Shown here: piece by piece, positions 1 through 64,000 of the stretch | Layout of the letters: each line of letters opens with the position of its first letter | How positions within the stretch are numbered: position 1 is the first letter of the stretch | DNA from: Acidobacteriota bacterium | GTDB taxonomy: Bacteria > Acidobacteriota > Thermoanaerobaculia > Multivoradales > JAGPDF01 | Length of the DNA stretch: 64,000 bases | Direction: 5' to 3' | Assembly: GCA_045862895.1 (NCBI GenBank) | Contig: BTUO01000001.1 | Coordinates: 998,890 to 1,062,889, forward strand | Made by a program: the position numbers and the translations under genes | The notes under the pieces: model-generated | Seen by the model: the letters and a program-made list of their open reading frames with translations, nothing else | Database searches by the model: none | What the model was told of the DNA's origin: nothing

Positions 1-339
1 CCTTTGCCACGGCCGAGCGCATCTACCGTTGTCTGGGAGGGGGTCGGCCGGCGCGTGCGGGCGACGTATTCCAGCGGCGGGAGGAGGTGAGTCGTTCCAC
101 GATCCGTAGGTGGCAGCGGTCGGGATGGGTCGTCCTACGCGATCGCACCGTTCTCACCGCGAAGGGCTGTGCTGCCCTTCCGATCCACCAGGAGGTCGTG
201 GAGTTCGCTCGACGATCGGGTCGCAGCACGCTCTTCCTGTAGGTCCGCACCGTGCCACCCATTCCGACCCTGAGCTGCTCCGGCGTATCTGCCTGCTCCT
301 CGTTGCGCCCGCTCCCGGAGCTTCAGCGGCTCTCCGACT

Positions 340-520
340 GCTGGTTAGGAGCCAGCCATGTTTCCCGGCCCGGGAAACGCCGCCGCCGCGTCCGCGGCCG
401 TCGGGTTTCCTTCGGGCGGGAAACGGCTGGCAGCTGCTCGCTTGAGCTCGCAGGTCGATTCGGCGGCCAGGAGTTGCAAGTTTGCAACTCCACGGCGAGC
501 ACCCTCAGCTGGGGGCCGCG
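340..520. promoter_or_regulatory. candidate oriT / relaxosome binding region upstream of mobC-relaxase
   Basis: Three inverted repeats lie in non-coding DNA directly 5' of mobC. They are at 360-378 (GTTTCCCGG c CCGGGAAAC, perfect 9-bp arms), 405-424 (GTTTCC...GGAAAC, imperfect) and 470-491 (GGAGTTGCAA gt TTGCAACTCC, perfect 10-bp arms). MOBP/MOBQ oriTs typically sit in this position; the nic site itself was not identified. Confidence 0.4.
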
Positions 521-883
521 GTGAGCCGCCGTGGGCGCCCGCGCAAGGACCCAGCGCGGGCTCGCGTCGTCAAGAACGGCGCGCACTTCACCCCCGCCGA
601 GGACGGCCGGCTGCGCGAGCGTGCCCGCATCCTCGGAATTACGGTCGCCGAGCTCCTGCGCGAATCATCGCTCGGCCGACCGCTCCCCCGGCGCCACCAG
701 CCCCACCCGATCGCTTCGGATCAGTGGGTCGAGCTCGGGCGGCTCGCCGCGAACCTGAATCAGCTCCAGCGAGCGATCAACCGAGGGCAGACCGAGGACG
801 TGCCGGTCGCCCTCGTGGAAGAGCTTCGCTGCCTGCTCCACGAGGTCCGCCAGGCGCTCGTCGGCAACGCGGGTGCCGCGTGA
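482..883 (+). CDS. mobC: mobilisation accessory protein MobC
   Basis: The frame includes the RGRPRKDP N-terminus typical of MobC. It sits directly upstream of the relaxase and its stop overlaps the relaxase start (GTGA). The probable true start is GTG at 521, where the protein would begin VSRRGRPRK. Confidence 0.65.
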   Translation: MQLHGEHPQLGAAVSRRGRPRKDPARARVVKNGAHFTPAEDGRLRERARILGITVAELLRESSLGRPLPRRHQPHPIASDQWVELGRLAANLNQLQRAINRGQTEDVPVALVEELRCLLHEVRQALVGNAGAA

Positions 884-3132
884 TCCAGAGCATCCACAAG
901 GGCAAGAGCTTCCGTGGCGTCCTCAACTACGTCTTCGGCCGCGCCAAGTCGCCCGAGCTGGTCGGCGGCAACATGTATGGCGAGGACCCACGGGCGCTCG
1001 CGCAGGAGTTCGGCGAGTGGCGGGAGTTGCGGCCAGGCCTGACTCGGGTCGTCTTCCACTCCTCCCTGTCGCTCCCCCACGGACCGAGCGGGCGCGAGGA
1101 GCTCACCGACGCGCAGTGGCGCGACGTCGCCGAGCGTTACCTGGAGCATCTCGGCTACGGGCGCTCGCCGTTCGTGGTCGTGCGGCATCGCGACACCGAG
1201 CACGACCACGTCCACATCGTCGCGGCGCGCATCGGCGCTGACGGCCGCGCCGTCTCCGACTCGCACGACTACCGACGCGGCGAGGAGGTCCTGCGGGCGC
1301 TCGAGCGCGAATACGGGCTCACTCAGGTCAAGTCCGCGCATGAGGTCGACAAGTCCGCCCTGCGAACGGGCGAGATTCGACAGATCGAGCGGACGGGGGA
1401 GGTGAGCAAGCGGCTCCGGCTCCAGGATCTCCTCGACCGCGCCGCCGCCGACCGACCGTCGATGAGCGTCTTCCTCGAACGGCTGGGGGAAACGGGAGTC
1501 GAAGCGGTGCCGCGGGTCGCGACCACGGGACACGTCTCGGGCATCTCCTACGGGCTCGAGGGGGCGAGCTTCCGGGGTTCGGCACTCGGCCGCTCGTACT
1601 CCTGGCGAGGGCTCCAGGAGCGCCTCGGCGTCGACTACCAGCCAGAGCGCGACCTCTCGGCGGTCCGAGCGGCCGCGGCGGCTCGGCCGGATCGTGGCGC
1701 CGGTCGCGCGCCCTCGTCTTGGTCTCCTGCGAGCCTCGACGCGCTGCGGAAGGAGCTCGATGCACTCCCGAGCGCCGCGCGGCGCGGCGCCGTGTCGGGC
1801 GCCACGGCCGGACTCGCCCGTAGCGGCGCCGGAGCGCTCGACGGCCCGGCCGACGCCGTCCGCGTGGCCTACGCTCTTCGCTCTCCTCGTTCGGCGCTTC
1901 GCCTCGCCGTGCGCCGGACGCCCGGACTGGGCGCCGTGGCGCCGATTCTCGACCTCGCCACGGCGGCGCGCTCACCTCTCGGACTGCTCCTCTACGGCGC
2001 GCGCCTCGCGACGGCTGCGGGCCGGCTGGCGCTGCCTGCGCTCGCCCGAAGCGTCGCTCCGAGCCCGTTGTCGCGGAGCGTCGCCGCGGCCTACGTCCGA
2101 GCGGCAGCTACGGACGCACCCTCGATGAGCGTGCTCCTCGAACGCCTCGCGTCCGCCGGCGTCCGGCCGCTCCCGCTGCTCGGACGCGGTGGAGAGGTGC
2201 GCGCGATCGCCTATCGCCTGGGTGACGAGGTGATCCCCGGCCAGGCGCTCGGACCGTCCTTCACCTGGACCGGCCTGCAACGGCGACTCGGAGTGAGCTA
2301 TGAGCCGACGAGAGACCTTCCTCGAATCCGCGAGAGTCGTGAACGATCAGGCACTGAACGAGATCCCCGCTCCGGCGCGGAGCAGCTCAACGAGCGGCGA
2401 TCTGGCCGCGATCCTGGGCGCCATGACGGAGACGAACCGAAGGCTGGAGGCGGTCGAGCGAGCCGTTCAGGCAGCGCCGCAGGCGAGGCGCGATCCCACG
2501 ACCTCGAGGCCGGCGAGGGAGCGCGCGGCGGGGATCGCCGTGTGGACTCTCGCCGCGTCCCTGATCACGCTGCTGGGGATCACGCTGCTCAAACCCGACT
2601 GGGCGCTCCGGCCCCGGCAGCGGGCCGAGCTGCTACTCGGCGAGAGGCTCTACCAGCGCCTGCAGCACATGGAGGAGCCGGAGCGGCTCGAAGTGCTGGA
2701 GTCACTCTGGGTGGATCCGCCACCGACGAGCGACTAGCCGCGGCCGAGCTCCGTGCGGCTCTATGGGGAACCGGGACGCCCGAGCTTGCGACGTATCACC
2801 GGCATCGCGCCTACTCCGCCAACCTCGAGCGCGCGGACTCGGCTTGGGCGACCGCAGCGCTCCGGCGCGGCGTCGAGCCGCATGTTGTGCTGCGCGAGGT
2901 GGCGGAGAGGGGAGCCAAGGCTGCGGCTCCGAAGGAAGCCGCGCTCGCCCACGGAACGCGCGTCGTGGCGCGCGCGCTTGCGACGGTGCAGCCAGGGCGC
3001 GCCGTCGAGCAGACGGTCTCAATGACCGTGCAGGCGCTCGCCACTGCGGTCAAGGTGCCGCTCGCGGTCGTGAAGGCACTGCTGATCATCCGCACCATCG
3101 CGCGGGAGCTGTCGCAGGACCGGGGCCGATGA
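880..3132 (+). CDS. conjugative relaxase (MobA/VirD2-like, MOBP/Q-type relaxase-mobilisation nuclease domain) with repeat-containing C-terminal domain
   Basis: The N-terminus reads IQSIHKGKSFRGVLNYVFGRAKSPELVGGNMYGEDPRALAQEF and the three-His motif is HRDTEHDHVHIVAARIG, both typical of the Pfam Relaxase family. The GTG start at 880 overlaps the mobC stop. The six-frame ORF 358-3132 is an artefactual 5' extension through the oriT region. Confidence 0.85.
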   Translation: MIQSIHKGKSFRGVLNYVFGRAKSPELVGGNMYGEDPRALAQEFGEWRELRPGLTRVVFHSSLSLPHGPSGREELTDAQWRDVAERYLEHLGYGRSPFVVVRHRDTEHDHVHIVAARIGADGRAVSDSHDYRRGEEVLRALEREYGLTQVKSAHEVDKSALRTGEIRQIERTGEVSKRLRLQDLLDRAAADRPSMSVFLERLGETGVEAVPRVATTGHVSGISYGLEGASFRGSALGRSYSWRGLQERLGVDYQPERDLSAVRAAAAARPDRGAGRAPSSWSPASLDALRKELDALPSAARRGAVSGATAGLARSGAGALDGPADAVRVAYALRSPRSALRLAVRRTPGLGAVAPILDLATAARSPLGLLLYGARLATAAGRLALPALARSVAPSPLSRSVAAAYVRAAATDAPSMSVLLERLASAGVRPLPLLGRGGEVRAIAYRLGDEVIPGQALGPSFTWTGLQRRLGVSYEPTRDLPRIRESRERSGTERDPRSGAEQLNERRSGRDPGRHDGDEPKAGGGRASRSGSAAGEARSHDLEAGEGARGGDRRVDSRRVPDHAAGDHAAQTRLGAPAPAAGRAATRREALPAPAAHGGAGAARSAGVTLGGSATDERLAAAELRAALWGTGTPELATYHRHRAYSANLERADSAWATAALRRGVEPHVVLREVAERGAKAAAPKEAALAHGTRVVARALATVQPGRAVEQTVSMTVQALATAVKVPLAVVKALLIIRTIARELSQDRGR

Positions 3133-3656
3133 TTCGGCTCAAGACGAGGGCGCCCCTGGTCGCGGTCGGTGTCTTCCTCCTGATCTACGTCGTCCCGCAG
3201 GCCGTGGGTCTCCGGATCAACACCTCGACGAGCATGCCCCGGGGCCTGTACCGCTCGGTCGGTGGAAGCGCACGGCCGGGCGCGTGCGCGGCCGTCTGTC
3301 TCCCGGCGGTCGTCTCGAGGTTCGGGATGGAGCGCCACTACCTCGGCGCCGGATCCTGCCCCGACGGCGCTGAACCGGTCGTGAAGATGGTTGCGGCGGT
3401 CGGGGGCGACGTCGTCGAGGTGACGGCGGCGGCGGTCCTCGTCAACGCCATCGCCCTGCCGAACAGCCGGCCGCTCGACCGCGATCGAGGAGGCCGCGCG
3501 CTCACGCCGTACGCGCGGGGACCCCAACGCCTCGAGCCGGGGGATGTGTGGCTCCATTCACCCTACGAGGAGCGCAGCTGGGACAGCCGCTATTTCGGCC
3601 CCGTGCGCGTCGAATGCGTCACGACGCTCGTCGAGCCGGTGCTGACCTTCCGATGA
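3129..3656 (+). CDS. traF: conjugal transfer signal peptidase TraF (S26 peptidase family)
   Basis: Begins MIRLKTRAPLVAVGVFLLIYVVP and ends ...WLHSPYEERSWDSRYFGPV, matching the TraF/TrbF-peptidase family. The ATG at 3129 overlaps the relaxase stop (ATGA). Confidence 0.7.
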   Translation: MIRLKTRAPLVAVGVFLLIYVVPQAVGLRINTSTSMPRGLYRSVGGSARPGACAAVCLPAVVSRFGMERHYLGAGSCPDGAEPVVKMVAAVGGDVVEVTAAAVLVNAIALPNSRPLDRDRGGRALTPYARGPQRLEPGDVWLHSPYEERSWDSRYFGPVRVECVTTLVEPVLTFR

Positions 3657-5761
3657 GCGCCCAGCCGCCCTATCGGCATTCGTCCAACGGGGAGGTCACG
3701 GCCAAGGGCGTCGTCGTTCGCGGCATAGCGGTAGTGATCGGTGTCGGCGTGCTGGTCGCATGGGCGGTGACGCAGCACGCTGCGCTGCGTCTCGGGTTTC
3801 ACCCGTCGCTCGGGCGCCCGTGGCTCCCCGCGCTCCCCGGCCGCGAGGTGCTGTTGAACCTCGTGGCGTGGGCGCTGTGGGGTGCGGCGCTGCTGCTCCT
3901 CGTTCCGAAGCGCACGCGGTTGCTCTCCCCCATCGTCGCCGTGCTCGGGGCAGGAGCCTTCGCCTGGTCGCAGGGGCCGCTCTTCACCCCCTTCCACGTC
4001 GTCGTCTGGGCTCGGCGCCTCGGAGCAACGGCCGAGACACGGGAGTTCTGGAAATCGGGATTCCAGGTTCTTGGCGTGGTGACGGGAGCCGCGGCGGCCG
4101 TGGCGGCCATTGTCGTAGCCGTCGTGATCCGGCGACTCAGGCCGCAGTCGGACCTGCACGGCTCGGCACAATGGGCGACGGAGCGGGAGGCGAAGGATGC
4201 CGGGCTGTTCGCTGAGACTGGGCTGATCCTGGGTCAGTGGCCTGGCCAAGAGGGGCGAGGACGAACGCTCCGACACGACGGTCCGGAGCACGTCTTCGTC
4301 TTCGCCCCGACCCGGAGCGGCAAGGGCGTCTCGCTGGTCGTGCCGAACCTGCTCACCTGGCCGCACTCGGTGCTCGTCCACGACATGAAAGGGGAGAACT
4401 GGGTGCTCTCGGCGGGCTGGCGCAGCCGCGAGCTCGGCAGCCTCTGCCTCAAGTTCGATCCGACTTGCTCGGATGACTCGGGGGCGCGCTACAACCCGTT
4501 GCTCGAGATCCGGATGGGCGACCAGGAGGTGCGCGACGCGCAGAACGTGGCCGACATCCTCGTGGACCCGAACGGCGACCGGATTCGGGACCACTGGGAT
4601 CGGACGGCCCACTCCCTGCTCGTCGGCCTGATCCTGCACGTTCTCTATGCGGAGAAGGAGAAGACGCTCGCTGGCTGCGCGCACTTCCTCGCGCGCCCCG
4701 ACCGCCCGATCGACCTGAGCCTCGAGGTCCTGCTGGGCAGCGAACACGCGCCGCCCGGTCATCCTGGTTGGCGCGACCCGGTGACAGGAGACTGGCTGCG
4801 GACGCACCCCACCGTCGCCGCCGCAGCGCGCGCGCTGATGGACAAGTCGCAGAACGAGCGCTCCGGTGTCCTCTCGACAGCCCTCAGCTTCCTCGACCTC
4901 TATCGCGATCCGATCCTGGCCCAGAACACCGCCGTCTCGGATTTCGCGCTCGAGGACTTGGTGAGCCACGAGCGGCCGGTGAGCCTCTACCTGACGGTTC
5001 CGCCGTCCGACCTCAGCCGCACCCGTCCCCTCGTCCGGCTCCTCCTGAACCAGGCTTGCCGGCGCCTGACGGAGCGGATGGACTTCTCGGCGGGTCGGGG
5101 GAGAGGGGCGGGAAAGCACCCGCTCCTCCTGATGCTCGACGAGTTCCCGGCGCTCGGGAAGCTCCAGTTCTTCCAGGAGTCCCTGGCCTACCTCGCCGGC
5201 TACGACATCCGGGCGATGCTGATCACCCAAGACCTCTCGCAGCACCAGGGCGTCTACGGCAAGCAGGAGTCGATCACGGCGAACTGCCACGTCCGGATCG
5301 CCTTCGCTGCGAACAAGCCGGAGACTGCCGAGCTGCTGTCGCAGATGGCCGGCGACACCACGGTGTCGCACAAACAGGTCTCCTACCGAGGTGGGCGCTT
5401 CGACCTGGTGATGGACCACCGGAACATCACACAGCAGGAGATCCGACGCCGATTGCTCACTCCCGACGAGGCGATGCGCCTCGATCCCGACCACGCCGTC
5501 GTGTTCGTGGCGGGTCAGCAGCCGATCTACTCGGCGAAGGCGCGCTACTTCGCCGACCGCGAACTGTCGCGGCGGGCGAGCCTGCCCGCGCCGGAGAGTA
5601 CCGAACGCGTCATGCCGCACACCTCGACGTGGCAGCGCCTCGAACCGATCGCCAGCCCGGCACGGGCCAGCGCCGAAGTCGACGCGTGCGGGCGCGCGAG
5701 CGCGGCAGCGGGTCAGCGCTGCGATCGGGACCGGGCCCTGGATCGGTCGCCGAGCCTCTAG
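3653..5761 (+). CDS. traG: type IV coupling protein TraG/VirD4
   Basis: The N-terminus is membrane-anchored. The Walker A region reads FVFAPTRSGKGVSLVVPNLLTW and ...LLMLDEFPALGKL... is typical of TraG/VirD4. The ATG at 3653 overlaps the traF stop. The 785-aa antisense ORF 3590-5947 is rejected. Confidence 0.85.
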   Translation: MSAQPPYRHSSNGEVTAKGVVVRGIAVVIGVGVLVAWAVTQHAALRLGFHPSLGRPWLPALPGREVLLNLVAWALWGAALLLLVPKRTRLLSPIVAVLGAGAFAWSQGPLFTPFHVVVWARRLGATAETREFWKSGFQVLGVVTGAAAAVAAIVVAVVIRRLRPQSDLHGSAQWATEREAKDAGLFAETGLILGQWPGQEGRGRTLRHDGPEHVFVFAPTRSGKGVSLVVPNLLTWPHSVLVHDMKGENWVLSAGWRSRELGSLCLKFDPTCSDDSGARYNPLLEIRMGDQEVRDAQNVADILVDPNGDRIRDHWDRTAHSLLVGLILHVLYAEKEKTLAGCAHFLARPDRPIDLSLEVLLGSEHAPPGHPGWRDPVTGDWLRTHPTVAAAARALMDKSQNERSGVLSTALSFLDLYRDPILAQNTAVSDFALEDLVSHERPVSLYLTVPPSDLSRTRPLVRLLLNQACRRLTERMDFSAGRGRGAGKHPLLLMLDEFPALGKLQFFQESLAYLAGYDIRAMLITQDLSQHQGVYGKQESITANCHVRIAFAANKPETAELLSQMAGDTTVSHKQVSYRGGRFDLVMDHRNITQQEIRRRLLTPDEAMRLDPDHAVVFVAGQQPIYSAKARYFADRELSRRASLPAPESTERVMPHTSTWQRLEPIASPARASAEVDACGRASAAAGQRCDRDRALDRSPSL

Positions 5762-5788
5762 CCTGGCGGATGGCACGGAGAGAGGCCC

Positions 5789-5820
5789 TTGACCCTGTAC
5801 CGCACTACAGGGTTCATACT
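5789..5820 (+). promoter_or_regulatory. MerR-type operator/promoter: -35 TTGACC, 20-bp spacer containing perfect dyad CCCTGTACcgcacTACAGGG, -10 CATACT
   Basis: Read directly from the sequence: TTGACC at 5789-5794, dyad at 5793-5812, CATACT at 5815-5820. An over-long 19-20 bp spacer with an internal palindrome is the hallmark of MerR-family regulated promoters. Confidence 0.55.
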
Positions 5821-5826
5821 CTCGGC

Positions 5827-6258
5827 GTGCGAGCGGAGGCGGAGCGTCTGACGGTCGGTGAGGTGGCGAGGGGCGCGGGCGTGCGCGTCGAGACAGTGCG
5901 CTTCTATGAGCGCGAAGGCCTGATCGATCGACCGGCGCGAACACCATCGGGATACCGCCAGTACGACCACGGGGTCGTTCGGCGGATTCGCTTCATTCAG
6001 CACGCCAAGGGTCTCGGCTTCTCCCTTCGCGAGATCGGCGAGCTCCTCTCCCTCCGTGCGGCGCCCGACGGCACTTGCGCGGCTGTCAGGGCGCGCGCTC
6101 TCGCGAAGATCGGAGACATCGATTCGCGCATTGCCTCCCTCGGCGCCATGCGGCGTGCGCTGGTGCGGCTGGTGGAGGCTTGCGCGGGCGGCGGACCGGC
6201 AAGCGAGTGCCCGTTCCTCGAAGCCTTGGACCAGGAGAATGACCATGCGGTCGATTGA
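5827..6258 (+). CDS. merR: MerR-family metal-responsive regulator with Hg-MerR-like Cys spacing
   Basis: With a GTG start at 5827 the N-terminus aligns to MerR (LTVGEVARGAGVRVETVRFYEREGLI in the HTH). Three Cys are spaced 35 and 9 residues apart (C...35...C-x8-C), matching C79/C114/C123 of Tn501 MerR. The six-frame ORF 4768-6258 is a spurious extension. Confidence 0.7.
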   Translation: MRAEAERLTVGEVARGAGVRVETVRFYEREGLIDRPARTPSGYRQYDHGVVRRIRFIQHAKGLGFSLREIGELLSLRAAPDGTCAAVRARALAKIGDIDSRIASLGAMRRALVRLVEACAGGGPASECPFLEALDQENDHAVD

Positions 6259-6559
6259 GCTGATCTACTTCCCCGGCTGTCCGAATGTAGCTGCCGCCCG
6301 CGAGGCTCTCGGTCGTGCCTTCTCTGCTCTGAACCTGCCCCCGCAGTGGACCGAGTTCCAAACGGACGACCCGGCGTTGCCGGACCATGCCCGTGGGTAC
6401 GGGTCGCCGACCATCCTCGTGGATGGCCGGGACGTCTTCGGTGGAGAGGGGACGGGTTCCGCGAGCTCGTGCCGGCTGTACCTCGACGAACTTGGCCGAC
6501 CTGCCGGGTCTCCACCGCTCGAGCGTATTGTCGCTGCTCTCGCTGGAACCGCGTCATGA
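6239..6559 (+). CDS. glutaredoxin-like thioredoxin-fold protein (monothiol CPxV motif)
   Basis: MTMRSIELIYFPGCPNVAAAREAL ... SPTILVDGRDVFGGEG resembles the glutaredoxin/NrdH fold with a single active-site Cys. The ATG at 6239 overlaps the merR 3' end and the stop overlaps the merT-like start. Confidence 0.45.
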   Translation: MTMRSIELIYFPGCPNVAAAREALGRAFSALNLPPQWTEFQTDDPALPDHARGYGSPTILVDGRDVFGGEGTGSASSCRLYLDELGRPAGSPPLERIVAALAGTAS

Positions 6560-6957
6560 GGAAGCGGGGCCCCACACCACCTCCGTTCGACACCCGCAAG
6601 GTTGGCGGCGAGGTCGTGGCCGCCGGCGCGGCGGTAGCTGGCGCGGGAGGAGCCCTGATGGCGACGGCCGCGACCGCATGCTGCGCGGGGCCCGTGATTG
6701 CGCCGCTCGTCCTCGGGATTCTTGGTGCTGGAGGCGCAGCCTGGGCGGCCCGCTTCGAGCCCTACAGCGTCTGGTTTCTGGCCGGCTCCGGAGGGATGCT
6801 CGCGTTCGGTTTCTGGTCCATCTACCGGGTCCGCCTCGCGTGCGAGGTCCCGGCGGGAGGGCGGAACGCAAGGCAGCGATTGGTGCGCCTTCTCCTATGG
6901 GTGTCGGCCAGCCTCTGGGTGGCCGCGGTAGCGATCAACGTGTGGGTGCTCCCGTGA
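6556..6957 (+). CDS. merT: MerT/MerF-like membrane transporter with vicinal CC motif in first TM helix
   Basis: The first TM helix reads ...ALMATAATACCAGPVIAPLVLGILGAGG... and two or three TM segments are predicted. The ATG at 6556 overlaps the upstream stop (ATGA). Confidence 0.55.
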   Translation: MRKRGPTPPPFDTRKVGGEVVAAGAAVAGAGGALMATAATACCAGPVIAPLVLGILGAGGAAWAARFEPYSVWFLAGSGGMLAFGFWSIYRVRLACEVPAGGRNARQRLVRLLLWVSASLWVAAVAINVWVLP

Positions 6958-7134
6958 AGAGGGGCCCATGCGGGGATCGCCGAGAGCTGCCGTGACTGCG
7001 CTGTGCGAAGTGACCGAGTCCTCGCCTCGGTGCCCCGTCTCCATCTCGACGCCGAAGCCCTGAAGAAGGCTGCTGATTCGGCCTGAAAGCAGGGCGATCC
7101 GGGGCCGCGAACGCGCGGCCCAGCTCAACATCTG

Positions 7135-7163
7135 TTGACACTATCTCAACGCTTGTGTAGTGT
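7135..7163 (+). promoter_or_regulatory. sigma70-like promoter candidate for trb operon (TTGACA-17 bp-TAGTGT)
   Basis: TTGACA at 7135-7140, 17-nt spacer, TAGTGT at 7158-7163, just upstream of trbB. The -10 lies very close to the predicted trbB ATG at 7172, which implies a leaderless or very short 5'UTR, so confidence is low. Confidence 0.3.
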
Positions 7164-7171
7164 CCCCGTCC

Positions 7172-8155
7172 ATGCGGCAGGGGCCACACGACGAGCAGCG
7201 GCAGCGCTGGACTGAGGGGCTGACCCGCGAGCTGGGGGAGACCATCGTCGGCGCACTCGGAAACGACGACTTGGTCGAGGTCCTCCTCAACCCAGACGGG
7301 CGACTCTGGCTCGACTCGCGCACCGAGGGGATGTACGACTCCGGCTCGCGGCTCCTCCCTCAGGAGGCGGAGGCGATCCTTGCCTCGATCGCCGGCATGC
7401 TCGGAACGCAGATCGACTCCGAGCACCCGATCATCGAGGCCGAGCTACCGCTCGACGGGAGCCGGATCGAGGGCATGGTGCCGCCGCTCGTGGCGAGTCC
7501 GTGCTTCGCGATCCGCAAGCGGGCGACGCGGGTATTCCCTCTCTCGCACTACATCGAGACGGGCTCGATGACCCTGCTGCAGGCCGAGCTGCTGCGGGCG
7601 GCCATCGCCGAGCGGCGCAACATCCTGATTTCTGGCGGAACCGGCTCGGGCAAGACGACGCTCGTCAACGCGATCCTCGACGAGATGGTCCGGCTCGGCG
7701 AGCCGAGCGAGCGCTTCATCCTGCTCGAGGACACGGTCGAGCTCCAGTGCACCGCCGAGAACCACACGGCTCTTCGCACCACGCGCCACGTCGACCTCGC
7801 CACCCTGGTCAAGGCGACGATGCGTCTCAATCCCGACCGAATCATCATCGGCGAGGTCCGGGGGCGCGAAGCCCTCGACCTCCTCAAGGCCTGGAACACC
7901 GGCCACCCCGGCGGCTGCACCACCGTTCACGCCAACAACGCCGTCGCCGCCCTGCACCGCCTCGACCAGCTGGCGCAGGAAGCGGGCGTGCCCTCCCAGC
8001 GCGCCCTGATCGCCGACACCGTCGGCCTCGTCGTCCACATCGAGGGAGGGAGCCGCGGGCGCCGCGTCTCCGAGCTCGTTCGTGTCGCCGGCCTCGCCGG
8101 CGACGGCAGCTTTCAACTCGAGCCGACCGCGGCTCGGCCTACCGAGGAGGAGTGA
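7172..8155 (+). CDS. trbB: conjugal transfer ATPase TrbB (VirB11 family)
   Basis: Walker A ILISGGTGSGKTTLVNAIL plus RIIIGEVRGREALDLLKAWNTGHPGGCTTVHAN are typical VirB11/TrbB motifs. The ORF track begins at GTG 7160; the ATG at 7172 is preferred. Confidence 0.85.
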   Translation: MRQGPHDEQRQRWTEGLTRELGETIVGALGNDDLVEVLLNPDGRLWLDSRTEGMYDSGSRLLPQEAEAILASIAGMLGTQIDSEHPIIEAELPLDGSRIEGMVPPLVASPCFAIRKRATRVFPLSHYIETGSMTLLQAELLRAAIAERRNILISGGTGSGKTTLVNAILDEMVRLGEPSERFILLEDTVELQCTAENHTALRTTRHVDLATLVKATMRLNPDRIIIGEVRGREALDLLKAWNTGHPGGCTTVHANNAVAALHRLDQLAQEAGVPSQRALIADTVGLVVHIEGGSRGRRVSELVRVAGLAGDGSFQLEPTAARPTEEE

Positions 8156-8161
8156 CAAGTC

Positions 8162-8482
8162 ATGAAGCACTGGAGGGAGAAGGGACAGAAGCTCGGGGCG
8201 CTCGCCGCCCTCTGGATGTTGACCTCGCCGGCCGCCTTCGCGACCACGGGCGGAACGTCGATGCCGTGGGACGAACCGCTCATTCGCATCCAGGAGAACC
8301 TCACCGGCCCGGTCGCGAGCGCGATCATCATCATCGCCGTCGCGCTCGCTGGCGTGATGTGGGCGCTCTCCGACCACGGCACCGGCATGCGCCGAGTGTC
8401 CCAGGTCATCTTCGGCGCCGGCGTGGCGCTCGGCGCGGTGAGCTTCGTCACGGCACTCGGCTTCTCTGGGGCAGTTCTCTGA
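8162..8482 (+). CDS. trbC: T4SS pilin TrbC (VirB2)
   Basis: 106 aa with a signal peptide and two hydrophobic segments, in the trbB-trbC-trbD order. Confidence 0.7.
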   Translation: MKHWREKGQKLGALAALWMLTSPAAFATTGGTSMPWDEPLIRIQENLTGPVASAIIIIAVALAGVMWALSDHGTGMRRVSQVIFGAGVALGAVSFVTALGFSGAVL

Positions 8483-8817
8483 TGACCGTGAAGCGAAGGT
8501 CGCTCCGAACCGTGCCGCTGCACAGTTCGCTCACGCGGCCGATTCTCCTGGGCGGGGCCGAGCGTGACCTCGTGATCATCGAGGTGAGCGTGATCGCGGC
8601 GCTGCTCTTCGGCGTCGGCTTCCGATTCGCCAGTCTGAGCCTTGCACTGCTGATCGGCACGGTCGGTCACCGCATCCTCGTCTGGATCGGCCGCCAGGAC
8701 CCGCAGGCCACGCGCGTCTTTGCCCGTCACCGGCTATACCAGCCGTTCTACCCGGCGACGGCGGCGGTCGGCGCGCCGATCTCCCGCGTGCCTGTCTTCC
8801 GGGGGGACACGCGATGA
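8482..8817 (+). CDS. trbD: TrbD (VirB3)
   Basis: About 110 aa membrane protein lying between trbC and trbE. Its ATG overlaps the trbC stop. Confidence 0.65.
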   Translation: MTVKRRSLRTVPLHSSLTRPILLGGAERDLVIIEVSVIAALLFGVGFRFASLSLALLIGTVGHRILVWIGRQDPQATRVFARHRLYQPFYPATAAVGAPISRVPVFRGDTR

Positions 8818-11276
8818 TCCTGCGCGAGCATCGGCACAAGCCGCAGGGCCTCGCCGACCTCCTGAACTGGGCCGCCCTGGTTGGCGAGGGGATCGCCGTC
8901 AACAAGGACGGCTCGTTCCTTGCCGGCTGGAGCTACACCGGTCCCGACCTCGACGCCGCCACGGCCGAGGAGCTGGCGCTTCTCTCGCAGCACTTCAACC
9001 AGGCGCTCCTGCCGCTCGGCGACGAGTGGCTCCTGAACGCCGACGCCATCCGGCGGCCGAGCCGCGACTACCCGCCGCCGGGTCCCTTCCCGGACCCGGT
9101 CTCGGAGCTCCTCGACGAGGAGCGCCGCGAGCAGTACGAGTCGGGCCGCCGCAACTTCGAGACGACCTACACCCTCTGCGTTTCGTGGCTGCCGCCCGAC
9201 GAACTCCAGTCGAGCCTTGCGCGCTGGTTCATCAGCGGCGAGGACCGCAAGGGGCCGGACTGGCGGGCCCAGGTCGACACCTTCGTCGACCGGCTGGAGG
9301 ACATCGAGGATCGCCTCTCGGCGTCGCTGGCGCTCACCCGCCTCACGTCCGAGGCGCTGCTGACGCACCTGCACACCTGCCTGACCGGGCTCTACCACCG
9401 CGTCTCGGTGCCCGACACGCCCTGCTACCTCGACGTCCTGCTCGCGTCGCAGGACCTCTACGGCGGATTCAGTCCGCGGGTCGGCGACCGGCACCTCCGG
9501 GCGATCTCGGTCACGGGCTTCCCCCACGAGTCGCACCCCGCGATGTTCGACTTCCTCCACCGCATCCCGATGGAGTACCGGCTCTCCCATCGCTTCCTGC
9601 CGCTCGACCCCGAGTCGGCCGCCAAGCACATCCGGCTCTACCGCCGAAACTGGTGGCAGAAGCGAAAAGGCCTCGGCGGGCTGATCAAGGAGGCGATCAC
9701 CACCGAGGAGAAGGCGGCGGAGCCGAAGTTCCTGAACCGCGACGCCGTCCGCATGGCGGAAGACGCGGACGAGGCGCTCGCCGAGTGTCTCGGGGGAGCG
9801 GTCCGGTACGGCTTCTACACGACCGCCATCGTCCTGATGAACGAGGACGAGGCCGCCGTCGAGGTCGCGGCGCGCCAGGTGCTGAAGGAGATCCACAACC
9901 GCGGCTTCGCGGCGCGGATCGAGCGCGTCAACGCCCTCGAGGCGTTCCGTTCGAGCCTGCCGTCGCACGCTCATCCGAACGTCCGCCGGCCGCTCATCAG
10001 TACGCTCAACCTCGCCGACCTCCTGCCGACGACGAGCGTCTGGCCGGGCCTGCCGACCAATCCTTGCGGGTACTACCCGACGGGGAGCCCGGCGCTCCTC
10101 TGGGCGGCGACCAGCGGCTCGACTCCGTTTCGCCTGAACCTCCACGTCTCGGACGTCGGGCACACCCTGGTACTCGGGCCGACCGGAGCGGGCAAGAGCA
10201 CGCTTCTGGGTCTCATCCAGGCGCAGTTCTTCCGCTACCCGGACGCCCAGGTCTTCACCTTCGACAAGGGCTACTCGTCGTTCCCGCTGGTCGCCGCCTG
10301 CGGCGGTCATCACTACGACATCGCCGCCGAATCGCTCGACGCCCTGGCCTTCTACCCACTCGCCGAGATCGATCGGCCGGCGGAGCGGACCTGGGCCGCG
10401 GAGTGGATCGAGACCCTCATGGCTCTGCAGGGCGTCGTCGTCACGCCGGCTCACCGCGGCGCGATCGACCACGCTCTCGGCCTACTGGCCGTCTCGCCGT
10501 CCCGCACGCTCACCGACCTTCAGGTGAAGCTCCAGGACCCGAACCTCCGCCAAGCCCTCCGCCCCTACACGCTGAAGGGCAACTTCGGCGCCCTGCTCGA
10601 CGCGCAGAGCGACGGTCTTCGCGAGGGCCGCTTCCAGGTCTTCGAGATGTCGCACCTGATGGAGCTCGGCGACCGCATCGTCATCCCGGCGCTCCTCTAC
10701 CTCTTCCACCGGATCGAGCAGCGGCTCGACGGGCGGCCGACGCTGATCATTCTCGAGGAGGCCTGGACCTACCTCCTCCACGAGCTCTTCGCCGAGCGGA
10801 TCCAGCTCTGGCTCAAGGAACTTCGCAAGTACAACGCCGCCGTCGTATTCGTGACGCAGAGCCTCGCCGACATCCACGCCTCGTCGAAGCGCCACGTCAT
10901 CTACGAGAGCTGCCCGACCAAGATCCTGCTCCCGAACAGCGAGGCGGGCTCCGAGCAGGGCGCCGCGATCTACCGCGCGATCGGTCTCAACGAGCGGGAG
11001 ATCGAGATCGTCGCCCAGAGTGCCAAAAAGCGCGACTACTACTACACCTCGCCGCTCGGCAACCGCCTGATGGACCTCACCCTCGGGCCGCTCGCGCTGG
11101 CTTTCGTCGGCGCCACCGGCCGCGAGGACCTCCGCGCGATCCGCGAGCTGCGGGCGATGTACGGCCCGGAGTGGCCGCGTGCCTGGGTGCGCCAGCGCGG
11201 ACTCGACCGCTGGGCGGACCAGTTGGCCGACCGATCGAGTGACCGCAACGAAAGGAGCCTCGCATGCGCCGGCTGA
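8814..11276 (+). CDS. trbE: T4SS ATPase TrbE (VirB4)
   Basis: 820 aa with Walker A LVLGPTGAGKSTLLGLIQ and the conserved C-terminal VirB4 region. The alternative-frame ORF 8720-11242 and the antisense ORF 8748-10472 are rejected. Confidence 0.9.
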   Translation: MILREHRHKPQGLADLLNWAALVGEGIAVNKDGSFLAGWSYTGPDLDAATAEELALLSQHFNQALLPLGDEWLLNADAIRRPSRDYPPPGPFPDPVSELLDEERREQYESGRRNFETTYTLCVSWLPPDELQSSLARWFISGEDRKGPDWRAQVDTFVDRLEDIEDRLSASLALTRLTSEALLTHLHTCLTGLYHRVSVPDTPCYLDVLLASQDLYGGFSPRVGDRHLRAISVTGFPHESHPAMFDFLHRIPMEYRLSHRFLPLDPESAAKHIRLYRRNWWQKRKGLGGLIKEAITTEEKAAEPKFLNRDAVRMAEDADEALAECLGGAVRYGFYTTAIVLMNEDEAAVEVAARQVLKEIHNRGFAARIERVNALEAFRSSLPSHAHPNVRRPLISTLNLADLLPTTSVWPGLPTNPCGYYPTGSPALLWAATSGSTPFRLNLHVSDVGHTLVLGPTGAGKSTLLGLIQAQFFRYPDAQVFTFDKGYSSFPLVAACGGHHYDIAAESLDALAFYPLAEIDRPAERTWAAEWIETLMALQGVVVTPAHRGAIDHALGLLAVSPSRTLTDLQVKLQDPNLRQALRPYTLKGNFGALLDAQSDGLREGRFQVFEMSHLMELGDRIVIPALLYLFHRIEQRLDGRPTLIILEEAWTYLLHELFAERIQLWLKELRKYNAAVVFVTQSLADIHASSKRHVIYESCPTKILLPNSEAGSEQGAAIYRAIGLNEREIEIVAQSAKKRDYYYTSPLGNRLMDLTLGPLALAFVGATGREDLRAIRELRAMYGPEWPRAWVRQRGLDRWADQLADRSSDRNERSLACAG

Positions 11277-12073
11277 AGCACATCGTCGTCGCTTGTCTCT
11301 GCCTCAGTCTGGTCGCGGGCCTCGTGACCCCTCGTCCGGCGAAGGCGCAGTGGCTGGTCTACGACGCCGTCAACTGGATCGAGAACGCCACGCAGGTGAT
11401 CCAGCAGGTCTACGAGATCTACCAGCAGTACGAGCAGCTCATCAACGACTACCAGCGCTACGCGACGATGGTGAAGAACCTGGAGCGCTTCGACGAGCTC
11501 TCCTTCCGGAGCCTCGTGGGGCTGGCCGTGGCGGTGAACGACATCATCCAGTACGGCGAGTCGCTCGGCCACACCCTGGACGACATCGACGCCCAGTTCG
11601 CCGAGACGTTCCCGGGCTACGAGCCGATCCTCGAAGAGGGCTGGCTGGAGATCTTCGAGCATCGCAACCGCCGCACGCTCGACACGCTGCGCTACTCGCT
11701 CAACGCGCTTCACCGGATCTCCTGGGAGTCGGTTCCGTCGCAGCACATCCTCGAACGGCTCGCCGCCGACGCCGAGGCCGCGGACGGCAACGTCGAGGCG
11801 CTGCAGGCCGCCAACGAGTTCCTGCACCACCAAGCCGGCGAGCTCGCCGAGATCAGCCAGCAGCTCTCGCTCCAGACCAACGTCCAGACGGTCTACTGGG
11901 CCTACCAGCTCGACCGCGAGGCGTCGGACCGCGCTACGACCAGTCAGTGGATCGTCAACGGGGTCGCCGAAGTGCCGCCTTACGACGGCGCCGGCGGGTC
12001 GCGCGGCGTTCCCGCCGACTGGCCATGGGCCTGCTACGGCTGCACGCGCTCGGCAGGCAGGGGGTCGCGATGA
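11264..12073 (+). CDS. trbJ: TrbJ (VirB5-like)
   Basis: Signal peptide MRRLKHIVVACLCLSLVAGLV followed by a coiled-coil-rich region. An RBS AAAGGAG sits upstream and the gene is in the Ti-type trb order (E-J-K-L). Confidence 0.65.
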   Translation: MRRLKHIVVACLCLSLVAGLVTPRPAKAQWLVYDAVNWIENATQVIQQVYEIYQQYEQLINDYQRYATMVKNLERFDELSFRSLVGLAVAVNDIIQYGESLGHTLDDIDAQFAETFPGYEPILEEGWLEIFEHRNRRTLDTLRYSLNALHRISWESVPSQHILERLAADAEAADGNVEALQAANEFLHHQAGELAEISQQLSLQTNVQTVYWAYQLDREASDRATTSQWIVNGVAEVPPYDGAGGSRGVPADWPWACYGCTRSAGRGSR

Positions 12074-12480
12074 GGGCTTCATTCCTGTCCGGTCTCACAG
12101 CCATTGCGCTGGCGAGCCTGCTGGCTGCGGGTTGCGGTCAGGCCACCGCCGAGGAGCTCGCCAACGGAGATGACCCGCTTACCGCGCTCCGCTCGCCGGT
12201 TCGGTCGGCCCGCTACGACGGGGCCTTCTGGAACCGCGAGGCGGTCCGGTCGACCGACCTCTGGGCAGACGCGGTCGCCTACTGTCGGACGCCCGGCAAC
12301 TCCGCGGCTCCGAACTGCCAGACCGTCGGGCTCGTCCTCTCGACGATCGAGCTCGAGAAGGCAGCGAAGGAGGCGAAGCGCCAGCTCCAGATTCTCCTCG
12401 AGCAGAGCAAGCACTTGGGGCCGCTTCCCCCCGTTCGCCCCGGTCGGCGCTCCGGCGCAGCGCCCGGCGGGCAGGACTAA
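12070..12480 (+). CDS. trbK: TrbK-like lipoprotein (putative entry exclusion)
   Basis: Lipobox LLAAGCG. A small gene between trbJ and trbL, overlapping the trbJ stop (ATGA). The assignment rests on position only. Confidence 0.4.
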   Translation: MRASFLSGLTAIALASLLAAGCGQATAEELANGDDPLTALRSPVRSARYDGAFWNREAVRSTDLWADAVAYCRTPGNSAAPNCQTVGLVLSTIELEKAAKEAKRQLQILLEQSKHLGPLPPVRPGRRSGAAPGGQD

Positions 12481-12486
12481 GGCGAT

Positions 12487-13308
12487 ATGCCAGTCCTCGG
12501 CATCCTGGACGGCATCGTCCAGACCTTCGAGCTCGCCACGCAGACGTGGTTCACGACGCTTTTCCCGATCGCGCAGAACCTCTTCTTCGCGCTCATGGTC
12601 ATCCAGATCGCCTGGGTCGGGATCTGGTCGACGCTCGGCCGGCACGAAGGCGGCGAGCAGGTGCTCGTCCACATCCTCCGCCAGGTCTTCGTCCTGTCGA
12701 TTCTCTACACGGTGCTCGTCTTCTCCCCGATCTGGGTGCCCACGGTGATTGGCTCGTTCGAACAGGCCGGCGCCGCGGCCGGCGGTATCGACGGCATCAA
12801 CCCGTCGTCGGTCTTCTCCGGAGGGTTCCTGCTCGCACTCGGCCTGCTCGACGGGCTCAACAACTGGGGCCTGCTCAACCCGATCACCGGGCCGATGATT
12901 CTGTTCACCTGCCTGACGCTCATCCTCTGCTACGCCTGGATGGCCGGAATGCTTCTCGTCTACTTGGTCGAGAGCTACATCGTCCTCGGCGGCGGCGTGG
13001 TGCTCCTCGGTTTCGGCGGCTCGCGGTTCACTGCCGGGCTCGCCGACGGCTACCTCGTCTACGTCTTCCGGGTCGGCGTGAAGCTCTTCGTCGCCTATCT
13101 CATTCTCGGCATCGCCGGCTCGCTCGCCGCGCAGTGGGCGGGGATGCTCAACGCCGTCGCGCTCGACAATCCCGGGCCGCTCTTCGAGGTCCTCGGTGGC
13201 GCTGTCGTGCTCGCGCTCGTCACCACCAAGGTGCCGATGTTCGCAAGCCAGATGCTGGGCGCAGGCCCTGGCTTCAGCCTGCGCTCCCTGTTCGTGGAGG
13301 GTCAATGA
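12487..13308 (+). CDS. trbL: TrbL (VirB6) integral membrane protein
   Basis: Polytopic hydrophobic protein, 273 aa, in the VirB6 position. The antisense ORF 12079-13305 is rejected. Confidence 0.65.
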   Translation: MPVLGILDGIVQTFELATQTWFTTLFPIAQNLFFALMVIQIAWVGIWSTLGRHEGGEQVLVHILRQVFVLSILYTVLVFSPIWVPTVIGSFEQAGAAAGGIDGINPSSVFSGGFLLALGLLDGLNNWGLLNPITGPMILFTCLTLILCYAWMAGMLLVYLVESYIVLGGGVVLLGFGGSRFTAGLADGYLVYVFRVGVKLFVAYLILGIAGSLAAQWAGMLNAVALDNPGPLFEVLGGAVVLALVTTKVPMFASQMLGAGPGFSLRSLFVEGQ

Positions 13309-13997
13309 AGCTGAACCGATTTCTCCGGCGCGACCGCGCCGGCTCGGAGCCGACGCCCGAGGATCCGAGCCTCGCTCGGGGACGTCGCGAATGGGCCGAC
13401 CGTTACGCCGGCCTCTCGCGCGGGAAGCGCAACTGGCAGCTCGCGGCGATCGGCCTTCTCGCGGTGGACGGCATCCTGTCCGTCGGCTTCATCCACCTCG
13501 CGAGCCAGAGTCGTATCTCGCCGTTCGTCGTCGAGGTCGACCGGCTCGGCCAGGCCGTGGCTTTCGGGCCGGCCGAGCAGCTCCGCAAGACGGACGAGCG
13601 CCTGATCCGCTACCAACTCAACCTCTTCATCCGGGACGTGCGCTCGGTCTTCTCGGATAGCGAGGTCCAGAAGACCGTGATCAATCGCGCTTACGGCCAC
13701 GCCAAGGACGGCGCGCTCGGCTTCCTCAACGACTACTTCAAGAGGAGCAACCCGTTCCTGCGCGAGGCCGAGGGCACGGTCGCCGTGCAGGTGCAGTCCG
13801 TGCTCCGTCTCTCGGCGTCGAGCTGGCAGGTGCAGTGGCGGGAGACCCAGATCGCCCAAGGTGGCCGGATCCTCTCGGAAACCGCCTGGCAGGCGGTGCT
13901 CGGCGTCGAGCTGACACCGCCGGAGACCACCGACGTGCTGCTCGTCAACCCTCTCGGCCTCTACGTCACCGAGATCAATTGGACGCAATCCCTGTGA
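13305..13997 (+). CDS. trbF: TrbF (VirB8)
   Basis: N-terminal TM (WQLAAIGLLAVDGILSVGFI) followed by a periplasmic NTF2-like domain. The ATG overlaps the trbL stop. Confidence 0.7.
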   Translation: MKLNRFLRRDRAGSEPTPEDPSLARGRREWADRYAGLSRGKRNWQLAAIGLLAVDGILSVGFIHLASQSRISPFVVEVDRLGQAVAFGPAEQLRKTDERLIRYQLNLFIRDVRSVFSDSEVQKTVINRAYGHAKDGALGFLNDYFKRSNPFLREAEGTVAVQVQSVLRLSASSWQVQWRETQIAQGGRILSETAWQAVLGVELTPPETTDVLLVNPLGLYVTEINWTQSL

Positions 13998-14008
13998 GGA
14001 GAACTTCG

Positions 14009-14935
14009 ATGTCCCGATGCTCGACGTCTCAGCCCAAGCGCTTCGCAATCACCTGTCTCGCCGTTCTCGGAACCTTTGGTGCTCTCGGCACGGGCGCCGC
14101 GAACGCCGGGTCGCGCCCCGACGCGGCCGTCCGGGAGGCGACCCAGCAGTACGCCACGACCGGCAAGGCGCCAGTCATCGAGCGCAGCGATTCAGTGGTC
14201 TATCCCTTCGGCGAGAGCCAGCCGGTGCTCCAGTGCACGCCGCTCCGGGCCTGTGACGTCGAGCTCGAGGCGGGAGAGGTCGTCCACGGCGTGGCCCTGG
14301 GCGACACCGAGCGCTGGATCTCGAGTCCGCTCTATTCGGGCGATCCGGACGCGCTCGTACCGCATGTGGTGGTGAAGCCGCGCGACTACGGCATCAGCAC
14401 CAACATGATCGTCACCACGACCCGCCGGACCTACCACCTCAACCTGGTCGCGCCGGCGAAGGGGAAGAGCGAGGACGCCGAAGGCGCCTACCTCCGGCGG
14501 GTGCGCTTCTACTACCCGGGTGACGTCGTGGAGCAGTGGTCCGACGCCGCGCAGCTCGAGTCCGCTCGCGCCAGCCGGAAGAGCGAGGCGACGATCGCGA
14601 GCCTCACCGGCGCTATGAACCCGGGCCGCATGAACTTCGACTACGCGGTCTCCGGCGGCGTCTTCACCGGCTTCCGGCCTACCACGATCTTCGACGACGG
14701 GCATCACACCTACATTCAGCTCCCCGCGGGTGCCGCGGCCGTCGACGCGCCGGCCTTCCTCGCTCGCACGGAGTCGGGCGAGGAGGCGATCCTCAACTAC
14801 CGGATGACCGGTTCCTGGATCGTCGTCGACGGGCTCTTCGAGCGCGGAGAGCTGGTGAGCGGTGTCGGCCGGTCCCGCAAGGCGGTGAAGATCGCGAACC
14901 GAGGCTTCGCTCGCGTGGCGGCGGGGGGCCGCTGA
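14009..14935 (+). CDS. trbG: TrbG (VirB9)
   Basis: Signal peptide followed by a VirB9/CagX-like beta-rich sequence (YHLNLVAP..., ...THTYIQLP). Confidence 0.75.
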   Translation: MSRCSTSQPKRFAITCLAVLGTFGALGTGAANAGSRPDAAVREATQQYATTGKAPVIERSDSVVYPFGESQPVLQCTPLRACDVELEAGEVVHGVALGDTERWISSPLYSGDPDALVPHVVVKPRDYGISTNMIVTTTRRTYHLNLVAPAKGKSEDAEGAYLRRVRFYYPGDVVEQWSDAAQLESARASRKSEATIASLTGAMNPGRMNFDYAVSGGVFTGFRPTTIFDDGHHTYIQLPAGAAAVDAPAFLARTESGEEAILNYRMTGSWIVVDGLFERGELVSGVGRSRKAVKIANRGFARVAAGGR

Positions 14936-16206
14936 TGGAGACGACGACCCCACCGGCCGAGCCGAGGGAGGCGGAGCTCGAGCTCACGCCACGGCCCCGA
15001 ATCAAGAAGCTCAGCTCGGCGATCGTCTGGATCGCCGCCATCTTCGCGGTCGCCGTGCTCTGGCTCGTCGGCTACCTCGTGAGCTCCAAGGCGCGCCGGC
15101 CGAACCAGGAGCGGCGCGCCGCCTCCGTTCCGCCGCCGGTGGACGACCTCGCCGAGCGGATCCAGCGAGCAGCCGAACGGGAGGCGAAGCTCGCCGCAGA
15201 ACAGGCCGCGATCGCACGCGGCCGGCAGTTCGGGTCCTCCCGCGACCTGCCCCCCGGCTTCGAGCAGCTGCTCGCGGAGCAGGAGCATCCCCTGGTGGCG
15301 GGTCCGCCCGTGGACACCTACGGACGCGAGTACGCTCGCGGTGGCGCCGGGGAGACCTCCACGGCGCGTTCACCGCTCCAGCGCGCCCTCGACTCCGACC
15401 TGGTGCCGACGGCGTTTCGCTCGACCAGTCCGAGGGCGGCTTCGACACCCCATCGGCCCGACGCGGAGGGGTTGGACGGCGGCGTGGCAGGGCCTCCGGA
15501 TCTCGCGTCTCTTCGCGCCGAGCTGGTGCGAGCCGTCGAGGCCAAGGTCGCGCCACCAGCCGAGCCGCCAGGGAAGCCCGCTCCGGGCACGCTGCACCCG
15601 GCGGGCTCGCCGTTCCGAATCTCAGCCGGCGCGCTCATCCCCGCGGTCCTCACCGCCGGGATCAACTCCGACCTGCCGGGTCAGACGACCGCGCTCGTCC
15701 GTCGCAACGTCTACGACAGCCGGACCGGGCGCTACCTGCTCGTCCCGCAGGGCAGCCGCCTGGTCGGCGAGTACGACAGCCGCGTCGCGTTCGGCCAGAG
15801 CCGGGTGTTCGTCGCCTGGAACCGTCTGATCTTCCCGGACGGCCGTTCGCTCGACCTCGCGGGCATGCAGGGAGCGGACGTCGCCGCGGCGGCCGGGCTT
15901 CGCGACCGGGTGAACAACCATTTCGTCCGCACCTTCGGCAGCGCGCTTTTGATCGCCGCCGTCTCGGCTGGCGTGCAGCTCTCGCAGCCCGACGACGACG
16001 GCAACTTCCAGTCCGGCCCCACGCCCTCGCAGCTCGCGGCGGCGGCCGTCGGCCAGGAGCTCGGCCGCGTCGCCACCGAGTACCTGCGCCGCAACCTCGA
16101 CGTCCGTCCGACGATCGAGGTCCGGCCCGGCTACGAGCTGAACGTCGAGGTCACCGCCGACCTAGACCTGCCCGGCCCCTACGAGCAGGCGCTCGCGTCG
16201 AATTGA
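14935..16206 (+). CDS. trbI: TrbI (VirB10)
   Basis: TM anchor, a Pro-rich linker and a conserved C-terminal VirB10 domain (RRNVYDSRTGRYLLVPQGSRLVGEYDS...FVAWNRLIFPDGRS). The ATG overlaps the trbG stop. Confidence 0.75.
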   Translation: METTTPPAEPREAELELTPRPRIKKLSSAIVWIAAIFAVAVLWLVGYLVSSKARRPNQERRAASVPPPVDDLAERIQRAAEREAKLAAEQAAIARGRQFGSSRDLPPGFEQLLAEQEHPLVAGPPVDTYGREYARGGAGETSTARSPLQRALDSDLVPTAFRSTSPRAASTPHRPDAEGLDGGVAGPPDLASLRAELVRAVEAKVAPPAEPPGKPAPGTLHPAGSPFRISAGALIPAVLTAGINSDLPGQTTALVRRNVYDSRTGRYLLVPQGSRLVGEYDSRVAFGQSRVFVAWNRLIFPDGRSLDLAGMQGADVAAAAGLRDRVNNHFVRTFGSALLIAAVSAGVQLSQPDDDGNFQSGPTPSQLAAAAVGQELGRVATEYLRRNLDVRPTIEVRPGYELNVEVTADLDLPGPYEQALASN

Positions 16207-16943
16207 GGCACGGCATGCGCATCGTCACGGTGACCAACCAGAAGGGGGGAGTGGGGAAGACGACGCTCGTCTGCCACCTCGCTCTCGCCGGCGTGGAGCG
16301 CGGGCTGCGCACTCTGGTGGTCGACCTCGACACGCAGGGGAACGCCAGCACGATGCTGGCGCGCGACGCGGCCGTCGCCCAGCAGCCGGGTGGCGCCGCC
16401 GCGCTCTTCGCGGAGGCTCCGATCGCGCCGGCGGTCACGCCGAATGGCCTCCACCTGCTCCACGGTCACCAGCGGCTTGACGAGGTTGACCAGCGGGTCG
16501 GCCTCGCGGACGCGACGCGCGTGCGCGACCGCCTGCGGGCGCTCCCCTATGACTTGGTGGTGATCGACACGCCGCCGGCGATCGGGCTCCGCCACCTTGG
16601 GCCGCAAGTCTGGGCCGATCTGGTCGTGACGCCGCTCGAGCCGAACAGCTTCTCTCTGCTCGCGCTCGGGCAGACGCTCGCCACGATCGAAGAGATTCGG
16701 GCGATCCGCCCGGGGCTCGAGAACCGCATCCTCATCAACCGCTTCACACGATCTTCCGGCCAGCAGAACCGCTACATCGAGCTGCTCGGCGAGCACGTGC
16801 CGCTGACGCGGCCGTTTCTGACCCTGCGCGTCGCCGTTTCGGACGCGCTCGATGAAGGGGTCCCGGTCTGGCGCTTCCGCCGCGCCGACCGCGAGACCCG
16901 GGAGACTTGGATGGAACTGTGCGGAGGGCTGATCGGTGGCTGA
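16203..16943 (+). CDS. parA: ParA partition ATPase
   Basis: Deviant Walker A MRIVTVTNQKGGVGKTTLVCHLA. Confidence 0.8.
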   Translation: MRHGMRIVTVTNQKGGVGKTTLVCHLALAGVERGLRTLVVDLDTQGNASTMLARDAAVAQQPGGAAALFAEAPIAPAVTPNGLHLLHGHQRLDEVDQRVGLADATRVRDRLRALPYDLVVIDTPPAIGLRHLGPQVWADLVVTPLEPNSFSLLALGQTLATIEEIRAIRPGLENRILINRFTRSSGQQNRYIELLGEHVPLTRPFLTLRVAVSDALDEGVPVWRFRRADRETRETWMELCGGLIGG

Positions 16944-17877
16944 GAGAACAGAGGCAACCCTGGGCATGAGCTCGCTGGATCGCCTGCGCGAGCTCAAGGA
17001 GGAAACCGAGCGCCGCCAGGCGGGAGGCCGCCGGCGGGTGGTCGATCTCCCGGTCGTCGAGGTTCACCCCGACCCGCGCCAGGTCCGCAGCGACTTCGCC
17101 GCCGACGTCCTGAGCGCCGAGGATCAGGAGGACCTCGAGGGCCTCGCGCGCAATATCGCGGCCATCGGCATCCACAACCCGATCCACGTTCGACCCGACG
17201 CCGAGGGCGGCTACGTCATCATTTCCGGCGAGCGCCGCTGGCGTGCCGCAGGGATCGCCGGCCTGGAGACCGTCCCTTGCCTCGTCGCCGCCGAGGGCGA
17301 GCTCGACGCGGGGCGCAACACACTCACCCAGCTCTCGGAGAACCTCCAGCGTTCGAACCTCAAGCTCCTCGACGTCGGCAACGCGCTCAAGCGCTGCCTC
17401 GACGAGACCGGCCTCGGCCAGGCAGAGCTGGCCAAGGAGTTGGGGAAGTCGAAGTCGTGGGTGTCGAAGTACCTCGCGCTGCTGAAGGCGGAAGGGCCGT
17501 TTCGGGCGGCGCTCGATGAGGGCCTTCTCGGTAATCCGGAAACGGCCCGGATGTTCGGGCGGCTCGATAGCCGACTTCAAGAGCGACTCCTCCGAAGCGC
17601 TAGGAAGGCGAACGAGCCCATCGGCCACGCTGAAGTCGTGAAGCTCGACCGGCGAGGGAGAGACGTGGCCGAGACACCTCTGCTCTCCAAAGGCCAGGAG
17701 GCAGAACATAAGCCTGTGCAGGCCGAGGCACCAGAGGAGGAGACCGGTGGCTACCTCGTTCGGCTTTCCTCAGCGCAGCTGAATGAACTCATCAGGCGCC
17801 TCGGGGGAACGCCGCAGGCATCGGATGATCTGGTTGACGTCCTCCTGACGCTACTCGCGCCTCCAACGAGCGCTTAA
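16936..17877 (+). CDS. parB: ParB partition protein (ParB/Spo0J N-terminal domain + HTH)
   Basis: ParB box GERRWRAAGIAGLETVPCLV and HTH region ELAKELGKSKSWVSKYLAL. Confidence 0.8.
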   Translation: MAERTEATLGMSSLDRLRELKEETERRQAGGRRRVVDLPVVEVHPDPRQVRSDFAADVLSAEDQEDLEGLARNIAAIGIHNPIHVRPDAEGGYVIISGERRWRAAGIAGLETVPCLVAAEGELDAGRNTLTQLSENLQRSNLKLLDVGNALKRCLDETGLGQAELAKELGKSKSWVSKYLALLKAEGPFRAALDEGLLGNPETARMFGRLDSRLQERLLRSARKANEPIGHAEVVKLDRRGRDVAETPLLSKGQEAEHKPVQAEAPEEETGGYLVRLSSAQLNELIRRLGGTPQASDDLVDVLLTLLAPPTSA

Positions 17878-17959
17878 GCCATTCGGTGAGGTTCCAGCGA
17901 TCTGCCGAGACGGTAGGGCACAGAGGGCTAGAATCGGTTCAGCCCTGGAACGCCCACTA

Positions 17960-19525
17960 ATGTCCGCAAAGAGACGCCGGCGCCGTCGGGGGGCCGGCCA
18001 CACGCCTCTCTCGAAGCTCCAGAAGCGCGGAAGCGCTCTTCTGTCTCCGTACGCTGGTCTTCCGATGAAGTCGAGCTTTTGGGACCGCGATCTCGTCCCA
18101 GAGTTCCTCTGGGTTGGCGCCCTCCGCGAACTCGTGCCGCTCGATGACCTTCACAAGCCGCACTACGCGCTCATGGACGCGCTCGACAGCTGCTGGCGCA
18201 GCGAAGAGCCGGCTATCGGAATGATCAGCGAGTTCGGGGACGCAAGCCTGGATAGAGCAGCCTTCGTGACCAACCACGCAGCGGTACTGCGCGATGTCTT
18301 TCTTGGGCCATTTGGGCGTCTGCTTGCGTTCTATCCCGACTCGCCTGCGAGTTGGCTTGTTTCGCGCGAGTTCTTGGATGAAGGCGGCCATCTCGATCCG
18401 GGGAGAGAGATTCCCATTCTCCGCAACCTCGTAACCGATCTCCTGGACCCCCGAGGTGAGCTCGCGACGGCAGTCCGAATGGTGGCCTTGGGAAGACTCC
18501 TCAAGGGCGGTCGGATGCTCTTCCCCAGGGACTTTCCACTCGCGTCCTTGCTGCCGAAGTACCCGGACGGATGCACTGCGGATGAGCGCGCTGAGATCGA
18601 GTCGTTTGGACGGGCCGCCGTTGGTGCCCATCTTTCCGCGACCGCGGAACGGCGCACCAACGAGTGGGCAAGGTACTTCTGGCGCCACAACTACGATCTG
18701 ACTCCCTGCAGACCACGGCTGATGATCGTCGCCGGAGGACGGCCCGCCGAGGCGGGGGATCTCGAGCGACTTCAGGAGCTTGTAGGGAAGAACACCGAGG
18801 CCGCCCGGTCCTACATCGATCGCCTGGCACAGAGGATTGCATACGACCTCTATGAGCCGGAGCAAGGAGAGGTCCTGCACGGATTGTTCGCGCGGACGGT
18901 CCGGCTCTATCTCCTCGTGTGTGAGAACCCATCGCTGTGGGCCAGGGACGTGGCCGGGATTCTGCTTCGCTGCCTAGTCGAGACGGCGATCACGTTCTGC
19001 TACTTGGCGGCAAGAGGCGAAAGCGAGGACTTCCGTCGCTTTCGAGAGTATGGAGAAGCTCAGAAGAAGCTCCTCATGCTCCACCTTCAGGACTCGCACC
19101 CGGATGCCGTGACGCTCGAAGGCAGGACATCCGAAGACATCTCCGCTGAGCTTGGAGGCTTCTCCGCCGAGCTGTTACACATAGAGCTCGGGAACTGGTC
19201 GAAACTGGACGCGCGAAAGCTGGCGAAGGAAGCCGGGCTCGAGGAGTACTACAGGCTCATCTTCACTCCCACGAGCGCCGACATCCATGGAACTTGGGCG
19301 AGTCTGAAGGACTCGAACCTTTCGATCTGTAGCGAGGTCCTTCATCGGTTTCATCGGCTGCCCACCTACGCGGAGCCGCCCCTATTCGTAGCGACGCTCG
19401 AGGCTGCCCAAGCAGTTCTGCGAAGAGTCCATGCTGTGGCAGTCGAGAGGCTCCGATTCCCTCCCGATCTAGTGCTCGAAGGCCTGCTGGACGAACAGCC
19501 CGAGCCAGACGAGCCACCGGCCTAG
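17960..19525 (+). CDS. hypothetical protein (521 aa), lower-GC cargo gene
   Basis: A long ORF with protein-like composition and no recognised motifs. Its GC is visibly lower than that of its neighbours. The true start may be an internal Met near 18065. The antisense ORF 17957-18880 is rejected as non-protein-like. Confidence 0.45.
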   Translation: MSAKRRRRRRGAGHTPLSKLQKRGSALLSPYAGLPMKSSFWDRDLVPEFLWVGALRELVPLDDLHKPHYALMDALDSCWRSEEPAIGMISEFGDASLDRAAFVTNHAAVLRDVFLGPFGRLLAFYPDSPASWLVSREFLDEGGHLDPGREIPILRNLVTDLLDPRGELATAVRMVALGRLLKGGRMLFPRDFPLASLLPKYPDGCTADERAEIESFGRAAVGAHLSATAERRTNEWARYFWRHNYDLTPCRPRLMIVAGGRPAEAGDLERLQELVGKNTEAARSYIDRLAQRIAYDLYEPEQGEVLHGLFARTVRLYLLVCENPSLWARDVAGILLRCLVETAITFCYLAARGESEDFRRFREYGEAQKKLLMLHLQDSHPDAVTLEGRTSEDISAELGGFSAELLHIELGNWSKLDARKLAKEAGLEEYYRLIFTPTSADIHGTWASLKDSNLSICSEVLHRFHRLPTYAEPPLFVATLEAAQAVLRRVHAVAVERLRFPPDLVLEGLLDEQPEPDEPPA

Positions 19526-19678
19526 TCGACAACCGGTTTGCCCGCAGAACCCGCGTCCGGTGTCGTTTCATCGGCGCCCCACATTCGATTCCGCTGCTCG
19601 CGGCGCGCAAGGCCGAGCCCTCCGGGTGGCCTGCGGCCAGCCTTGTCGCGCCGCTGCGCGGCTACATCTCGGGTGGGC

Positions 19679-20212
19679 ATGCGCCGAACGACACCCAACC
19701 GCGAGAGCCAAGATCCCCAGTCCCAGAACCGCCTCAACTTCGTCGAGCCCGGCAAGCCGGGTTTCGAGCCGGAGACGATCGCCCGCTACCGCGTGGCCCT
19801 CGTCCGCGAAGAGGCCACCCCCTATGAGTCGCCCGAGCACTGCGGTGACCCCGCGGCCGCTGCCCGGTTCCTCCACACCATCCTGTCGTCCTGGGATCGG
19901 GAGGTCATGGGCGCCCTGTTCCTGGATACCCGCAACCGGGCGATCGGGCACCAGCTCGCCTACATCGGCACGCTGACCCGCGCCGCCGTCGAGCCTCGCG
20001 GCATCCTGACCGCCGCGTTGCTCGTCAACGCCGCCGGAATCCTCCTCTTCCACAACCACCCGAGCGGGGATCCGTCGCCCAGCGCCGAAGACCTCGCTTT
20101 CACCCGCCGGATGGCGGAGGCGGGCGAAGTCGTCGGGGTCCGGCTCGTCGACCACATCATCGTCGGGGAGGCACCCGCCTTTGTCTCCCTCCGCCAGCGG
20201 GGCGCGTTCTGA
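19679..20212 (+). CDS. radC: RadC-family JAB/MPN domain protein
   Basis: JAMM motif LLFHNHPSGDPSPSAED. The start is chosen at the ATG at 19679 within ORF 19538-20212. Confidence 0.8.
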   Translation: MRRTTPNRESQDPQSQNRLNFVEPGKPGFEPETIARYRVALVREEATPYESPEHCGDPAAAARFLHTILSSWDREVMGALFLDTRNRAIGHQLAYIGTLTRAAVEPRGILTAALLVNAAGILLFHNHPSGDPSPSAEDLAFTRRMAEAGEVVGVRLVDHIIVGEAPAFVSLRQRGAF

Positions 20213-20222
20213 GCTGCTCGCG

Positions 20223-20855
20223 ATGAACGATCAGCTCGCACTCTTCACAGCGCCGGTGCCGGCGACGGCCGACCATGACCCTCCAGGCAACCCCCTGAAC
20301 CGAGACCCCGCCTGGCCTCACACCACCTGGCGATTCGGGTCAGATCGGGAGATCGAGTACCGGCATCCCGAGCCGGCCTCGCCGCCGCCGGCGGCAGTCC
20401 TCGGCGGCACCTGGCAGTGGAACCCGCTGGTCCCCGGCTGGCGCCTCGACTATCCGCGCCCGCCGTTCTCCCTCGCTCCGAAGGGCATCGGCGGAGACCG
20501 GCACGGTCCGAAGCTCCTCCCGCCGTCCGGCTTCCTCGAGATCGACCGACGCCGGCTGGCCGGGCGCTGTCCGCACTGCGGCCAGCAGAGCGGCGGGTGC
20601 TGGGGAGGCCCTGGCTGGCACGGCTGGAGCGACCCCAGGGTGGCCGCCGCCTTCGAGGCGGAGGAAGCGGCCGGCCGGCACTGCTACGGCCTCACGGTCG
20701 TCGACGTGCCGGAACTGGGTCCGCTGAGCCCCCTCTCCCATTACTCGCGATGGGGCGCCGGCTACTGCAGCGCCTGCGGCGCGATCACCTGGAACGACTT
20801 CCGGGATCCCTCCAGCGCCTACTACCGGCCGCCGGTGACGGCCGACGGCCCCTGA
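20223..20855 (+). CDS. hypothetical protein with CxxC...CxxC zinc-ribbon
   Basis: CPHCGQQSGGCWG ... CSACGAITW. Lies downstream of radC, as is often seen on ICEs and plasmids. The start is uncertain (MNDQLALF at 20223). Confidence 0.4.
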   Translation: MNDQLALFTAPVPATADHDPPGNPLNRDPAWPHTTWRFGSDREIEYRHPEPASPPPAAVLGGTWQWNPLVPGWRLDYPRPPFSLAPKGIGGDRHGPKLLPPSGFLEIDRRRLAGRCPHCGQQSGGCWGGPGWHGWSDPRVAAAFEAEEAAGRHCYGLTVVDVPELGPLSPLSHYSRWGAGYCSACGAITWNDFRDPSSAYYRPPVTADGP

Positions 20856-21175
20856 AGCCCTGCGCGGGGGTTCCTACTCCGCCCGGTGCCGAAGGCGTTC
20901 GACTCAGGTCTACAAGCTAATGACCGCACGTCGCCTCGCCTGGAAGCGGCAGGCGCGCTCTCACCCTCGACCTTCACGCGGTCGCCCTTGTCGGGCGTTC
21001 GAGGAGGAATCGGTGTCCAGGCGGCGCAGCGGATCGGTGACCGCCCTCGGCAGCGCAGCTGACGGCTGAAGACCAAACCGCGCATTCGGGGGAAGCGCTG
21101 AACCGGGGACTCGCGCCGAGATCGAGCCCCGCTTCGTGACCAGCCTGCCGGGGAGGCAAGCCTGCTACCGAGGCC

Positions 21176-21960
21176 CGGGCAGGCGAGCGCCGCGCCAGCC
21201 AGAAGCCGCTGTCACGCCTCTCGCCACACGCTCCAGGGTGCCCCACCGGGCTGCGCGCGAGCCCCTCGTCTCCTCCGGGGCGTCGTGCTCGCCCAGCCAC
21301 CCACCCTGGAGCAGCCCGTGCCTCTTCGTCCTCGCGCCCTCACCGACGTCAAGAGTGCGAAGGGCGGTCTCGTCATCCTCCTCCTTTGATCGCGGTCTCC
21401 GCCCAACGTCCCGTAAACCGTGCCCGCGGTGCGCCCGGCCGCAAGGCCAAGCCTCCGGCGCGCCGACTGACGTCAAGCGGCGCGGCCTTGTCGGCCGGGC
21501 TTCGTTCACCCCGGGCTCCCACCGGGCCGTGTTGGACGGTAACCACAACCAAAGGAGAAGGCAGATGACCAACAAGACCGCAATCACCCTCTACGGCAAC
21601 GTCGGCGGAGACCCGGAGACCCGCACCATCCCCGGCAAGCAGGTCACGAAGCAGTTCTACGACCCGATCATCGACGACATGGTCGAGCGCGAGTTCACCA
21701 CCCCCGAACGCGAGGTCCGGACCTTCTCGATCGCCGTCAGCAAGAAGGACGCCGAGGGCAACGACGTCACCCGCTGGATCCGCTGCGATGACTGGAACCG
21801 CCTCTCCCGCCTGGTCGGCAAGGGCGACCGTGTGAAGGTCAAGGGTCACTTCCGCGAGCGCACCTACCAGAAGGACGGCGAGACGAAGACCGTGCGCGAC
21901 TTCGTCGTCGAGGACCTCAAGATCGAGCGCCACAAGATCCGGCAGCGGGCGGAGTAGGAA
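21176..21960 (+). repeat. direct repeat copy 1 (~780 bp; structured leader + ssb-like gene), ~90% identical to 49274-50048
   Basis: Direct comparison of the two regions in the sequence. Similarity begins at GGCAGGCGAGCGCCGCGCCAGCC and ends at the ssb-like stop codon. Substitutions and small indels are concentrated in the non-coding leader. Confidence 0.85.
21565..21957 (+). CDS. SSB-like OB-fold protein (130 aa, no acidic C-terminal tail), copy 1
   Basis: The RBS AAAGGAGAAGG lies 4 nt before the ATG. Third-position GC exceeds 90%, whereas the in-frame upstream extension 21136-21564 has markedly lower third-position bias. ITLYGNVGGDPETRT ... KGDRVKVKGHFRERTYQKDGETKTVRDFVVEDLKI matches the SSB OB-fold pattern. 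Confidence 0.65.
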   Translation: MTNKTAITLYGNVGGDPETRTIPGKQVTKQFYDPIIDDMVEREFTTPEREVRTFSIAVSKKDAEGNDVTRWIRCDDWNRLSRLVGKGDRVKVKGHFRERTYQKDGETKTVRDFVVEDLKIERHKIRQRAE

Positions 21961-21975
21961 CCGCGCGGGGCCTCG

Positions 21976-22000
21976 GGGGCCGCCCCGTCGGGGCGGCCCC
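21976..22000 (+). terminator. GC-rich hairpin GGGGCCGCCCC-gtc-GGGGCGGCCCC after ssb-like copy 1
   Basis: Perfect 11-bp stem with a 3-nt loop, 19 nt after the stop. There is no U-tract, which is common in high-GC genomes. Confidence 0.4.
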
Positions 22001-22146
22001 GCTTCGCGCGGCGTCCTTCGCTGCGGGTCACGGAGGCCCTACCCGTACGGGTGGTCGCCACACCGGGTGGATGTTGCATCGGAGAGGATCGCCGCCCCAA
22101 CCCGAAAGGTGGTGCGCAGCGCTGGAGGTCGTCGTAGCGTTTCGAC

Positions 22147-22500
22147 ATGCGACGGCTCCGGCACAGGCTCGCGTGGTTGGCGGCACTCGCCGCCTTGGCG
22201 TTTGCCGGAGTCCTTCCGCTCTGTGGCGACTGCGGATCGTGCGGCTCGTCGTGCCCGGGTCGCGACGCCTGCCACGAGGTGGCGACGTGGCTGGATGGCC
22301 CGTCGTGCTGCGCATCGGCTGGCCCGGCGGCCGCTGCCGATGCGGCGAGCCAACTCGCGGCCAAAGTCGTGGCGCCGCTGCCCGAAGTCGCCGCCACGCT
22401 CCCGCGCGTCGACGGCCACGTATTGGTCGGCCAGCGCGCGACCTGTCAGGTTTCCCGCACGCTCGATCGCTGTACCCTCTTCTCCTCCTTCCTCATTTGA
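22147..22500 (+). CDS. small secreted Cys-rich protein (CGDCGSCGSSCPGRDACHE...SCCAS)
   Basis: N-terminal signal-like hydrophobic segment. Third-position GC is about 85%. It lies upstream of the cupredoxin operon. Weak RBS and overlapping alternative ORFs keep confidence low. Confidence 0.3.
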   Translation: MRRLRHRLAWLAALAALAFAGVLPLCGDCGSCGSSCPGRDACHEVATWLDGPSCCASAGPAAAADAASQLAAKVVAPLPEVAATLPRVDGHVLVGQRATCQVSRTLDRCTLFSSFLI

Positions 22501-22634
22501 TCTGCCTGCGGTAGCCGCCGCGGCGGCCGGACAGCCCTCCGCGTGGGAGGTGCTGCTCGACCGTCGCTTCGCGCTCGCGTGCGCTCTGCGTTTTCCCGCC
22601 GAGCGCCAGCGGATCCACAGGGGGGAGAAAGTCG

Positions 22635-23153
22635 ATGTCTCGATTCGGCCTCGGTTCGATCGTCGCGCTCGCGGCGCTAGCCGTCGTCCTTGCCGGCTTG
22701 CTCGGGTTCTCCGGTGAAGCGGATACGGCGCCGGGGCCAGTGGAGCGAGAGATCCTGGTCGTTGCACGGTCCTACGCGTTCGAGCCGCCGGTGATCCGGG
22801 CGCGGCGCGGCGACACGCTGCGGCTGCGCTTTGCCTCCACCGACGTGGTCCACGGCTTCTACCTCGAGGGCCACGACCTCGACGTGACGATCCCGCCGCT
22901 GTCGCGCCGAGTTCTCGTCGCGCGCGCCGGCCGGTCGGAGGCGACCGAGGAGGTGGTTCTGGTGCTGGAGCGGTCCGGCAAGTTCCGCTTCCGCTGCTCG
23001 AAGACTTGCGGCGCGATGCACCCGTTCATGCAAGGGGAGCTGATCGTGGGGCCGAATCACCTCTTCGTCGGCTCTTCGATTGCGTCGGTCGCTCTGCTCG
23101 CGGTCGGGCTGGTGTGGGCCCTCGCCTCGCCCGGCCGTGGAGGATCGCGATGA
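22635..23153 (+). CDS. CuA-type cupredoxin domain protein (CoxB-like copper centre)
   Basis: An N-terminal TM or signal segment. The CuA-like ligand set is [11 protein letters not shown] ... [12 protein letters not shown] (compare COX II CSELCGINHAYM). RBS GGGGGAGAAAG. Confidence 0.6.
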
Positions 23154-24601
23154 GCCTCCCGATCGTCACTGACCGCCCGTCGCGAGGGATCGACCTCCTG
23201 GCGCGCCTTCCGCTCCTGCGCCGACTCTCGTTGCAGCGGTGGTTCCCGCTCGCAGGTGCTCTCTTCCTGCTCGTGCTCGGAGCGGTCCTGGTCGCGGGCG
23301 GGTTCACCGGCACTCCCGTGGGCAATCGGAGCGGAATCGTGGTGGCGGTCTGGATCCTCTGGTGGTTCCTGTTGATCGCCGTGCTGCTGCCGTTCGGCGC
23401 GCGGGCCTGGTGCGGGGTCTGTCCGGTTCCGGTGATCGGCGACTGGGTCCAGCGTCGCCGGCTCACGAGCGTCGCCGACGAAGACCCGCGCGCCACGTCG
23501 GTGGAACCCGGCAAGCTGATCGGCCGCAATCGCTATTTCGGCCTAGCGTGGCGGTGGCCACGTGCGTTGTCGAACCTCTGGCTCCAGAACCTGGGGTTCC
23601 TCCTGCTCGCCACGTTCAGCGTGGTGCTGCTCACCAGCCCGCTCGCGAGCGCGGTCGCCGTCGTCGGCATGGTGCTCGCCGCGACCGCCGTTGCCTGGGT
23701 CTTTCGGCAGCGGACCTTCTGCCGCTACCTCTGTCCGGTCGGTGGCTTTCTCGGCCTCTACTCGATGAGCTCGACGCTCGCCGTGCGCGCCCGGGAGGCG
23801 AGCGTCTGCGCGGCGTGCCGGGAGAAGAGCTGTCTCGCCGGCAGCGCCGGCGGCTGGGGCTGCCCGTGGCTCCAGTACCCGAGCCGGCTCGACCGGAACA
23901 ACGCCTGCGGCTTCTGTCTCGAGTGCGTGAAGAGCTGCTCGCACGGCAACATGACGATCTTTCTCCGCCGGCCCTTCGCCGAGCGGCGGCTCCTCGGCTG
24001 GGACGAGGCGTTCAAGGCGTACCTCATGGTCGCTCTGGCGATCGCCTACTCGGTGGTCTACCTCGGGCCCTGGGGTGAGCTCAAGGCCGCGGCGAACGTC
24101 GGCGAGGCGAGCGGCTGGCGCGCCTTCGGGCTCTACGCCGGCGCCTTGTGGATCCTGGCTCTGGTCGTCGTGCCCGGCGCCTTCGTGGCGGCGGCCTGGG
24201 GCGGTCGCCGCCTCGCCGGCGCGCGGCTCGCGTTGCGCGATGCGGCACTCGCTTCGGCGAGCGCCCTGGTCCCCTTCGGCCTGCTGGCCTGGATCGCGTT
24301 CAGCGTGCCGCTGATCCTCGCCAACGGCAGCTACGTGCCGAGCGCGTTATCGGACCCCTTCGGCTGGGGGTGGGACCTGTTCGGCGGCGCTGCGATGCCC
24401 TGGAGCCCGCTGCGGCCGCACTGGACGCCCTGGCTCCAGTCCGGTCTCGTCCTGGTCGGCCAGGGCGCGGGGTTCCGCTCGGGCTGGCTCGCTCACCGGG
24501 ATCTCGTGGGCGATCGCCGTGTCGCGGCGATCGCGTTCGCGCCGTCGGCGCTGCTGCTGACGGCGATCGCGCATGTGCTGCTGGTGCTCTATGCGGGGTG
24601 A
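23150..24601 (+). CDS. NosR/NapH/CcoG-like polyferredoxin membrane protein
   Basis: WCGVCPVP and [10 protein letters not shown] motifs plus a Cys cluster CAACREKSC...[11 protein letters not shown], with multiple TM helices. The ATG overlaps the upstream stop. Confidence 0.6.
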
Positions 24602-24605
24602 GGCG

Positions 24606-25619
24606 ATGACCGCATCGATCGGCGAGAGGGTGGCTGTCCTGGCGGTGGCCGCGGCGCTGGTTGCGGCCGTGGTGATTCCGCTGCGCATCGAGAGCGGGCG
24701 GCGCGACGCGCGGGAGAGCTCCATCCGGACGCTGGAGCTCACCGGCCTGATGCGCCAAGGCATCTGGACCGACGAGCGCGTGACGGCGGCCAACGCCTGG
24801 CGCGACGACTTCCGACCTGCATGTCCGGTGCTCGTGGTCGGCGAGCCGGTGAGGCTGCGCCTCGCGAGCGCCGACGTCGTGCACGCATTCGCGCTGCCCG
24901 ACCTCGGGGTCGCGCCGGTCGAGGTCTATCCGGGGCGGCCCGTGGAGGTCGTCGTCGTGCCGCGCGAAGCGGGAGTCTTCGCGTTCTACTGCACGACGGT
25001 CTGCGGCGACGCCCACTTCGGGATGCGCGGTGTCGTCCAGGTGGTCGAGTCGCCCGGTGTCCAGGTCGCCGAGTCGCCCGGTGTCGCCGCGGCTTCGATC
25101 CCCGCGACGCCCGGTCGCGACTACTGGCGCGCTGAGGCACCCGCCGACGACGCGGGAATGGTGGCGCGGGGAGCCTGGATCTTCCGGCGGCAGGGGTGTG
25201 TCACTTGCCACGGGGAGGGGGCGGCCGGGGGCGTCGCCAATCCCGGGGCGATGAACGCCACCGTTCCGGCGCTGGCGGACCTCGCCCGTCGCACCTTCCT
25301 GTTCACGTCGGCCGACGCGGCGTCGGTGGTGCGCGCGCTGGAGCAAGGGCCGCTCACCGCGCTCGACCAGGCACCTGAGATCCCGCTCTACGCCGTCGTG
25401 AAGAAGCAGTACCTGGCGACCCACCAGCTCGTCGCCTCCGGGCGCGTCGCCGCGCCGATGGACCCCACGAGCTCCCCTCCGCCGCTCGAGATGCCGGCGT
25501 GGGGGGCCCGCCTGACCGGCCGGGACATCGACTCCGTCCTCGCCTACCTGTTGACCCTGAGCCAGGACCGCACCGCGACCGCCGCGGCCGGGCCGGGCTC
25601 GACCACGTCGAAGGAGTGA
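24606..25619 (+). CDS. CuA-cupredoxin/cytochrome c fusion protein
   Basis: CuA-like CTTVCGDAHFGM followed by the haem motif CVTCHGEG, with an N-terminal TM segment. Confidence 0.6.
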   Translation: MTASIGERVAVLAVAAALVAAVVIPLRIESGRRDARESSIRTLELTGLMRQGIWTDERVTAANAWRDDFRPACPVLVVGEPVRLRLASADVVHAFALPDLGVAPVEVYPGRPVEVVVVPREAGVFAFYCTTVCGDAHFGMRGVVQVVESPGVQVAESPGVAAASIPATPGRDYWRAEAPADDAGMVARGAWIFRRQGCVTCHGEGAAGGVANPGAMNATVPALADLARRTFLFTSADAASVVRALEQGPLTALDQAPEIPLYAVVKKQYLATHQLVASGRVAAPMDPTSSPPPLEMPAWGARLTGRDIDSVLAYLLTLSQDRTATAAAGPGSTTSKE

Positions 25620-25623
25620 AGCC

Positions 25624-26241
25624 ATGAGATTCCACATCGTTCCCGCCATCGTCGCCCTCGGACTCGGCTTGGCCCTCACTGGCTGCGCGCGCAGCGAGGG
25701 ATCCGTGCAGGGATCCGCCCCGTCGGCATCCCCTGCGACGCACGTGTCCGCCCCCGCGGTCGACCAGCGGTCCCCATCCCACGCAGGGCACGGTTCCACC
25801 GTCACCACCGCCGCCACGGGGCAGGCGGCACCGGGTCAGATCGTGCCGACGGCGGCTTCGGGTGTCGCCCTGCCCGCCTTCAGCGGGACCCGAGAGGAGA
25901 CGACGCGGTTCATCGAGTACTTCCGGAACATCCCTCTCACTCCCGAGCAAGAGCGAACCAAAGTCGAAGCCCTGACCGCCATCCCCGCGCCCTGCTGCGC
26001 GGAGAACCCGCTCTCGACCTGCTGCTGCCCGTGCAATATGGCCAAGGCGGCGTGGGGGCTCAGCGCCTGGCTGATCACCGAGAAGGGCTTCGGCGCGGAA
26101 CAGGTCCGCGAAGCGACCCGCGCCTGGCTCGCCGCGACGAACCCGGGCGGCTTCTCCGGCGATGCCTGTCACAGCGGTGGCTGCGCCCGGAAGATCAGCC
26201 AGAACGGCTGCGGCGGAATGAACGAGGCCGAGGTGCTCTGA
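25624..26241 (+). CDS. Cys-rich lipoprotein (CCAENPLSTCCCPCNMAK)
   Basis: Lipobox LALTGCA. The Cys cluster suggests metal binding. It is the last gene of the plus-strand operon. Confidence 0.45.
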   Translation: MRFHIVPAIVALGLGLALTGCARSEGSVQGSAPSASPATHVSAPAVDQRSPSHAGHGSTVTTAATGQAAPGQIVPTAASGVALPAFSGTREETTRFIEYFRNIPLTPEQERTKVEALTAIPAPCCAENPLSTCCCPCNMAKAAWGLSAWLITEKGFGAEQVREATRAWLAATNPGGFSGDACHSGGCARKISQNGCGGMNEAEVL

Positions 26242-26295
26242 TCCGGGCTGAGTCGAAGCTCGCCGCCGCCAGAGTGGATCCGGCCGGGGCGAGCT

Positions 26296-27645
<1,350 letters not shown>

Positions 27646-27697
27646 GCCTATATCCGCAGTCCCCCGTACGTCGCTGGCTGCGTCCGCGCGATGCGTT

Positions 27698-28492
27698 CTA
27701 CCGTCCCTGGACGTGCCGGAGCGTCTCCTCGGCGTCGAGCTCGCGTGTCGCGTTGCCGGTGCGCACCAGGAGGTGCGAGCCGTGGCCGTCGCGCAGGAAG
27801 ACCGGGCTCGGCGCCGGCTCGACCGTGACGCGGCAGACGTCGCGGTCGCCGACCCGTTGGAAGAGGACGTGGACGAAGGTGCACGACGCCGTGCCGAGCT
27901 TCTGCGCCACGAGATCGAGGATCAGGCGCTCGAAAGCGTCGTGGCTCCTGCCGCGCAGGGTCGCGAGATCGGGTTCGATCCCGAGGACCTCTCCGGAGTC
28001 GGCGACGCCGATCAGCAATGTTCCCCCACCGCCGTTCAGGAAACCGGCGATCGAGCGGACGATCGGCGACTCGAGCTCACGATGGACACAGCCATTGCGG
28101 TAGTCCCAGCGGATCGACGCCTTGAACTCCAGGCTCTGTCCTTCTCCCTGGCGAATCAGAGTCGCGAGATCGCGATCGAGCAGCCGGGCCAGGCGCTCCA
28201 CTTGCCGCTGGTGGCGCCGAGCCGCCACCGTGAAGAGACCGGAGAAGAGCCCGAGGGCCGTGCCGAAGGCCGCGAAGCGGCCGGTCATCACGAGCATGCC
28301 CGGCTCGAAGGCCGCGAGCAAGCTGTCGAGCGCAAAGCGCCAGGCCCGCCCGAGCCCAGCGGTATCGGGGGCGTGCTCGAGCCAGTAGATGACCATGGTG
28401 GCTGGGTGGAGCAGCAGCACCCCGAGTGCTCCCCCGATCGCCACATGGGCTCCGACCAGCGCCCAGGCGCCGACCCGCGCGATTCGTCGCAT
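27698..28492 (-). CDS. membrane-anchored AlbA_2 (Schlafen-like) domain protein
   Basis: Two N-terminal TM helices, then GEGQSLEFKASIRWDYRNG...LLIGVADSGEVLGIEPD, typical of Pfam AlbA_2 (PF04326). Start taken at MRRIARVGAW. Confidence 0.5.
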   Translation of the reverse strand: MRRIARVGAWALVGAHVAIGGALGVLLLHPATMVIYWLEHAPDTAGLGRAWRFALDSLLAAFEPGMLVMTGRFAAFGTALGLFSGLFTVAARRHQRQVERLARLLDRDLATLIRQGEGQSLEFKASIRWDYRNGCVHRELESPIVRSIAGFLNGGGGTLLIGVADSGEVLGIEPDLATLRGRSHDAFERLILDLVAQKLGTASCTFVHVLFQRVGDRDVCRVTVEPAPSPVFLRDGHGSHLLVRTGNATRELDAEETLRHVQGR

Positions 28493-28520
28493 CACGGCCG
28501 CTGATTCCGATCCGCCGGCC

Positions 28521-29726
28521 TCAGTTGTCGGCGGCCGGAGGCGGGGCCTCCGCCGGCATCGGAACACTCGTCCCGGGACCGGGACCCGGTGGAGCCAGGA
28601 CCAACGAGAGCGTGCGGCGCTCGCCGCCGCGGTAGAGGTCCAGAGTCACGGACTCGCCAGCCTGCTTGCTCTCGAGCCAGTCCAGTAGTTCGCCCGAGGA
28701 ACGGATCGCGCGGCCATCCACCGCTTCGACCAGGTCACCGGCGAGCCACCCTCCGGGAGTCTTCCGTTGGGTGCCCGTCACGCCGAGGCGTGCCGCTTCG
28801 CTGCCCTCGTCGACCGTGAGTACCAGCGCACCCGCGAGGCCGAGCGCCTCCACCAGGGCGTCGGGCGCCAGCCCGAAGCCAAGGCTCGGGCGGACGATGC
28901 GCCCATGCCGAACGAGCTGGGGCACGGATCGCGCCACCGCCGCCGCCGGAATCGCGAAGCCCACGCCGGCGGACGAACCGGAGGTGCCGTAGATCGCTGT
29001 GTTGACGCCCACCAGCCGGCCACGGCTGTCGATCAACGGGCCGCCCGAGCTCCCGGGGTTGATCGCCGCGTCGGTCTGGATCACGTCGTGGATGCGGACG
29101 CCCGACGGGGAGTCGACGGTGCGACCGAGGGCGCTCACGACCCCGGTGGTCAGGGTGTGATCGAAGCCGAAGGGGTTGCCGACGGCGAGCACGGTCTGTC
29201 CCACCCGGACACGGGTCGAGTCGCCGACGGGCAACGGCACAAGTCGCTCTGCCGGAGCGTCGACTCTCAGCACGGCGAGGTCCAGCTCTGGCGCAATGCC
29301 GACCAGGCGCGCACGCCAATGCGAGTGGTCGGCGAGCGCCACCTCGACCTGCTCGGCTCCGTCGATGACGTGGAAGTTCGTGACGACATGGCCTTGGCGA
29401 TCCCAGACGAAACCGGAGCCCGCGCCGAGCGGCAGCTCGTGCACGGCACCGGCCGATTCCTCGACATGCCGCGAGAAGGTGCGGATGCAGACCACCGATC
29501 GAGAGGCTGTGTCGAAGAGGTCGATCGTCGCGGCCTCGGCGGCGAGCAGGGAATTGGCCGGTTCGCCTTCGGACGCCGGAGCGGCGATCGTCGGCGCCCC
29601 CGCCTTCATTGTTGCTGCCGTTCCGGGTCGTACCCCCCAAGCGGCGACCACGATCAGAATCAACCACACCGAGCCGCCGCGACAGCCCAGCCGCAAATCG
29701 GCAAGCGATTTCTCATCGCGCTTCAT
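28521..29726 (-). CDS. htrA: HtrA/DegP-family serine protease with PDZ domain
   Basis: Catalytic triad context HVVTNFHVIDGA, DLAVLRV and GNSGGPL-like PGSSGGPLID, plus a C-terminal PDZ. RBS AAAGGAGCAAGG before the ATG (end coordinate 29726). Confidence 0.85.
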   Translation of the reverse strand: MKRDEKSLADLRLGCRGGSVWLILIVVAAWGVRPGTAATMKAGAPTIAAPASEGEPANSLLAAEAATIDLFDTASRSVVCIRTFSRHVEESAGAVHELPLGAGSGFVWDRQGHVVTNFHVIDGAEQVEVALADHSHWRARLVGIAPELDLAVLRVDAPAERLVPLPVGDSTRVRVGQTVLAVGNPFGFDHTLTTGVVSALGRTVDSPSGVRIHDVIQTDAAINPGSSGGPLIDSRGRLVGVNTAIYGTSGSSAGVGFAIPAAAVARSVPQLVRHGRIVRPSLGFGLAPDALVEALGLAGALVLTVDEGSEAARLGVTGTQRKTPGGWLAGDLVEAVDGRAIRSSGELLDWLESKQAGESVTLDLYRGGERRTLSLVLAPPGPGPGTSVPMPAEAPPPAADN

Positions 29727-30768
29727 GCCTTGCTCCTTTCTCTCCAACGATCGCGGGTGCGGCCGTGGCGGCGGAAATCTCGTTGTGCCCTCCGAGATGG
29801 CCCGGAGGCCACCACCCCTTTGCGACGACGCTCTCGAGGGCCGCGAGTGCCGAGGAATCGATCCGATCGGGCGCCATGGCGCGCAGCTCTTCAATGGCGG
29901 ACTCCGGCGTCGCGGCGGGCCGGTAGCGTCGTGCTTCGGTGATCGCGACGAAGATGTCCGCGACTTTCAGGGCGCGGGCGAGAAGCGGGATCTCCGGGCC
30001 TCGAAGGCCTCGGGGATAGCCGCTGCCGTCCGGGCTCTCGTGGTGAGAAAGAACCGTCTCGGCGAGATCTTCGGCGCCGCCCACCGAGCGAACCAGCTCC
30101 GCGGCGATGCGCGGATGGTCGCGAATCCTGGCCCGCTGCTCGAGCGAGAGCTGCTGATCGGACTGAAGAACGTCGTCGCCCAGGCCGATCTTGCCGATGT
30201 CGTGGAGGCGGCCCGCGAGGTGCGCCGCGGCCCTCTGGGAGCGATCGAGGCCGAGCTCGTGAGCGACGAGCTCCGCGAGGTCCGCCACGCGGCGGGAGTG
30301 CTCGGCGAGAGCGGGGTCCCGCGCGCCCAGGGCGGTCACGAGAGCGTCGAGGGCACTGCGCACCTCGCTCCGGGCAGCGGCGAGAAGCACTCGGTCGCGC
30401 TCGTCGCGGCGGCGCTCCGCATCCGTCGTGAGCGACCCGACGAGCAGGCCGACGGTGACGAAGCCGGCCACGACGGCGAGCTCGTCGAGCAGCGAAGCCC
30501 ACGGTGACGGATCGCGAAGGGCAACGTGCCCGAGATAGAGCAGGCTCGCGGCGCCGGCGAACAGGGCACCCACGCGCGCACCGCGCGCCTTTCCCGCCAG
30601 GACGATCGGCGCCAGATAGAGAGCGGCCAGGCCCACGTGGACCGCGTGCCGAAGCCCGGTGCCCCGCGCGCCGAGCAGGAAGTGGAACACGGTGATCGCG
30701 CCGAGGAGCACCCATGCCCAGCGGAGCGTGCGGCCCCTCGCCTCCGCGAGCGCAGAGTCCTGGGCCAT
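29713..30768 (-). CDS. membrane HD-GYP domain phosphodiesterase
   Basis: HD motif HLAGRLHDIGKIG and HHESPDGSGYPRGL (HD-GYP signature). The N-terminus has about four TM helices. Confidence 0.8.
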   Translation of the reverse strand: MAQDSALAEARGRTLRWAWVLLGAITVFHFLLGARGTGLRHAVHVGLAALYLAPIVLAGKARGARVGALFAGAASLLYLGHVALRDPSPWASLLDELAVVAGFVTVGLLVGSLTTDAERRRDERDRVLLAAARSEVRSALDALVTALGARDPALAEHSRRVADLAELVAHELGLDRSQRAAAHLAGRLHDIGKIGLGDDVLQSDQQLSLEQRARIRDHPRIAAELVRSVGGAEDLAETVLSHHESPDGSGYPRGLRGPEIPLLARALKVADIFVAITEARRYRPAATPESAIEELRAMAPDRIDSSALAALESVVAKGWWPPGHLGGHNEISAATAAPAIVGEKGARHEAR

Positions 30769-31010
30769 CGATGGACCGGAGAATGCGGGGTCCTCCGGAG
30801 TGCGGAGGCTACGTCCCCGGCCTCTGCGGACGGCGCCCCGGATCCGCGCCGAAAGAGTGCGCCGCGCCGCCGAGGGGGCCGTGCGATGGAGTTCAGCTGC
30901 TTCGGTGAGCTTCGTCGGATGCGGTGTCACTGTCGCCTCCTCGACTCTCCGCGGATCTGCGCGATCGGGCCAGCCGCGGAGGGCCGGCCCGATCTGGGGT
31001 CGCCTGCGCG

Positions 31011-31472
31011 TCAGTCGATGCCGTCGACGCGCGAGCCGCACTTCGACATCGAAGATCCGTAATAGGGGTTCGCGACCGCCGTGTCGGAGGTCGGCTGCAG
31101 CCAGTAGGCCTTCACCATGGGGCAGTGATAGAGCTGGGCGCCAGTGAAACCGGTCGCCGTTGCGAGCCGTGCCATCGCGCGCGACAGCTCGGCGAACGAC
31201 GTCCGCAGGAGCTCGAGCTCCTCTCCGTCGAGCTTCTTCGCCGTCTGGGCCACCTCGACATAAGCGCCGTCCGCACCCTCGCCCGCGGCGTTAGCGAGCG
31301 CGGCGAGGCGGGACGCCGCAGCGGTCACGCCCGCCACGCGGTCGGCGGCGAGCGCATCGTGAATCTCGTCGTAGGCCGCGAAGAGCGGCGCGGTCGGCGG
31401 CGGCGCAGCTTCCGCGCGCACGGCAGTGCCCGCGAAGAGTAGGAGTGCCGGAATCAGAACCTTGCGGATCAT
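31011..31472 (-). CDS. periplasmic metal-binding protein (DUF3347-like; YHCPM...CG motif)
   Basis: Signal peptide MIRKVLIPALLLFAGTAVRAEA. C-terminal YHCPMVKAYWLQ...NPYYGSSMSKCG. Lies directly downstream of cusA. Confidence 0.45.
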   Translation of the reverse strand: MIRKVLIPALLLFAGTAVRAEAAPPPTAPLFAAYDEIHDALAADRVAGVTAAASRLAALANAAGEGADGAYVEVAQTAKKLDGEELELLRTSFAELSRAMARLATATGFTGAQLYHCPMVKAYWLQPTSDTAVANPYYGSSMSKCGSRVDGID

Positions 31473-31531
31473 CAAGGGAAGCCTCCGTTTCGTTGGTTTC
31501 GTCGTCCATCGGGGTGAAATGGGGATCGGAG

Positions 31532-34500
31532 TCATGCCACGCTCGGCTCGAGCTCCGGTTCCGAACCGGGCTGCGGCTCGGGGTTCTTTTCGATCTCGCG
31601 CCGCCGCCAGAGCTTGTAGATGGCCGGATAAACCAACAGCTCGAGGGCGAACGAGGTGATGAGGCCGCCGATCATCGGGGCGGCGATTCGTTTCATGACG
31701 TCCGACCCGGCCGAGGTCGACCACATGATCGGCAGGAGGCCCATGAAGGCCGCCGCCACCGTCATCATCTTGGGTCGGGCCCGCTTGACGGCGCCGTGGA
31801 CGATGGCCTCGTCGACCTCGCCCTCGTTCCGCAGCAGGCCGCGCCGCTTGGCGTCGTCCCAGGAGAGGTCGAGGAACAGCAGCATGAAGACGCCGGTCTC
31901 GGCGTCGAGGCCGAGGAGAGCGATCATGCCGACCCAGGCGGCGATCGAGACGTTGTAGTCGAGCAGCCAGAACAGCCAGATCGCGCCGATTGCGGAGAAC
32001 GGGACCGCCAGCATCACCACCGTGGCCTTGAAGCTGGAGCGGGTGTTCGCGTAGAGGAGGGCGAAGATCAACACCAGCGTGATCGGCACGACCACCTTGA
32101 GGCGCTCGCGGACGCGGATCATGTTCTCGTACTGCCCGCTCCAGGTGAGCGAATACCCAGCCGGGAGCGTTACTGCGCTTTCGACCCGTCGCTTGGCCTC
32201 CTCGACATAGCTGCCGACGTCGCGCCCGGCGATGTCCACGTAGACGTAGCCGGCGAGGAACCCGTTCTCGTCACGAAGCATGGACGGCCCCTGGAGCAGC
32301 CGGACGTCGGCGAGTTGGGCGAGAGGTACCTGGGCCATCGTGGGGGTCGGCACCAGCACGCGACCGAGCCTCTCGGGGTCGTCCCGCAGCTCGCGTGGAT
32401 ACCGGACATTCACCGGATAGCGGGCGCGGCCCTCGATGGTGGTGGTGACGTTCTCGCCGCCGATCGCCGCCGCGATCACCATGTGCAGGTCGTCGATGAC
32501 GAGACCGTAGCGAGCGAGCTGGTCGCGGCGCGGAGAAATGTCGAGGAAGTAGCCGCCGGCGACTCGTTCGGCGTAGGCCGACCGCGTGCCGGGTACGTCG
32601 CGGACGGCCTGTTCGATCTCGGCGCCGAGACGTTCGATCTCGGCCAGGTCGGCGCCGAAAACCTTGATCCCCACGGGAGTGCGGACTCCCGTCGTCAACA
32701 TGTCGATGCGGGCCTTGATCGGCATCGTCCAGGCGCTGGTCACGCCGGGGCTCGCCAGGGCGCGGTTCATCTCGTCGACGAGCTCGTCCCAGGAGATGTG
32801 GTCGGGCCAGAAGGGGCGGAATGCAGGCTTCGTCCAATCGGGCCAGTCCGAGTACCACCGCGGCTTGGCTCGCCACTCGTCCTCGGGTTTCAGCACTACC
32901 GTGGTCTCGAACATCGAAAACGGAGCCGGGTCGGTGGACGTGTCGGCGCGCCCCGCCTTGCCGAAGACCCTCTCCACCTCCGGGAAGGCGCGCAGCACCT
33001 TGTCCTGGGCAATCAACAGCTCCTGCGCCTGGGCCACGGAGATGCCCGGAAGCGTCGTAGGCATGTGAAGAATGGTGCCTTCGTTGAGTGGCGGCATGAA
33101 CTCGGAGCCGAGGGTGAAATAGGCCGGTACGGAGATCGCGACCAGAAGCAGCGCCGCACCGATGACCTTCTTGGGGTGGCGGAGGACGAAGCGACAGGCC
33201 GGCTCGTAGACGCGGAAGATCGAGCGGCTGATCGGATGACGCTCTTCGGCATGGTAGGTACCGACGAGGGCGCCCGTCGCCAGCCGAGCCAGCCACCGCG
33301 GCCGGAAGCTGAACGGATCGATCCGGGCGAACATCATGCGCAGCGCGGGGTCGAGGGTGATGGCTAGGAGCGCGGCAATGGCCATCGCCAGGTTCTTCGA
33401 GAAGGCGAGGGGCTTGAAGAGGCGCCCCTCCTGGTCGACGAGGGCGAACACCGGCAGGAAAGCGACGGCGATGACCAGGAGCGAAAAGAAGACTGATGGA
33501 CCCACCTCCATCAGGGCCTCCAGGCGGACCTGATGAAAGCTCCCCTTGCGACCACCGACCTGCCAGTGGTGAATCTTGTTGTAGGCGTTCTCGACCTCGA
33601 CGATCGCTCCATCCACGAGGACGCCGATCGAGATGGCGATTCCTGCGAGCGACATGATGTTGACCGTCAGGCCCATGAGGTACATGGGGATGAAGGCGAG
33701 CAGCACCGAGATCGGAATGGTCAGAATGGGAACGACCGCGGAAGGCACGTGCCAGAGGAAGAAGAGGATCACCAACGAGACGATGATCATCTCGATCACC
33801 AGCTCGTGCTTCAGCGTGCCGATCGCGCGTTCGATCAGCGTCGAGCGGTCGTAGGTGGTGACCACTTCGACGCCCGCGGGGAGAGACTGCTTCAGGTCCG
33901 CCAGCTTCGCCTCGACAAGGCGGATGACGTTGAGCGCGTTCTCCCCGTGACGCATCACCACGATGCCCCCGACGGTGTCGCCTTCACCGTCGAGGTCCGA
34001 AACGCCACGGCGGATCTCGGGACCGAGCTCGATGTTCGCTACGTCGCGCAGCAGCACCGGGACGCCCCCGGGAGCGACCTTGACCACGATCTGCCCGAGG
34101 TCGTCCGTGCTCTTGGCGTAGCCACGGCCGCGCACCATGAACTCCCGCCCCGACAGCTCCAACAGGCGTCCGCCGATCTCGTTGTTCGAACGCCGCACGG
34201 CGTTGACGACCGTGTCGATCGGAAGTCCATAGGCCGCCAGCCGGTTAGGGTCGACCGTCACCTGGTACTGCCTCTGGTAGCCACCGATCGAGGCGACTTC
34301 GGCGACCCCGGGAACGGACTGCAGGGCGTAGCGCAGCGTCCAGTCCTGGTAGGAGCGCAGCTCGTCGAGCGAGTGCTTCTTCTCGCGGTCGACGAGGGCG
34401 TACTGGTAGACCCAGCCGACGCCGGTCGCGTCCGGACCGAGCTCGGTCTGGACGCCCTCGGGGAGCCGCGACTGGATCTTGGACAGATACTCGAGGACCC

Positions 34501-34822
34501 TGGAGCGTGCCCAGTAAAGGTCGGTGCCGTCCTGGAAGATCACGTAGACGTACGAGAACCCGAAGTCGGAGTAGCCGCGGATCGCTTTGACCTTCGGCGC
34601 TCCGAGCAGGTTGGCGATGATCGGGTAAGTGACCTGGTCCTCGAGGATGTCGGGAGAACGGTCCCATCGCGAGTAGACGATGACCTGGGTGTCGGAGAGA
34701 TCCGGCAGAGCGTCCAGTCGGATCTGCCGCAAGGTGTAGCCGGCGAGGACGATCAGGACAGCGACGGCCCCGAGCACGAGGAATCGGTTTTCGGCGGAGA
34801 AGCGGATGATGCGCTTGATCAT
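31532..34822 (-). CDS. cusA: heavy-metal efflux RND pump CusA/CzcA family
   Basis: 1096 aa. The N-terminus MIKRIIRFSAENRFLVLGAVAVLIV and overall HME-RND architecture match. The antisense ORFs 31445-33367 and 33533-34849 are rejected. Confidence 0.9.
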   Translation of the reverse strand: MIKRIIRFSAENRFLVLGAVAVLIVLAGYTLRQIRLDALPDLSDTQVIVYSRWDRSPDILEDQVTYPIIANLLGAPKVKAIRGYSDFGFSYVYVIFQDGTDLYWARSRVLEYLSKIQSRLPEGVQTELGPDATGVGWVYQYALVDREKKHSLDELRSYQDWTLRYALQSVPGVAEVASIGGYQRQYQVTVDPNRLAAYGLPIDTVVNAVRRSNNEIGGRLLELSGREFMVRGRGYAKSTDDLGQIVVKVAPGGVPVLLRDVANIELGPEIRRGVSDLDGEGDTVGGIVVMRHGENALNVIRLVEAKLADLKQSLPAGVEVVTTYDRSTLIERAIGTLKHELVIEMIIVSLVILFFLWHVPSAVVPILTIPISVLLAFIPMYLMGLTVNIMSLAGIAISIGVLVDGAIVEVENAYNKIHHWQVGGRKGSFHQVRLEALMEVGPSVFFSLLVIAVAFLPVFALVDQEGRLFKPLAFSKNLAMAIAALLAITLDPALRMMFARIDPFSFRPRWLARLATGALVGTYHAEERHPISRSIFRVYEPACRFVLRHPKKVIGAALLLVAISVPAYFTLGSEFMPPLNEGTILHMPTTLPGISVAQAQELLIAQDKVLRAFPEVERVFGKAGRADTSTDPAPFSMFETTVVLKPEDEWRAKPRWYSDWPDWTKPAFRPFWPDHISWDELVDEMNRALASPGVTSAWTMPIKARIDMLTTGVRTPVGIKVFGADLAEIERLGAEIEQAVRDVPGTRSAYAERVAGGYFLDISPRRDQLARYGLVIDDLHMVIAAAIGGENVTTTIEGRARYPVNVRYPRELRDDPERLGRVLVPTPTMAQVPLAQLADVRLLQGPSMLRDENGFLAGYVYVDIAGRDVGSYVEEAKRRVESAVTLPAGYSLTWSGQYENMIRVRERLKVVVPITLVLIFALLYANTRSSFKATVVMLAVPFSAIGAIWLFWLLDYNVSIAAWVGMIALLGLDAETGVFMLLFLDLSWDDAKRRGLLRNEGEVDEAIVHGAVKRARPKMMTVAAAFMGLLPIMWSTSAGSDVMKRIAAPMIGGLITSFALELLVYPAIYKLWRRREIEKNPEPQPGSEPELEPSVA

Positions 34823-34839
34823 GGCGATCTCCCCTCGGC

Positions 34840-36312
34840 TCAGTGCTGATGGCCGGTGTTGGCGGGCGTCGGGGCGGTGGCTCCGGCGGACGGTGCGGGT
34901 GCCTGCGCCGCCTGCAAAGCGGCGCGCAGTTTCGATTCGGAGTCGAGAAGGAAGTTGGCACGGGTCGCTACGCGTTCGCCTTCACGAACTCCCGACGAAA
35001 TGACGACCCTGCCGGCGCCACGAAGTCCGACCTGGACATCGCGCGGCTCGAAGGTTCCGGGCTCGAGCTCGACGAAGACCACCTGCCTCAGTCCGGTGTC
35101 GATCACCGCGTCCTCGGGGACGGCGATGCCATCGGCCGCCTCCAGGTCGGCCGTGACGTCGACGAACATGCCGGGCTTCAGGTGACCGTCGAGATTGCCC
35201 AGCTCGAGGCGCACCTTGAGAGTCCGGCTCTCGGCCGAGAGCGTCGGGTAGATGAAGGTGACCTCGGCAGGCATGACGTGTCCGGCCTCGTAGGGCAGGT
35301 GGACATCCGCCCGCTGTCCGACGCGCAAGAGCCGCGCTTCGTTCTCGTAGAACTCGGCCTCCACCCAGACATGGGAGAGGTCGGTGAGCGTGAAGAGCTC
35401 CATACCGGGCTGAACCTCCATTCCTTCGAGAACCTCCTTGGTGCTCACGAAGCCGGAGGCCGGTGCGACCAGCGTGACCGTGCGTTGCGCCTTGCCCGTG
35501 CGCTCGATGGTCTCGAGGAAGCTCTGTGGCACGTCGAACAGCTCCAGACGTCGGCGCGACGATGCGGCGAGCTCTTCGCCGCCTTCTCTGACTTCGGGAA
35601 TGTTGGAGCTCGCGAAGCGGGCGGCCGACTGCCGGGCGCGCAGGTACTCTTCCTGCGAGGCGAGCAACTCCGGCGAGTAGATGGCGAGAACCGGCTGGCC
35701 TCGGCGCACCAGTTGCCCGGTGAAGTTGACGTGGAGTTTCTCCACCCAACCGGCGATCTTGGTGTGGACGTGGCGAACCAGCCGCTCATCCGGCAGCACC
35801 AGACCCACGGTCCGGGTGGAGCTGGCGAGATGCTCGCGCGCCGCGACCGCGGTGCGGACGCCGGCGAGCTGGATGCCGCCGGCGTTTACGGAGACGGTCG
35901 CCAGCCCCGGAACCGAGCTCGCCGGGCGCGAGGCTTCGTCTGCATAGACCGGCACGTACTCCATCCCCATCGAGTCTTTCGCCGGCACCGGCGAGGTCAC
36001 CGACGGGTCCATCGGGCTGCGGTAGAAGAGGATGCGACGCTGTTCGGCGCCCGCGGCGCTGCCGGACCGGTCCGCGGCGTGCTCGCTCTTAGGAATCGGC
36101 ACCAGCTTCATGCCGCAGATCGGGCAGTCGCCCGGCTTGTCGGAGGTGTAGGTCGGGTGCATCGGGCAGTGCCAGCCGGCCCCCTCCTCCGAGTGCTCGG
36201 CGCCGCAGCCGAGAAACGGCAGGGCGACGAGGAGCAACCCGAGCACGAGCAGCGTGCGCCGGGCCGCGGCGGAGCGGGCGAGAGAATGGAACGGGTTGCG
36301 GAACATGGTCAC
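34840..36312 (-). CDS. cusB: RND efflux membrane fusion protein CusB/CzcB with N-terminal CPMHP...CPICGM metal-binding domain
   Basis: Signal/lipobox region, then WHCPMHPTYTSDKPGDCPICGMKL and a periplasmic adaptor beta-barrel region. Confidence 0.8.
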   Translation of the reverse strand: MTMFRNPFHSLARSAAARRTLLVLGLLLVALPFLGCGAEHSEEGAGWHCPMHPTYTSDKPGDCPICGMKLVPIPKSEHAADRSGSAAGAEQRRILFYRSPMDPSVTSPVPAKDSMGMEYVPVYADEASRPASSVPGLATVSVNAGGIQLAGVRTAVAAREHLASSTRTVGLVLPDERLVRHVHTKIAGWVEKLHVNFTGQLVRRGQPVLAIYSPELLASQEEYLRARQSAARFASSNIPEVREGGEELAASSRRRLELFDVPQSFLETIERTGKAQRTVTLVAPASGFVSTKEVLEGMEVQPGMELFTLTDLSHVWVEAEFYENEARLLRVGQRADVHLPYEAGHVMPAEVTFIYPTLSAESRTLKVRLELGNLDGHLKPGMFVDVTADLEAADGIAVPEDAVIDTGLRQVVFVELEPGTFEPRDVQVGLRGAGRVVISSGVREGERVATRANFLLDSESKLRAALQAAQAPAPSAGATAPTPANTGHQH

Positions 36313-37640
36313 TCCTTCACGCCGGCCAGGAGTGACCCGGTACCGGCCATGCGGTCGAATGCGACGGAAGCGATGAATCGGTCGGCCTCGCGGCGCGCGA
36401 GCGCGACGCGGGCTTCGAGCCAGAGGTTGAAGTCCTCGATGACGGTGGAGAAATCTCCCCGGCCGGTGAGGTAGCCGGCACGGGCGGCGGCGAGGGCGGC
36501 GCTCGTCTGGGGCAGGATGCCCTGGCGATAACGGTTCGCCTGCTCGTCGGCGTTCTGCCAGGCGGCGAGGAGGCTCGCGGCCTCGCCGCGCACCATTGCC
36601 TCGGCGTCCGCCTGCTCTCGGCGCGCGGCCTCGAGCTCGTACTCGGCAGCGCGCAGCATCGGCAGCTGCTTCTGGCGGCGCCAGATCGGCAGCTCGACGC
36701 CGATGCCGAGCAGGACGACGGGGTCGTAGCCCCCGCGCGCGGCGAGCCCGGCATTGGCCGAGAAGTTGGGCTTGAGCTCGAGCCGGGCGAGCGCGACCCG
36801 ACGCTCGGCGGCGATCACGGTCGCCTGCGCCCGCCGGACCTCGGCGGAGCCGGCGAGAGCGAGCCGCTCGGCATCGGAGCCGATCGGCCGGCTGCCCGGC
36901 AGGAGCCGGGTGTCCGCGAGGGGTGCGTCGCCGGGGCGATCGAGCCAGCGGTTGAGCTCGGCGACCAGGGTTCGCCGCTCCATGGCCAGGTCGCTCACCA
37001 ACTCAGCGATGCGCAGCTCCTGGACCTGGATCTTGAGCACCCCTTCCTGGTCTCCCTCGCCCGCGGAGTAGCGACTGTGGGCGATCTCTTCGAGCAGGTC
37101 GACCAACTCGTCGGCCGCGGCGAGCGCCTCGCGCTCGCGATCGAGTGCCCAGACCCGCGCGTAGAGAGAGCGAACCTCGGCGGCGACCTGCCGCTCGAGC
37201 GCGGCGAGATCGGCCCGCGCCCGCTCGGTTTCGGCCCGCGCGACGTCGCGCGCGGCGGCGCGTTTGCCGGGGTACGGGAGGCCCTGTCGGGCCCGGACGC
37301 CGAGCATCGACATCTCCTCCGAGCCGACAGTCGGCTCGAAGCCAATGTTCTGGAGCTCTGCCTCGACCATCGGGTCGGGCAGGGCGCCGGCGGGCGCCTC
37401 CATCTCGCGCCGCGCCTCGATCTCGGCCCGCTTCGCGGCGAGCGCCGGGGCTCGCGACAGCGCCTCGGCGACGAGCGCCTCGAGCTCCGCGACAGGCTCA
37501 TCGGAGAGTAGCCCCGGCGCCGAGGTGAGGTCGGCCGTCCGAGATTCGGTTGGGGTTGCTGCGGGCGCGGGCTCGGCCTGCCCGAAGGCCGGCGCCTGGA
37601 GCGCCACCAAGAGGGTGAGCGCTGGGAGAATGCGGTCCAT
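36309..37640 (-). CDS. cusC: outer membrane factor CusC/CzcC (TolC family)
   Basis: Signal peptide MDRILPALTLLVALQAPAFG and the two-repeat OEP architecture. Confidence 0.75.
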   Translation of the reverse strand: MDRILPALTLLVALQAPAFGQAEPAPAATPTESRTADLTSAPGLLSDEPVAELEALVAEALSRAPALAAKRAEIEARREMEAPAGALPDPMVEAELQNIGFEPTVGSEEMSMLGVRARQGLPYPGKRAAARDVARAETERARADLAALERQVAAEVRSLYARVWALDREREALAAADELVDLLEEIAHSRYSAGEGDQEGVLKIQVQELRIAELVSDLAMERRTLVAELNRWLDRPGDAPLADTRLLPGSRPIGSDAERLALAGSAEVRRAQATVIAAERRVALARLELKPNFSANAGLAARGGYDPVVLLGIGVELPIWRRQKQLPMLRAAEYELEAARREQADAEAMVRGEAASLLAAWQNADEQANRYRQGILPQTSAALAAARAGYLTGRGDFSTVIEDFNLWLEARVALARREADRFIASVAFDRMAGTGSLLAGVKE

Positions 37641-37710
37641 GAGGTCCTCCTCGACCATTCCGGATGGAGCCCGCCTCTATTGGCGGGGTCCGCTCAGGCG
37701 TGGAGGGGCC

Positions 37711-38079
37711 TCAATTCCTCAGGACACAGGTCCTCGCCAGGCAGTCGAGAGGAGGGTGCGGTTGCCTCCGGTCGGGCAGGAATGGAATGGCGACCGGCAG
37801 CAGGGCGATCGCAGCGGTGGAGCCGCCGACGATTGCCACGATCGTCAATGGGTCCCGCTCCGGCACCACGGGCGCCGCGGCTCGCGCCGTGGGTGCGTGC
37901 TCACAGCAGTCCATCGAGACCGTCGCCGGGGCCGGCGGGCAGCAGTCGTGCCCGCCCGCTCCGCCCCCGTCCATCATCGGGCAGTCGGCCATGGCACATG
38001 CCTCGAACGCCGCCGCGAGGCCCGGCAGGAGCAGGGCCACGGCGACGGCGAGTGCGAGGAGCTTGGCGAACGGCCTCAT
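37711..38079 (-). CDS. small secreted Cys-rich protein, paralog A (leader gene of cusCBA)
   Basis: Signal peptide, then CAMADCPMMDGGGAGGHDCCPPAPATVSMDCCEH...LDCLARTCVLRN. Paralogous to 39253-39624, with conserved Cys positions and a shared LDCLxxxCVLR C-terminus. Confidence 0.5.
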   Translation of the reverse strand: MRPFAKLLALAVAVALLLPGLAAAFEACAMADCPMMDGGGAGGHDCCPPAPATVSMDCCEHAPTARAAAPVVPERDPLTIVAIVGGSTAAIALLPVAIPFLPDRRQPHPPLDCLARTCVLRN

Positions 38080-38117
38080 GGACGGTTCCGGAAGCGGGTC
38101 TCGGTGGCGAGTTCGTG

Positions 38118-38606
38118 TCAGCCGACGGTCACGGTGACCAGCATGTGGTTGGTCTCGCCATTGGAGTGATCCATGCCGAAGAAGTCGTAGTCGTGCCGGC
38201 CCATCGGCGCGTTCGCACCGTGGCAGCCGTACTCGCCGCCGAAGTCTTCGAAGCAGTAGATCCCGTCGTTGGGCGTCCGGTCACCGTGCGTGCCGTCGTC
38301 GTACAGGGTCATGCGGCCACCGTTCATCATCGAGCCGTGGCCGTTGGGCCGCATGTAGTCGATGCGAGCCGTGTGGCCCAACGCGGGCCGACCCGCGAGG
38401 TCGACGAGGTGCGCCTCGAAGCGCGTGCTGGCCCCCGTCCCGTGATCGCGCGAGACGGTCGTGCCGTTGACGACCGTGCCGGCGACCGACACGGTGGCCT
38501 TCTGCAGCACGATCGAGCTGCTCGTAGGCTGGGTGGGGCTCGAGCCATCGCAGGCCGAAACGGCGAGGCCGGCGACGAGAGAGAGGGTGAGGAGCTTGGT
38601 GTGCAC
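38118..38606 (-). CDS. His/Met-rich lipoprotein, putative periplasmic metal binding
   Basis: Lipobox LAVSAC, with many His, Met and Asp residues (HGSMMNGGRM, HGDRTPNDG, HGANAPMGRHDYDFFGMDHSNGETNHM). Confidence 0.45.
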   Translation of the reverse strand: MHTKLLTLSLVAGLAVSACDGSSPTQPTSSSIVLQKATVSVAGTVVNGTTVSRDHGTGASTRFEAHLVDLAGRPALGHTARIDYMRPNGHGSMMNGGRMTLYDDGTHGDRTPNDGIYCFEDFGGEYGCHGANAPMGRHDYDFFGMDHSNGETNHMLVTVTVG

Positions 38607-38660
38607 GATCGGTCCTTTCTTCGCGGATTCCGCGGGCGCGACGGCGAGAGAGCTCGCCGA

Positions 38661-39053
38661 TCAGTTGTTCATCGAATCGTCGGGGTCGGCGAGCCGGACG
38701 ATGTCGCCCTTCTCGACCTTGCCGTCGAGCACGGTCGCCTGCGCGAAGTGCTCGTCGACGATCGCGTCGACCCTCACCTTGCCGACCTTCTCGCGATGGA
38801 AGCGGACCCCTTGCTTGGGATTGCCGCTCCGGGCGCGGGTTACCCGGACGACGTCGAGCACCTGGCCCGGGGCGGCGCCCTCGGCGGTCCCGATGCAGAG
38901 GTAGATCCCTTCGGCCGATGCTTCGATGACGCTGCCGGCCATGAAGACGGTGTGCCGGATGCCCGGGTTCTCGGCGCGGGCGGTCGAAACGGCGAGAAGG
39001 GTCGAAACAGCGAACAGAGAGGCGGCGAATGCGAGCTTCGAGATCTTGGTCAT
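38661..39053 (-). CDS. secreted hypothetical protein
   Basis: Signal peptide MTKISKLAFAASLFAVSTLLAVSTARA. No recognisable motif. Confidence 0.35.
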   Translation of the reverse strand: MTKISKLAFAASLFAVSTLLAVSTARAENPGIRHTVFMAGSVIEASAEGIYLCIGTAEGAAPGQVLDVVRVTRARSGNPKQGVRFHREKVGKVRVDAIVDEHFAQATVLDGKVEKGDIVRLADPDDSMNN

Positions 39054-39252
39054 GATGAGCTCCTCCGCGAGCGGGCGGACGGCGTGCGTTGTCGGTCGCT
39101 CCCCGTGGGGTGCGATCCCTGGTCCTCGATGGGTGGCGCGGGTGGCGCCGGTCGTCGTCTTGCGAGTCAGGCTCGTCCAGAACATGAGACACCTCGTCGA
39201 ACACCGCAGGCATGCACCACCATGGTGCAGCCCTACAGGCGCGACGTGGCGC

Positions 39253-39624
39253 TCAGATCCGCAGGACGCAGCTTTGACTGAGGCAGTCGAGGGCGCGGGA
39301 AGGGCGGGCCTTGGCCGGCCAGGAGATCTCCGCTTCCAGAGACCCTCCCGGATCCGGCGCGTCGACGCTCGCGAGCGCAGGGGCGGCGGGCTTCTCGGCC
39401 ACCCGGGTCGGCGTAGCCGGTGCTTCGACCCGTTGCTCGCAGCACGGTGCCGTCAGGCTGGTATCGGCGGCCGGGCAGCAGTCGTGGCCGGCCTGCTCCG
39501 CTGGGGCTCCGCACTCGACCATCGGGCAGTCGGGCATACCGCACGGCGAGAGCGAGCTGGCCAGGGCCGGCAGCAGCAGCGCGATCGAAAGCGCGGATGC
39601 GAGAGTGCGGAAGAGACTTCTCAT
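39253..39624 (-). CDS. small secreted Cys-rich protein, paralog B
   Basis: MRSLFRTLASALSIALLLPALASS...CGMPDCPMVECGAPAEQAGHDCCPAADTSLTAPCCEQ...LDCLSQSCVLRI. The ATG is verified at 39622-39624. Confidence 0.5.
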   Translation of the reverse strand: MRSLFRTLASALSIALLLPALASSLSPCGMPDCPMVECGAPAEQAGHDCCPAADTSLTAPCCEQRVEAPATPTRVAEKPAAPALASVDAPDPGGSLEAEISWPAKARPSRALDCLSQSCVLRI

Positions 39625-39713
39625 CTCGTCGAGACGATACGAGCCGGTCAACCGGCCAGGCCATACCCGAAAAGGTGGGTGTCGCTGGACTACGCGGGTG
39701 GCTCCCGGCACGG

Positions 39714-40370
39714 CTACGCCCTGTCCGCCCGGTGGAGGGCCATGGTGCCGAGCGGCGTGGGGATCCGGCGGGTGACCCCGACCCCCTCGAATCCTGCCTG
39801 GCGGAAGGCGTCGGCCAGGCCACCGGCGAGCTGGGGCGACGTGTTCGCGAACCCGTCGAGCCACTGGACCGGGAGGAAGAGCAGCCGCTGCAGGCAGCTC
39901 GTCGGCGGGCCCCAGTCGGCGACGTGGAGCTGCCCGCCCGGTCGGAGGACCCGATGGAGCTCGCGAGCGGCCGAGACCTTGTCCTCGACCGCCAGGTGGT
40001 GGAAGAAGAGGGTCGAGACGGCCCGATCGAAGCTGGCGTCGGGATACGGCAGTCTTGTCGCTAGACCCAGCTGCCAGGTGATCTCGACGCCGGCTTGTGT
40101 CGCCTTCTGCTCCGCCTTGGCCAGGACCTCGGCATCGCCGTCGACGCCGAAGAGCTGGAGCCCCGGGCAGCGCCGCGCCATCTCGATTGCCAGGGTCCCC
40201 GTGCCGCAGCCAAGGTCGAGCACGCGTTGGCCGGGCCGCAGCCCCGCCTGCTCGATGGTCGCGACACGGAACGTCCGCTCCCGGGTGGTCGCGGCGACCA
40301 CGCCGTCGTAGAGCGGCGTCAGCCACCGGTAGCGGAGGGCGTGGACGTAGGAAACGTCTTCTCGCGCGGT
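39714..40370 (-). CDS. class I SAM-dependent methyltransferase
   Basis: Motif I VLDLGCGTGTLAIEMA and a typical post-I acidic residue (LFGVDGD). Confidence 0.7.
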   Translation of the reverse strand, partial: TAREDVSYVHALRYRWLTPLYDGVVAATTRERTFRVATIEQAGLRPGQRVLDLGCGTGTLAIEMARRCPGLQLFGVDGDAEVLAKAEQKATQAGVEITWQLGLATRLPYPDASFDRAVSTLFFHHLAVEDKVSAARELHRVLRPGGQLHVADWGPPTSCLQRLLFLPVQWLDGFANTSPQLAGGLADAFRQAGFEGVGVTRRIPTPLGTMALHRADRA

Positions 40371-40381
40371 CATGGCGCGCC

Positions 40382-40807
40382 TCAGCTCGATCGACCCGAC
40401 GACCAGTGGACGTGGACGATGAGCCAGCGCTCGCCTCGGCGCTCGAGAACGAGGGTCTCGGTGCCGCGGGACGCCACCGGTTTTCCGTTGGACTGGCCGC
40501 TCGACTCGGTGCGCGTCAGCACGATCGCGCGGTCCGCGCCGCCGAGGACCTTGCGGTCGACGACGCGCACGTCGATCTCCGCGAGGTAGGCGAGATCGCC
40601 GTCGAGGTGATGGCTCGCGTATTCCTCGCGCGACAGCTCGGCACCGCCATGCTCGAAGATCACGACCTCGGGCGCGAGGCAATCGAGCACCGCGACCCGG
40701 TCCCCGGACTCGAGAGCCTTGCCGAAGCGCGCCGCGGCCTCGACTGCCGCTTCTTCGCCGTACGCGGCCGGTGCCAGCGCGATCAGGAGGGTCGCCGCGA
40801 CGGCGAT
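40382..40807 (-). CDS. secreted SnoaL/NTF2-like fold protein
   Basis: Signal peptide MFIAVAATLLIALAPAAYG. Length and pattern are consistent with the DUF4440/SnoaL-like family. Weak call. Confidence 0.35.
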   Translation of the reverse strand: MAVAATLLIALAPAAYGEEAAVEAAARFGKALESGDRVAVLDCLAPEVVIFEHGGAELSREEYASHHLDGDLAYLAEIDVRVVDRKVLGGADRAIVLTRTESSGQSNGKPVASRGTETLVLERRGERWLIVHVHWSSGRSS

Positions 40808-40887
40808 AAACATCCAGCGCGTCCGTGGGCCGCGCGCGAGGTGATGCCTCGCGGTCTGGCCAGCAGCCGTCCCACCGATGGGCGACG

Positions 40888-41592
40888 TCATGACGGCTGC
40901 CGCCCGGCGAGCATCGCCCGGTGCGCGGCGAGGTTCGCCTCGCTCTCGAAGTAGACGACCGCGCCGGTGGGGAGCACGCCGATCACGGCCACCGCCTTGT
41001 CGACCATGCGTCCACTCACCGGGTCCATCGCCTGGCGCGCTTCGGCGTCGGTCGCGAGGCGCTCCTTGCACATCGGGCAGCAGCCGAAGTAGGTCTTGCC
41101 GCCGACTTCGACCGGAATCTGCGGGCTGTCGAAGAGCGAGTTGTTGACCATGCAGACGAAGCGCGGATCAACCTGGCGCAGGGCCGCGGCCTCGTCGGCC
41201 GCGATCGGCGCGCCCGCCGAGGTCGGGACCGGCATCGCCGCCATTCCCCCGCCGTGGCTGCCGTGCCCCTCGTGGCCCTCGTGCTCGGACTTGGCGAGCT
41301 TCACTTCGATCGCCACGTTCTTGCCGTCCTTGGCCTCGTACATCACGACCGCGCGCGCGCCGACCGCGACGTCATCGCGCCGGGCCGCGGCGTCGCCGCG
41401 CTTGTAGGACGTCGCGTCGGTGAGCACGAACGTCTCGAGCTTCCCGTCCTTCGTTTCGAGCTGGAGCTCCGCCGCCCCGACGGCGCGCACGGTGCCCATG
41501 GCGTTATGGTGGTGTCCTTCGTGCGCGACGGCGGGGGCCCCGACGAGCGCCACGGCGGCGGCGAGTGTCCAACCGAGGGTGCTGCGGTTCAT
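40888..41592 (-). CDS. periplasmic His-rich YHS-domain copper-binding protein
   Basis: Signal peptide; HEGHHHN and HEGHEGHGSHGGG tracts; C-terminal YHS/TRASH-like KTYFGCCPMCKERL. Confidence 0.55.
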   Translation of the reverse strand: MNRSTLGWTLAAAVALVGAPAVAHEGHHHNAMGTVRAVGAAELQLETKDGKLETFVLTDATSYKRGDAAARRDDVAVGARAVVMYEAKDGKNVAIEVKLAKSEHEGHEGHGSHGGGMAAMPVPTSAGAPIAADEAAALRQVDPRFVCMVNNSLFDSPQIPVEVGGKTYFGCCPMCKERLATDAEARQAMDPVSGRMVDKAVAVIGVLPTGAVVYFESEANLAAHRAMLAGRQPS

Positions 41593-41641
41593 TCTCATTT
41601 CGACTTCTCCTTGTCTGGCTTTGGTCTACGGTCGGTTGCGG

Positions 41642-42253
41642 TCAGTGGTGAGGCGCGGTCGGAGGGGAGGAAGCGTCGTCGCCGGCAAGGAAGCGCTCCA
41701 TCTCGAGCTCCTGCTCCAGCTCGGCCCGCGAGATCGGGTTGTGACGCTTCATTTCGGCGAGCTCCGCTTCGGTGAGCGCGGGGAGCAGGCGAATGAGTTG
41801 CACGAGCTCCCAGGTCTCGGCGTCGTCCTCGGGCGAAGCGGTGCCCCAGGCCGGCATGCCGGTCAGCTTGATGCCGTTCTCGATGATCCAGAAGAGCTCG
41901 CCGTCGCTGAGCTCCTGGGTCGCGGGCGCCGTCATGTCCGGCGCCCGTGGGTAGAGGTTGCGGCCCATCTTGGTGTCGCCCTTGCCGTCGTTGCCGTGGC
42001 AGGACGCGCAATGGTCTGCCCAGTGGGTGCGGGCCGAGCGCAGCCCTTCGGGCGTCGGCAGGAGCGGGTTCCGTGCCCGCGCCGTGCTGGCGGGAATCAG
42101 CAGGCCGCGAGCGGCTCTCGCCATCACGACTTCGGCGCGGGGTGGATCTTTGCGCGCCGAGATCCCGGTGAGCGCGAACCCGATCGCAGCGACGGACGCC
42201 ACTCCGCCGACCACGGCGAAGAGGCGGACGATCCACTTACCCACCGTGCTCAT
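41642..42253 (-). CDS. membrane-anchored c-type cytochrome
   Basis: TM anchor, then the haem-binding motif CASCHG. Confidence 0.7.
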   Translation of the reverse strand: MSTVGKWIVRLFAVVGGVASVAAIGFALTGISARKDPPRAEVVMARAARGLLIPASTARARNPLLPTPEGLRSARTHWADHCASCHGNDGKGDTKMGRNLYPRAPDMTAPATQELSDGELFWIIENGIKLTGMPAWGTASPEDDAETWELVQLIRLLPALTEAELAEMKRHNPISRAELEQELEMERFLAGDDASSPPTAPHH

Positions 42254-43601
42254 GGCTCGGCTCCTTTTCCGGCGCCGCCGGGTCGACCCGCCACGACACC
42301 GTGCCCGGCGGGTAGTCGTACCAGCCCGGATCCTCGTAGCTGGTGATCCCTTCGCGGATCTTCAGCACCGTGAACATGCCGCCCATCTCGATCGGTCCGA
42401 ACGGCCCCGTGCCGGTCATCATCGGCAGCGTGTTGGGCAGGCCGGGCATGTGCTCGCTGTGCGCCGCGTGCTCGGCCATGCCGGAGGAGCCCATCGCCAT
42501 GTAGCCCTCTACCAGGCGCGAGATCTCACGCGAGACGCCCTGCTGATCGACGCCGATCATGTTCGGGATGTCGTGGCCCATCGCGTTCATCGTGTGGTGC
42601 GTCTTGTGGCAGTGGAGCGCCCAGTCGCCGGGGTTGTCGGCGACGAACTCGAAGGCGCGGGTGGTGCCCGGCATGACGTTGATCGTCGTCTCCGGCCACC
42701 AGGCCGAGCGCGGGATCTGGCCGCCGTCGGTCTCCGTGACCCACATCTGGTGACCGTGGAGGTGGATCGGGTGGCTCGTCATGCTGATGTTGGCGAGCCG
42801 GATGCGGGTCCGATCGCCGAGCCGGCAGACCAGCGCGTCGGTGCCGGGGAACGCCTTGCCGTTGAAGGTGAAGAGATTGAAGTCGAGCATCACGGACGGG
42901 TCGGGCGTCTTCGTTCCCGGTCGAATGAAGAACATGTGCGGGAAGATGCAAAAGTCGCGGTCGATCTGCCGCTCGGGGCGCTTCGGGTGGATGATGAAGA
43001 AGCCCATCATCCCCATCGCCATCTGGACCATCTCGTCGGCGTGCGGGTGGTACATGTGCGTCCCGTGCTGTCGCAGCGTGAACTCGTAGACGTAGGTCTC
43101 GCCCGGTTGGATCTGCGGCTGGTTCAACCCGCCGACGCCGTCCATGCCCGCCGGCAGCAGGATGCCGTGCCAGTGGATCGTGGTGTGTTCCGGCAGCCGG
43201 TTCTCGACGAACAGGCGGACGCGATCGCCCTCGACCGCCTCGATCGTGGGGCCCGGCGACGTGCCGTTGTAGCCCCAGGCGTTGACCTTCATGCCGGGCG
43301 CGAACTCGACCTCGACGGGCTCGGCAACGAGATGGAACTCCTTCACTCCGCCATTCATGCGGAAGGGGAGGGTCGGTACGTTTGGCGTTATGACCGGTGT
43401 ATAGGGCAGGCCGCGCGCGGCGCGTCTCGCCGCCGGAGCGGGGGGCGGCGTCGCGGGCGGATCGGCGGGCTGGCCGTGCCCCGCGTGCGGAGACTGAGCG
43501 AGGGCCTCGCCTCCGCCCAGGGAGAGGCGGGCGCGATCGAGCAGGGCCGCGCCCGCCGCGAGCAGGGCGGCACGAGAGAGCCAGGTGCGGCGCGAAATCA
43601 T
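42237..43601 (-). CDS. multicopper oxidase (CueO/CopA/CuoB-like), Tat-secreted
   Basis: Tat motif SRRTWLSRAALLAAGA. Copper ligands HWHG, HPHADEMVQMAMGMMG, HPIHLHGH and HCHKTHHTMNAM. Confidence 0.85.
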   Translation of the reverse strand: MISRRTWLSRAALLAAGAALLDRARLSLGGGEALAQSPHAGHGQPADPPATPPPAPAARRAARGLPYTPVITPNVPTLPFRMNGGVKEFHLVAEPVEVEFAPGMKVNAWGYNGTSPGPTIEAVEGDRVRLFVENRLPEHTTIHWHGILLPAGMDGVGGLNQPQIQPGETYVYEFTLRQHGTHMYHPHADEMVQMAMGMMGFFIIHPKRPERQIDRDFCIFPHMFFIRPGTKTPDPSVMLDFNLFTFNGKAFPGTDALVCRLGDRTRIRLANISMTSHPIHLHGHQMWVTETDGGQIPRSAWWPETTINVMPGTTRAFEFVADNPGDWALHCHKTHHTMNAMGHDIPNMIGVDQQGVSREISRLVEGYMAMGSSGMAEHAAHSEHMPGLPNTLPMMTGTGPFGPIEMGGMFTVLKIREGITSYEDPGWYDYPPGTVSWRVDPAAPEKEPSHEHGG

Positions 43602-45037
43602 CGGTTGCCTCCGGTCGAGGGGTGCTTGTGCTCAGCGATTGGGGCCGGCGAGCCGTCTCCTGGCGGTGCCAGGGCGGACGTTGCCCTCTCGGCGAGCGCG
43701 CCGCCGACGGCGCGCTCGAGCCGTGCGCGAGCGATCCAGTAGTCGCGGCGCGCGGCGGTCGCCGCTTGTTCGGCTTCGGTCTCCTCGCGGCGCGCGAGCA
43801 GGAGGTCGTAGACGCCGAGCAGCATCATGTTGTAGTGCAGAAGGGTCTGCTCGAGGACTTCCCGGCGCTTCGGCAGTAGGGTCCCCTCGTGCGCTTCTAC
43901 GAGTGCCCGGGCGCCGATCAGGCGATCCCTCGCCAGCCGGACCTCGGAGCGGATCTCGATGGCGAGCTGTTCGAGCAGGCGCTGCGCTCGCCGCTGCTCG
44001 GCCTCGAGGCGAGCGATCGAGGCTGCCCCGGTGTCGAAGATGGGCAGTGCGATCGCGAGCTGCGGCCCGCGCAGCCGCGTCCCGTCGGTGTCCTTCTCCT
44101 GGTTGAGGCCGACCTCGATGCCGACCGGGAAGTAGCGCGTGCCGCGCTTGAGCGCGAGGGCGCGGCCGACGAGGTCGACGCCGAAGCGTGCCGCGCCGAG
44201 GTCGAGCCGCTGTTCGATCGCGCGGCGCTCGAGCCCGGCCGAATCGGGATCCGCGGCCGGCAGGGGCGGCAGGTGGCGCGCCGCCGTCCATTCGGTCGCC
44301 GCCCCAGAGAGGCCGAGGAGCACGTTCAGCCGCTCCCGCGCCTCGCCTTCGTCGAGCTCTGCCCGGGTGAGATCCACCAGCGCCTGGGCGTCGGCGGCCT
44401 CGAACAGCGCGATCTCGCGCACCTCGAGGTTTCCGGCGTCGCGCTGCCGGCGCGCCAGCTCGGCCGCCGCCGCCGTCAGGTCGCGCACGGTCGTCGCGCG
44501 GTCGGATGTCTCCTCGGCGGCGACGAGCTCGAAGAACGCGACGCGCGTTTCGGCGACAAGGTCGAGCATCGTCTGGCCGAGGCGGAGCTTCGCGGCCTCG
44601 AGCTCGACCGCGGCCAGTCGCTTGCGGGCTGGCTGCACGAGAATGTCGAGGATGTCCTGCACTATTTCGACCTCGATGTTCGTGCCCGATCCCTCGCTCG
44701 GCGTCCGGCGGAAGGCAGACAGACCGGGATTGGCCAGCCGGGTTGCTTGCGCGTAGTCGGCGCGGGCGATGCCCAGCTCCTCGATCTCGGCGAGCAGCTC
44801 ACGGTTGCGGAGCAGGGCGATCTGCGCCGCGGAGCGATCATCGAGCGGGTCGGCCAGCAGGCGCGCGGCGGCCTGCTCGGCGGCGTCCTCTTCGGTCTCC
44901 GTGCGAGCCCACGACGCCTGGGCGCCGGACCTTTCGTTGACGGTCTCGGCGACGCTGTCGAACGTCGGCCGCGGATCGACCGAGGCGCAGCCGGCGAAAA
45001 GCAGGAGACCGAGGGGGGCGAGAGCGGCGCGGGTCAT
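43598..45037 (-). CDS. TolC-family outer membrane efflux lipoprotein
   Basis: Lipobox LLLFAGCAS and the two-repeat coiled OEP pattern. Confidence 0.65.
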   Translation of the reverse strand: MTRAALAPLGLLLFAGCASVDPRPTFDSVAETVNERSGAQASWARTETEEDAAEQAAARLLADPLDDRSAAQIALLRNRELLAEIEELGIARADYAQATRLANPGLSAFRRTPSEGSGTNIEVEIVQDILDILVQPARKRLAAVELEAAKLRLGQTMLDLVAETRVAFFELVAAEETSDRATTVRDLTAAAAELARRQRDAGNLEVREIALFEAADAQALVDLTRAELDEGEARERLNVLLGLSGAATEWTAARHLPPLPAADPDSAGLERRAIEQRLDLGAARFGVDLVGRALALKRGTRYFPVGIEVGLNQEKDTDGTRLRGPQLAIALPIFDTGAASIARLEAEQRRAQRLLEQLAIEIRSEVRLARDRLIGARALVEAHEGTLLPKRREVLEQTLLHYNMMLLGVYDLLLARREETEAEQAATAARRDYWIARARLERAVGGALAERATSALAPPGDGSPAPIAEHKHPSTGGNR

Positions 45038-45453
45038 GGCGCGCCGTGCTCCTTCTCGACCGGGACGAGCGCCATCCCGCACTTCGGGCAGGCTCCAGGT
45101 TCGGAGGAGCGCACCTCGGGGTGCATCGGGCAGGTGTAGGCGACCGCCTGGGACTCAGCGCCGGGTGCGGATTCGTGATGCTCATGCCCGGATGGCGCCG
45201 CCTCGGGCGCTTCCGAGTTGGCCGTGGCGCGCGGCGGTACGTACGGCGACCGGGGAGATTCGGCGGCGTCAGGGTTCGCCGGATTCTGGGCGCGACCCGC
45301 CGTGGGTGGCGGGGTGACGGTGCATCCGGCGAGCAGCAGCAGCGACGCCAAGGCGAAAACGGGGGCGGTCGGCACGGGGCGGCCTCCTCGATCGTGGAGT
45401 GCGGAGCAACCCCACCGGCAGCGCCGGCGGGGCACGGAGACAACTGTCGCCAC
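45034..45453 (-). CDS. lipoprotein with CusB-N-terminal-like CPMHPE...CPKCGM metal-binding domain
   Basis: Lipobox [39 protein letters not shown]. The start codon is uncertain (probably an internal GTG). Confidence 0.45.
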   Translation of the reverse strand: MATVVSVPRRRCRWGCSALHDRGGRPVPTAPVFALASLLLLAGCTVTPPPTAGRAQNPANPDAAESPRSPYVPPRATANSEAPEAAPSGHEHHESAPGAESQAVAYTCPMHPEVRSSEPGACPKCGMALVPVEKEHGAP

Positions 45454-45482
45454 GCCCTACGAGGGCGCGGCGACGCTCCGTC

Positions 45483-45905
45483 TCACACGCGAAGCGGCAG
45501 GACGAACGCGGGGGGGGGTGCGTGCGGTGGCGAGGCCGCCACCAGCCAAGGTGGAGCCGGCGTGAGGCTGGCCAGGTCGAGCGCGGGGGAGCGCGTGGCG
45601 AAGGCGCTGGCGGCGGCGAGCAGGCTCGCTCCGCGCTGCGCCTCCGGTGCTCGCGCCTCGAGTGTCCCCGGGGGGAGCCGGGGATCGCCGGCGCAGCAGC
45701 AGTCGCTGCTCCAGGCCCCGTCGGGGCTCGGCTGCGCAGGCGCCTCGACCGACTCGTGGCATTCGCCTGCCACATCGGTTGCGTGCGTGGCCCGCGGCAT
45801 GGGCATCTCGCAGATGCAGAAGCCGAGGGCCAGCGCCGCGATCGCTGCGAGGGCGGTCGTTGCCGCGAGGCGGCGTACGGTGGGCGAGGCGGCGAACAAG
45901 CTCAT
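45483..45905 (-). CDS. putative secreted Cys-rich protein (CICEMPMP...ECHE...DCCCAGD)
   Basis: Signal-like N-terminus and a Cys cluster reminiscent of the small Cys-rich paralogs. Weak evidence only. Confidence 0.25.
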   Translation of the reverse strand: MSLFAASPTVRRLAATTALAAIAALALGFCICEMPMPRATHATDVAGECHESVEAPAQPSPDGAWSSDCCCAGDPRLPPGTLEARAPEAQRGASLLAAASAFATRSPALDLASLTPAPPWLVAASPPHAPPPAFVLPLRV

Positions 45906-45940
45906 GCCGGCGCAGAGTCTGAGCCCGGGGGCGCCGCTTG

Positions 45941-48583
45941 TCAATTCGACCCTGACGAAACCGAGGGGCCGCTCGCCGGGCTCGCAGGCGGCGCTCCGAG
46001 CGCTCCGCCGCCGACTTCGACGCGGAAGGCGCGCAGACGCAGCGCGTTGGCGATGACCGACACGGAGCTCAGGCTCATCGCAGCAGCCGCCAGCATGGGC
46101 GACAGTAGCCAGCCGGTGAAGGGATAGAGCAGCCCGGCCGCGATGGGCACTCCGGCGGCGTTGTAGGCGAAGGCCCAGAAGAGGTTCTGCCGGATGTTGC
46201 GCATCGTGGCGCGCGAGAGCTTGCGGGCGCGGGCGATGCCCCGCAGATCGCCGCGCACCAGCGTCACGCCTGCGCTCTCCATCGCGACGTCGGTGCCGGT
46301 GCCCATCGCGATGCCGACCTCGGCGCGGGCGAGCGCGGGGGCGTCGTTGATGCCGTCTCCGGCCATGGCGACGAAGCGACCTTCGGCCTGGAGCCGCTCG
46401 ACCTCGCGCACCTTCTGGTCGGGAAGTACCTCGGCGACGATCGTGTCGATGCCGAGGGTCCTACCCACCGCCTCCGCCGTCTTTCGGCTGTCGCCGGTCA
46501 GCATGACGATGCGGATCCCTTCGCCGTGCAGGGAGCGAAGTGCCTCGACCGTCGTGGCCTTGATCGGGTCCGCGACCCCCAACAGGCCGGCGAGGCGGTC
46601 TCCAACCGAGAGGTACATCACCGTCTGGGCTTCGCCCCGGAGTCGTTCCGCCTCGTCACGAAGCGAGGTGACGTCGACGCCGCTTTCCTCCATGAGCTTG
46701 AGGTTGCCCAGCGCGACACGCTTGCCGGCGACGAGCCCGGCCACGCCCTTGCCAGTCAGTGACTCGAAATCGACGACCTCGGCGGCCTCCAGACCGCGTT
46801 CACTCGCTCCCGCGAGGATCGCCGCCGCCAGCGGATGCTCGCTGCCGCGCTCGATCGCCGCCGCGAGCCGCAGGACCTCGTTCTCGTCGAATCCGGTTGC
46901 CGGTCGCAGGGTGACGAGCCTGGGCTTGCCCTCGGTGAGGGTGCCGGTCTTGTCGACCACCAGCGTGTCGACCTTGCGCAACAGCTCGATCGCTTCGGCG
47001 TTACGGAACAGGACCCCCATCGAGGCCGCCTTGCCCGTCGCCACCATGATCGACATCGGCGTCGCGAGCCCGAGAGCGCACGGGCAGGCGATGATGAGCA
47101 CGGCGACCGCATTCACCAGGGCGTGGGCCAGACGTGGCTCAGGTCCCAGAACCGCCCACGCCGCGAAGGTCAGGGCCGCGATCGCCAGGACGGCGAGGAC
47201 GAACCAGCCGGAGATCTGGTCGGCGAGCTTCTGGATCGGCGCGCGGCTGCGCTGCGCCGCGGCGACCATGGCGACGATTCGCGCGAGCAGGGTCTCGGAG
47301 CCGACCTTCTCGGCGCGCATGACGAAGCCGCCGGCGCCGTTGATTGTGGCGCCGACGACAGGGTCGCCAGGTCCCTTCGAGACCGGCATCGGCTCGCCCG
47401 AGACCATCGACTCGTCGATCGCGCTGGTGCCCTCGAGCACGACGCCGTCGACCGGAACCTTCTCTCCGGGGCGAACGCGCAACCGGTCGCCTACCGCGAC
47501 GAGCTCGAGCGCCACGTCCTCTTCGACGCCATCCTCGCGCAGCCGGCGGGCGCTCTTGGCTGCGAGTCCCAGCAGCTTGCGGATCGCCGCGCCGGTCGCG
47601 CCCCGTGCCTTGAGCTCGAGCACCTGCCCGAGCAGGACGAGCGCCGTGATCACCGCCGCCGCCTCGAAGTAGACGGGTACGTGGCCGTTGGCGTCGCGGA
47701 AGGTCGCCGGGAAGATCCCGGGCACCAGGGTCGCCACCAGGCTGAAGCCGAATGCCACGCCGACGCCGAGACCGATCAGCGTGAACATGTTGAGGCTGCG
47801 GTGGCGCACCGAGGCCACCGCGCGTTCGTAGAACGGCCAGGCGGCCCAGGTACAGACGGGGATCGCCAAGAGCATCTCGAGCCAGAGCCGGGTCGATGCC
47901 GACAGGGTGCTCGCGACCGGCGTGCCCGGGAGGAAGGCGTCGCCCATGACCAGCACGAGCGTGCCCAGGGCGAGCGGCACGGAGACCCAGAAGCGGCGCC
48001 GCATGTCGAGGTACTCCGCGCTCGGCCCCTCCTCGAGCGTGGCTACGCGCGGCTCGAGCGCCATGCCGCAGATCGGGCAGCTGCCCGGCGCGTCGCGCAC
48101 GATCTCCGGGTGCATCGGGCAGGTCCACTCGGTCCTGGTGGCGAGCGGCGCCGGCATCACCGGCTCCAGGGCCATGCCGCACTTCGGGCAGGCTCCGGGC
48201 CGGTCGCTTTCGACCTCGGGGTGCATGGGGCAAGTCCACTTCGTGCCGCCCGGCGAGGCTTCCGCCGGTGCGGCCTTGGGTTGCGGGGCGTCGCCGGAAC
48301 CGGCAGGCTGCAGGTGAGGCTCGGTCGCTGCCTTTGCCGAGGTCGTCGCCGCCGGCTTCCCCGCGAGCGGGTAGCGCGTCGGATCGGCGTCGAACTTCGC
48401 CTTGCAACCCGCCGAGCAGAAGTGGACGACCTCGCCACCGCGCTCGGAACGGTGCTTCGAGGTCGCGGGATCCACCGTCATGCCGCAAACCGGGTCCAGG
48501 GCGCCCGTGGCGGTCGGCTGCGTGGTCGTCGAATGCGTCGGGTGAGAATGCTCGTGGCGGTTGGGGTCGTCGTGTGCGCTCAT
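45941..48583 (-). CDS. copA: Cu(I)/Ag(I)-translocating P1B-type ATPase with N-terminal YHS domain and two CPMHPE/CPxCGM metal-binding modules
   Basis: YHS motif CGMTVDP...HFCSAGC. Modules [21 protein letters not shown] and [21 protein letters not shown]. Transport motif CPC ([14 protein letters not shown]), phosphorylation site DKTGTLT, and a C-terminal [10 protein letters not shown]. The alternative-frame and antisense ORFs across this region are rejected. Confidence 0.9.
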
Positions 48584-48620
48584 GGCTTCGATCTTCCCTC
48601 CTCGACTGAAGCAGACGGTC

Positions 48621-49208
48621 CTAGCGCGAAACCCTTACACCGCAACTGCAGTCGAGACAGCCGTGGTCGGCGCAGGTGCGGCAAGAGCGTTGGAGATCGG
48701 CCCGCAGCGCCGTGCGCGCCCGGTGGAGCCGGACCATGGCGTTGTTGGCGGTGAGGCCCGCCCCGCGGGCGAAATCGGCCGGCCGGCTTCCTTCGAGGTC
48801 GACCCGGCGCAGGATCTCGCTGTATTCCGGACGGAGCGCCGGGAGCAGCGCCTCGAAGCAGTGGCAGAGGGCGGCCTCGATCTCCGGCGGCGGCTCGCTC
48901 GCGTCCCCGAGCTCGCGCGCCAGCGCTTCGAGGCCACGCGCCTCCGCGCCGCGTCGGCGATAGTGGTCGACCACCGCGTTTCGCAGCAGCCGGTAGAACC
49001 AGGCCACCGCCCGCTCCTCATCGCGAATCTCTCCCGCCTGCTCGAGTCCGCGCACGAACGCCTCCTGCAGGATCTCCTCCGCGGCAGCCCGACTCTCGAC
49101 TCGGCGCTCGAGAAACGCGAGGAACCGCCGGTGATTCTCGACCCAGGCGGCGACGACCGCGGGCTGGGGTAGTTCCGGCGCTGGCTGCTCGTGTTCGAGA
49201 CTCTCCAT
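48621..49208 (-). CDS. ECF sigma factor with C-terminal Cys-rich extension (CorE-like, copper-responsive type)
   Basis: Sigma-70 region 2 and 4 patterns ([12 protein letters not shown]..., ...[35 protein letters not shown]), then the tail [15 protein letters not shown]. Start chosen at MESLEHEQ. It sits directly upstream of copA and the multicopper oxidase, as does CorE in Myxococcus xanthus. Confidence 0.65.
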
Positions 49209-49273
49209 CACGCGACGATACTCCCCTGGCGAAGACCGTCCGCCGCAGGACTGCCTGAGGCAGGGCAGGCGAG

Positions 49274-50048
49274 CGCCGCGCCAGCCAAAGACCGCTGTCA
49301 CGCCGCTCGCCCCTCGCTCCAGGGTGCCCCCAACCGGTCTGCGCGCGAGCCCCTCGTCTCCTCCGGGGCGTCGTGCTCGCCCAGCCAGTCACCCTGGAGC
49401 GGCCCGTGCCTCTTCGTCCTCGAATCTCCACCGACGTCTAGAGCGCGAAGTGCGGGCTCGTCATCCCTCTCCTTCCGTCGCGGTCCCCGTCCAACGTCCC
49501 GGAAATCGTCCCCGAGGTGCGCCCGGCCGCAAGGCCAAGCCTGCGGCGCGCCGACTGACGTCAAGCGGCGCGGCCTTGCCGTCCGGGCTTCGTTCACCCC
49601 GGGCTCCCACCGGTCCGTGTTGGACGGAAACCACAACCAAAGGAGAAAGCAGATGACCAGCCAGACCGCAATCACCCTCTACGGCAACGTCGGCGGAGAC
49701 CCGGAGACCCGCACCATCCCCGGCAAGCAGGTCACGAAGCAGTTCTACGACCCGATCATCGACGACATGGTCGAGCGCGAGTTCACCACCCCCGAACGCG
49801 AGGTCCGGACCTTCTCGATCGCCGTCAGCAAGAAGGACGCCGAGGGCAACGACGTCACCCGCTGGATCCGCTGCGATGACTGGAACCGCCTCTCCCGCCT
49901 GGTCGGCAAGGGCGACCGTGTGAAGGTCAAGGGTCACTTCCGCGAGCGCACCTACCAGAAGGACGGCGAGACGAAGACCGTGCGCGACTTCGTCGTCGAG
50001 GACCTCAAGATCGAGCGGCACAAGATCCGGCAGCAGGCGGAGTAGGCG
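49274..50048 (+). repeat. direct repeat copy 2 (~780 bp; structured leader + ssb-like gene)
   Basis: See copy 1. The ssb-like proteins differ at two residues (N3S and R to Q near the C-terminus). Confidence 0.85.
49653..50045 (+). CDS. SSB-like OB-fold protein, copy 2
   Basis: RBS AAAGGAGAAAG, then ATG at 49653. About 98% identical in amino acids to copy 1. Confidence 0.65.
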   Translation: MTSQTAITLYGNVGGDPETRTIPGKQVTKQFYDPIIDDMVEREFTTPEREVRTFSIAVSKKDAEGNDVTRWIRCDDWNRLSRLVGKGDRVKVKGHFRERTYQKDGETKTVRDFVVEDLKIERHKIRQQAE

Positions 50049-50056
50049 GCAGGAAG

Positions 50057-50084
50057 CCGGGGCGCCCTCGGATTGGCGCCCCGG
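50057..50084. terminator. hairpin CCGGGGCGCC-ctcggatt-GGCGCCCCGG between convergent ssb-like copy 2 and the giant minus-strand gene
   Basis: Perfect 10-bp stem followed by a T-containing tract. It sits between two convergent stop codons (50045 and 50114). Confidence 0.4.
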
Positions 50085-50113
50085 CTCACATTCTTGAGGG
50101 CTGCGGTTCTTGG

Positions 50114-53100
50114 CTACCTGATTGCGGTCTTGGTGGCTCCACCGTGCTCGGTGGCGCGAGGTCGACAGCGCACTTTGACTGCCCCCTTGGTGAAGGCATC
50201 GTCGGTAGCCTTGCTGGACCACACAAAGGCCTCACCGGGCCGTAGGTGGGCCATCTTCTCCGGCGTCAGACCGCCGAGGGCCGCGTTGGCCTTCTGGATG
50301 TGCTTCAGCCACGCCGGCGAGTTGAACTTGTGGAGAATGATCTGGGTCGAGAGCTCGATGAGCTGCACTGGGACGGAAGGTGGGTCCTGGCTCGCGACCA
50401 TGATGCTCGTGCCCTTATGCCGCATCTCGCGGACGACCTCGACGAGGCCGGCAACGAGGTCGGGGCTCTCAATGTACTTATGCGCTTCGTCGAACACGAC
50501 GAGCTTGTTGAACTTCCGCCCTTCGAAGGTGACCTCGGCGAAAAGCTGGAGCAGCACGACGAAGAGCCCGAGGGCTTGGTCCTTCTCCATGAACTCGTCG
50601 CGAAGGTCGACGATGACTAAGCGGCCCGGCCTGATCACCTCGCCGAGGTGCGTGTTGTCGTCGATGAACTCCTCGGCGAGCTCGAGGCGTCCGTGCGCGA
50701 GCTCCTTGATGTGCTCGGGCATGCGCGAGTCGTCGATGCCCTTCCTGAGCCCCGCGAGCGTCAGGTCGTCGCGCAGCTGCTTCATGATGCGGTTGAGCTG
50801 CCGGATGTACGTCGCCTGGTTGCCGACGGCACCCATCAGGAAGCGCCAGTGGCTAGCCTGGAGCTCCGCGGCGGCGAACTGCAGGGGTCGGATCTCGATC
50901 GCCGGATACTCGGCGCGGCGCTCCTCGAGCTTGTCGGCGGGCACGAGCAGCAGAACATCTTCGAGCGCACGAGGCTCAGCCCCGTACCTCTCTCGAAGCG
51001 TGGCGACCTGAGCCGCGTCGCTGTTCGGGGCCACCATCGAGGTGAACTCCGGCGCGTAGTCCATAGTCGGGCTGTAGTGGAAGATGACAGTCGCGAGCGG
51101 CTGGGGAAGCCGGTTGATGCCGTCGATGGGCAACGACGCCATCTCCGCCACCGTGCCCAGCGTGTAGCTCTTGCCTCCTCCCTGGACCCCGAAGAGGCTG
51201 ATCGTGTGGGTTTGGTTGAGGTCGAGCGCGACGGTTCGGCCGGCGACCTCTCCAAGGATGCCGTACTGCGGCGAAGCCCCGGCGACACCGAGCATGATGT
51301 CGTAGGCGGGGCCATCTCCAGCCGTCCGGGCGGCCTCGCGGTGCGCGCCGAAGCCCTCCTCGTCGGTCGGAGGCGCGGACACGGGCTTGCTCGGCACCAG
51401 GTCGGCGGTTGCCGCCGGAACGAGCGGCTCCGAGGGCGTGCCGGGGCGCGGCGACGCAGGCGTCACCGAATCAGGCAAGAGCTCGCCGTCGCGGCCGGGC
51501 GTAGATGAAGTCGGCGACGGGTTCTCTGCCCGAGCTCTATCGACCTCCCCTTCCTTGGGCGCCAGCGCCTCGTCGCGCCCGCGGGGCGACACAAGCTCGT
51601 CCCAGGACACCGTGCGCTCGCGGCTGCCTCCGAGAAACGCCGCGGCCTCGAGAGTCGGAATGCTCGGAGCGCGGTGACGACGACGGGTAAGCTCCGCTTC
51701 GCCGCGTTCTGCTGGCGGTGTCTCTGACTGGGCATCTTCGACGCCCGCAGCCATCTCCTCTGGCGTTGGTACGGCCGCGTCAACGAGCTCGCGGATCAGG
51801 CTCACACCCACCCGATGAAATTCGACACCGTTTTCGTGCTCGATCTCGGTTCCGTCTTTCTCGAAATCAAAGACGATGGCACTTCGCGTGAAAACGAGGC
51901 GATACCCATCTTCGAGCGAGCGCAATAGGAAGCGCGCCTCTTCGGCAGCGCGCCCGTCCATGACTCCGTAGCGCACGCCGCGGTCGAGGTAGAACTCCAG
52001 CAGCGCGACGAGCTCCCGCGTCTTGATGAGGCGGTCCGCTCGATCGACCGGACCTCGAAGCGGATCGAAGTGCGTGGAAAGGACTTCCTGACTCTGCGCG
52101 ATTTGGATCGTGATCCGATCCTTCAGCGCGGTGTAGGCGGCCAGGTCGCCGACGGCGGTGTAGCACTTCACCTCGACTAGGCGGCAGGTGATAGTGCGCT
52201 CAGCGGCGTTGAGGTCGAAGAGGCCCAAGTCTGTCCGCTTGAAGCTGACGTCGTTCCCAAGCTCGTCGGCGATCTGCTTCAGCGACCGGTAGAGCTCGAG
52301 GTGAGCGTCCAGCGGGACCGCGATCTGGCTCTGGAACGCCCCTTGGTGCTCCAGGTACATGCGCGACAGCGCGAGGCCCAGCGCTTCCGCGCGTTGCGAC
52401 GGCGCCGAGATGAGCTTGAGCGCGAGCCGGCCTGAAAGCGAACGAAGCTGGTCGAGCACGGCAACTGCGTGTTGGCCGTCTGCCTGGAGGCCATAGGCCT
52501 CCAGGACCGGAACCAGCATCGCCTCAAGCTCTGCGACCGAGCGAGACGTGATCGTTAGGCGATGCCCGAGTGATGCGCCGACGTCGGGGGAGTGGTCGAT
52601 GAGGTAATCGGGGCGGTCCCGTCGGCCACCGTGATCGAAAAACTCGATTCCCATGTTGCGGTCAAGGGTGAGCACCCAGTCGCTCACCTCGTGGACCTGG
52701 TACAGCAGCGCGCGGTCCGTGGCGTCGAGGGCGAGGGCGATGACCGGCCGCATGTCGATTCCCGCCTGACCCGTGGCCACTGCGGACGTTGCATTCGAGA
52801 TCATCGCCGGGAGCGTCGACAGCAGATCGGTCAGCTCCTCGCTGCCAGCGAGCGGTAACGCGATGCCGTGGCGCGGCGTGCGCCGCCAGGCGATCGTCGC
52901 GTCGTCCTCCTGGTAGTCGACGTGGTAGTCCTGCAGGAGTCCGTGGACGGGGGCCGCCGACTCACGCATCGATGCGTTGGTCGCGCCAACCTCCCCTGCG
53001 GGGAAGAGGTCGAAGAGGAACGTGAGGTGGGCGGAGAACCGGTCCGGGTTGGCGCGGAAGTCCGACGTGCTGCGAACGCCCAGCGCGAGCTTCGGCCGAA

Positions 53101-55705
53101 GGTGATCGCTACCGGGCGTTGCGAACGCGTCCGCCTCCCGGCCGCTCTGGCTTCCCGACGGTGAGAGCAGCTCGGCGAGCCCTTCGCCGACTCCTGGGGC
53201 GTCGGCATCGGGAACGAACAGCCGAACGTCGTACCGGATGTCATTGAAAACCGGCTGGCGTTGCAGCGCGAGCAACATCTCCGCAAGGACGCCGGCGCGG
53301 CCCGGATTGAACGCGTTGATGATGAGCGTGGTGATGTACGGGTGCTGGACCAGATAGCGTTGCACACGGGCAGCGAGGGTTTCACCGTCGATCGCAGCAC
53401 CGCCAATTCCCGGCTCCGGGAGACCAAATGCGGAACAAACCTCCCCGAGGAGACCACGCGGGTCCGGCTCGTGGGCAGGCGCGTAGAGGGTCCAGTGCGG
53501 TGCCAGGTTGTCGATTGGGGTCATCAGTCGCCCGCTCACAGACTGCCCGCCCGGAGTGGCGAGAACCGGCGGGTGAGCGACTGGAGCGAGCTGCTTTAGA
53601 AGCGCATCTCTCGTGGCCATCACGAACTCGGCCGGGCCCTTGCGGGCCGCCTCGAGCCACTGCGCTCCGGTCTCTGCCCACGCTGCGAACCAAAGAACAC
53701 GGAGCGGATGCGTCGGCGCCACGAGGGCGGCCTCGCGCCGACGGCCGCGATGGTCGATGACCGCGACGGTCACCGTGTCCAAAGTGAGCATGCGCCAGAG
53801 GTCTGCGAGAGCAGCCTTCCCTTCGAGGCTGTCACTCGCTTCGGCGCGCCGGAGGAGCGCCGCGATGAGGCTCTGGTACGCGCCCGCGTACGCCACCGCC
53901 AGCGGCCGGAGCGCCAGGAGATCGGCGGCCTGCGTGACGAGCTCGCTCGCGCCAGAACGGACCGCCTCGAACCATGCCGTTCGGGCTTCGAGGAAGTCGC
54001 GGCACTCATCCGCGGACGGCCATCGTGCTTCCTCGACCGTCGGCTTGTCGGGCTGCCCCATCCGAACGGCGATGCGCCAGGCGACAGGCCCGGTCGGGGC
54101 CGCCAGGATCGCCTGTTCGAGCCTCTTCAGAGCTCGAGAGACGGACACCTGGACTGTCCCATCCCGACCGAACTGCACCTCCAGCATCTCAGAGCCGGAC
54201 GCCTGGCCGTGCCGTCGCTCTGCCCAGGCAGCACTCTGAGGCGCGATGGAAGATGGATCCCGGCCGTCCACGACGGCGCTGAACTCCAGGCGGAGTCGCG
54301 CGTGCTCCAAACTGTCGTCGTTCGGCACGGCTCGCTGCGGTGGCGGGGGTGGCTCGTCAACCTCCGTAACGACGTAGAAGAGGTCGCTCTCGTTGGGCCG
54401 CGGAACGGAGGCGTCTTCGTCGTCGACAGCCCACGGCAGCGCGTGACCACTCTCGTCGATCAGGGGGATGAGCTCGCCATCCTCGGTCTGTGCGAGCACC
54501 CGAACGAAGTGCCAGCCTTCTTCCCAATCGACCTTATGAAGACTATTCAGGTCGATCGTCGCGGTGAGCCGGGAGGAGGTCCACGCCTTCCTGCTGCGAA
54601 CGAGCCCGACAGGGCCGGTCTCTTTAGAGATCACTTGCGCGACGAATTTTGTGAGGCCCTCGACCCGTGACGGGTGCGGATCAACGCGGAATCCCACGTT
54701 GAACTTGCGGAGCCCGCCCTTGCCCACGACGAGGATCTTCTCGTCGGCCTTGAGCTCCTGAAGCTTCGAGTCGGAGGGGCTGTCGCCGACCGTTGGCAGC
54801 TCCACCACGACATCGCCAATGAAGACGTGACCCTGCTCGTTGGCATTCTCCTCGAACTCCCAACGATGGAAAGCGAACCTCCAGCAAGCTCGGTCCAGAA
54901 CGATTCGGCGCGTCCACTCGCGCGGGTCCTCGACGCCCGCGTCGCTTAGGAACTCGCCAAGCTGGCCCTGCAATGACCCCTTCTTCAGCCCCAGCTCCAG
55001 CACGCGACCGCGCTCGGAGCGTCCGGACCAGGTCAGCGTGCGTACCGCGTCGCGGTTCAGTGCGATGCGGGCAGGCGCCTTGGTCGGATCGGCCAAGAGC
55101 TCGAAGTCCGGTACCAAGGCGAGCTCGAACAGCCCGGCACCTACAGCCTCCGGATCCCCGCCATTCATCTTCGCTGTCAGAAGAAAGCGCACTACTGACA
55201 AGGGCTCGGCGAAGGGCCAGGGCGTGTCGCCTTCGAGCCTGCGAAGGCCCTCGGCGACGGCACCTCGAATCGCCGCTGGTAGGTCCCCAATCAGGCGGTT
55301 GCGGAGGCGCGTGTAGACGTCACCCAACGAAACGTCCTCGAAGGTCGCGATACCGAAACTGTCCTCGGCGGCAGCCCGAACGTCGTTCGGGATGAACACG
55401 AGGAGTGGTGGTCGCTGCGCGCCATCCGGCAGCGGGTTGCGAAGCTCGACGAGCTTCGTTGAGGTAACCGTCAGCGTTGGAGGCGTCGAGCTGTGCCCGT
55501 TGCCGAGGATGACGACCTGAGCCTCGGGGACCTCGGCACGCAAGCGGCCGCATAGCCGCACCATGAGATCGCGGTCCAGATCGGTGAGGCGCATGCAGTG
55601 CCCTCGGCCGCGCAAGCGCAGGAGCTCGGCGAGGCGTGGGAAGAGCTCGACCTCGAGCTCGGCGGCCAGATCGTGAGGCTGGATCGTGCGGAGGCCCTGG
55701 CTCAT
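50114..55705 (-). CDS. giant (1863 aa) protein with C-terminal HerA/FtsK-like DUF87 ATPase (DptH/DndH-like architecture)
   Basis: The C-terminus has Walker A ISLFGVQGGGKSYTLGTVAEM and Walker B/DEAH-like LVVFDEAHKYIESPD...SIMVASQDPPSVP. The start overlaps the upstream gene's stop. Confidence 0.7.
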   Translation of the reverse strand: MSQGLRTIQPHDLAAELEVELFPRLAELLRLRGRGHCMRLTDLDRDLMVRLCGRLRAEVPEAQVVILGNGHSSTPPTLTVTSTKLVELRNPLPDGAQRPPLLVFIPNDVRAAAEDSFGIATFEDVSLGDVYTRLRNRLIGDLPAAIRGAVAEGLRRLEGDTPWPFAEPLSVVRFLLTAKMNGGDPEAVGAGLFELALVPDFELLADPTKAPARIALNRDAVRTLTWSGRSERGRVLELGLKKGSLQGQLGEFLSDAGVEDPREWTRRIVLDRACWRFAFHRWEFEENANEQGHVFIGDVVVELPTVGDSPSDSKLQELKADEKILVVGKGGLRKFNVGFRVDPHPSRVEGLTKFVAQVISKETGPVGLVRSRKAWTSSRLTATIDLNSLHKVDWEEGWHFVRVLAQTEDGELIPLIDESGHALPWAVDDEDASVPRPNESDLFYVVTEVDEPPPPPQRAVPNDDSLEHARLRLEFSAVVDGRDPSSIAPQSAAWAERRHGQASGSEMLEVQFGRDGTVQVSVSRALKRLEQAILAAPTGPVAWRIAVRMGQPDKPTVEEARWPSADECRDFLEARTAWFEAVRSGASELVTQAADLLALRPLAVAYAGAYQSLIAALLRRAEASDSLEGKAALADLWRMLTLDTVTVAVIDHRGRRREAALVAPTHPLRVLWFAAWAETGAQWLEAARKGPAEFVMATRDALLKQLAPVAHPPVLATPGGQSVSGRLMTPIDNLAPHWTLYAPAHEPDPRGLLGEVCSAFGLPEPGIGGAAIDGETLAARVQRYLVQHPYITTLIINAFNPGRAGVLAEMLLALQRQPVFNDIRYDVRLFVPDADAPGVGEGLAELLSPSGSQSGREADAFATPGSDHLRPKLALGVRSTSDFRANPDRFSAHLTFLFDLFPAGEVGATNASMRESAAPVHGLLQDYHVDYQEDDATIAWRRTPRHGIALPLAGSEELTDLLSTLPAMISNATSAVATGQAGIDMRPVIALALDATDRALLYQVHEVSDWVLTLDRNMGIEFFDHGGRRDRPDYLIDHSPDVGASLGHRLTITSRSVAELEAMLVPVLEAYGLQADGQHAVAVLDQLRSLSGRLALKLISAPSQRAEALGLALSRMYLEHQGAFQSQIAVPLDAHLELYRSLKQIADELGNDVSFKRTDLGLFDLNAAERTITCRLVEVKCYTAVGDLAAYTALKDRITIQIAQSQEVLSTHFDPLRGPVDRADRLIKTRELVALLEFYLDRGVRYGVMDGRAAEEARFLLRSLEDGYRLVFTRSAIVFDFEKDGTEIEHENGVEFHRVGVSLIRELVDAAVPTPEEMAAGVEDAQSETPPAERGEAELTRRRHRAPSIPTLEAAAFLGGSRERTVSWDELVSPRGRDEALAPKEGEVDRARAENPSPTSSTPGRDGELLPDSVTPASPRPGTPSEPLVPAATADLVPSKPVSAPPTDEEGFGAHREAARTAGDGPAYDIMLGVAGASPQYGILGEVAGRTVALDLNQTHTISLFGVQGGGKSYTLGTVAEMASLPIDGINRLPQPLATVIFHYSPTMDYAPEFTSMVAPNSDAAQVATLRERYGAEPRALEDVLLLVPADKLEERRAEYPAIEIRPLQFAAAELQASHWRFLMGAVGNQATYIRQLNRIMKQLRDDLTLAGLRKGIDDSRMPEHIKELAHGRLELAEEFIDDNTHLGEVIRPGRLVIVDLRDEFMEKDQALGLFVVLLQLFAEVTFEGRKFNKLVVFDEAHKYIESPDLVAGLVEVVREMRHKGTSIMVASQDPPSVPVQLIELSTQIILHKFNSPAWLKHIQKANAALGGLTPEKMAHLRPGEAFVWSSKATDDAFTKGAVKVRCRPRATEHGGATKTAIR

Positions 55706-57387
55706 GGCATCCCCCCGTTGGTGCCATTCGGGGGCTCGATGCGATAGCGCGGCGTTACCGTCTGGGAGACGTAGGCGTCGGAGAGGTCGCGATAGAACCC
55801 GACCTCACGCAGGCGGGCTGTGAAGGCGGCCGCGTTCCCGCGCAGCGCGGCTCGGTCCTCGATGCTGGGGGCGCCAAAGCCATCTCCCCGAGGCAAGCGG
55901 TCGATGTGCAGTCCGTAGCGTTCGCGCAGCCAGGTCAGCAGTGCCTCGATCCGCATCTCGCCGGTGTAGAAGGGCCCGCTCGGCGTGTCCTGATGCAGCA
56001 CCGCGATCTGCAGCAAGACCTCGAGAAGGCGGCTGTCGAGCACGAAGCGCCGTGCAGCTCCTTTCGTCCGCCCCTGCGCGATGAGCGCTCCAGGGCGGTT
56101 CTTCATGAGCAATGAGTCGATGCACTCGGTGATGTACTGGCGATGGAACCTGCCACGTAGCGCCACGAGCATTTCGACGTAGGTGTCGAATTCCGAGAGC
56201 TTGAGGTCGAGGACCGCTTTGAGCTCCGGGTCGAGGTCGGACTCGGTGTTGCCCGCGGAGTCCTGGACGAGCGCGTAAACTCGTGCGCCGAAAAACTTCG
56301 CACGCTCGTCTTTGTGCAGCGGTTCGAGCAGCTGAAGCACCTCAGGGACGCCGAGCTCCTCGCCCTTGGGCCGATGAAGTTTGCCCGTCCTGACCATCGA
56401 CTCGCCGAACTCGTCAAGCTTCTTGAATGAGAAGTAGGCCTTCACGAACGAAGGGATGCGCCGGTAGTGCAAGTCGGCGCTCCGCACGGCCAATTGCGCC
56501 GCGGCTCTTTCGGGCTGGCCCGCGACATCGACGAACAGCCCCACGCGATACGGGCAGTCGCCGTGCGGATTGTCAGCGCTCCGCGGGTCTACTGGGCAGG
56601 CACTCGGCGCGCAGATCGGGTCCGCCCCCTTCCGCTTTACCAAGGCCGGGAGGAGCTTGAACAGGCGCAGATGGTAGAGCGCCAGGTGGAAGGCGAGCAG
56701 AACCTTTAGGTAGTCGACCATCACCGAACGTGGGATATGCCGCTCGTAGAAGAGCAAGCGCTTGATGTCCTCGGCGAGGAGGTCGGCCGCCCCGATGCAC
56801 AGCGGCGTGAAGCTGTCGCGGCCGCTGCGGGTGTCCGGTGCGTCTTCTACCTGCTCCGTGAGACGCAAGAGCGCCTGCGTCTCGACGTCGAGGACAGCCG
56901 CACCATCCGTCCTTCCCGTGACCTTGTCGTGTCCCTGGAAGAAGAACCGGTTCAGCTGCTCGATCGCAGCCTGCCCAGCGCCTTTTCGCGAGTGGTAGAG
57001 CGTCTCGTAGAGATGCTGCGCCGCCCCGTAGTCGCGCGAGTGCTTCGGGTTGCGGAAGCGGTATGTGAACCCGTGGAGCGGGCGAGGCGCGGCCACCGCC
57101 TGGTTCGATTTCCCCCGGTTCACGACGTCCATGAGGTGGGTTTCGACCCACCGCTCGAGGACTTCCCGGTACTGCGTGAAGCCCGTAAACCACTCCGGGT
57201 GCTCGAGGAACTCGTCCACGAAAGCTTCCACCGAGAGCTCGAAGCGGCGCTTGAGACGGCTCGGAAAGCCGTTGTGTGCGAGGCGGGCGAACAGCGCCGT
57301 CAGCACGCGGTCCATCTCGAGCTGTTTGAAGTCGAGGTAGGACACCTTTTTGGAGTTGAACGCGCGGTCCTTGCTCGACAAGCCCAT
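55702..57387 (-). CDS. hypothetical protein (561 aa), middle gene of putative defence operon
   Basis: Protein-like composition, translationally coupled on both sides, no recognised motif. Confidence 0.5.
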   Translation of the reverse strand: MGLSSKDRAFNSKKVSYLDFKQLEMDRVLTALFARLAHNGFPSRLKRRFELSVEAFVDEFLEHPEWFTGFTQYREVLERWVETHLMDVVNRGKSNQAVAAPRPLHGFTYRFRNPKHSRDYGAAQHLYETLYHSRKGAGQAAIEQLNRFFFQGHDKVTGRTDGAAVLDVETQALLRLTEQVEDAPDTRSGRDSFTPLCIGAADLLAEDIKRLLFYERHIPRSVMVDYLKVLLAFHLALYHLRLFKLLPALVKRKGADPICAPSACPVDPRSADNPHGDCPYRVGLFVDVAGQPERAAAQLAVRSADLHYRRIPSFVKAYFSFKKLDEFGESMVRTGKLHRPKGEELGVPEVLQLLEPLHKDERAKFFGARVYALVQDSAGNTESDLDPELKAVLDLKLSEFDTYVEMLVALRGRFHRQYITECIDSLLMKNRPGALIAQGRTKGAARRFVLDSRLLEVLLQIAVLHQDTPSGPFYTGEMRIEALLTWLRERYGLHIDRLPRGDGFGAPSIEDRAALRGNAAAFTARLREVGFYRDLSDAYVSQTVTPRYRIEPPNGTNGGMP

Positions 57388-60300
57388 CAGCGCATCTCCT
57401 CGGCCACCCCGGGAGGTGCATCCATCGCTCCGCGCGTCAGCGCCGCGGGCGCCTGGAGTGGTAAGTGGGCCATCTCGAGGCGCCCATCTTCATGGCGCTC
57501 TACACGGTAGAAGTCGTGGCCGGTAGTCGTCAGCAGCACCTCCTGGTAGGGCGCCGATCCGAGGACGTTCTTGAAGACTGCCAGACTCAGGTAGTAGCCC
57601 TGTTCCTCCTCGAGGCTCGGCCGGTAGCCGTGGTTGAGACGCTCCAGCATCTCGAACACGTCGAGATTGATGACGAGCTCCGCCTGGTTGTCCTGATCGT
57701 CGTAGCGGAGCACGAGCGCGCCCGGCATGTGCTCGACGAACCGTGCCCGGCTCGCGGCGTCGCGAACGCCGAGCTGGAAGCGGCTGACGTCGTAGAGCCG
57801 ATACGACCGGATCGTGCCGTGCTCGACCTGGCGGACCTGGAGCGCGAGGCTGCCCGAGAGGCGCGTAGGGTCGAACAGCCCCTCGCCCCGGTTGATGGCC
57901 TGCAGCACCTCGGGGAGCGCGAGCTCGGGCATGGCTTCCCGGCTCACCATCTTCAGCATTCGATCGCCTGAGCGGTACGAGAGCATCGCGCGCCAGCCGC
58001 CGTCGCGTCGCTCGAAGAACGCCCGCCTGCGCGCCATGGCGACGTAGCGCCGATGAGTTTCCGTCCGGTGGGGCGTGGGTTTGCCGGAACAGTCTCGCGG
58101 AAGATTCTCGTAGAGCGCTCGCAACACCTCGTGGTCATAGCGGCCGCGGTCGGCAAAGCCGAAGCGGCTCCTGTCTTGGGACGGGCTCACGAAATCGAGG
58201 CCGCGGTCGAGGCGTGGGTCACCCGCTGCACTAACATCCACATCCCGAAGCAAAGTGAGTAGCCGGTCGACTGTCGCCGACTCCGCGCCCATCCACGCGT
58301 TGAAGTAGAAGGCAGCCGCGATCTCATCACGCCGGCCGTCCGCGTAGAGCTTGTGAATCTCGGCGCAGTCGCGGGCGGATGTGAGCATGAATGCGAGCGC
58401 AGAGCGAAGATCCCGCAGCGTGATGTGCAGCCTCCCGCGAAGGTGCGTGAGGGTGTAGAGCGTCTTTAGCCGCTCCAGCACCTGCGGCCCGGCCGTGCGA
58501 TCTTGAAACGTTTGCACGTTGTGGAGGGCATAGCAGCGCTCCTTGAGATCGCAGCTGTGGCAAGCGCCCCAGAACTTCGGATGGGTCAGGAGCAGCGTCT
58601 GACGCACGAGGATCGAGTCGACCTCCCCGCGTGGGCCGTCCCCGTTGGCCACCACGCTGCGGAGGTTCAGGTTGACCACCGCGACGCCATTGGCGCCGGC
58701 GCCGGTCAGGAGGCCCTCCTCGGCAATGCGCAGCAATGCCGGGAAGGCGGCCCGCTCCGTCTGCAGGAAGTCGACCAGCCGGCCCTCGTTGATTGCGACC
58801 AGGCGCGTCTCCTTGTCGGGCCAGGCCAACGGGTCGTCCCCCTTGAAGGGAGCGAAAAACTCGCGAAGCACCTCATCGTTGCCCCGGGTGTCTTCGTCCT
58901 GAGAGCCGTCGTAGTTCGTCAGGAAGGTCCGCTGAACGGTCCTGAAGCGTCGGCCATTCAGCAGCGCCTCGCTCGACACGAGCTGTGCCTGCTCGCCGGC
59001 CTGCACCTCAAGCTGCTGCAAGAAGGCGGTCTTGCCGTCCCCGGCGTTGCCGGTGATCAGAACGAGCTTAAACCTGCCGGCGATGACATCGGGCATCAGC
59101 CGGTCGTCAAGCAGGGTGGGCACATAGGTGCGGCGTCCGAGGTCATCGAGGCCGCGGGTGCCTGCGTTGGTCTGAGGGCTCTGGCTATACAGCGTGAGCA
59201 GGTAGTTTACGAACGGATTGGTGTTCGGCGGGATGTTGCCGCCGATCTCCGGGACGAGCAGCGAGTCTGAGCTATCGGCCGTCGGCTCTCGTCGTGCGCG
59301 CGTGACATCTTCCAGTGCCTCGAGCAGCGCCGAGGCTGAGGCAAAGCGGTCGGCGCGCTTGGGCGCGATGGCCTTCAGCACCACGCCCGTCAGCTCGGGG
59401 GCCAGGTTCGAGAGACCGGGAAGTTCGCGTGGGTCGTGCGCGTTCGTGGCCGGCGGAGGCGACATCGACTTCCAGGGATAGACACCGGTCAGCGCCTCGT
59501 AGACCGTGAGGCCCAGTGCATAAAGATCGCGGTCCACCAGCTCACTCGGCGACGGAGTCGCGGAGAGATCGAGGTCGGGCGGGAGGTACCGGCGGGAGCC
59601 GCCACCGTGCCCGTTGTCCTCGGTCCGCACGGCGACGTTGAAGTCGATGATCTTGGCTCCCCGCACCGTCCAGAGCAGGTTCGAGGGCTTGATGTCGCAG
59701 TGGTAGACGCCCTCACGGTGGAGGTGGACGAGCCCCTGTGTTACCTGCCGAAAGAGCACGAGGGCGTCTTCGGGCGCGAACCGCGCATCTCGGATGAGGT
59801 CGCCGACGTCCTCGCCGTCCACGTACTCGAACAGCAGGTACGGCGGACCGTCGCCCGGAAGCACGTTCGCGTCGATGACGCGCACGACGTGCGGATGCTC
59901 GGGCAGGTGGACGAGGGTCTTGTACTCCTTCTTGAGCCGCTCGAGGGTCGAGTGACGATCGCGAAGGATGATCTTGAGCGCCCGCGTCACGTCGCCCAGC
60001 GTGTCGACGACCTTGTAGACCACGCCGAAGGTGCCGCGTCCCAGCTTGGCCTGGACTTCGAGCTTGCCGGCGAGAAGCGTGCCCCTCGCGACGTCGGTCC
60101 AGTCGATGGCCGGCGGCTGCGTGGAAGGCGGCTGTGGGGGTGGAAGTTCGGCCGGTGGCGGCGCGACGTCGGGCTCGCTGGGGACTGAGGCGGCCAACGC
60201 TTGGTCGAGGGCCTGAAGCGCCGCGACCGAGGTGAGCCGCTGGCCCGGGTCGAAGGTACAGAGCCGCTGCAGCCAGGCGTCGAGAGGCGGCGCGATCTCG

Positions 60301-61583
60301 GCCCGGTGCGTCGACGGCTTCACCGGGAACACGCCGCCCTGATCGAAGAGCTCCGTCGGCGAGCCGAACGGCCGGTGCCCGGTGAACAGCTCGAAGAGCA
60401 CCAGACCGGCACCGAAGACGTCCGAGGAGGGGCTCGCGTTGGCCGGCTCCTTCCACGTCTCGGGAGCCGCGTAGTTCGCGTCGATCTTCTCAGCGATCTC
60501 TGCGGCGATCGTGAGGCTCCGGTCTGTCCCGGCGCGAGCGTGATCGAAGCCCGTGAGCCGGATGTGCCCGTCGCTGCCGAGCAGGATGGTGCTCGGTGAG
60601 AGGTCGCGGTGGACGACTTCGTGGGCGTGGCAGAACGCAAGCGCCTCGAGCAGCTCCCTGGCGACCCGTAGCTTCTGGTCGAGGGTCAGCGCCAGCGCGG
60701 GCTTGTCGATGTGCAGGCGCAGCGCCTGACCCGAAACGTCCTCGGTGACCAGCACGTAACGGTCTTCACTCTCGGTCGCGAAGAAGCTCTTGGCACCGGC
60801 GATGAACGGGTGCCCGGGGAGGCGGTTGAGCGCGAAGAAGGCGTTGGCGATCCGGGCCTTCTGCCGCTCGCGCTGGTCCGGGTCCGTCACGTAGGGGTCG
60901 GCTTGGTAGGCTCGCAGCAACGCCGTGCCGCCCCGCTTGCCCGCGAAAGTGTTGATGGCGCGGTACTCGGTGAAAGTGTCGCTGGCGCCGAGTCGCTCCA
61001 CCACCTCCCAATCACCAAGCACCAGGGGGCCCGAGCGAGACCTGGCGACACCGACCAGGGCGCTGCGCACCATGCCGTGCAGGCGCGAGATGTTCTTCTC
61101 GAAGCGCGCCGGGAGTCGACTCGCATTTTGGAAGAACGACGCGGCCTTCTTGAGGGTGGTGACGTTTTCGCTGTCGCGGCTGCCCTGGTCGACCAGGTGT
61201 GCGTCTGGGGCGGTCAGGAGCACCACCGCTTCGACGAACACGCCATCAAGGTCGCGGCGGCCGGGTTGGCTCTCGGTGAGAATGCCCTTCACCGTTCGCG
61301 CGTGCCCCCGCAGCTTCAGGAGTGGCGAAGTGAAGGGCTGGCGCCCCTCCGGATACCACTTGGGCCCATAGACATCGATGAGCCCGCGTGTGCCCTTGAC
61401 GTCGACAAGGTACAAGCCGTGCGGTGTCAGTACGGCGATATCCACTTCGAAGGACTCGCCGCCACGACGGATCTCGAAGTTGTGGAAGATGAGGTAGCTT
61501 CCGGGAAGTTGATCCCGAAGGTGCGCGATCGCCAGACGCTCGGCGTCGTTCACGGGTTCGCCGATAGGGACCACCGCTGCCAT
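57387..61583 (-). CDS. multidomain protein: N-terminal NERD nuclease-related domain, tandem Ser/Thr protein kinase domains, C-terminal P-loop NTPase
   Basis: NERD domain ERLAIAHLRDQLPGSYLIFHNFEIRRGGESFEVDIAVLTPHGLYLVDVKGTRG. Kinase 1 has VVHRDLSPSTILL, GFDHA and AAPE. Kinase 2 has FGVVYKVVD, ALKII, YHCDIKPSNLLW and IIDFNVAV. Walker A LVLITGNAGDGKTAFLQQL. Confidence 0.75.
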   Translation of the reverse strand: MAAVVPIGEPVNDAERLAIAHLRDQLPGSYLIFHNFEIRRGGESFEVDIAVLTPHGLYLVDVKGTRGLIDVYGPKWYPEGRQPFTSPLLKLRGHARTVKGILTESQPGRRDLDGVFVEAVVLLTAPDAHLVDQGSRDSENVTTLKKAASFFQNASRLPARFEKNISRLHGMVRSALVGVARSRSGPLVLGDWEVVERLGASDTFTEYRAINTFAGKRGGTALLRAYQADPYVTDPDQRERQKARIANAFFALNRLPGHPFIAGAKSFFATESEDRYVLVTEDVSGQALRLHIDKPALALTLDQKLRVARELLEALAFCHAHEVVHRDLSPSTILLGSDGHIRLTGFDHARAGTDRSLTIAAEIAEKIDANYAAPETWKEPANASPSSDVFGAGLVLFELFTGHRPFGSPTELFDQGGVFPVKPSTHRAEIAPPLDAWLQRLCTFDPGQRLTSVAALQALDQALAASVPSEPDVAPPPAELPPPQPPSTQPPAIDWTDVARGTLLAGKLEVQAKLGRGTFGVVYKVVDTLGDVTRALKIILRDRHSTLERLKKEYKTLVHLPEHPHVVRVIDANVLPGDGPPYLLFEYVDGEDVGDLIRDARFAPEDALVLFRQVTQGLVHLHREGVYHCDIKPSNLLWTVRGAKIIDFNVAVRTEDNGHGGGSRRYLPPDLDLSATPSPSELVDRDLYALGLTVYEALTGVYPWKSMSPPPATNAHDPRELPGLSNLAPELTGVVLKAIAPKRADRFASASALLEALEDVTRARREPTADSSDSLLVPEIGGNIPPNTNPFVNYLLTLYSQSPQTNAGTRGLDDLGRRTYVPTLLDDRLMPDVIAGRFKLVLITGNAGDGKTAFLQQLEVQAGEQAQLVSSEALLNGRRFRTVQRTFLTNYDGSQDEDTRGNDEVLREFFAPFKGDDPLAWPDKETRLVAINEGRLVDFLQTERAAFPALLRIAEEGLLTGAGANGVAVVNLNLRSVVANGDGPRGEVDSILVRQTLLLTHPKFWGACHSCDLKERCYALHNVQTFQDRTAGPQVLERLKTLYTLTHLRGRLHITLRDLRSALAFMLTSARDCAEIHKLYADGRRDEIAAAFYFNAWMGAESATVDRLLTLLRDVDVSAAGDPRLDRGLDFVSPSQDRSRFGFADRGRYDHEVLRALYENLPRDCSGKPTPHRTETHRRYVAMARRRAFFERRDGGWRAMLSYRSGDRMLKMVSREAMPELALPEVLQAINRGEGLFDPTRLSGSLALQVRQVEHGTIRSYRLYDVSRFQLGVRDAASRARFVEHMPGALVLRYDDQDNQAELVINLDVFEMLERLNHGYRPSLEEEQGYYLSLAVFKNVLGSAPYQEVLLTTTGHDFYRVERHEDGRLEMAHLPLQAPAALTRGAMDAPPGVAEEMR

Positions 61584-63010
61584 CAGGCCGCCTCCTCGAT
61601 GGCTCGCTCGACGAGTGAGACTCCCTGCCGCTCAGAACCGATCGCTCGCGAGAGCGCTTCGACCATATGGCCGACGAGAGTAACGACCTCTTCGCGCTTC
61701 TTGCCGGTCCACCACGGGATTCGCAGATCCGCCAGGAGCGAGCAGTCGAGGCTCGGTATGGAAGAACCAAAGGCTGTCCCGATTGCCGCGTAGTAGCCGG
61801 GCTCGGTCGCGAACACTGCCCAAGCGAACAATGCGTCCTCGCGCGACTTGCACCGGATTCGCACGAGGTGCTCGGATGCAGCGGATCCGTAATAGGAGGG
61901 CATCGGGAGAACGGCCCGGCCGATGATGCCGCCGAGCTGGCCACTACGAGGTAGGAGGAGGTCCCTCTCGGTGACGAGCTGTCGCTCGAGATCGGGAGTC
62001 CGGGATCTGGAAATGAGGTAGTCGCCGACTGGGTCGAGACGGAAGACCTCGGACGACGATAGAAACGGTACGCCATACGCCTTGTCTTCCACTTTGCGAC
62101 GGGCGCCGCGGTTTGGTTCGAAGACCTCATCGACGACGTCGCCCAGGCGCTGAGTGGGGCCCGAGGCCAGGCATTCGCGGGCGGCGCGGATCCCCGATGC
62201 GTGGTGGAACGCATCAAGTCGCCTCTGGAGAATCAACGACCTCGAAGTGGTCCAGAGGTCGCTGGTGGTCCGATGGCTCCAGCTCAGGCTCTTGGTCACC
62301 TTCTGAACAATCGTGGCCCGTAGCGATGCGGCTTCGGACCTGCGGACGGCGGAGATCTCGACGAGTTCATGCGCCGTCCGCTCCACATCACGGCCGAGTC
62401 GCGGCACCGGGAGGTCCGCGATGTGCTCCGGTTCGATGGACTGGATGATCGAACCGTAGGTGCCCGAGGTCACCAGCGGCACGCCGAACTTGCTGCTCAG
62501 GAAGGCGTAGACGTAGCCCGGGTTAACCTTCCTCGAGTCCGGGACCACCTTCATGACGTGCTGCGACGTCCACATGCCGTTCATATCCGGCCGCGCGTAG
62601 ACCATTCGGCCGATCGTGCCAGAGCACGAGATCAGGGTCATTCCAGGTTCGATGCGGAGGTAGGAGAGCTTCGCTGACTCAGCATCCCGCCGTCGGAGGT
62701 ACGGCAGAGTGCTGAGGTCTGCCTGGAGCATCGCGGCGCTCCCGAGGAACGGAACGCCGTGCTCGGGACCTTCGACGAATCTGCGGGAGAAGTGCGGGCC
62801 GTTGAAGATGCCACCCTCGTGACCAGCTGTCAGATCCGCCAGCCTCTCCTTCCGGCAAGTCAGCTCCTCCAACCGGATCCTGGCCTCGAGGGCACCGGAC
62901 ATGTACGGGCCGCAGTCGAGGCGTCGTCCGTCTCGGCGCATCCAGGCGCTGGGAATGGCCTTGACCTTCATGCGTCGGGCTCCGAGTGCTCGGCGCGGAC
63001 CGTGCGGCAA
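61583..63010 (-). CDS. HsdS-like specificity protein with two target-recognition-domain halves
   Basis: Repeated halves each carry GVPFL...(D/M)xLISxSG(T/R)...GxxGIIGRxV and LADL(P/R)(V/I)P-like segments typical of type I S subunits (Methylase_S). The stop overlaps the NERD-kinase start (ATGA). The N-terminal start is uncertain, possibly MKVKAIP at 62971. Confidence 0.55.
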   Translation of the reverse strand: MPHGPRRALGARRMKVKAIPSAWMRRDGRRLDCGPYMSGALEARIRLEELTCRKERLADLTAGHEGGIFNGPHFSRRFVEGPEHGVPFLGSAAMLQADLSTLPYLRRRDAESAKLSYLRIEPGMTLISCSGTIGRMVYARPDMNGMWTSQHVMKVVPDSRKVNPGYVYAFLSSKFGVPLVTSGTYGSIIQSIEPEHIADLPVPRLGRDVERTAHELVEISAVRRSEAASLRATIVQKVTKSLSWSHRTTSDLWTTSRSLILQRRLDAFHHASGIRAARECLASGPTQRLGDVVDEVFEPNRGARRKVEDKAYGVPFLSSSEVFRLDPVGDYLISRSRTPDLERQLVTERDLLLPRSGQLGGIIGRAVLPMPSYYGSAASEHLVRIRCKSREDALFAWAVFATEPGYYAAIGTAFGSSIPSLDCSLLADLRIPWWTGKKREEVVTLVGHMVEALSRAIGSERQGVSLVERAIEEAA

Positions 63011-63165
63011 GGGTCAGCGGTGGGCAGAAAGTCGCCGGCGACGGTCCTCTCCTTCCGCCGGAGCACGGGCACGGCTGGGTGTCCTTTGACGCGGCGGGCG
63101 CCGTCAGAAGAGACACCAAACCCGTCACAGATGGAGCGGCTGCAGGGCTTGAGGTCCCGCCGGCA

Positions 63166-63225
63166 CGCGACTGCCAGACGCTCGGCGTCGTTGACGGGCT
63201 CGCCGATGGCGACCACCATTGCCAT
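63166..63225 (-). pseudogene. duplicated N-terminal fragment (about 19 codons) of the NERD-kinase gene fused after HsdS-like gene 2
   Basis: MAMVVAIGEPVNDAERLAV versus MAAVVPIGEPVNDAERLAIAHL. The 63166-63260 block is about 85% identical in nucleotides to 61536-61610. The ORF then diverges into non-coding-like sequence (62968-63165). Confidence 0.45.
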
Positions 63226-63983
63226 CAGGCCGCCTCTTCGATGGCGCCCTCGACGAGCGTGCGCGCCTCGCGTTCCTTCGCCACGGCAGCGTGACGGAGC
63301 TCGGCGACCATCGCCCCTTCCTTGCCGATGCGCTTTCGGACCGGATCTCCGGGGTCGGGCACGACGACACGGCCAATCTGATGAACGTCGAGATGCGGGA
63401 TGGACGAGCCGTAGGCTCGAGCTTTGAGCTGCCGCAGCCCGAAATTGGACGTAAGGGCGACGAACACGAAGCCCGCAGTAGCTGCATCAGGACAGTTGAT
63501 CCGAATTGCATCCTCGGACACTGCGCCGCCCAGGATGTCGCCGTACGGCAAGACGGCCGTGCCGATGATCCCGGAGAGCTGGCCAGAACGAGGGATCAAG
63601 ACGGTCCTCTCCGTAACGACGTACTCCTGAACGCCCTGCTGATTCTTTGGTAGGAAGTACATCTCAGTAGGCTCACTCCACATCAGCGCTGCTGTTCCGA
63701 AGAACCGCACTCCGAAATCCGGATCGTCGAGGCGAATACGCTTGAATCGGTTCGGCTCGATGATTGAACTCGCAAGCTTGCCTACCGTCGTGGTTCCAAT
63801 AGGCGCGCTCTTCAGTTGAGCGACTACCTGATTGCCGTAGGGGCTGTGGAAGAACGCGTCGAAGCGCTCCTGGATTGTAGATGCGGGAACAGATACGCAC
63901 GAATACGGCATCGGGCTGCTCGCTGGGGTGAGCGGCTCCAAGTGCGCCAGAGTCTCCAGCTCGCGAACAGCGTCGGCAAGCAA
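63225..63983 (-). CDS. HsdS-like specificity protein 2 (single TRD half visible; 5' end may extend beyond window)
   Basis: Aligns to the C-terminal half of HsdS-like 1 (PRSGQLSGIIGTAVLP..., ...AYGSSIPHLD..., C-terminus LVEGAIEEAA versus LVERAIEEAA). The window ends 17 nt past the first Met. Confidence 0.5.
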   Translation of the reverse strand: MLADAVRELETLAHLEPLTPASSPMPYSCVSVPASTIQERFDAFFHSPYGNQVVAQLKSAPIGTTTVGKLASSIIEPNRFKRIRLDDPDFGVRFFGTAALMWSEPTEMYFLPKNQQGVQEYVVTERTVLIPRSGQLSGIIGTAVLPYGDILGGAVSEDAIRINCPDAATAGFVFVALTSNFGLRQLKARAYGSSIPHLDVHQIGRVVVPDPGDPVRKRIGKEGAMVAELRHAAVAKEREARTLVEGAIEEAA

Positions 63984-64000
63984 CTTGGAGGCGTTCGCGC

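Follow-up and report, generated by a model that had tools for sequence, protein, structure and literature searches.

Two CuA proteins and a NapH/NosR-like iron-sulfur membrane protein encoded without a catalytic oxidase in an acidobacterial copper-resistance island

The stretch of 64,000 nucleotides analysed here (hereafter the window; contig BTUO01000001.1 of an Acidobacteriota bacterium) carries, at positions 22147-26241 of the plus strand, a five-gene operon that encodes two CuA copper proteins and a NapH/NosR-like iron-sulfur membrane protein, without a catalytic oxidase. The operon is cargo of a conjugative copper-resistance island, and its core belongs to an uncharacterised family of electron-transfer modules that is both large and widespread. 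The original prediction, made from the sequence alone, did not recognise it as a known cop/cus/pco component, and Pfam, NCBIfam, the PDB sequences and the literature searched yielded nothing that describes the module.

The operon and its products

All five open reading frames (g1 to g5) are present and co-directional, with a coding-type GC3 of 0.81-0.91. Genes g2 and g3 overlap by 4 nt, g4 and g5 are spaced by 4 nt, and between g3 and g4 there is either a 4-nt gap or an 11-nt overlap, according to the g4 start chosen; the sole larger intergenic gap, of 134 nt, lies between g1 and g2. A GC-rich hairpin is found 3' of the SSB gene, upstream of the operon, and the downstream gene is convergent. 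The polyferredoxin, the haem c domain and the two Cys-rich secreted proteins that had been read from the sequence were all recovered, as ORFs and as motifs.

The g2 gene (22635-23153, plus strand), with an ATG preceded by a strong RBS (GGGGGAGAA), codes for a bitopic CuA cupredoxin of 172 residues, in which a periplasmic CuA domain is predicted between two transmembrane (TM) segments. Its ligands, H73 and C121-SKT-C125-GAM-H129-PF-M132 (nt 22851-23030), align with those of the CuA domain of Thermus ba3 subunit II (phmmer, E 8e-11); the Pfam matches to Cupredoxin_1 and COX2 are both under their cutoffs, and g2 weakly matches the C-terminal domains of NosZ and L-NosZ in NCBIfam. The product of g4 (24591-25619, plus strand) has an N-terminal TM anchor followed by a CuA domain and a class-I cytochrome c; from the starts in relatives, translation more likely begins at 24591 or 24606 than at 24573. 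Numbered from the Met at 24606, its ligands are H93 and C129-TTV-C133-GDA-H137-FG-M140 (nt 24882-25025), and the haem motif CVTCH (nt 25197-25211) is accompanied by a distal Met in EMPAW and by a Pfam Cytochrom_C match. g4 passes Pfam COX2 (2.2e-10, 40.9 bits against a cutoff of 22), reaches 51.5 bits with NCBIfam CoxB (cutoff 147.7) and matches subunit II of aa3/caa3 oxidases (E 1.4e-8), with 4w9z and 2yev_B (Thermus caa3 subunit II) as PDB matches. Both proteins thus have two Cys, two His and one Met in CuA spacing, aligned to solved CuA sites, and the full pattern is kept in 81 of 85 g2-like and 66 of 79 g4-like relatives. This spacing, alignment and retention rule out a blue-copper (T1) identity and, in line with the original prediction, assign g2 and g4 to the CuA type.

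With subunit II of cytochrome c oxidases (ba3 for g2, caa3 for g4) the two proteins share the CuA fold and all five side-chain ligands, and the TM-CuA-cytochrome c order of g4 is that of Thermus caa3 subunit II. Unlike subunit II, however, they have a single N-terminal helix instead of the two-helix COX2_TM hairpin, g2 has an extra C-terminal TM segment, both are under the CoxB equivalog cutoff, and two different CuA proteins are encoded in one operon. Oxidase subunit I and NosZ, which had been reported missing, are indeed absent from the window and from the surroundings of the module in about 90 related loci; no gene of the PF00115 or NosZ type occurs in any Pfam-annotated neighbourhood of the related loci, and no GHPEVY or WxHHMF signature was found in the window or in the related loci searched. 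Thus, the operon is not one part of a divided oxidase or nos cluster.

The third gene (23150-24601, plus strand; Pfam Fer4_5) codes for a polyferredoxin membrane protein of 483 residues with about nine TM segments. It has the motifs CGVCP (88-92) and CRYLCP (191-196), two 4Fe-4S motifs (220-239 and 253-263), with Cys motifs that include CAAC-x4-C-x9-CP, and a conserved C-terminal extension of five TM segments. In 22 diverse homologues from across phyla all 12 Cys residues are invariant, and the TM and periplasmic segments contain no invariant His, Met or Cys. Hydropathy and K+R counts predict a cytoplasmic location for all Cys/Fe-S motifs and a periplasmic one for the CuA domains of g2 and g4. 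The AF2 model of g3 (pLDDT 78.6, pTM 0.82) has no relative in the PDB by sequence or fold, and no entry of Pfam, NCBIfam or the PDB spans the whole protein. In NCBIfam, g3 matches NapH/MauN best, at 33.7 bits where the cutoff is 213; only matches of this type were obtained, none to the CcoG model at E <= 0.1, and the Ig-like FixG_C domain is absent. Judged by these motifs and matches, g3 belongs to the NapH/NosR/CcoG superfamily, which agrees with its first description as a NosR/NapH-like protein.

Like NapH, of the NapGH quinol dehydrogenase of periplasmic nitrate reductase, and like MauN, g3 has a four-helix membrane unit that bears two Cys-x-x(-x)-Cys-Pro motifs and, after these, two 4Fe-4S motifs on the cytoplasmic side. 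In the manner of NapH, the electron-transfer module probably connects the membrane with redox partners in the periplasm. It differs from these proteins in a score far under the cutoff, in a first motif that is CxxCP and not CX3CP, and in the extra conserved five-TM C-terminal domain; NapG, NapF and NapA are lacking, and the partners are CuA cupredoxins instead of an Fe-S protein. NosR, a flavoprotein, is the only characterised NapH-type polyferredoxin that serves a periplasmic CuA protein (the CuA/CuZ N2O reductase NosZ), and the Cys motifs essential in NosR (PMC5928378) are invariant in g3; g3 has no periplasmic FMN-binding domain, however, the cupredoxins lack the CuZ propeller, and nosDFYL genes are missing. 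CcoG/FixG, which acts in the assembly of cbb3 oxidases, belongs to this superfamily too and is likewise a membrane polyferredoxin, one for which copper redox activity and an effect on copper tolerance have been demonstrated (PMC7558416), but g3 matches no CcoG model and lacks FixG_C, there is no ccoNOQP/ccoHIS context, and CcoG has no CuA partners.

The flanking genes code for Cys-rich secreted proteins. The product of g1 (22147-22500, plus strand; in-frame GC3 0.81) has 117 residues, a signal peptide formed by an Arg-rich start and an N-terminal hydrophobic segment, and nine Cys, including those in CGDCGSCGSSC and PSCC; it has no match in Pfam or NCBIfam and is kept, at 66-94% amino acid identity, only in the closest relatives (loci L008-L010), a gene for 117 residues being also called in L096. 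The product of g5 (25624-26241, plus strand) is a lipoprotein of 205 residues with the lipobox LTGC, a disordered linker and a helical C-terminal domain (AF2 pLDDT > 90). Nine of its ten Cys follow the lipobox Cys, and nine are invariant, in the pattern PAPCC-x7-CCCPCN ... C-x4-C-x8-C-GGM. None of 32 members has a Pfam match, no entry of Pfam, NCBIfam or the PDB covers the lipoprotein, and the family is a small one, with 429 clusters at 90% identity and 209 at 50%.

Distribution of the module and its copper-linked clade

The g2-g3-g4 triad is present in at least 488 species genomes from more than ten phyla and is not confined to copper islands; all relatives are metagenome-assembled genomes (MAGs). 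In the loci compared, a g2-like gene adjoins g3 in 85 of 87 and a g4-like gene lies 3' of g3 in 81 of 87, the triad being adjacent and co-directional in 81-85 of the 87. In Desulfobacterales, g2 and g3 are joined in a single protein, with g2 at the N-terminal end and a consistent topology. From this tight gene coupling and the natural fusion we infer that g2, g3 and g4 form one membrane complex, in which the polyferredoxin would be joined by two membrane-anchored periplasmic CuA cupredoxins, that of g4 bearing the class-I cytochrome c at its outer end.

Most copies of the triad have no metal-resistance neighbours and are found in contexts that look respiratory or lithotrophic, with Cyc2, T1 cupredoxins, rubrerythrin-like proteins, Rieske/cytochrome b, AioA-like enzymes and multihaem cytochromes. 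Outside the clade of the window the usual partners are a Cyc2 porin-cytochrome (defining motif PxFARKY-x3-CxxCH-x3-PxL in 16 of 25), a T1 cupredoxin and a cytoplasmic rubrerythrin-like protein, and the gene order of the largest clade is T1 cupredoxin, Cyc2, T1 cupredoxin, CuA protein, a rubrerythrin-like protein in some cases, polyferredoxin and CuA(-cytochrome c) protein. This arrangement resembles the rus operon of Acidithiobacillus (Cyc2, rusticyanin, Cyc1, CoxB/CoxA) as a relay from metal oxidase to cupredoxin to CuA, but with a polyferredoxin and a cytoplasmic diiron protein in place of the heme-copper catalytic subunit.

In a neighbour-joining tree of g3, the window groups with L008-L010, L004, L093, L088, L026, L094 and L082, L083 and L085, a clade that has no gene for Cyc2, a T1 cupredoxin or a rubrerythrin-like protein; among the closest relatives, which are Thermoanaerobaculia MAGs, some come from anaerobic reactors. 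Neighbours of the g5, HD_5, RND, CusB, P1B or multicopper oxidase (MCO) type occur at 9 of 12 loci in this clade and at 1 of 73 elsewhere (Fisher p = 5e-9), the metal genes being Cus-type RND pumps, P1B-ATPases, multicopper oxidases or Csp. At L093, CusCBA, HD_5 and g2-g5 share one strand; at L094, Csp and a P1B-ATPase precede g2-g5; at L088, g2-g5 lie between an MCO and an RND pump, together with a second g5 paralogue. These three copper contexts are mutually independent. Thus, the link to Cu/Ag export genes holds, but it is limited to one derived clade, and the view of a module dedicated to copper handling and not to respiration fails for the family as a whole while standing, as a copper link, for that clade.

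The window conforms to this pattern. Type IV secretion (T4SS) conjugation genes lie at 3.5-17 kb and the metal cargo that marks the predicted copper island at 29.7-49.3 kb. On the minus strand, an HD_5 (HD-GYP-type) membrane protein and a CusCBA-like efflux pump (CusA, CusB with an HMBD, and an OMF; 29713-37658) are followed by genes for a cytochrome c, a multicopper oxidase, a second OMF, a P1B-ATPase with a YHS and two HMBD domains, and an ECF sigma factor (41642-49301; Pfam). The same HD_5 and RND genes, recurrent neighbours of the clade, adjoin g2-g5 in L004, L010, L088, L093, L096 and L097, and P1B-ATPase genes lie close to the module in L094, L082, L085 and L010 as well as in the window. 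Cu(I) is the species moved by CusCBA and by P1B-ATPases. The g5 gene follows g4 only in the copper-linked clade, and loci from the remaining clades yielded none; the g5 paralogue in L088 adjoins the RND pump, distant from any CuA gene. Relatives of g5 elsewhere lie 3' of a methyltransferase-COX2 fusion (L091) or near ctaA/ctaB (L090).

Possible roles and direction of electron flow

We favour, with a probability of about 0.4, the view that a respiratory-type electron module was recruited for periplasmic Cu(II)/Cu(I) chemistry serving Cu(I) export. The complex would connect the quinol pool, the Fe-S clusters or both, on the membrane or cytoplasmic side, to periplasmic one-electron carriers; the clade of the window has lost the usual partners of the family and is carried on mobile metal-resistance islands along with exporters of Cu(I)/Ag(I), and it would have turned the module to periplasmic copper redox chemistry. 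The most likely path would run outward, from quinol or Fe-S to CuA, haem c and Cu(II), and the Cu(I) produced may be captured on the thiolate-rich lipoprotein g5 and passed to CusCBA. Copper as the substrate, the actual chemistry (Cu(II) reduction, Cu(I) oxidation or metallation, the original prediction having named Cu(II)/Cu(I) cycling and metallation as examples) and the direction of flow are what we infer. The NapH membrane module was proposed to oxidise quinol and to hand electrons to periplasmic partners, and electron transfer toward the CuA enzyme NosZ requires NosR (PMC5928378). CcoG has two 4Fe-4S clusters, reduces Cu(II) specifically and, when overproduced, raises copper tolerance (PMC7558416). 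These homologues support an outward or reductive direction.

Several observations weigh against this reading. The TM and periplasmic segments of g3 lack any invariant His, Met or Cys, so that a route from the cytoplasmic clusters to CuA would need a quinone site. The neighbours in sister clades are electron donors (candidate Fe(II) oxidases of the Cyc2 type, AioA-like enzymes, Rieske/cytochrome b) and a rubrerythrin-like protein is the partner in the cytoplasm, which suggests that electrons run into the module there, opposite to the direction preferred here. To our knowledge, CuA is the electron-entry site in all characterised enzymes. The hosts are likely to be anaerobes, in which copper is largely Cu(I) already, and the multicopper oxidase of the island itself acts in the oxidative direction. 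With regard to copper as such, the contexts in L091 and L090 indicate that g5 could be a chaperone for CuA assembly.

These last contexts, beside another CuA-domain protein and near haem A/O synthase genes, also fit a general copper-dependent respiratory or electron-transport branch that rides, or is co-regulated, with copper genes and has no direct part in detoxification, a possible but less probable role. The complex, with its four Cu, would provide a Cu-rich alternative route when copper is plentiful, and g5 would be a CuA-assembly chaperone or thiol reductant. Most of the family, in respiratory-looking clusters free of metal-resistance genes, conforms to this, as do the Desulfobacterales loci, which contain CcdA and a TlpA-like thioredoxin, typical helpers in periplasmic thiol reduction and CuA maturation. 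It accounts less well for a copper linkage that extends over the clade with varied exporters and gene orders, including one co-directional string with CusCBA, for the carriage of the module by conjugative elements alongside resistance genes, and for a g5 paralogue right beside an RND pump and away from CuA genes.

Somewhat less probable again is that the same complex works in reverse, as an O2-independent cuprous oxidase in which g5-presented Cu(I) is oxidised at the haem c/CuA end and electrons pass inward via g3 to the quinone pool or a cytoplasmic acceptor, giving anaerobes a CueO-like detoxification without oxygen. The ancestral direction would then be retained, which is the more parsimonious evolution given the pairing of sister-clade triads with donating systems (Cyc2, T1 cupredoxins, AioA-like Mo enzymes); the rubrerythrin-like protein could serve there as a sink, g4 is homologous to caa3-type subunit II, whose CuA and cytochrome c are electron-entry devices, and the anaerobic-reactor origin of some of the closest relatives is in keeping with such a role. 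The copper clade, however, lacks the rubrerythrin-like partner and has no evident acceptor, and transfer from CuA, at about +250 mV, to menaquinone or ordinary 4Fe-4S clusters would be uphill; a lipoprotein with nine thiolates would stabilise Cu(I) and hinder its oxidation, and the characterised NapH, NosR and CcoG all send electrons outward or to an acceptor.

We consider it improbable that g3 is a CcoG-like cytoplasmic cupric reductase, in which its Cys motifs and Fe-S clusters would reduce Cu(II) and feed the P1B-ATPase with electrons donated from the respiratory chain by the periplasmic cytochrome c and CuA proteins. Fer4_5 and cytoplasmic clusters are common to g3 and CcoG, P1B-ATPases are recurrent neighbours, and CcoG has, besides its two 4Fe-4S clusters, two Cu sites, specificity for Cu(II), an effect on tolerance and no known physiological donor (PMC7558416); but the NCBIfam matches of g3 are all of the NapH/MauN type, FixG_C is absent, the periplasmic g5 is left unexplained, and a flow of electrons from CuA, with its high potential, to clusters in the cytoplasm poses a thermodynamic difficulty. 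It is very improbable that the operon belongs to an ordinary heme-copper oxidase or nos cluster whose subunit I or NosZ is encoded elsewhere, or that its cupredoxins are T1 blue-copper proteins, despite the caa3-like domain order of g4 and the weak NosZ scores of g2: the operon is bounded within the window by the hairpin and the convergent gene, neither the catalytic genes nor their signatures were found in the window or the related loci searched, and both cupredoxins align to solved CuA sites.

For outward Cu(II) reduction, the reading we prefer, CcoG is a precedent for Fe-S-driven reduction of Cu(II) that feeds Cu(I) exporters; in the clade of the window, a widespread respiratory-type module may have been put to this use.

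The CuA operon and its cupredoxins

Five open reading frames on the plus strand, all with a codon-position G+C of coding type in a window of about 70% G+C, occupy positions 22147-26241. The first, g1 (22147-22500; 117 aa), codes for a Cys-rich protein (9 Cys) with an Arg-rich N-terminus followed by a hydrophobic segment. It is followed by g2 (22635-23153; 172 aa), a CuA cupredoxin gene preceded by a strong ribosome-binding site, and by g3 (23150-24601; 483 aa), coding for a polyferredoxin, whose ATG overlaps the g2 stop codon by 4 nt. The g4 gene, which starts at 24591 or 24606 and ends at 25619, combines a CuA domain with a cytochrome c, and g5 (25624-26241; 205 aa) codes for a lipoprotein with the lipobox LTGC. 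A GC-rich hairpin is found 3' of the stop codon of the SSB-like gene that precedes the operon and the neighbour 3' of g5 is convergent; thus, the g1-g5 unit is complete within the window. A scan of the operon gave no matches to sigma-70 promoters or intrinsic terminators. A block upstream of g1, conserved between the window and a related locus in another genome (L010), has a single occurrence in the window, so that a shared island regulon motif (e.g., CorE-type) is not definable.

Both g2 and g4 carry the CuA pattern H...C-x3-C-x3-H-x2-M, the ligands being H73, C121, C125, H129 and M132 in g2 and H93, C129, C133, H137 and M140 in g4. In PDB sequence matches, g2 aligns across all ligands with the soluble CuA domain of the Thermus ba3 oxidase (E 8e-11), and g4 with subunit II of aa3 and caa3 oxidases (E 1.4e-8), among them that of the Thermus caa3 enzyme, which is, like g4, a CuA-cytochrome c fusion. 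The Pfam COX2 model is passed by g4 (40.9, with a cutoff of 22) whereas g2 falls below it (18.6); g4 is also above the Cytochrom_C threshold, with a CVTCH motif and a distal Met. The two CuA domains are 36% identical over 76 residues. For g2, the predicted topology is N-in, with a transmembrane (TM) segment, a periplasmic CuA domain, a second TM segment and a cytoplasmic C-terminus; for g4, a single N-terminal anchor is predicted.

Neither protein scores as CoxB (TIGR02866: 51.5 for g4 and 19.7 for g2, against a cutoff of 147.7), and the two-helix N-terminal hairpin of CoxB is absent, as each has one N-terminal TM segment. NosZ is recognized by an N-terminal beta-propeller (or lactonase-type) CuZ domain ahead of the CuA domain; in g2 and g4, similarity to the NosZ models is confined to the C-terminal CuA region of the profile (positions 490-578 of 578, and similar), with 15-32 bits against cutoffs of 625-700, and the propeller is missing, g2 having just 172 residues and g4 a cytochrome c in its place. 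A type-1 (T1) blue copper protein of the plastocyanin, azurin or pseudoazurin kind, in which a mononuclear site has a single Cys (H, C, H, M), is ruled out by a second Cys, placed as in CuA sites; the score with the pseudoazurin model is 16.6 (cutoff 109.85) and the best PDB matches of both proteins are CuA domains. A split oxidase or nos cluster is likewise rejected: there is no heme-copper subunit I gene or NosZ in the window, the subunit I signature was found neither in the window nor in 94 related loci, and PF00115 is absent from the Pfam-annotated neighbourhoods of these loci. The original prediction was of an orphan CuA/polyferredoxin operon lacking an oxidase subunit I or nosZ, and the two alternatives set against it beforehand, a T1 site and an oxidase operon split by the window edge, both fail in view of the full binuclear ligand sets, the completeness of the operon and the absence of subunit I or PF00115 from the window and these neighbourhoods. 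As judged from their sequences, the g2 and g4 cupredoxins are subunit-II-type CuA domains and not oxidase subunits.

The polyferredoxin and the wider triad family

The g3 protein matches Pfam Fer4_5 and has a CGVCP motif, a CRYLCP motif and two 4Fe-4S motifs; all of its 12 Cys residues are invariant across 22 homologues, at identities down to 49%. An AF2 model (pLDDT 78.6, pTM 0.82), together with hydropathy and the positive-inside rule, gives about nine TM helices, and the Cys motifs and the ferredoxin domain are predicted to lie on K/R-rich cytoplasmic loops, the N-terminus being a predicted cytoplasmic tail of 33 residues. A C-terminal extension of 200 aa with 5 TM segments is conserved and confidently predicted. 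Across the 22 homologues, no His, Met or Cys is invariant in the TM or periplasmic segments, and no cofactor route across the membrane is obvious in g3, save a possible quinone site. The g3 sequence profile had no match in the PDB, in which no solved structure resembling g3 was found.

The best NCBIfam match of g3 is NapH/MauN, at 33.7 bits with a cutoff of 213 (TIGR02163), and the corresponding PRK09477 score is 27.4 with a cutoff of 234. Members of that family were taken to have four TM segments, two CX3CP motifs, two C-terminal 4Fe-4S motifs, a score over the cutoff and napG/napA partners; g3 has this architecture in common with them, but its first motif is CxxCP, its 5-TM extension is missing from NapH, and there are no nap genes in the window. 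NosR, NirI and RdhC have, N-terminal to the membrane module, a periplasmic, covalently flavinylated FMN-binding domain that is their hallmark (PMC5928378), whereas g3 shows no FMN_bind match. The CcoG/FixG proteins, defined by Fer4_5, two 4Fe-4S clusters, a C-terminal periplasmic Ig-like (FixG_C) domain, a ccoGHIS context and Cu(II) reductase activity, share Fer4_5 and the two cluster motifs with g3, but no FixG_C or CcoG model is matched and cco genes are absent; the Ig-like domain is likewise missing from shorter homologues, such as YccM (PMC7558416). Thus, the low scores, the absence of FMN-binding and FixG_C domains and of nap, nos and cco partners, and the additional C-terminal membrane domain place the module outside the NosR and NapH families and, probably, outside that of CcoG. 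A full-text literature search returned no description of the module, of its pairing with Cyc2 or of its copper-island version.

More than 1,000 g3 homologues are present in a metagenome protein collection, all named just '4Fe-4S binding protein' or 'polyferredoxin', and relatives are encoded in at least 488 loci of one-genome-per-species contigs, almost all of them MAGs. The closest (96, 95 and 85% identity) are from Thermoanaerobaculia, which is the likely source lineage; other hosts include further Acidobacteriota, Planctomycetota, Desulfobacterales, Gemmatimonadota, Chloroflexota, FCPU426, Neomarinimicrobiota and Omnitrophota. A tblastn search of a plasmid collection with g3 gave only a distant match (30%) in Deinococcus ficus, in an uninformative context. 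Of 87 loci, 85 have a g2-like CuA gene and 81 a g4-like gene, in almost every case adjoining g3 on the same strand, and the full CuA pattern is kept in 81/85 g2-like and 66/79 g4-like proteins. Desulfobacterales have a protein of about 645 aa in which g2 forms the N-terminal part and g3 the remainder; this fusion, which is consistent with the predicted topologies, supports a physical complex. Strict co-conservation links the membrane polyferredoxin and its cytoplasmic clusters to periplasmic CuA cupredoxins, with which it is in some cases fused. In L072 (2697-9407) and other Desulfobacterales loci, the fusion gene is clustered with one for a separate small CuA protein; the same cluster codes for a 565-aa multihaem cytochrome, a T1 cupredoxin, CcdA and a TlpA-like thioredoxin. 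These clusters place CuA machinery in presumably strict anaerobes.

Clusters of neighbouring ORFs, with Pfam scans of their representatives, revealed recurrent partners of the triad (g2, g3 and g4). A 224-aa plastocyanin-like protein with a CarboxypepD_reg domain is encoded in 48 of 83 loci (T1 ligand pattern in 54/55), and a cytoplasmic rubrerythrin-like and/or a small Cys-rich protein in 34 loci, mostly between g2 and g3. A partner of about 460 aa, found in 25 loci, has in 16 of them the motif PxFARKY-x3-CxxCH-x3-PxL that defines the Cyc2 fused cytochrome-porins (PMC8406198), for which the criteria are AxPxFAR[Q/K][T/Y] before CxxCH, PxL after it, at least 365 aa and a porin (PMC8406198). 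Less frequent are TlpA-like thioredoxins (14 loci, with CcdA alongside in the locus inspected), multihaem cytochromes (12 loci), AioA-like molybdoenzymes with Rieske_3 (seven loci), and Rieske/cytochrome b with a GltD-like Fe-S flavoprotein (seven loci). The arsenite-oxidase-like enzyme (Rieske_3 and Molybdopterin) adjoins the triad in L022, L043, L050 (3530-6226), L064, L065, L074 and L077. The canonical order is T1, Cyc2, T1, g2, rubrerythrin-like, g3, g4. In L012, L039 (4224-10150), L045, L030 and others, Cyc2 and one or two of the CarboxypepD_reg-plastocyanin-like proteins precede the triad, which in these loci of the largest clade encloses the cytoplasmic rubrerythrin-like and/or small Cys-rich gene. 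By tblastn, no homologue of Cyc2, of the T1 cupredoxin or of the rubrerythrin-like protein was found anywhere in the window, and other family partners are likewise absent from it.

The copper-linked clade, g5 and the island

A neighbour-joining tree built on the g3 domain resolves a Desulfobacterales fusion clade, a large Cyc2/T1/rubrerythrin-like clade and the clade of the window, which includes L008-10, L004, L093, L088, L026, L094 and three Chloroflexota loci. Of these three groups, only that of the window carries g5, and the same clade adjoins copper genes. For example, L093 reads OMF-CusB(HMBD)-RND-HD_5-...-g2-g3-g4-g5 on a single strand; L094, Csp ... P1B-ATPase(YHS, HMBD)-g2-g3-g4-g5; L088, MCO ... 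g2-g5 ... HD_5 ... RND; L004, RND-PII-HD_5-...-g2-g5; and L010, L096 and L097, on related elements, SSB-(g1)-g2...g5-...-HD_5-RND as in the window. Genes for copper exporters or oxidases are found nearby in nine of 12 loci of this clade and in 1/73 elsewhere (Fisher p = 5e-9), the three without them being contigs of 2.8-7.4 kb. One clade of the module is, then, cargo of copper and silver resistance islands. The first proposal, that the module serves copper handling rather than respiration, is partly supported: the module is copper-linked in this clade but respiratory in origin.

The g5 family is small, with 429 clusters at 90% identity and, in a full HMMER profile search of 1.84 billion representatives, 209 clusters at 50% identity. 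None of 32 members matches a Pfam model, and the best NCBIfam match of g5 is a sub-threshold one (13.3 bits; cutoff 250) to LpqN, the model of an unrelated lipoprotein. The C-terminal 120 residues form a confidently predicted helical domain with nine invariant Cys; CcmH is the best fold match, too weak for use. No bridge to a known family was found beyond a divergent branch (P0316, P0346 and P0376) in which the Cys-rich domain is fused to rhodanese domains, and these fusions hint at sulfane-sulfur or thiol chemistry. In L091 (5643-7591), a SAM-methyltransferase-COX2 fusion gene with the CuA motif is followed by a g5-family gene, adjoining CzcCBA; in L090 (7001-7474), a g5-family gene on its own is found near ctaA, ctaB and DUF420; and in L088 (12546-13064, minus strand) a second paralogue, of 172 aa and 35% identical to g5 of the window, directly adjoins the RND pump, distant from the CuA genes. 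These settings, with the triad itself and the pump-side relatives, tie g5 to both CuA proteins and metal pumps; its chemistry is thiol-based. As for g1, it has no Pfam or NCBIfam match. The accessory proteins of the cop, cus and pco systems (CusF, CopC/D, PcoE, CopG, CopI and similar) were considered and rejected, no Pfam or NCBIfam model of theirs being matched in g1-g5; the model matches of g2, g3 and g4 are limited to CuA/cupredoxin, Fer4_5/NapH and cytochrome c.

The copper island setting of the original prediction was correct, and the island is on a mobile element. Upstream of the operon are T4SS/conjugation genes (VirD4/TraG, VirB11, VirB4, VirB6, VirB9, VirB10 and ParA types), followed by DUF5677, RadC and SSB-like genes. 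Downstream, on the minus strand, are genes for a 449-aa protein, a Schlafen/AlbA_2 protein, HtrA, an HD_5 membrane protein and a CusA/CusB(HMBD)/OMF pump; beyond the pump are those for small secreted proteins rich in Cys or His. These are followed by genes for a cytochrome c, a multicopper oxidase, an OMF protein and a P1B-ATPase (YHS and HMBD domains), then by those for an ECF sigma factor and a further SSB-like protein. A 784-bp direct repeat (21177-21958 and 49263-50046; 94.6% identity) corresponds to the 3' parts of the two SSB-like genes, each copy ending at its own stop codon, and flanks the whole 27.3-kb copper cargo. This bracketing suggests that the cargo entered, or was put together, through recombination at a gene of the conjugative element's backbone; no tRNA was found in the window.

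Several other genes of the island, all on the minus strand, deserve mention. The 449-aa and Schlafen/AlbA_2 proteins (26296-28567), between the CuA operon and HtrA/HD_5/Cus, may be a defence or addiction pair within the metal island; the former is NmeDI_C restriction-endonuclease-like in relatives, and the arrangement is kept in L010, L096 and L097. Three secreted proteins have no Pfam match: a 122-aa Cys-rich protein (37711-38079; HDCC, DCCEH) coded just upstream of the OMF gene, which recalls g1 as well as a 143-aa protein of L093, a 162-aa His/Met-rich lipoprotein-like protein (38118-38606), and a 236-aa His-rich protein (40888-41598) with a C-terminal YFGCCPMCKERL (YHS/TRASH-like) motif. 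At 41642-43601, the multicopper oxidase gene is translationally coupled, by a 17-nt overlap, to a downstream gene for a class-I cytochrome c, a pairing that is unusual for a CueO-type enzyme.

Direction of electron flow and significance

The module is real, conserved and uncharacterised, copper-linked in the clade of the window and respiratory in origin. We infer that g2-g3-g4 is a complex that passes electrons one at a time between periplasmic carriers and the membrane or cytoplasmic side, the periplasmic partner in the copper-linked clade being, presumably, copper handled by g5. Cus pumps and P1B-ATPases require Cu(I). If electrons flow outward, from the quinol or Fe-S side to the periplasm, the module would supply Cu(I) for CusCBA, and capture of Cu(I) on the g5 thiolates would pull the reaction forward. 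We give this outward copper-reductase reading a probability of about 40%. By analogy, three precedents favour outward flow: quinol oxidation on behalf of periplasmic partners has been proposed for the membrane module of NapH, NosR aids electron transfer toward the CuA enzyme NosZ (PMC5928378), and CcoG, a reductase specific for Cu(II), increases copper tolerance (PMC7558416). In its working, the module may most resemble NosR-NosZ or NapGH, and perhaps CcoG.

The module might instead be a respiratory branch that depends on copper and simply accompanies copper genes, g5 being its CuA chaperone, a reading that we regard as rather unlikely. Inward flow would make it an O2-independent cuprous oxidase in the copper-linked clade. 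To our knowledge, CuA serves as the electron-entry port in every characterised enzyme, and the sister clades place electron donors and a cytoplasmic diiron protein around the triad; against the NapH, NosR and CcoG precedents, we consider inward flow unlikely. The weights given to the outward reading and to these two reflect the opposing clues to direction and the lack of an obvious cofactor path in g3. The mechanism is a proposed one, and all relatives come from uncultured organisms.

A broader proposal, which we hold to be speculative and on the whole doubtful, is that the triad is a new membrane redox enzyme class in which CuA (with or without haem c) would be wired to a NapH-type polyferredoxin that replaces heme-copper subunit I. 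In most lineages it would serve as the inner-membrane acceptor for oxidations of the Cyc2, T1 cupredoxin or AioA type, passing electrons to a cytoplasmic rubrerythrin-like reductase, as an energy-conserving terminal module without a heme-copper centre; in the clade of the window, with the new nine-Cys lipoprotein, it would have been converted to a respiratory-chain-coupled, O2-independent periplasmic copper oxidoreductase. The triad family is frequent among uncultured members of the Acidobacteriota, Planctomycetota, Desulfobacterota and other groups, often adjoins Cyc2, and is therefore a concrete, seemingly undescribed candidate for the inner-membrane end of Cyc2-type pathways.

We know of no dedicated periplasmic Cu(II)/Cu(I) oxidoreductase tied to the respiratory chain in bacteria, and multicopper oxidases cannot work in anaerobes. 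CcoG is the sole Cu(II)-specific bacterial reductase named in a review, its physiological electron donor being unknown (PMC7558416). With CuA, the NapH/NosR-type polyferredoxins gain a defined, co-conserved and sometimes fused partner. The finding brings to light an enzyme class that is widespread and offers a candidate, open to testing, for redox control of copper in the periplasm; the unit, of four genes, is compact and tractable for expression. If a mobile module sets the redox state of periplasmic copper, copper and silver islands would have to be read differently, most of all in anaerobes; if the proposed function is true, the module of the copper-linked clade would represent a kind of mobile resistance determinant for copper and silver not recognised before.

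Follow-up and report, generated by a model that had tools for sequence, protein, structure and literature searches.

Small exported Cys-rich proteins upstream of cus efflux genes in an Acidobacteriota bacterium: candidate metal-sensing leader peptides

Two paralogous genes for small Cys-rich proteins, here called leader ORFs A and B, precede a cusCBA-type efflux operon in a stretch of 64,000 nucleotides from an Acidobacteriota bacterium (the window in the following). Their layout matches that of nascent exported metal sensors of the CutF/CruR/CusD type, with different Cys motifs and without a RAPP or PPP motif. With moderate confidence we propose for A and B a role as metal-sensing leader peptides, exported co-translationally and acting in cis, which set the translation of the downstream cus genes, as functional counterparts of CutF, CruR, CusD and SilD. 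Judged from database searches, the family to which they belong looks new and unannotated.

A and B are true genes under protein-level selection. The in-frame GC contents of codon positions 1/2/3 are 0.72/0.59/0.85 for A and 0.69/0.64/0.81 for B, which is the pattern of confident genes (the GC content of the window is 68.7%), and the third-position statistics support coding. The frame of B is open from stop to stop over a greater length, of which B is the ATG-initiated 3' portion; the part 5' of B does not have the coding GC pattern (GC3 0.53). Both proteins align end to end with 38% identity (BLASTP E=1e-14). Compared to the respective orthologue in locus L001, pN/pS is 0.34 for A as well as for B; within A the value is 0.13 for the signal and Cys parts and 0 for the C-terminal motif. 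The orthologues of A are 98-64% identical. The description of A and B as real paralogous genes, which had been made from the window alone in an earlier note, is thereby confirmed.

The exact A protein is found as GMU64600.1, labelled 'hypothetical protein', from an Acidobacteriota bacterium MAG, and the A/B proteins are 'hypothetical' in every source. The family is rare, with 34 clusters among 1.84 billion representatives, and where the sources name an organism it belongs to the Acidobacteriota/Thermoanaerobaculia. None of 32 aligned family members matches Pfam at E<=1, neither A nor B matches NCBIfam at E<=1, and a profile search of the PDB gave no sequence match for the family. A search of a 5.8-billion database with the family profile (A2), in which the 8000 candidates sharing most words were scored, retrieved the family alone and no member carrying a Pfam domain; likewise, searches seeded with the A/B family reached only this family. 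No match to A was found by tblastn against 72,556 plasmids, and megablast of the cus region against plasmids returned only distant CusA segments. A locus search with a narrower alignment found one GTDB genome, and a DNA-pattern scan of metagenomes gave 7 loci, mostly copies of lineages already known. The view of the earlier note that the family looks new is in agreement with these searches, in which no CusF or CopK match appeared either.

Table 1. Features of the leader genes, their operon and the surrounding island
Feature	Coordinates	Strand	Description and basis
Leader ORF A	37711-38079	-	122 aa; first gene before cusC; translation, GC3, orthologues, pN/pS
A residues 1-27, predicted export signal	37999-38079	-	MRPFAK + LLALAVAVALLLPGLAAA; hydropathy, AF2 helix, conservation
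A residues 28-60, Cys-rich putative metal-binding block	37900-37998	-	C28-x4-C33PM...H44DCCP...C58C59; conservation in 32 members
A residues 61-108, Ala/Pro-rich spacer	37756-37899	-	Length kept, sequence not
A residues 109-122 + UGA stop, C-terminal motif, putative arrest/pausing peptide	37711-37755	-	PPLDCLARTCVLRN-stop; most conserved segment
A-cusC hairpin	37640-37713	-	UGAGGCCCCUCC (37702-37713, stop + anti-SD) pairs with GAGGAGG (SD, 37646-37652) and CUCA
Leader ORF B	39253-39624	-	123 aa; paralogue of A; followed by genes for two small secreted proteins
B-type stop-to-AUG hairpin	39185-39255	-	UGAGCGCCACGUCG pairs with CGACGAGGUGUCUCA; MFE -44.2
130-aa secreted protein, recurrent Cus-associated accessory	38661-39053	-	True start MTKISKL; no Pfam or NCBIfam match
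162-aa secreted protein between 130-aa gene and A	38118-38606	-	ORF; 85-87% conserved in L001-L004
cusC-like outer membrane factor	36309-37640	-	443 aa from ATG at 37640; Pfam OEP E=1.6e-35
cusB-like adaptor, N-terminal HMBD metal-binding domain	34840-36312	-	HlyD_D23 3e-73, HMBD 2e-13; best NCBIfam match CusB
cusA-like heavy-metal RND pump	31532-34822	-	ACR_tran 8e-214; TIGR00914 CusA/CzcA 1081 bits (cutoff 701); TM4 motif SIGVLVDGAIVEVEN
Trypsin_2+PDZ protease (HtrA-like)	28521-29894		Encoded downstream of cusA; syntenic in close relatives
ECF sigma factor	48621-49301		Within the island
ORF C	22147-22500	+	117 aa; small, Cys-rich, export-like N-terminus; coding GC3 0.81
ORF D	45483-45944	-	153 aa, or 140 aa from Met14 (45483-45905); ends ASPPHAPPPAFVLPLRV-stop

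A lies directly upstream of genes for an OEP, a CusB-like MFP with HMBD and an RND pump of the CusA/CzcA family (Table 1). The start of the cusC-like gene at 37640 was set by its GAGGAGG Shine-Dalgarno sequence (SD) and by an orthologue of 443 aa. B is not adjacent to the OEP gene, but is followed by two genes for small secreted proteins and then by A. Downstream of the family gene, on the same strand, OEP-CusB(HMBD)-CusA is encoded in all eleven lineages with readable context, which share 30-45% mutual identity. In nine of them the OEP gene follows the leader directly with gaps of 70-118 nt. The two indirect cases are P0061, with about 0.8 kb from leader to OEP, and L020, which has a single B-like leader (P0038) in the order methyltransferase, leader, 126-aa protein, cusC. 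The co-occurrence with cusCBA which the earlier note brought up thus holds in every lineage examined. The leader often heads its operon, as in L017, L018, L021 and the P0054 contig, where it is the first gene before OEP-CusB-CusA. Regulators are encoded near several loci (ECF sigma factor, response regulator, sigma-54 activator).

Downstream of B an ORF of 174 aa was considered and discarded: its reading frame is not conserved over the first 44 codons, therefore the real gene encodes the protein of 130 aa. Homologues of the latter are found after cusA in L007 (56% identical) and between leader and cusC in L020, where it is the 126-aa protein. The 162-aa protein matches the NCBIfam choice-of-anchor X domain with 32.4 bits (cutoff 25) over a stretch of 18 residues. 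Genes of the A/B type are annotated as 'hypothetical' or were missed, and they are located on a conjugative metal-resistance island.

Both proteins start with an export-like N-terminus that consists of a basic n-region, a hydrophobic core of 18-20 residues and an AxA-like end. In A two basic residues are followed by a Kyte-Doolittle maximum of 2.68 (15 residues), AlphaFold2 (AF2) models a helix for residues 3-28 with pLDDT 92-96, and L16, L18, P19 and L21 are invariant in close members. The signal peptides noticed earlier are supported by these features, and the proteins look exported. An assignment as lipoproteins was rejected, since the residue before the invariant C28 is A, G or S in only about half of the members and P, L, V, R or Q in the others, with no consistent lipobox.

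Among 32 diverse members C28 and C59 of the Cys block are invariant, and C33, C46, C47, P48 and C58 are present in at least 90%. The shared pattern given in the earlier note (C28, C33-P-M, H44-D-C-C-P, C58-C59 and the terminal LDCLxxxCVLR[NI]) could be retained, but not the count of 9-10 Cys residues, as A contains 8 and B 9. A conserved CXXC is not present among the family members, in which the conserved Cys residues are C28-x4-C33, C46C47 and C58C59. The spacer is variable in sequence across the family (mean pairwise identity 0.19; 26% Ala, 18% Pro) and 44-53 residues long, and in A it is modelled by AF2 with pLDDT 49-64. From the CC motif to the C-terminus there are 60-69 residues (median 63, sd 1.6).

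The best-conserved segment are the last 14 residues, with a mean pairwise identity of 0.48, invariant length and the consensus PLDxLAQxC[IV]LRI-stop. Within the 32 members R121 is invariant and L120 occurs in at least 90%. The invariant Arg at position -2 is encoded by five different codons across the lineages (AGG, AGA, CGG, CGA, CGC), which indicates selection on the C-terminal peptide. The 12 coding nucleotides preceding the stop are GTCCTGCGGATC in B and ATCCTCAGAATC in L009. The C-terminal Cys position alternates with His among the members (HAVLRL, HSVLRL and LHILRV versus xC[IV]LRI). A PP pair falls into the final 15 residues of 10 members out of 32, and into the final 20 residues of 20 members; the PP criterion of CutF-like proteins applies to A (HPPLDCLARTCVLRN) and not to B. 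At the stalling position a RAPP or PPP motif is absent, and RAPP occurs in no family member. The AF2 model of A has a pTM of 0.29 with pLDDT 50-65 outside of the signal helix and no globular fold; neither a beta-barrel nor another domain is contained in it. RiPP precursors or a C-terminal sorting signal were also considered and dropped, because OEP-CusB-CusA alone is conserved beside the family, and genes for a modifying enzyme, a protease or sorting are not.

Between leader and next gene there is a conserved hairpin that sequesters the SD and is anchored on the stop and start codons. In the A-cusC hairpin (MFE -38.6 kcal/mol, SD sequestered) the final base of CUCA coincides with the A of the start codon at 37640. 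A CCUCC-type anti-SD follows the UGA stop in all lineages for which DNA is available, and the MFE fold comprises one closing helix that begins with the U of UGA, ends with the A of AUG and includes the SD among its paired bases. The identical closing helix is found in nine A-type lineages and in B. It is 95.8% paired versus 39-55% in slid controls, which were computed for the whole structure, and both sides are changed in four of nine pairs, a covariation that comes from few independent lineages and from a helix whose SD, stop and start part is constrained anyway. The helix was recovered again in a second alignment made from the exact sequences. The probability that the SD pairs with the stop and the following 13 nt is 0.58-0.89 for the leaders, with the highest value for B, versus 0-0.21 in seven other intergenic regions of the window. 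The B hairpin closes on the AUG at 39185, from which an ORF extends into the 130-aa gene; the frame of this ORF relative to the gene varies among close relatives. An Rfam scan of 36000-46500 gave no match over the hairpins and two sub-threshold sRNA matches elsewhere, and no terminator was found in the hairpin region.

Taken as a leader, such a gene could work as follows. Upon translation, the very hydrophobic signal sequence would target the growing chain to SecYEG. With the ribosome at the final codons ([C/H]x[IV]LR[I]-UGA), the Cys-rich block would be about 63 residues behind, which is approximately the span of ribosomal tunnel plus translocon, so that the block would just be exposed periplasmically. 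Without metal the cysteines may oxidise or fold, translocation would pull the chain out, termination would be fast and the stop-to-start hairpin could re-form and hide the SD of cusC. With Cu(I) or Ag(I) on the thiolates release would be slowed at the conserved C-terminal peptide, and the paused ribosome would cover the 12 nt of stop and anti-SD, leaving GAGGAGG and the AUG free, by which cusC (and cusBA) would be translated. Metal binding, C-terminal pausing or arrest, the direction of regulation and the dependence on Sec/SRP are parts of this scheme which we infer by analogy to the known sensors only.

The scheme is supported by the cus context in eleven lineages, the bipartite conservation, the constant spacer length, the lack of a predicted fold, the conserved hairpin and the precedent of the CutF-like proteins. 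Against it stand the missing demonstrable sequence homology to DUF2946/CutF (32 members without a Pfam match), the lack of the hallmark RAPP/PPP motif where stalling would occur, the B hairpin, which closes on an AUG that starts no conserved protein, and the leader-OEP distance of about 0.8 kb in P0061. Furthermore, C113 and C118 could instead be metal ligands of the mature protein, and the stop-to-start hairpin also fits plain translational coupling without sensing. To our knowledge no known arrest peptide resembles C[IV]LRI. In a more specific form of the proposal, the family would have a peptide ([C/H]x[IV]LR[ILV]-UGA) that causes arrest or a pause at termination independently of proline and relays periplasmic Cu(I)/Ag(I) via translocon and ribosome, whereupon the hairpin opens and the RND pump is switched on. 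In the Acidobacteriota, transmembrane sensing by a nascent chain would then have been solved a second time, with an unrelated sequence; this we put forward tentatively, with more doubt than conviction.

CutF-like and DUF2946 proteins are exported and smaller than 150 aa, and in them a conserved distance separates a Cys/His motif from an arrest-like motif at the C-terminus; their genes head metal operons, most often in front of the OEP of cus/czc/sil, and the action of CutF consists in melting the stem-loop in which the next gene's SD is hidden (PMC9973294, PMC9426467, bioRxiv 10.1101/2025.02.05.636593). The CutF-like set of Ozturk et al. includes CusD and SilD from Cupriavidus metallidurans and CopL from Xanthomonas (PMC8456105, PMC9973294, bioRxiv 10.1101/2025.02.05.636593). 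In cusDCBAF of Cupriavidus it is CusD/SilD, counted as CutF-like by Ozturk et al. 2023 (PMC9973294), that takes the first position. The A/B proteins resemble Rhodobacter capsulatus CutF (about 120 aa) in size, in the Sec-type signal and in the fixed spacing between a Cys motif and a conserved motif at the C-terminus. As in the CutF-like set, the gene is located directly upstream of metal-homeostasis genes with a short gap and an SD-hiding stem-loop, the latter in silico for A/B. With 113-134 aa, an export-like signal and 70-118 nt to the OEP in nine lineages, the family lies within the size, signal and gap filters for CutF-like proteins. On the other hand, there is no detectable sequence similarity to CutF, which has CxxxC instead of C-x4-C, HDCCP and CC and a metal motif 45 residues from the C-terminus instead of about 63. 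A terminal PPP is lacking in A/B, where a PP pair occurs in some members 13-20 residues from the end, and CutF-like proteins are known from Pseudomonadota and Bacteroidota whereas A/B belong to Acidobacteriota.

CruR (Bp2923), a DUF2946 protein (PF11162), is likewise encoded by an exported upstream ORF, first in copper operons, whose protein is not expected to accumulate (PMC9426467). DUF2946 was defined by CXXC, RAPP three residues from the end and a spacing of 45+-2 (Roy et al. 2022, PMC9426467). A/B have neither a conserved CXXC nor RAPP, and the PF11162 HMM matches none of the 32 members; the distance between CC and the C-terminus is kept constant in the A/B family, but at 60-69 residues (sd 1.6), a value other than 45. 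CruR works by Rho termination across a gap of 162 nt, and Cu binding relieves the arrest (PMC9426467), a logic opposite to the need of an efflux pump. According to summaries in the literature, SecM, VemP and MifM are also exported leaders in which a C-terminal segment engages the ribosome and stalling melts an SD-hiding hairpin, but they monitor translocation activity instead of metal and have other arrest sequences.

CusF and CopK are, like A/B, small periplasmic proteins encoded together with copper efflux genes, and neither CusF (PF11604) nor CopK matched the A/B family by Pfam or PDB sequence search. CusF has an OB-fold and a Met/His/Trp site, in contrast to A/B without a predicted fold, and its gene is placed after cusC and before cusB. 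CzcI from C. metallidurans, a small protein encoded directly upstream of czcC and proposed to be a metal-sensing regulator, is His-rich rather than Cys-rich. Ozturk et al. list CzcI as a CutF-like protein without the proline motif.

We regard it as unlikely that A and B instead persist in the periplasm, or tethered to the membrane, as stable chaperones or buffers that bind Cu(I)/Ag(I) for CusB/CusC in the manner of CusF, with a hairpin that merely couples translation. The export signal, the six conserved N-terminal Cys residues with His and Met and the strict linkage to cusCBA would fit such proteins, the C-terminal position that switches between C and H behaves like a metal ligand, and a metal-dependent fold is possible as AF2 models no metals. 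However, there is no likeness to CusF, CopK or any solved structure in Pfam and PDB, no fold is predicted (pTM 0.29), and about 40% of the mature chain is an Ala/Pro spacer conserved in length and not in sequence. Conservation is strongest immediately before the stop codon, in the last residues, and another small secreted protein (130 aa) that recurs with these cus operons could be the chaperone. A leader fits better than a stable chaperone because of the missing AF2 fold, the spacer kept only in length, the conserved extreme C-terminus and the SD-sequestering hairpin. The earlier note had compared A, as first gene of the cusCBA operon, to CusF in E. coli and suggested a functional analogue. 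While A is indeed located directly upstream of OEP-CusB-CusA, the argument from position fails: in E. coli the gene order is cusCFBA, so that CusF comes second, and the first position is that of CusD/SilD in Cupriavidus. The analogy to CusF is weakened accordingly.

Still less probably, the leader would provide passive coupling or be a small structural component of the pump, in either case without metal sensing. Its translation would simply open the hairpin, whereby the output of cusC would depend on how much leader is translated, and the conserved motifs would serve membrane insertion or pump assembly. The closing helix lies within the footprint of any terminating ribosome, and several loci have transcription regulators of their own nearby. 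This explanation nevertheless leaves the six conserved Cys residues with HDCCP unexplained, as well as their fixed distance to the C-terminus and the last five residues as the best conserved ones. The free C-terminus (...L-R-I-COOH) might also be a ligand for the PDZ domain of an HtrA-like protease, with metal-dependent exposure leading to regulated proteolysis or ECF-sigma signalling similar to DegS. This is very improbable: a hydrophobic-x-hydrophobic C-terminus is a generic PDZ-ligand motif and the sole basis of the idea, and the Trypsin_2+PDZ protease, which together with the ECF sigma factor is present in the island and syntenic in close relatives, is absent near the distant members (L007, P0054 contig, L021), whereas OEP-CusB-CusA is always there. 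Finally, although many long spurious ORFs arise in high-GC DNA, chance open frames with the RNA alone mattering are effectively refuted, at a negligible residual probability, by the frame-specific GC3, the pN/pS of 0.34, a protein conserved down to about 30% identity with invariant Cys residues, and the synonymous codon turnover in the C-terminal motif.

CutF and CruR, both proteobacterial and with proline-based arrest, are the only proteins for which periplasmic copper sensing by the nascent chain during export has been demonstrated. If A and B are metal-sensing leaders, the sensing principle would be more general than the DUF2946 family and the PP filter suggest. They would also provide a new candidate arrest sequence and a short, clean test system of about 75 nt for metal control of RND pump translation.

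ORFs C and D had been suggested as more distant relatives of A and B. This could not be upheld: the hhalign probabilities are 2.6% (C), 0.7% and 1.9% with HMM E-values of at least 1, and only the general architecture is in common with A/B. No Pfam match was found for C or D at E<=1 and no NCBIfam match for C at E<=1 or for D (E<=1; 153-aa form E<=0.001). D is a separate CutF-like leader family with a PPP motif. It is encoded upstream of an HMBD lipoprotein, an OEP, a multicopper oxidase and a cytochrome c, and its intergenic region is structured (z=-3.5). The alignment of the D family, which includes a homologue in L005 with 38% identity, contains an invariant C-terminal motif, CxC, CH and CCC, and the family ends with PPPxFVLPLRV-stop. 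Together with GPPPRL-stop in CutF and [IV]LR[I]-stop in A/B this gives a common ending 'R-hydrophobic-stop', and if the proline-independent arrest of A/B is true the three would point to a common release-inhibiting element of that kind. C precedes genes for a cupredoxin-like protein and for a Fer4_5 membrane protein. The intergenic region of C is not significantly structured (z=-1.2; probability of SD pairing with the stop region 0.32), and C is called as a gene in 27 cluster members.

The two paralogous ORFs for small exported Cys-rich proteins, A and B, which are the putative leaders of cus genes, lie on the minus strand exactly where the earlier note had placed them (see table). In the window, which has a GC content of 68.7%, spurious frames are abundant. 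The GC3 values of A (0.85) and B (0.81), with GC2 as the lowest position in both, match the coding signature of the confident genes and support coding. The open frame of B has a 5' extension without this signature. A and B can be aligned over their full length with 38% identity (E=1e-14). Each compared with its orthologue in one related contig, both show a pN/pS of 0.34, and within A the ratio is 0.13 for the signal and Cys block and 0 for the C-terminal motif. The Cys motif had been described accurately, whereas the count of 9-10 Cys was slightly too high (8 in A, 9 in B).

Word-indexed searches revealed close relatives alone, all of them annotated as 'hypothetical protein' in Thermoanaerobaculia/Acidobacteriota MAGs. 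When 1.84 billion cluster representatives were searched exhaustively with an HMM, only 34 clusters were identified at E<=1e-3, so homologues do exist outside the window. Pfam gave zero matches for any family member, no NCBIfam model is matched by A or B, and neither a solved structure nor a plasmid record matches the family. Exact protein records are found for A (GMU64600.1) and for two further small ORFs of the window, C (GMU64587.1) and D (GMU64611.1), all from the 1.2-Mb contig of 'Acidobacteriota bacterium AMXMBFR36'. The suspicion of a new family is supported: the A/B proteins are rare and truly lack annotation. The function most probable for them places the family beside a recently described class and not in a new category.

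The conservation of the family is bipartite. In an alignment of 32 members C28, C59 and R121 are invariant, P19, C33, C46, C47, P48, C58 and L120 are conserved in at least 90%, and the consensus C-terminus reads PLDxLAQxC[IV]LRI-stop. Mean pairwise identity is 0.35 in the signal segment, 0.37 in the Cys block, 0.19 in the Ala/Pro spacer and 0.48 in the last 14 residues. Spacer length ranges from 44 to 53 residues only, and 60-69 residues (median 63, sd 1.6) separate the CC motif from the C-terminus. AlphaFold2, supplied with the family alignment, is confident for the N-terminal hydrophobic helix alone (pLDDT 92-96, elsewhere 50-65; pTM 0.29). Synonymous variation is seen in the last codons (AGG, AGA, CGG, CGA or CGC for Arg at -2, CTG or CTC for Leu), and therefore it is as a peptide that the C-terminal motif is under selection. 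Four of the seven Arg codons in A are the rare AGG, which makes up 4.5% of the Arg codons in 23 window genes, and in most lineages the codon for the invariant Arg at -2 is likewise a rare one (AGG, AGA or CGA). Such codons could cause added pausing close to the stop codon.

On the minus strand the metal island encodes, in this order, an ECF sigma factor, a CopA P-type ATPase, ORF D, an HMBD lipoprotein, an outer membrane factor (OEP), a multicopper oxidase, a cytochrome c, a YHS/TRASH-like protein, a SnoaL-like protein, a methyltransferase, leader B, secreted proteins of 130 and 162 aa, leader A, a second OEP (cusC-like), CusB with an HMBD domain and a CusA/CzcA-family RND pump. The TM4 motif of the pump is SIGVLVDGAIVEVEN and lacks DFG, which is typical of divalent-cation HME pumps. 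No terminator-like site was found between A and B; they are two leaders within one extended cus operon.

We also inspected the neighbourhoods of members from ten further lineages with 30-45% identity to A. As the earlier note had proposed, the family co-occurs with cusCBA: in eight of the ten (P0009, P0041, P0043, P0054, P0052, P0062, P0068 and P0059) the genes for OEP, CusB(HMBD) and CusA follow directly 3' with gaps of 70-118 nt, and the family gene is frequently the first of the operon; the P0062 contig stops inside the gene after the OEP. In one further-lineage member about 0.8 kb separate leader and OEP, and locus L020 encodes, in this order, a single B-like leader, a homologue of the 130-aa protein and cusC. 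Two further members, on locus L009 and on the short contig L008 (P0050), are readable through the junction downstream of the leader only. The linkage to cusCBA is therefore the single constant neighbourhood feature. A secreted protein of 126-130 aa without family match recurs with these operons and may serve the pump as its actual periplasmic accessory or chaperone.

Positions of features in the window and in related loci
Feature	Location	Strand	Remarks
Conjugation module, adjoins metal island	482-17877		NikA/MobC, VirD4-type coupling protein, VirB11, VirB4, TrbL, CagX/VirB9, TrbI/VirB10, ParA, ParB
Direct repeats	21241-21957 and 49329-50045	+	about 90% identical, 28,088 nt apart, SSB-domain gene in each
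ORF C	22147-22500	+
C and downstream genes	22147-26241	+	cupredoxin-like protein, Fer4_5 (NosR/NapH-like) membrane protein, COX2-cytochrome c fusion
Leader A	37711-38079	-	122 aa
126-130 aa secreted protein	38661-39053	-	after B
Region between B and the 130-aa gene	39053-39255	-	hairpin of B, closing on AUG at 39185
Leader B	39253-39624	-	123 aa
His-rich secreted protein	40888-41598	-	236 aa, weak TRASH/YHS-like CxxC region
Lipoprotein	45034-45375	-	113 aa, HMBD domain
ORF D	45483-45944	-
Very large genes	50114-63010	-	1863 aa and 561 aa (no Pfam match), 1398 aa (NERD and Ser/Thr kinase domain), 475 aa
126-130 aa secreted protein	L007 9256-9642		after cusA
126-130 aa secreted protein	L020 779-1159		between leader and cusC
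D-like ORF	L021 5506-5754	-	ends SPPPSFERPLRI*

The RNA between leader and next gene has a layout common to every lineage with DNA, L009 and L008 included: UGA, a CCUCC-type anti-Shine-Dalgarno (anti-SD) sequence within 3-12 nt, a variable GC-rich hairpin and GAGGAGG, which is located 5-7 nt upstream of the AUG of the OEP gene. Folded singly, each intergenic sequence gives one structure, whose closing helix begins at the U of UGA, ends at the A of AUG and joins anti-SD to SD even in the most divergent member (102-nt gap). On the alignment 95.8% of this helix is paired, and four of nine pairs show changes on both sides; the slid-partner controls, which refer to the whole structure and not to the closing helix alone, give 39-55% pairing. 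A second alignment of both arms (exact sequences, 10 rows) recovered the same helix. For pairing of the SD region with the 16 nt that begin at the stop codon, the computed probability is 0.58 for A, 0.89 for B and 0.70-0.79 in other lineages, but 0-0.21 in seven other intergenic regions of the window. No Rfam family matches the region downstream of the leader. The stretch directly 3' of the C-terminal motif is selected as RNA. At the AUG on which the hairpin of B closes, an ORF starts that extends into the 130-aa gene. It shares the frame of this gene in the window and in L004 and lies in a third frame in L002; in L001, L003, L011 and L014 it ends by an ATGA overlap with the 130-aa start. This ORF may act as a relay uORF or be left over from the duplication behind A and B.

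CutF-like/DUF2946 proteins are exported and shorter than 150 aa. The spacing between their Cys/His motif and an arrest-like motif at the C-terminus is conserved; the latter motif is RAPP in CruR and PPP in CutF, whose last residues are GPPPRL. Their genes, which include CusD and SilD, head metal operons, and the commonest downstream neighbour is the OEP of cus/czc/sil. They act in cis: stalling lasts longer when Cu binds to the motif of the nascent chain in the periplasm, and the stalled ribosome melts a stem-loop in which the SD of the following gene is concealed (Ozturk et al. 2023, PMC9973294; Roy et al. 2022, PMC9426467; preprint 10.1101/2025.02.05.636593). All architectural elements of this description recur here. 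The conserved spacer length is a telling parallel, because in DUF2946 the spacing is likewise conserved and matters for function (Roy et al. 2022, PMC9426467); by literature estimates of tunnel and membrane span about 63 residues roughly correspond to ribosomal tunnel plus translocon. On this architectural match we base the reading, to us somewhat probable, that A and B are metal-sensing leader peptides which would set downstream cus translation via the stop-to-start hairpin. Metal would be bound by the leader and arrest would take place at [IV]LR[I]-UGA; these steps, like the direction of regulation, we infer. Membership in DUF2946 was rejected: in contrast to DUF2946, the A/B family has no HMM match, no CXXC and no RAPP, and its spacing is about 63 instead of 45. 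A PP pair in the last 15 residues, one of the operational filters for CutF-like proteins, is present in 10 of 32 members. Given the failed defining tests and this partial agreement, we do not assign it to DUF2946, and the family is described as a new, sequence-unrelated version of this kind of device.

It is unlikely that A and B are instead stable periplasmic Cu/Ag chaperones. The Cys/His switch at position -5 (xC[IV]LRI versus HAVLRL, HSVLRL and LHILRV) resembles a ligand position and metals are ignored by AlphaFold2, but a chaperone accounts poorly for an unconserved yet length-constrained spacer, for the hairpin and for the conservation of the very last residues. The argument that the first-gene position is that of CusF does not hold, as E. 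coli CusF is not encoded first in its operon. Passive translational coupling or a structural role of the leader leaves the Cys conservation unexplained and seems still less probable. We give very little credence to the L-R-I carboxy-terminus as a PDZ ligand, for the HtrA-like protease encoded downstream of cusA is absent from the neighbourhoods of distant members. A reading of A and B as spurious ORFs is excluded for practical purposes by coding GC3, protein-level conservation, synonymous codon variation and pN/pS.

C and D had been suggested as more distant relatives of A and B, but homology is not detectable. D is a real conserved gene (homologue in L005 with 38% identity) that heads the HMBD/OEP/multicopper-oxidase operon; its N-terminus is hydrophobic, and it contains the motifs CxC, CH and CCC. 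Its family, separate from A/B, has the invariant end ASPPxAxPPxFVLPLRV*. By architecture D is a canonical-looking CutF-like leader with PPP motif. Its intergenic region is strongly structured (z=-3.5) from the stop codon on; in the window the core SD is not included, whereas the D-like ORF of L021 has the stop/anti-SD::SD closing helix. Thus an 'R-hydrophobic-stop' is common to the endings of CutF (GPPPRL*), D and A/B, a suggestive likeness of sequence which is no evidence of common descent. ORF C, which is called and conserved, has neither a PP motif nor an R-hydrophobic end, and the structure of its intergenic region is not significant. It lies upstream of cupredoxin-like and NosR-like genes; CutF-like genes are often located ahead of NosR/NosZ genes (Ozturk et al. 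2023, PMC9973294).

The window represents a conjugative element with a metal island, probably an integrative conjugative element and not a plasmid, since it sits on a 1.2-Mb contig. The SSB-gene repeats flank the entire metal-resistance island, which suggests acquisition or duplication of the cargo as one module. The very large genes lie in one block, which has the appearance of a defence system or an unknown one on the element. The His-rich protein and the HMBD lipoprotein are candidates for further uncharacterised metal-binding proteins in the island.

What the first reader, a model, noticed from the sequence alone, without database searches (positions are those of the whole stretch)
50114..64000. 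Five-gene overlapping operon combining HsdS-like specificity proteins, a NERD-tandem-kinase-NTPase giant and a DUF87/HerA giant: candidate undescribed defence system
All genes are on the minus strand with stop/start overlaps: S-like 2, S-like 1, NERD-kinase, the 561-aa protein and the HerA-like giant. The components are each individually associated with anti-phage defence. HsdS target-recognition domains give DNA sequence specificity. The NERD domain is a PD-(D/E)XK nuclease. Tandem Ser/Thr kinase domains recall PglW of BREX type 2. The giant DUF87/HerA ATPase recalls DptH/DndH of phosphorothioate-dependent restriction. I do not recognise this exact combination as a named system. The locus sits in the accessory part of a conjugative element next to a cargo island, which is a typical location for defence islands. 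No methyltransferase, hsdM/hsdR or dnd/ssp genes are visible inside the window. The operon clearly continues upstream beyond 64000, so partner genes (for example an hsdM-like MTase) may lie just outside.
Basis: partly seen in the sequence, partly recalled or inferred. Interest (0 to 1): 0.85.

Follow-up and report, generated by a model that had tools for sequence, protein, structure and literature searches.

The report
Known MADS anti-phage operon, 3' part
The five minus-strand genes are the downstream part (mad5, mad5, mad6, mad7, mad8) of MADS, a methylation-associated anti-phage defence system described in 2023-24, so the locus is real and well read but is not an undescribed system.

Summary
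The combination already has a name. NCBIfam equivalog models for MAD5, MAD6, MAD7 and MAD8 all score above their curated cut-offs. PADLOC mad5-mad8 models hit in the same gene order. A 93%-identical protein in GenBank is already named "methylation-associated defense system protein MAD7". About 23 related loci from many phyla keep the S-Mad6-Mad7-Mad8 order at full length. In six loci checked by HMM or record annotation, an N6-adenine methyltransferase (mad2) lies 5' of the S gene, with or without mad3/mad4.

Two smaller points are added here:
- Mad6 C-terminus, Mad7 and Mad8 resemble SspF/DndF, SspG and DndH in that order. MADS restriction therefore probably works like a DndFGH machine that reads methylation instead of phosphorothioate. 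This is an inference.
- The locus carries two S genes separated by an 85-codon chimeric ORF. That ORF is made of a mad6 5' remnant fused to a mad2 3' remnant, a recombination scar from stacking a second specificity cassette.

Novelty: already known. Interest is low.

The parts
C-terminal half of a full-length MADS specificity subunit. The reading frame is open at the window edge.
   Evidence: No stop between 63998 and 63228. NCBIfam MAD5 positions 212-461, 166 bits. PADLOC mad5 1.1e-8. 75.6% identical to the C-terminal half of the S gene in L025.
62968..63225 (-). 85-codon chimeric ORF, read as a recombination scar. It consists of the first ~20 codons and ~90-100 nt of a mad6 (63224-63139) fused in frame to the last 41 codons of a mad2 (63093-62971). 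Its start overlaps the mad5a stop and its stop overlaps the mad5b start.
   Evidence: Direct repeat 63129-63257 vs 61487-61615, 79% identical. blastn 84% to the L002 S/mad6 junction and 79% to the L002 mad2 3' end. tblastn of L002 Mad2 aa 681-721: 61% identity, E 8e-8. Translation.
Complete MADS specificity subunit with two target-recognition halves.
   Evidence: NCBIfam antiphage_MADS5: 493.5 bits against a cut-off of 400, model positions 1-461, beginning at residue 14 of the TTG ORF. PADLOC mad5 1.2e-23 and Type I specificity models. Only 27-57% identical to S genes of related loci, while Mad6-8 are 54-93% identical.
57387..61583 (-). mad6. Domain order: NERD nuclease (aa 12-123), degenerate kinase (aa ~200-470), active Ser/Thr kinase (aa ~500-770), then an SspF/DndF-like P-loop domain with a Cys cluster and a C-terminal domain (aa ~780-1398).
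   Evidence: NCBIfam MADS6 773.6 bits against a cut-off of 460. Pfam NERD and 2x Pkinase. PADLOC mad6 1e-130. C-terminal piece: SspF 2.3e-22, DndF 1.4e-6. Invariant residues E46, D48, K63; K537, E553, H628, D630, K632, N635, D647; GNAGDGKT 845-852; C1008, C1011, C1017.
55702..57387 (-). mad7. Largely helical protein of unknown biochemical function, with an SspG-like C-terminus. It is the most conserved protein of the module.
   Evidence: NCBIfam MADS7 675.1 bits against a cut-off of 410. PADLOC mad7 2.6e-153 and SspG 9.4e-7. Precomputed Pfam PF26611 MAD7. 60-93% identical across phyla.
50114..55705 (-). mad8. DndH-like giant protein. The N-terminal ~1100 aa are unassigned, followed by a PD-(D/E)xK motif (D1159...E1178-x-K1180, about 52166-52231) and a C-terminal HerA/FtsK-type ATPase (aa ~1480-1863, about 50114-51268).
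   Evidence: NCBIfam MADS8 229.7 bits against a cut-off of 175, N-terminal model. PADLOC mad8 1.8e-44, C-terminal model; DndH 2e-6 and 7.5e-7; HerA models. PDB hits TdpA, HerA and DUF87. D1159, E1178, K1180, Walker A G1509-S1513 and Walker B D1739-E1740 are invariant even in homologues of 27-33% identity.

Best explanation
The locus is the 3' part of a MADS (methylation-associated defence system) operon: mad5a, a scar ORF, mad5b, mad6, mad7 and mad8. It sits on a Trb-type conjugative element in what the 100%-identical NCBI protein record calls an Acidobacteriota MAG.

Known from the published P. aeruginosa system:
- The methyltransferase Mad2 marks host DNA at a bipartite, Type-I-like motif.
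- Unmethylated phage or plasmid DNA carrying the motif is restricted.
- mad2-4 and mad6-8 are all needed for defence.

Inferred here (about 0.6 probability): restriction is carried out by a DndFGH-type machine.
- Mad6 is a DndF/SspF-like P-loop protein that has acquired a NERD nuclease, a pseudokinase and an active Ser/Thr kinase.
- Mad7 is the DndG/SspG-position subunit.
- Mad8 is DndH-like, with a conserved PD-(D/E)xK nuclease and a HerA/FtsK-type translocating ATPase.
- Such a complex would load on or track along DNA, be held off by N6-adenine methylation at sites set by Mad5, and nick or cut unmodified DNA.
- The kinase and NERD domains would act as regulatory or back-up effectors.

The two different S genes in tandem probably give the system two recognition sequences.
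For: Identity as MADS:
- NCBIfam equivalogs MADS5/6/7/8 all score above their curated cut-offs.
- PADLOC mad5, mad5, mad6, mad7 and mad8 hit in order.
- Precomputed Pfam PF26611 'MAD7' is recorded for the 561-aa protein, and a 93%-identical GenBank protein is named MAD7.
- The authors' own detection model requires MAD6, 7 and 8 and treats the other genes as accessory.

Conserved neighbourhood:
- S-Mad6-Mad7-Mad8 is conserved in order and at full length in about 23 loci from many phyla.
- mad2 (N6_Mtase plus HSDR_N_2) was confirmed by HMM directly upstream of S in L002, L005 and L028, and followed by mad3-mad4 in L019. ORF layouts suggest the same two arrangements in L011, L003 and L014.
- A full 8-gene operon is present on a Piscinibacter plasmid, and an MTase-S-kinase-Mad7-Mad8 operon in Hymenobacter.
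- A mad2 3' remnant lies inside the window.

DndFGH-like module:
- Mad6 C-terminus matches SspF at 2.3e-22 and DndF at 1.4e-6.
- Mad7 matches SspG at 9.4e-7.
- Mad8 matches DndH at 7.5e-7 and HerA-type ATPases.
- The three matches follow the F-G-H gene order.
- Rakesh et al. (PMC10853773) describe DndF variants with NERD plus inactive and active kinase fusions, and a DndH architecture ending in REase plus HerA/FtsK.
- Catalytic motifs are invariant across homologues.

Published biology of MADS.
Against: - The methyltransferase gene of this particular locus lies beyond the window and could not be retrieved. Completeness here is therefore inferred from relatives and from the scar.
- The restriction mechanism of MADS is still listed as unknown in a 2026 review.
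- The Mad7-SspG match covers only ~64 C-terminal residues. NCBIfam returned no Dpt/Dnd family for any of the five proteins at E<=0.01.
- The structure model of Mad7 was too poor to test its fold.
- PDB profile searches recovered only HerA-type ATPases.
- In P. aeruginosa, mad3 (ABC-type ATPase) and mad4 (DUF4276/Toprim; PMC12065111) are also required. The nuclease that acts may therefore not be Mad8 or Mad6.
Confidence: 0.93

Rival explanations
1. An undescribed defence system that newly combines HsdS-like, PglW-like and DndH-like parts.
For: Pfam-A recognises only NERD and Pkinase and returns nothing for the other four proteins. Without defence-specific libraries the combination therefore looks novel.
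Against: Curated NCBIfam equivalogs and PADLOC models of a named system hit all of the proteins in the same order. A near-identical protein is already annotated as MAD7. The published survey found 422 systems.
Confidence: 0.02
2. A phosphorothioate-dependent DndFGH/SspFGH restriction module that senses PT-modified DNA rather than methylated DNA.
For: SspF, DndF, SspG and DndH models hit Mad6 C-terminus, Mad7 and Mad8.
Against: The scores are far below those of the MADS models. NCBIfam returned no Dnd or Dpt family at E<=0.01. In the six relatives checked by HMM or record annotation, the genes directly upstream are an N6-adenine methyltransferase and an S subunit, with no dnd or ssp gene in the operon. 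MADS self-recognition was shown experimentally to depend on methylation.
Confidence: 0.03
3. A type 2 BREX / Pgl system, with the 1398-aa protein as PglW.
For: PADLOC PglW 1.7e-67 and NCBIfam BREX_PglW 1.2e-62 match the NERD-kinase half.
Against: The BREX_PglW score is 212 bits against a cut-off of 990, and only model positions 14-780 of 1391 align. None of the other proteins hits PglX, PglY or PglZ. Related loci carry Mad7 and Mad8 at those positions instead.
Confidence: 0.01
4. A decaying or rearranged MADS remnant that is no longer functional, for example because the methyltransferase was lost or disrupted by the recombination that left the scar.
For: The scar ORF shows that the locus has been rearranged. 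The upstream part cannot be seen. A public short-read assembly breaks inside mad5b.
Against: All four complete genes are intact and translationally coupled. Every catalytic motif checked is preserved. A restriction module without its methyltransferase would be expected to be toxic; deleting mad5 alone could not be achieved in P. aeruginosa.
Confidence: 0.07

Closest known systems
MADS, methylation-associated defence system (Maestri et al., bioRxiv 10.1101/2023.03.30.534895; Cell Host Microbe 2024). Models: PADLOC 'mads' and NCBIfam NF047740/41/33/42.
   Same: Mad5, Mad6, Mad7 and Mad8 homologues lie in the same order on one strand with overlapping genes. The equivalog models pass their cut-offs. 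In the relatives checked, an N6-methyltransferase (mad2) lies upstream of the S gene. The locus sits on a mobile element or defence island.
   Different: There are two tandem mad5 genes, separated by a chimeric mad6'/'mad2 scar ORF. The closest relatives (L002, L005, L028) lack mad3 and mad4 between mad2 and mad5, so this is probably a shorter subtype than the 8-gene P. aeruginosa operon. The presence of mad1-4 in this locus itself cannot be seen.
DndFGH / SspFGH (DptFGH) restriction modules of phosphorothioate systems, as dissected by Rakesh, Aravind and Krishnan, NAR 2024 (PMC10853773)
   Same: The three-gene order and sizes match. Mad6 has a DndF/SspF-like P-loop core, and the NERD plus inactive and active kinase fusion is a described DndF variant. 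Mad7 has an SspG-like C-terminus. Mad8 is DndH-like, at ~1860 aa, with a PD-(D/E)xK motif followed by a HerA/FtsK ATPase.
   Different: Sequence similarity is weak (E 1e-6 to 1e-22 over parts of the proteins). No PT-modification genes are linked. The partner module is an N6-adenine methyltransferase plus an S subunit. NCBIfam returned no Dpt family.
Type I restriction-modification (HsdM/HsdS/HsdR)
   Same: The S subunits have two variable recognition halves. Relatives carry an N6_Mtase-type methyltransferase. The published MADS motif is bipartite (TCAGNNNNTCC). S genes diverge much faster than the rest of the operon (medians of 39% against 61-72% identity).
   Different: There is no HsdR (SF2 translocase-nuclease). 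The restriction side is Mad6-8.
BREX type 2 / Pgl (PglW)
   Same: The N-terminal NERD plus tandem kinase architecture of Mad6 resembles PglW.
   Different: The C-terminal half differs. PglX, PglY and PglZ are absent. The PglW equivalog score is far below its cut-off.

Membership tests
MADS | Mad6, Mad7 and Mad8 homologues are all present (mandatory in the authors' MacSyFinder model). | tested here: met
   NCBIfam MADS6 773.6 against 460, MADS7 675.1 against 410, MADS8 229.7 against 175. PADLOC mad6 1e-130, mad7 2.6e-153, mad8 1.8e-44. Model definition.
MADS | Genes are co-linear and adjacent in the order mad5-mad6-mad7-mad8 on one strand. | tested here: met
   Coordinates and overlaps. The same order occurs in about 23 related loci and in annotated plasmids.
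MADS | Mad5 specificity subunit. | tested here: met
   NCBIfam MADS5 493.5 against 400 for the 61583-62971 gene. The second, cut copy covers model positions 212-461.
MADS | Mad2 N6-adenine methyltransferase in the same operon. | not testable with these tools
   It would lie beyond position 64000, and the look-ups for the upstream DNA failed. Indirect support: relatives L002, L005, L019 and L028 have mad2 5' of the S gene by HMM, and L032 and L034 carry an annotated N-6 DNA methylase there. A 41-codon mad2 3' remnant lies at 63093-62971.
MADS | Accessory genes mad1 (HTH), mad3 (ABC-type ATPase) and mad4 (DUF4276). | not testable with these tools
   They would lie outside the window. They are present in L019 by HMM and at the matching positions in L032 (annotated HTH, AAA ATPase and a hypothetical protein), with a similar ORF layout in L003 and L014. 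mad3/mad4 are absent between mad2 and S in L002, L005 and L028, and apparently in L011.
MADS | Methylation-dependent protection against phage or plasmids. | not testable with these tools
   This needs experiments. It has been shown only for P. aeruginosa SMC4386.
DndFGH / SspFGH | DndF/SspF P-loop kinase-like core. | tested here: met
   Mad6 aa 780-1398: SspF 2.3e-22, DndF 1.4e-6. Walker A GNAGDGKT and a Cys cluster are invariant.
DndFGH / SspFGH | DndG/SspG subunit (triple wHTH). | tested here: inconclusive
   SspG 9.4e-7, but only over Mad7 aa 477-540. NCBIfam returned only MADS7 for this protein. The AF2 model had pLDDT 46.5 and was unusable. No PDB hit.
DndFGH / SspFGH | DndH: a large protein ending in a REase followed by a HerA/FtsK ATPase. 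| tested here: met
   DndH 7.5e-7 over aa 958-1106. D1159/E1178/K1180 are invariant, then the HerA-like domain with Walker A and B. The N-terminal ~950 aa were not assigned.
DndFGH / SspFGH | Genetic linkage to dndABCDE or sspABCD phosphorothioate modification genes. | tested here: not met
   In relatives L002, L005, L019 and L028 the genes scanned directly upstream are mad2/3/4. The annotated operons of L032 and L034 contain no dnd or ssp gene. None of the five window proteins hit a Dnd or Ssp modification-protein model.
BREX type 2 (Pgl) | Full-length PglW together with PglX, PglY and PglZ. | tested here: not met
   BREX_PglW 212 bits against a cut-off of 990, aligning to the N-terminal half only. 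No PglX, PglY or PglZ hit among the operon proteins.
Type I R-M | HsdR translocase-nuclease alongside HsdM and HsdS. | tested here: not met
   S-like proteins are present and relatives have an N6_Mtase. No HsdR-type SF2 protein occurs in the operon here or in relatives.

The most novel reading that the evidence does not exclude
This locus would represent a short MADS subtype (mad2-mad5-mad6-mad7-mad8, without mad3 and mad4). In it, restriction is carried out entirely by a DndFGH-homologous Mad6-7-8 machine that reads N6-adenine methylation instead of phosphorothioate. New specificities would be stacked by cassette-type recombination through the conserved mad2 3' and mad6 5' flanks of mad5, as the chimeric scar ORF records, giving one restriction machine two recognition sequences.
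Probability: 0.35. Interest if true: 0.4.

Novelty: already known. Interest (0 to 1): 0.17.

Why it matters
As a discovery claim it does not stand, because the system is named, modelled in PADLOC and NCBIfam, and experimentally validated in P. aeruginosa. The residual value is modest.
- The restriction mechanism of MADS is still unknown (PMC12904381). The co-linear SspF/DndF, SspG and DndH resemblance of Mad6-7-8, with conserved PD-(D/E)xK and HerA motifs in Mad8, gives concrete mutants to test.
- The double-S locus with its mad6'/'mad2 scar shows how MADS specificities can be exchanged or stacked.
- Mad7 proteins that are 70-93% identical occur in MAGs and genomes labelled Acidobacteriota, Gemmatimonas, Cyanobium, Bradyrhizobium, Planctomycetota and myxobacteria. 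This, with the position on a conjugative element, points to recent horizontal spread.

Tried and rejected
Retrieving the DNA upstream of 64000:
- Exact-protein look-ups for the S genes found nothing.
- Look-ups for Mad6 and Mad7 returned only a 12.5-kb Logan contig that starts inside mad5b.
- An exact 42-mer from the window edge had no match in JGI metagenomes.
- Megablast of 56000-64000 against plasmids had no match.
The 1.2-Mb NCBI contig that holds the identical protein was not among the 30 loci it returned.

Structure of Mad7:
- AF2 with a 42-sequence alignment (71-93% identity) gave pLDDT 46.5 and pTM 0.28. It was too poor for fold search, so none was run.
- The second structure job and the remaining homologue searches were not used. 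The listed homologues would again have been too similar to one another.

PDB by sequence or profile:
- Nothing for Mad7.
- Only HerA-type ATPases for Mad8.
- Only generic kinases for Mad6.

Readings considered and rejected: BREX type 2, PT-dependent Dnd/Ssp and Type I R-M (see the membership tests). An early guess of an actinomycete origin, based on 70% GC, was dropped. The window carries an RND efflux system with outer-membrane factor proteins, and the identical protein is labelled Acidobacteriota.
Full report
**Observation**

The window has about 70% G+C, and the 50-64 kb stretch is slightly lower at 0.64-0.67. Four complete ORFs lie on the minus strand:
- 50114-55705 (1863 aa)
- 55702-57387 (561 aa)
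- 57387-61583 (1398 aa)
- 61583-63010 (475 aa from TTG; NCBIfam coverage places the likely start at the ATG at 62971)

A fifth ORF runs from 63225 upward. The ORF table lists it as starting at 63983. Translating from 63998 shows no stop, so the gene is cut by the window edge.

The junctions S1/mad6, mad6/mad7 and mad7/mad8 overlap by 1, 1 and 4 nt. The two S genes lie 254 nt apart.

**Identification**

Pfam-A sees only NERD, two Pkinase domains and a weak P-loop in the 1398-aa protein. It returns nothing significant for the other four proteins. Defence-specific libraries settle the identity.
- PADLOC gives mad5 (1.1e-8), mad5 (1.2e-23), mad6 (1.1e-130), mad7 (2.6e-153) and mad8 (1.8e-44), in gene order.
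- NCBIfam equivalog models antiphage_MADS5, 6, 7 and 8 score 493.5, 773.6, 675.1 and 229.7 bits. Their curated cut-offs are 400, 460, 410 and 175.
- The PADLOC mad6 and mad8 models cover only parts of the proteins. This is probably because the authors built them from HHpred alignments to PDB hits. The NCBIfam MADS8 model matches the N-terminus and the PADLOC mad8 model the C-terminus, so both ends of the giant protein are of MADS type.
- Precomputed Pfam annotation calls the 561-aa protein PF26611 'MAD7'.
- The database holds a 100%-identical protein from an Acidobacteriota MAG (AMXMBFR36_08900, 1.2-Mb contig). A 93%-identical protein from Gemmatimonas is named 'methylation-associated defense system protein MAD7'.

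MADS was described by Maestri et al. as an 8-gene operon (mad1-8) in P. aeruginosa SMC4386. Its reported properties are:
- mad2 encodes the methyltransferase.
- The methylated motif is TCAGNNNNTCC.
- Phages escape epigenetically, by acquiring the methylation.
- mad2-4 and mad6-8 are required for defence.
- mad5 could not be deleted on its own.
- 422 systems were found in RefSeq.

**Neighbourhood conservation**

A genome scan with Mad7 returned 30 loci from very different lineages at 70-93% identity. The records are labelled Cyanobium, Bradyrhizobium, Methylosinus, Sorangium, Planctomycetota, Acidobacteriota, Myxococcales and others.

In every locus long enough to judge, the order S-Mad6-Mad7-Mad8 and the full protein lengths are kept. 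Median identities are Mad7 72%, Mad8 62%, Mad6 61% and S 39%. The specificity gene therefore diverges much faster, as expected for a target-recognition subunit.

Upstream of S two arrangements appear.
- A ~700-aa N6_Mtase/HSDR_N_2 protein (PADLOC mad2, 1e-88 to 1e-97) lies directly before S in L002, L005 and L028. L011 has a similar ORF layout.
- In L019 the order is mad2, then mad3 (AAA_21 ABC-type ATPase), then mad4, then S. L003 and L014 have the same ORF layout.

Annotated plasmids agree.
- A Piscinibacter plasmid carries HTH, MTase, AAA ATPase, a hypothetical protein, a 443-aa hypothetical protein at the S position, the kinase, and two further hypothetical proteins at the mad7 and mad8 positions.
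- Hymenobacter carries MTase, S, kinase and two hypothetical proteins at only 30% Mad7 identity.
- A Bacillus thuringiensis plasmid keeps the kinase, a Mad7-like and a Mad8-like gene.

Its claim of novelty is not.

**How it probably works**

The published work establishes methylation-based self-marking and restriction of unmethylated motif-bearing DNA. The restriction step is still listed as unknown in 2026.

The anatomy here points to a DndFGH-type machine.
- The Mad6 C-terminal 620 residues match SspF (2.3e-22) and DndF (1.4e-6).
- The Mad7 C-terminus matches SspG (9.4e-7).
- Mad8 aa 958-1106 match DndH (7.5e-7), and its C-terminus is a HerA/FtsK-type ATPase. PADLOC HerA models hit it, and PDB searches return TdpA (9e-5), DUF87 and HerA chains.
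- The three matches are co-linear with the F-G-H gene order.
- Rakesh, Aravind and Krishnan (PMC10853773) already describe DndF variants that carry NERD plus inactive and active S/T/Y kinase domains at the N-terminus. They also describe DndH as a ~1700-aa protein ending in REase plus HerA/FtsK.

Alignments that include homologues of 27-33% identity show which residues are fixed.
- Mad6 NERD domain: E46, D48 and K63 are invariant.
- Mad6 second kinase: K537, E553, H628, D630, K632, N635 and D647 are invariant.
- Mad6 first kinase: only H325 and R326 are invariant. The motif is HRN in most homologues, so this domain is a pseudokinase.
- Mad6 P-loop domain: Walker A GNAGDGKT and a three-Cys cluster are invariant.
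- Mad8: D1159, E1178 and K1180 (a PD-(D/E)xK signature) and the HerA Walker A and B motifs are invariant.

My reading, which is an inference, is as follows.
- Mad2 and Mad5 methylate host sites.
- Mad6-7-8 assemble on DNA.
- The HerA-type motor of Mad8 drives translocation or capture.
- The Mad8 nuclease cuts or nicks DNA that lacks the mark.
- The kinase and NERD domains of Mad6 act as regulators or back-up effectors.

One caveat is that mad3 and mad4 (an OLD/Gabija-like ATPase plus a Toprim-family protein) are also required in P. aeruginosa. They could supply the nuclease there instead.

**The double S gene and its scar**

Directly after the stop of the edge-cut S gene, the sequence repeats the S/mad6 junction. 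MAMVVAIGEPVNDAERLAVA at this site compares with the true Mad6 start MAAVVPIGEPVNDAERLAIA. At the DNA level, 63129-63257 matches 61487-61615 at 79% identity, with roughly the first 95 nt about 90% identical.

The next stretch, 63093-62971, encodes the last 41 residues of a Mad2. It is 61% identical to L002 Mad2 aa 681-721 (E 8e-8) and ends in RAEHSEPxA. It runs into the ATG of the second S gene exactly as mad2 does in L002.

The two remnants are fused in frame into an 85-codon ORF. Its start and stop overlap the neighbouring genes, so translational coupling along the operon is preserved.

This is the footprint of a recombination between two MADS loci through the conserved flanks of mad5. It stacked a second, different specificity gene; the two copies are only 34% identical over their comparable halves. 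One other locus, L010, also has two S genes, with a mad6 5' remnant between them. [quoted passage not shown] A public short-read contig of the same element breaks inside mad5b, which may reflect this repeat.

**Context**

The rest of the window carries:
- a Trb-type conjugation system (TraG/VirD4, VirB11-like, TrbE/VirB4, TrbL, CagX/TrbG)
- ParA and ParB-KorB
- a Schlafen/AlbA_2 protein
- a cusCBA-like efflux system
- a multicopper oxidase
- a copper P-type ATPase
- an SSB gene convergent with mad8

**Rivals**

- BREX type 2 fails. The PglW equivalog scores 212 against a cut-off of 990, aligns only to the N-terminal half, and no PglX, PglY or PglZ is present.
- PT-dependent Dnd/Ssp fails on linkage. 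No dnd or ssp modification gene was seen in the relatives examined, and the partner module is a methyltransferase plus an S subunit.
- Type I R-M fails for lack of HsdR.
- A non-functional remnant cannot be fully excluded, because the methyltransferase is out of view. Intact, coupled genes with preserved catalytic motifs argue against it.

**What failed**

- Retrieving the upstream DNA.
- A usable Mad7 structure: pLDDT 46.5 from a shallow alignment.
- PDB relatives for Mad7.

**Verdict**

This is an already known system, MADS. Two minor additions come out of the analysis: the co-linear DndFGH-like reading of Mad6-8, and the S-cassette stacking scar. Interest is low.

Noticed in passing
window 62968-63225 (-): An 85-codon in-frame chimera of a mad6 5' remnant and a mad2 3' remnant lies between the two S genes. 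It is translationally coupled to both. It records a cassette-type recombination that added a second specificity gene.
   Followed up: yes
L010 4050-4400 (Acidobacteriota MAG JAJCXP010000366.1): This is a second, unrelated locus with two full S genes. A remnant of the S/mad6 junction (165 nt, 78% identical) and further mad6-derived sequence lie between them. S-gene stacking through the conserved flanks therefore appears to recur.
   Followed up: partly
window 55702-57387 and loci L002-L031: Mad7 is 70-93% identical between genomes and MAGs labelled Acidobacteriota, Gemmatimonas, Cyanobium, Bradyrhizobium, Methylosinus, Sorangium, Planctomycetota and Myxococcales. That is far more than expected for vertical descent and implies recent inter-phylum transfer of the whole cassette. 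The window's own source appears to be an Acidobacteriota MAG (AMXMBFR36).
   Followed up: partly
window 3548-17877 (+): A Trb/VirB-type conjugation module (TraG/VirD4, VirB11-like ATPase, TrbE/VirB4, TrbL/VirB6, CagX/TrbG) is followed by ParA and a ParB/KorB-like protein. This is the backbone of an ICE or plasmid-like element.
   Followed up: partly
window 31532-48583 (-): A copper and heavy-metal cargo island: a cusA-like RND pump, a CusB-like fusion protein with a heavy-metal-binding domain, two outer-membrane factor proteins, a multicopper oxidase, and a Cu P-type ATPase with YHS and HMBD domains.
   Followed up: partly
window 27698-28567 (-): A 289-aa protein with a Schlafen/AlbA_2 domain (7e-14). 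This domain is often found in defence-related or regulatory ATP-dependent DNA-binding proteins. Its role here is unknown.
   Followed up: no
window 49191-50045 (+): An SSB-family OB-fold gene lies convergent with mad8, 69 nt from its stop. The ORF as listed has a long, low-complexity N-terminal extension, so the true start is probably near 49.6 kb.
   Followed up: no
window 60600-60620 region (Mad6 aa 321-335) and alignment A5: The first kinase domain of Mad6 reads HRD in this window but HRN in most homologues. It also lacks the conserved catalytic-loop Lys and Asn. It is therefore a pseudokinase whose catalytic Asp may have been regained or retained here.
   Followed up: partly
L033 3974-7900 (B. 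thuringiensis pKK1): In the distant Bacillus version of the cassette, the gene before the kinase is a single 1308-aa hypothetical protein instead of separate MTase and S genes. It may be a fused modification-specificity protein.
   Followed up: no
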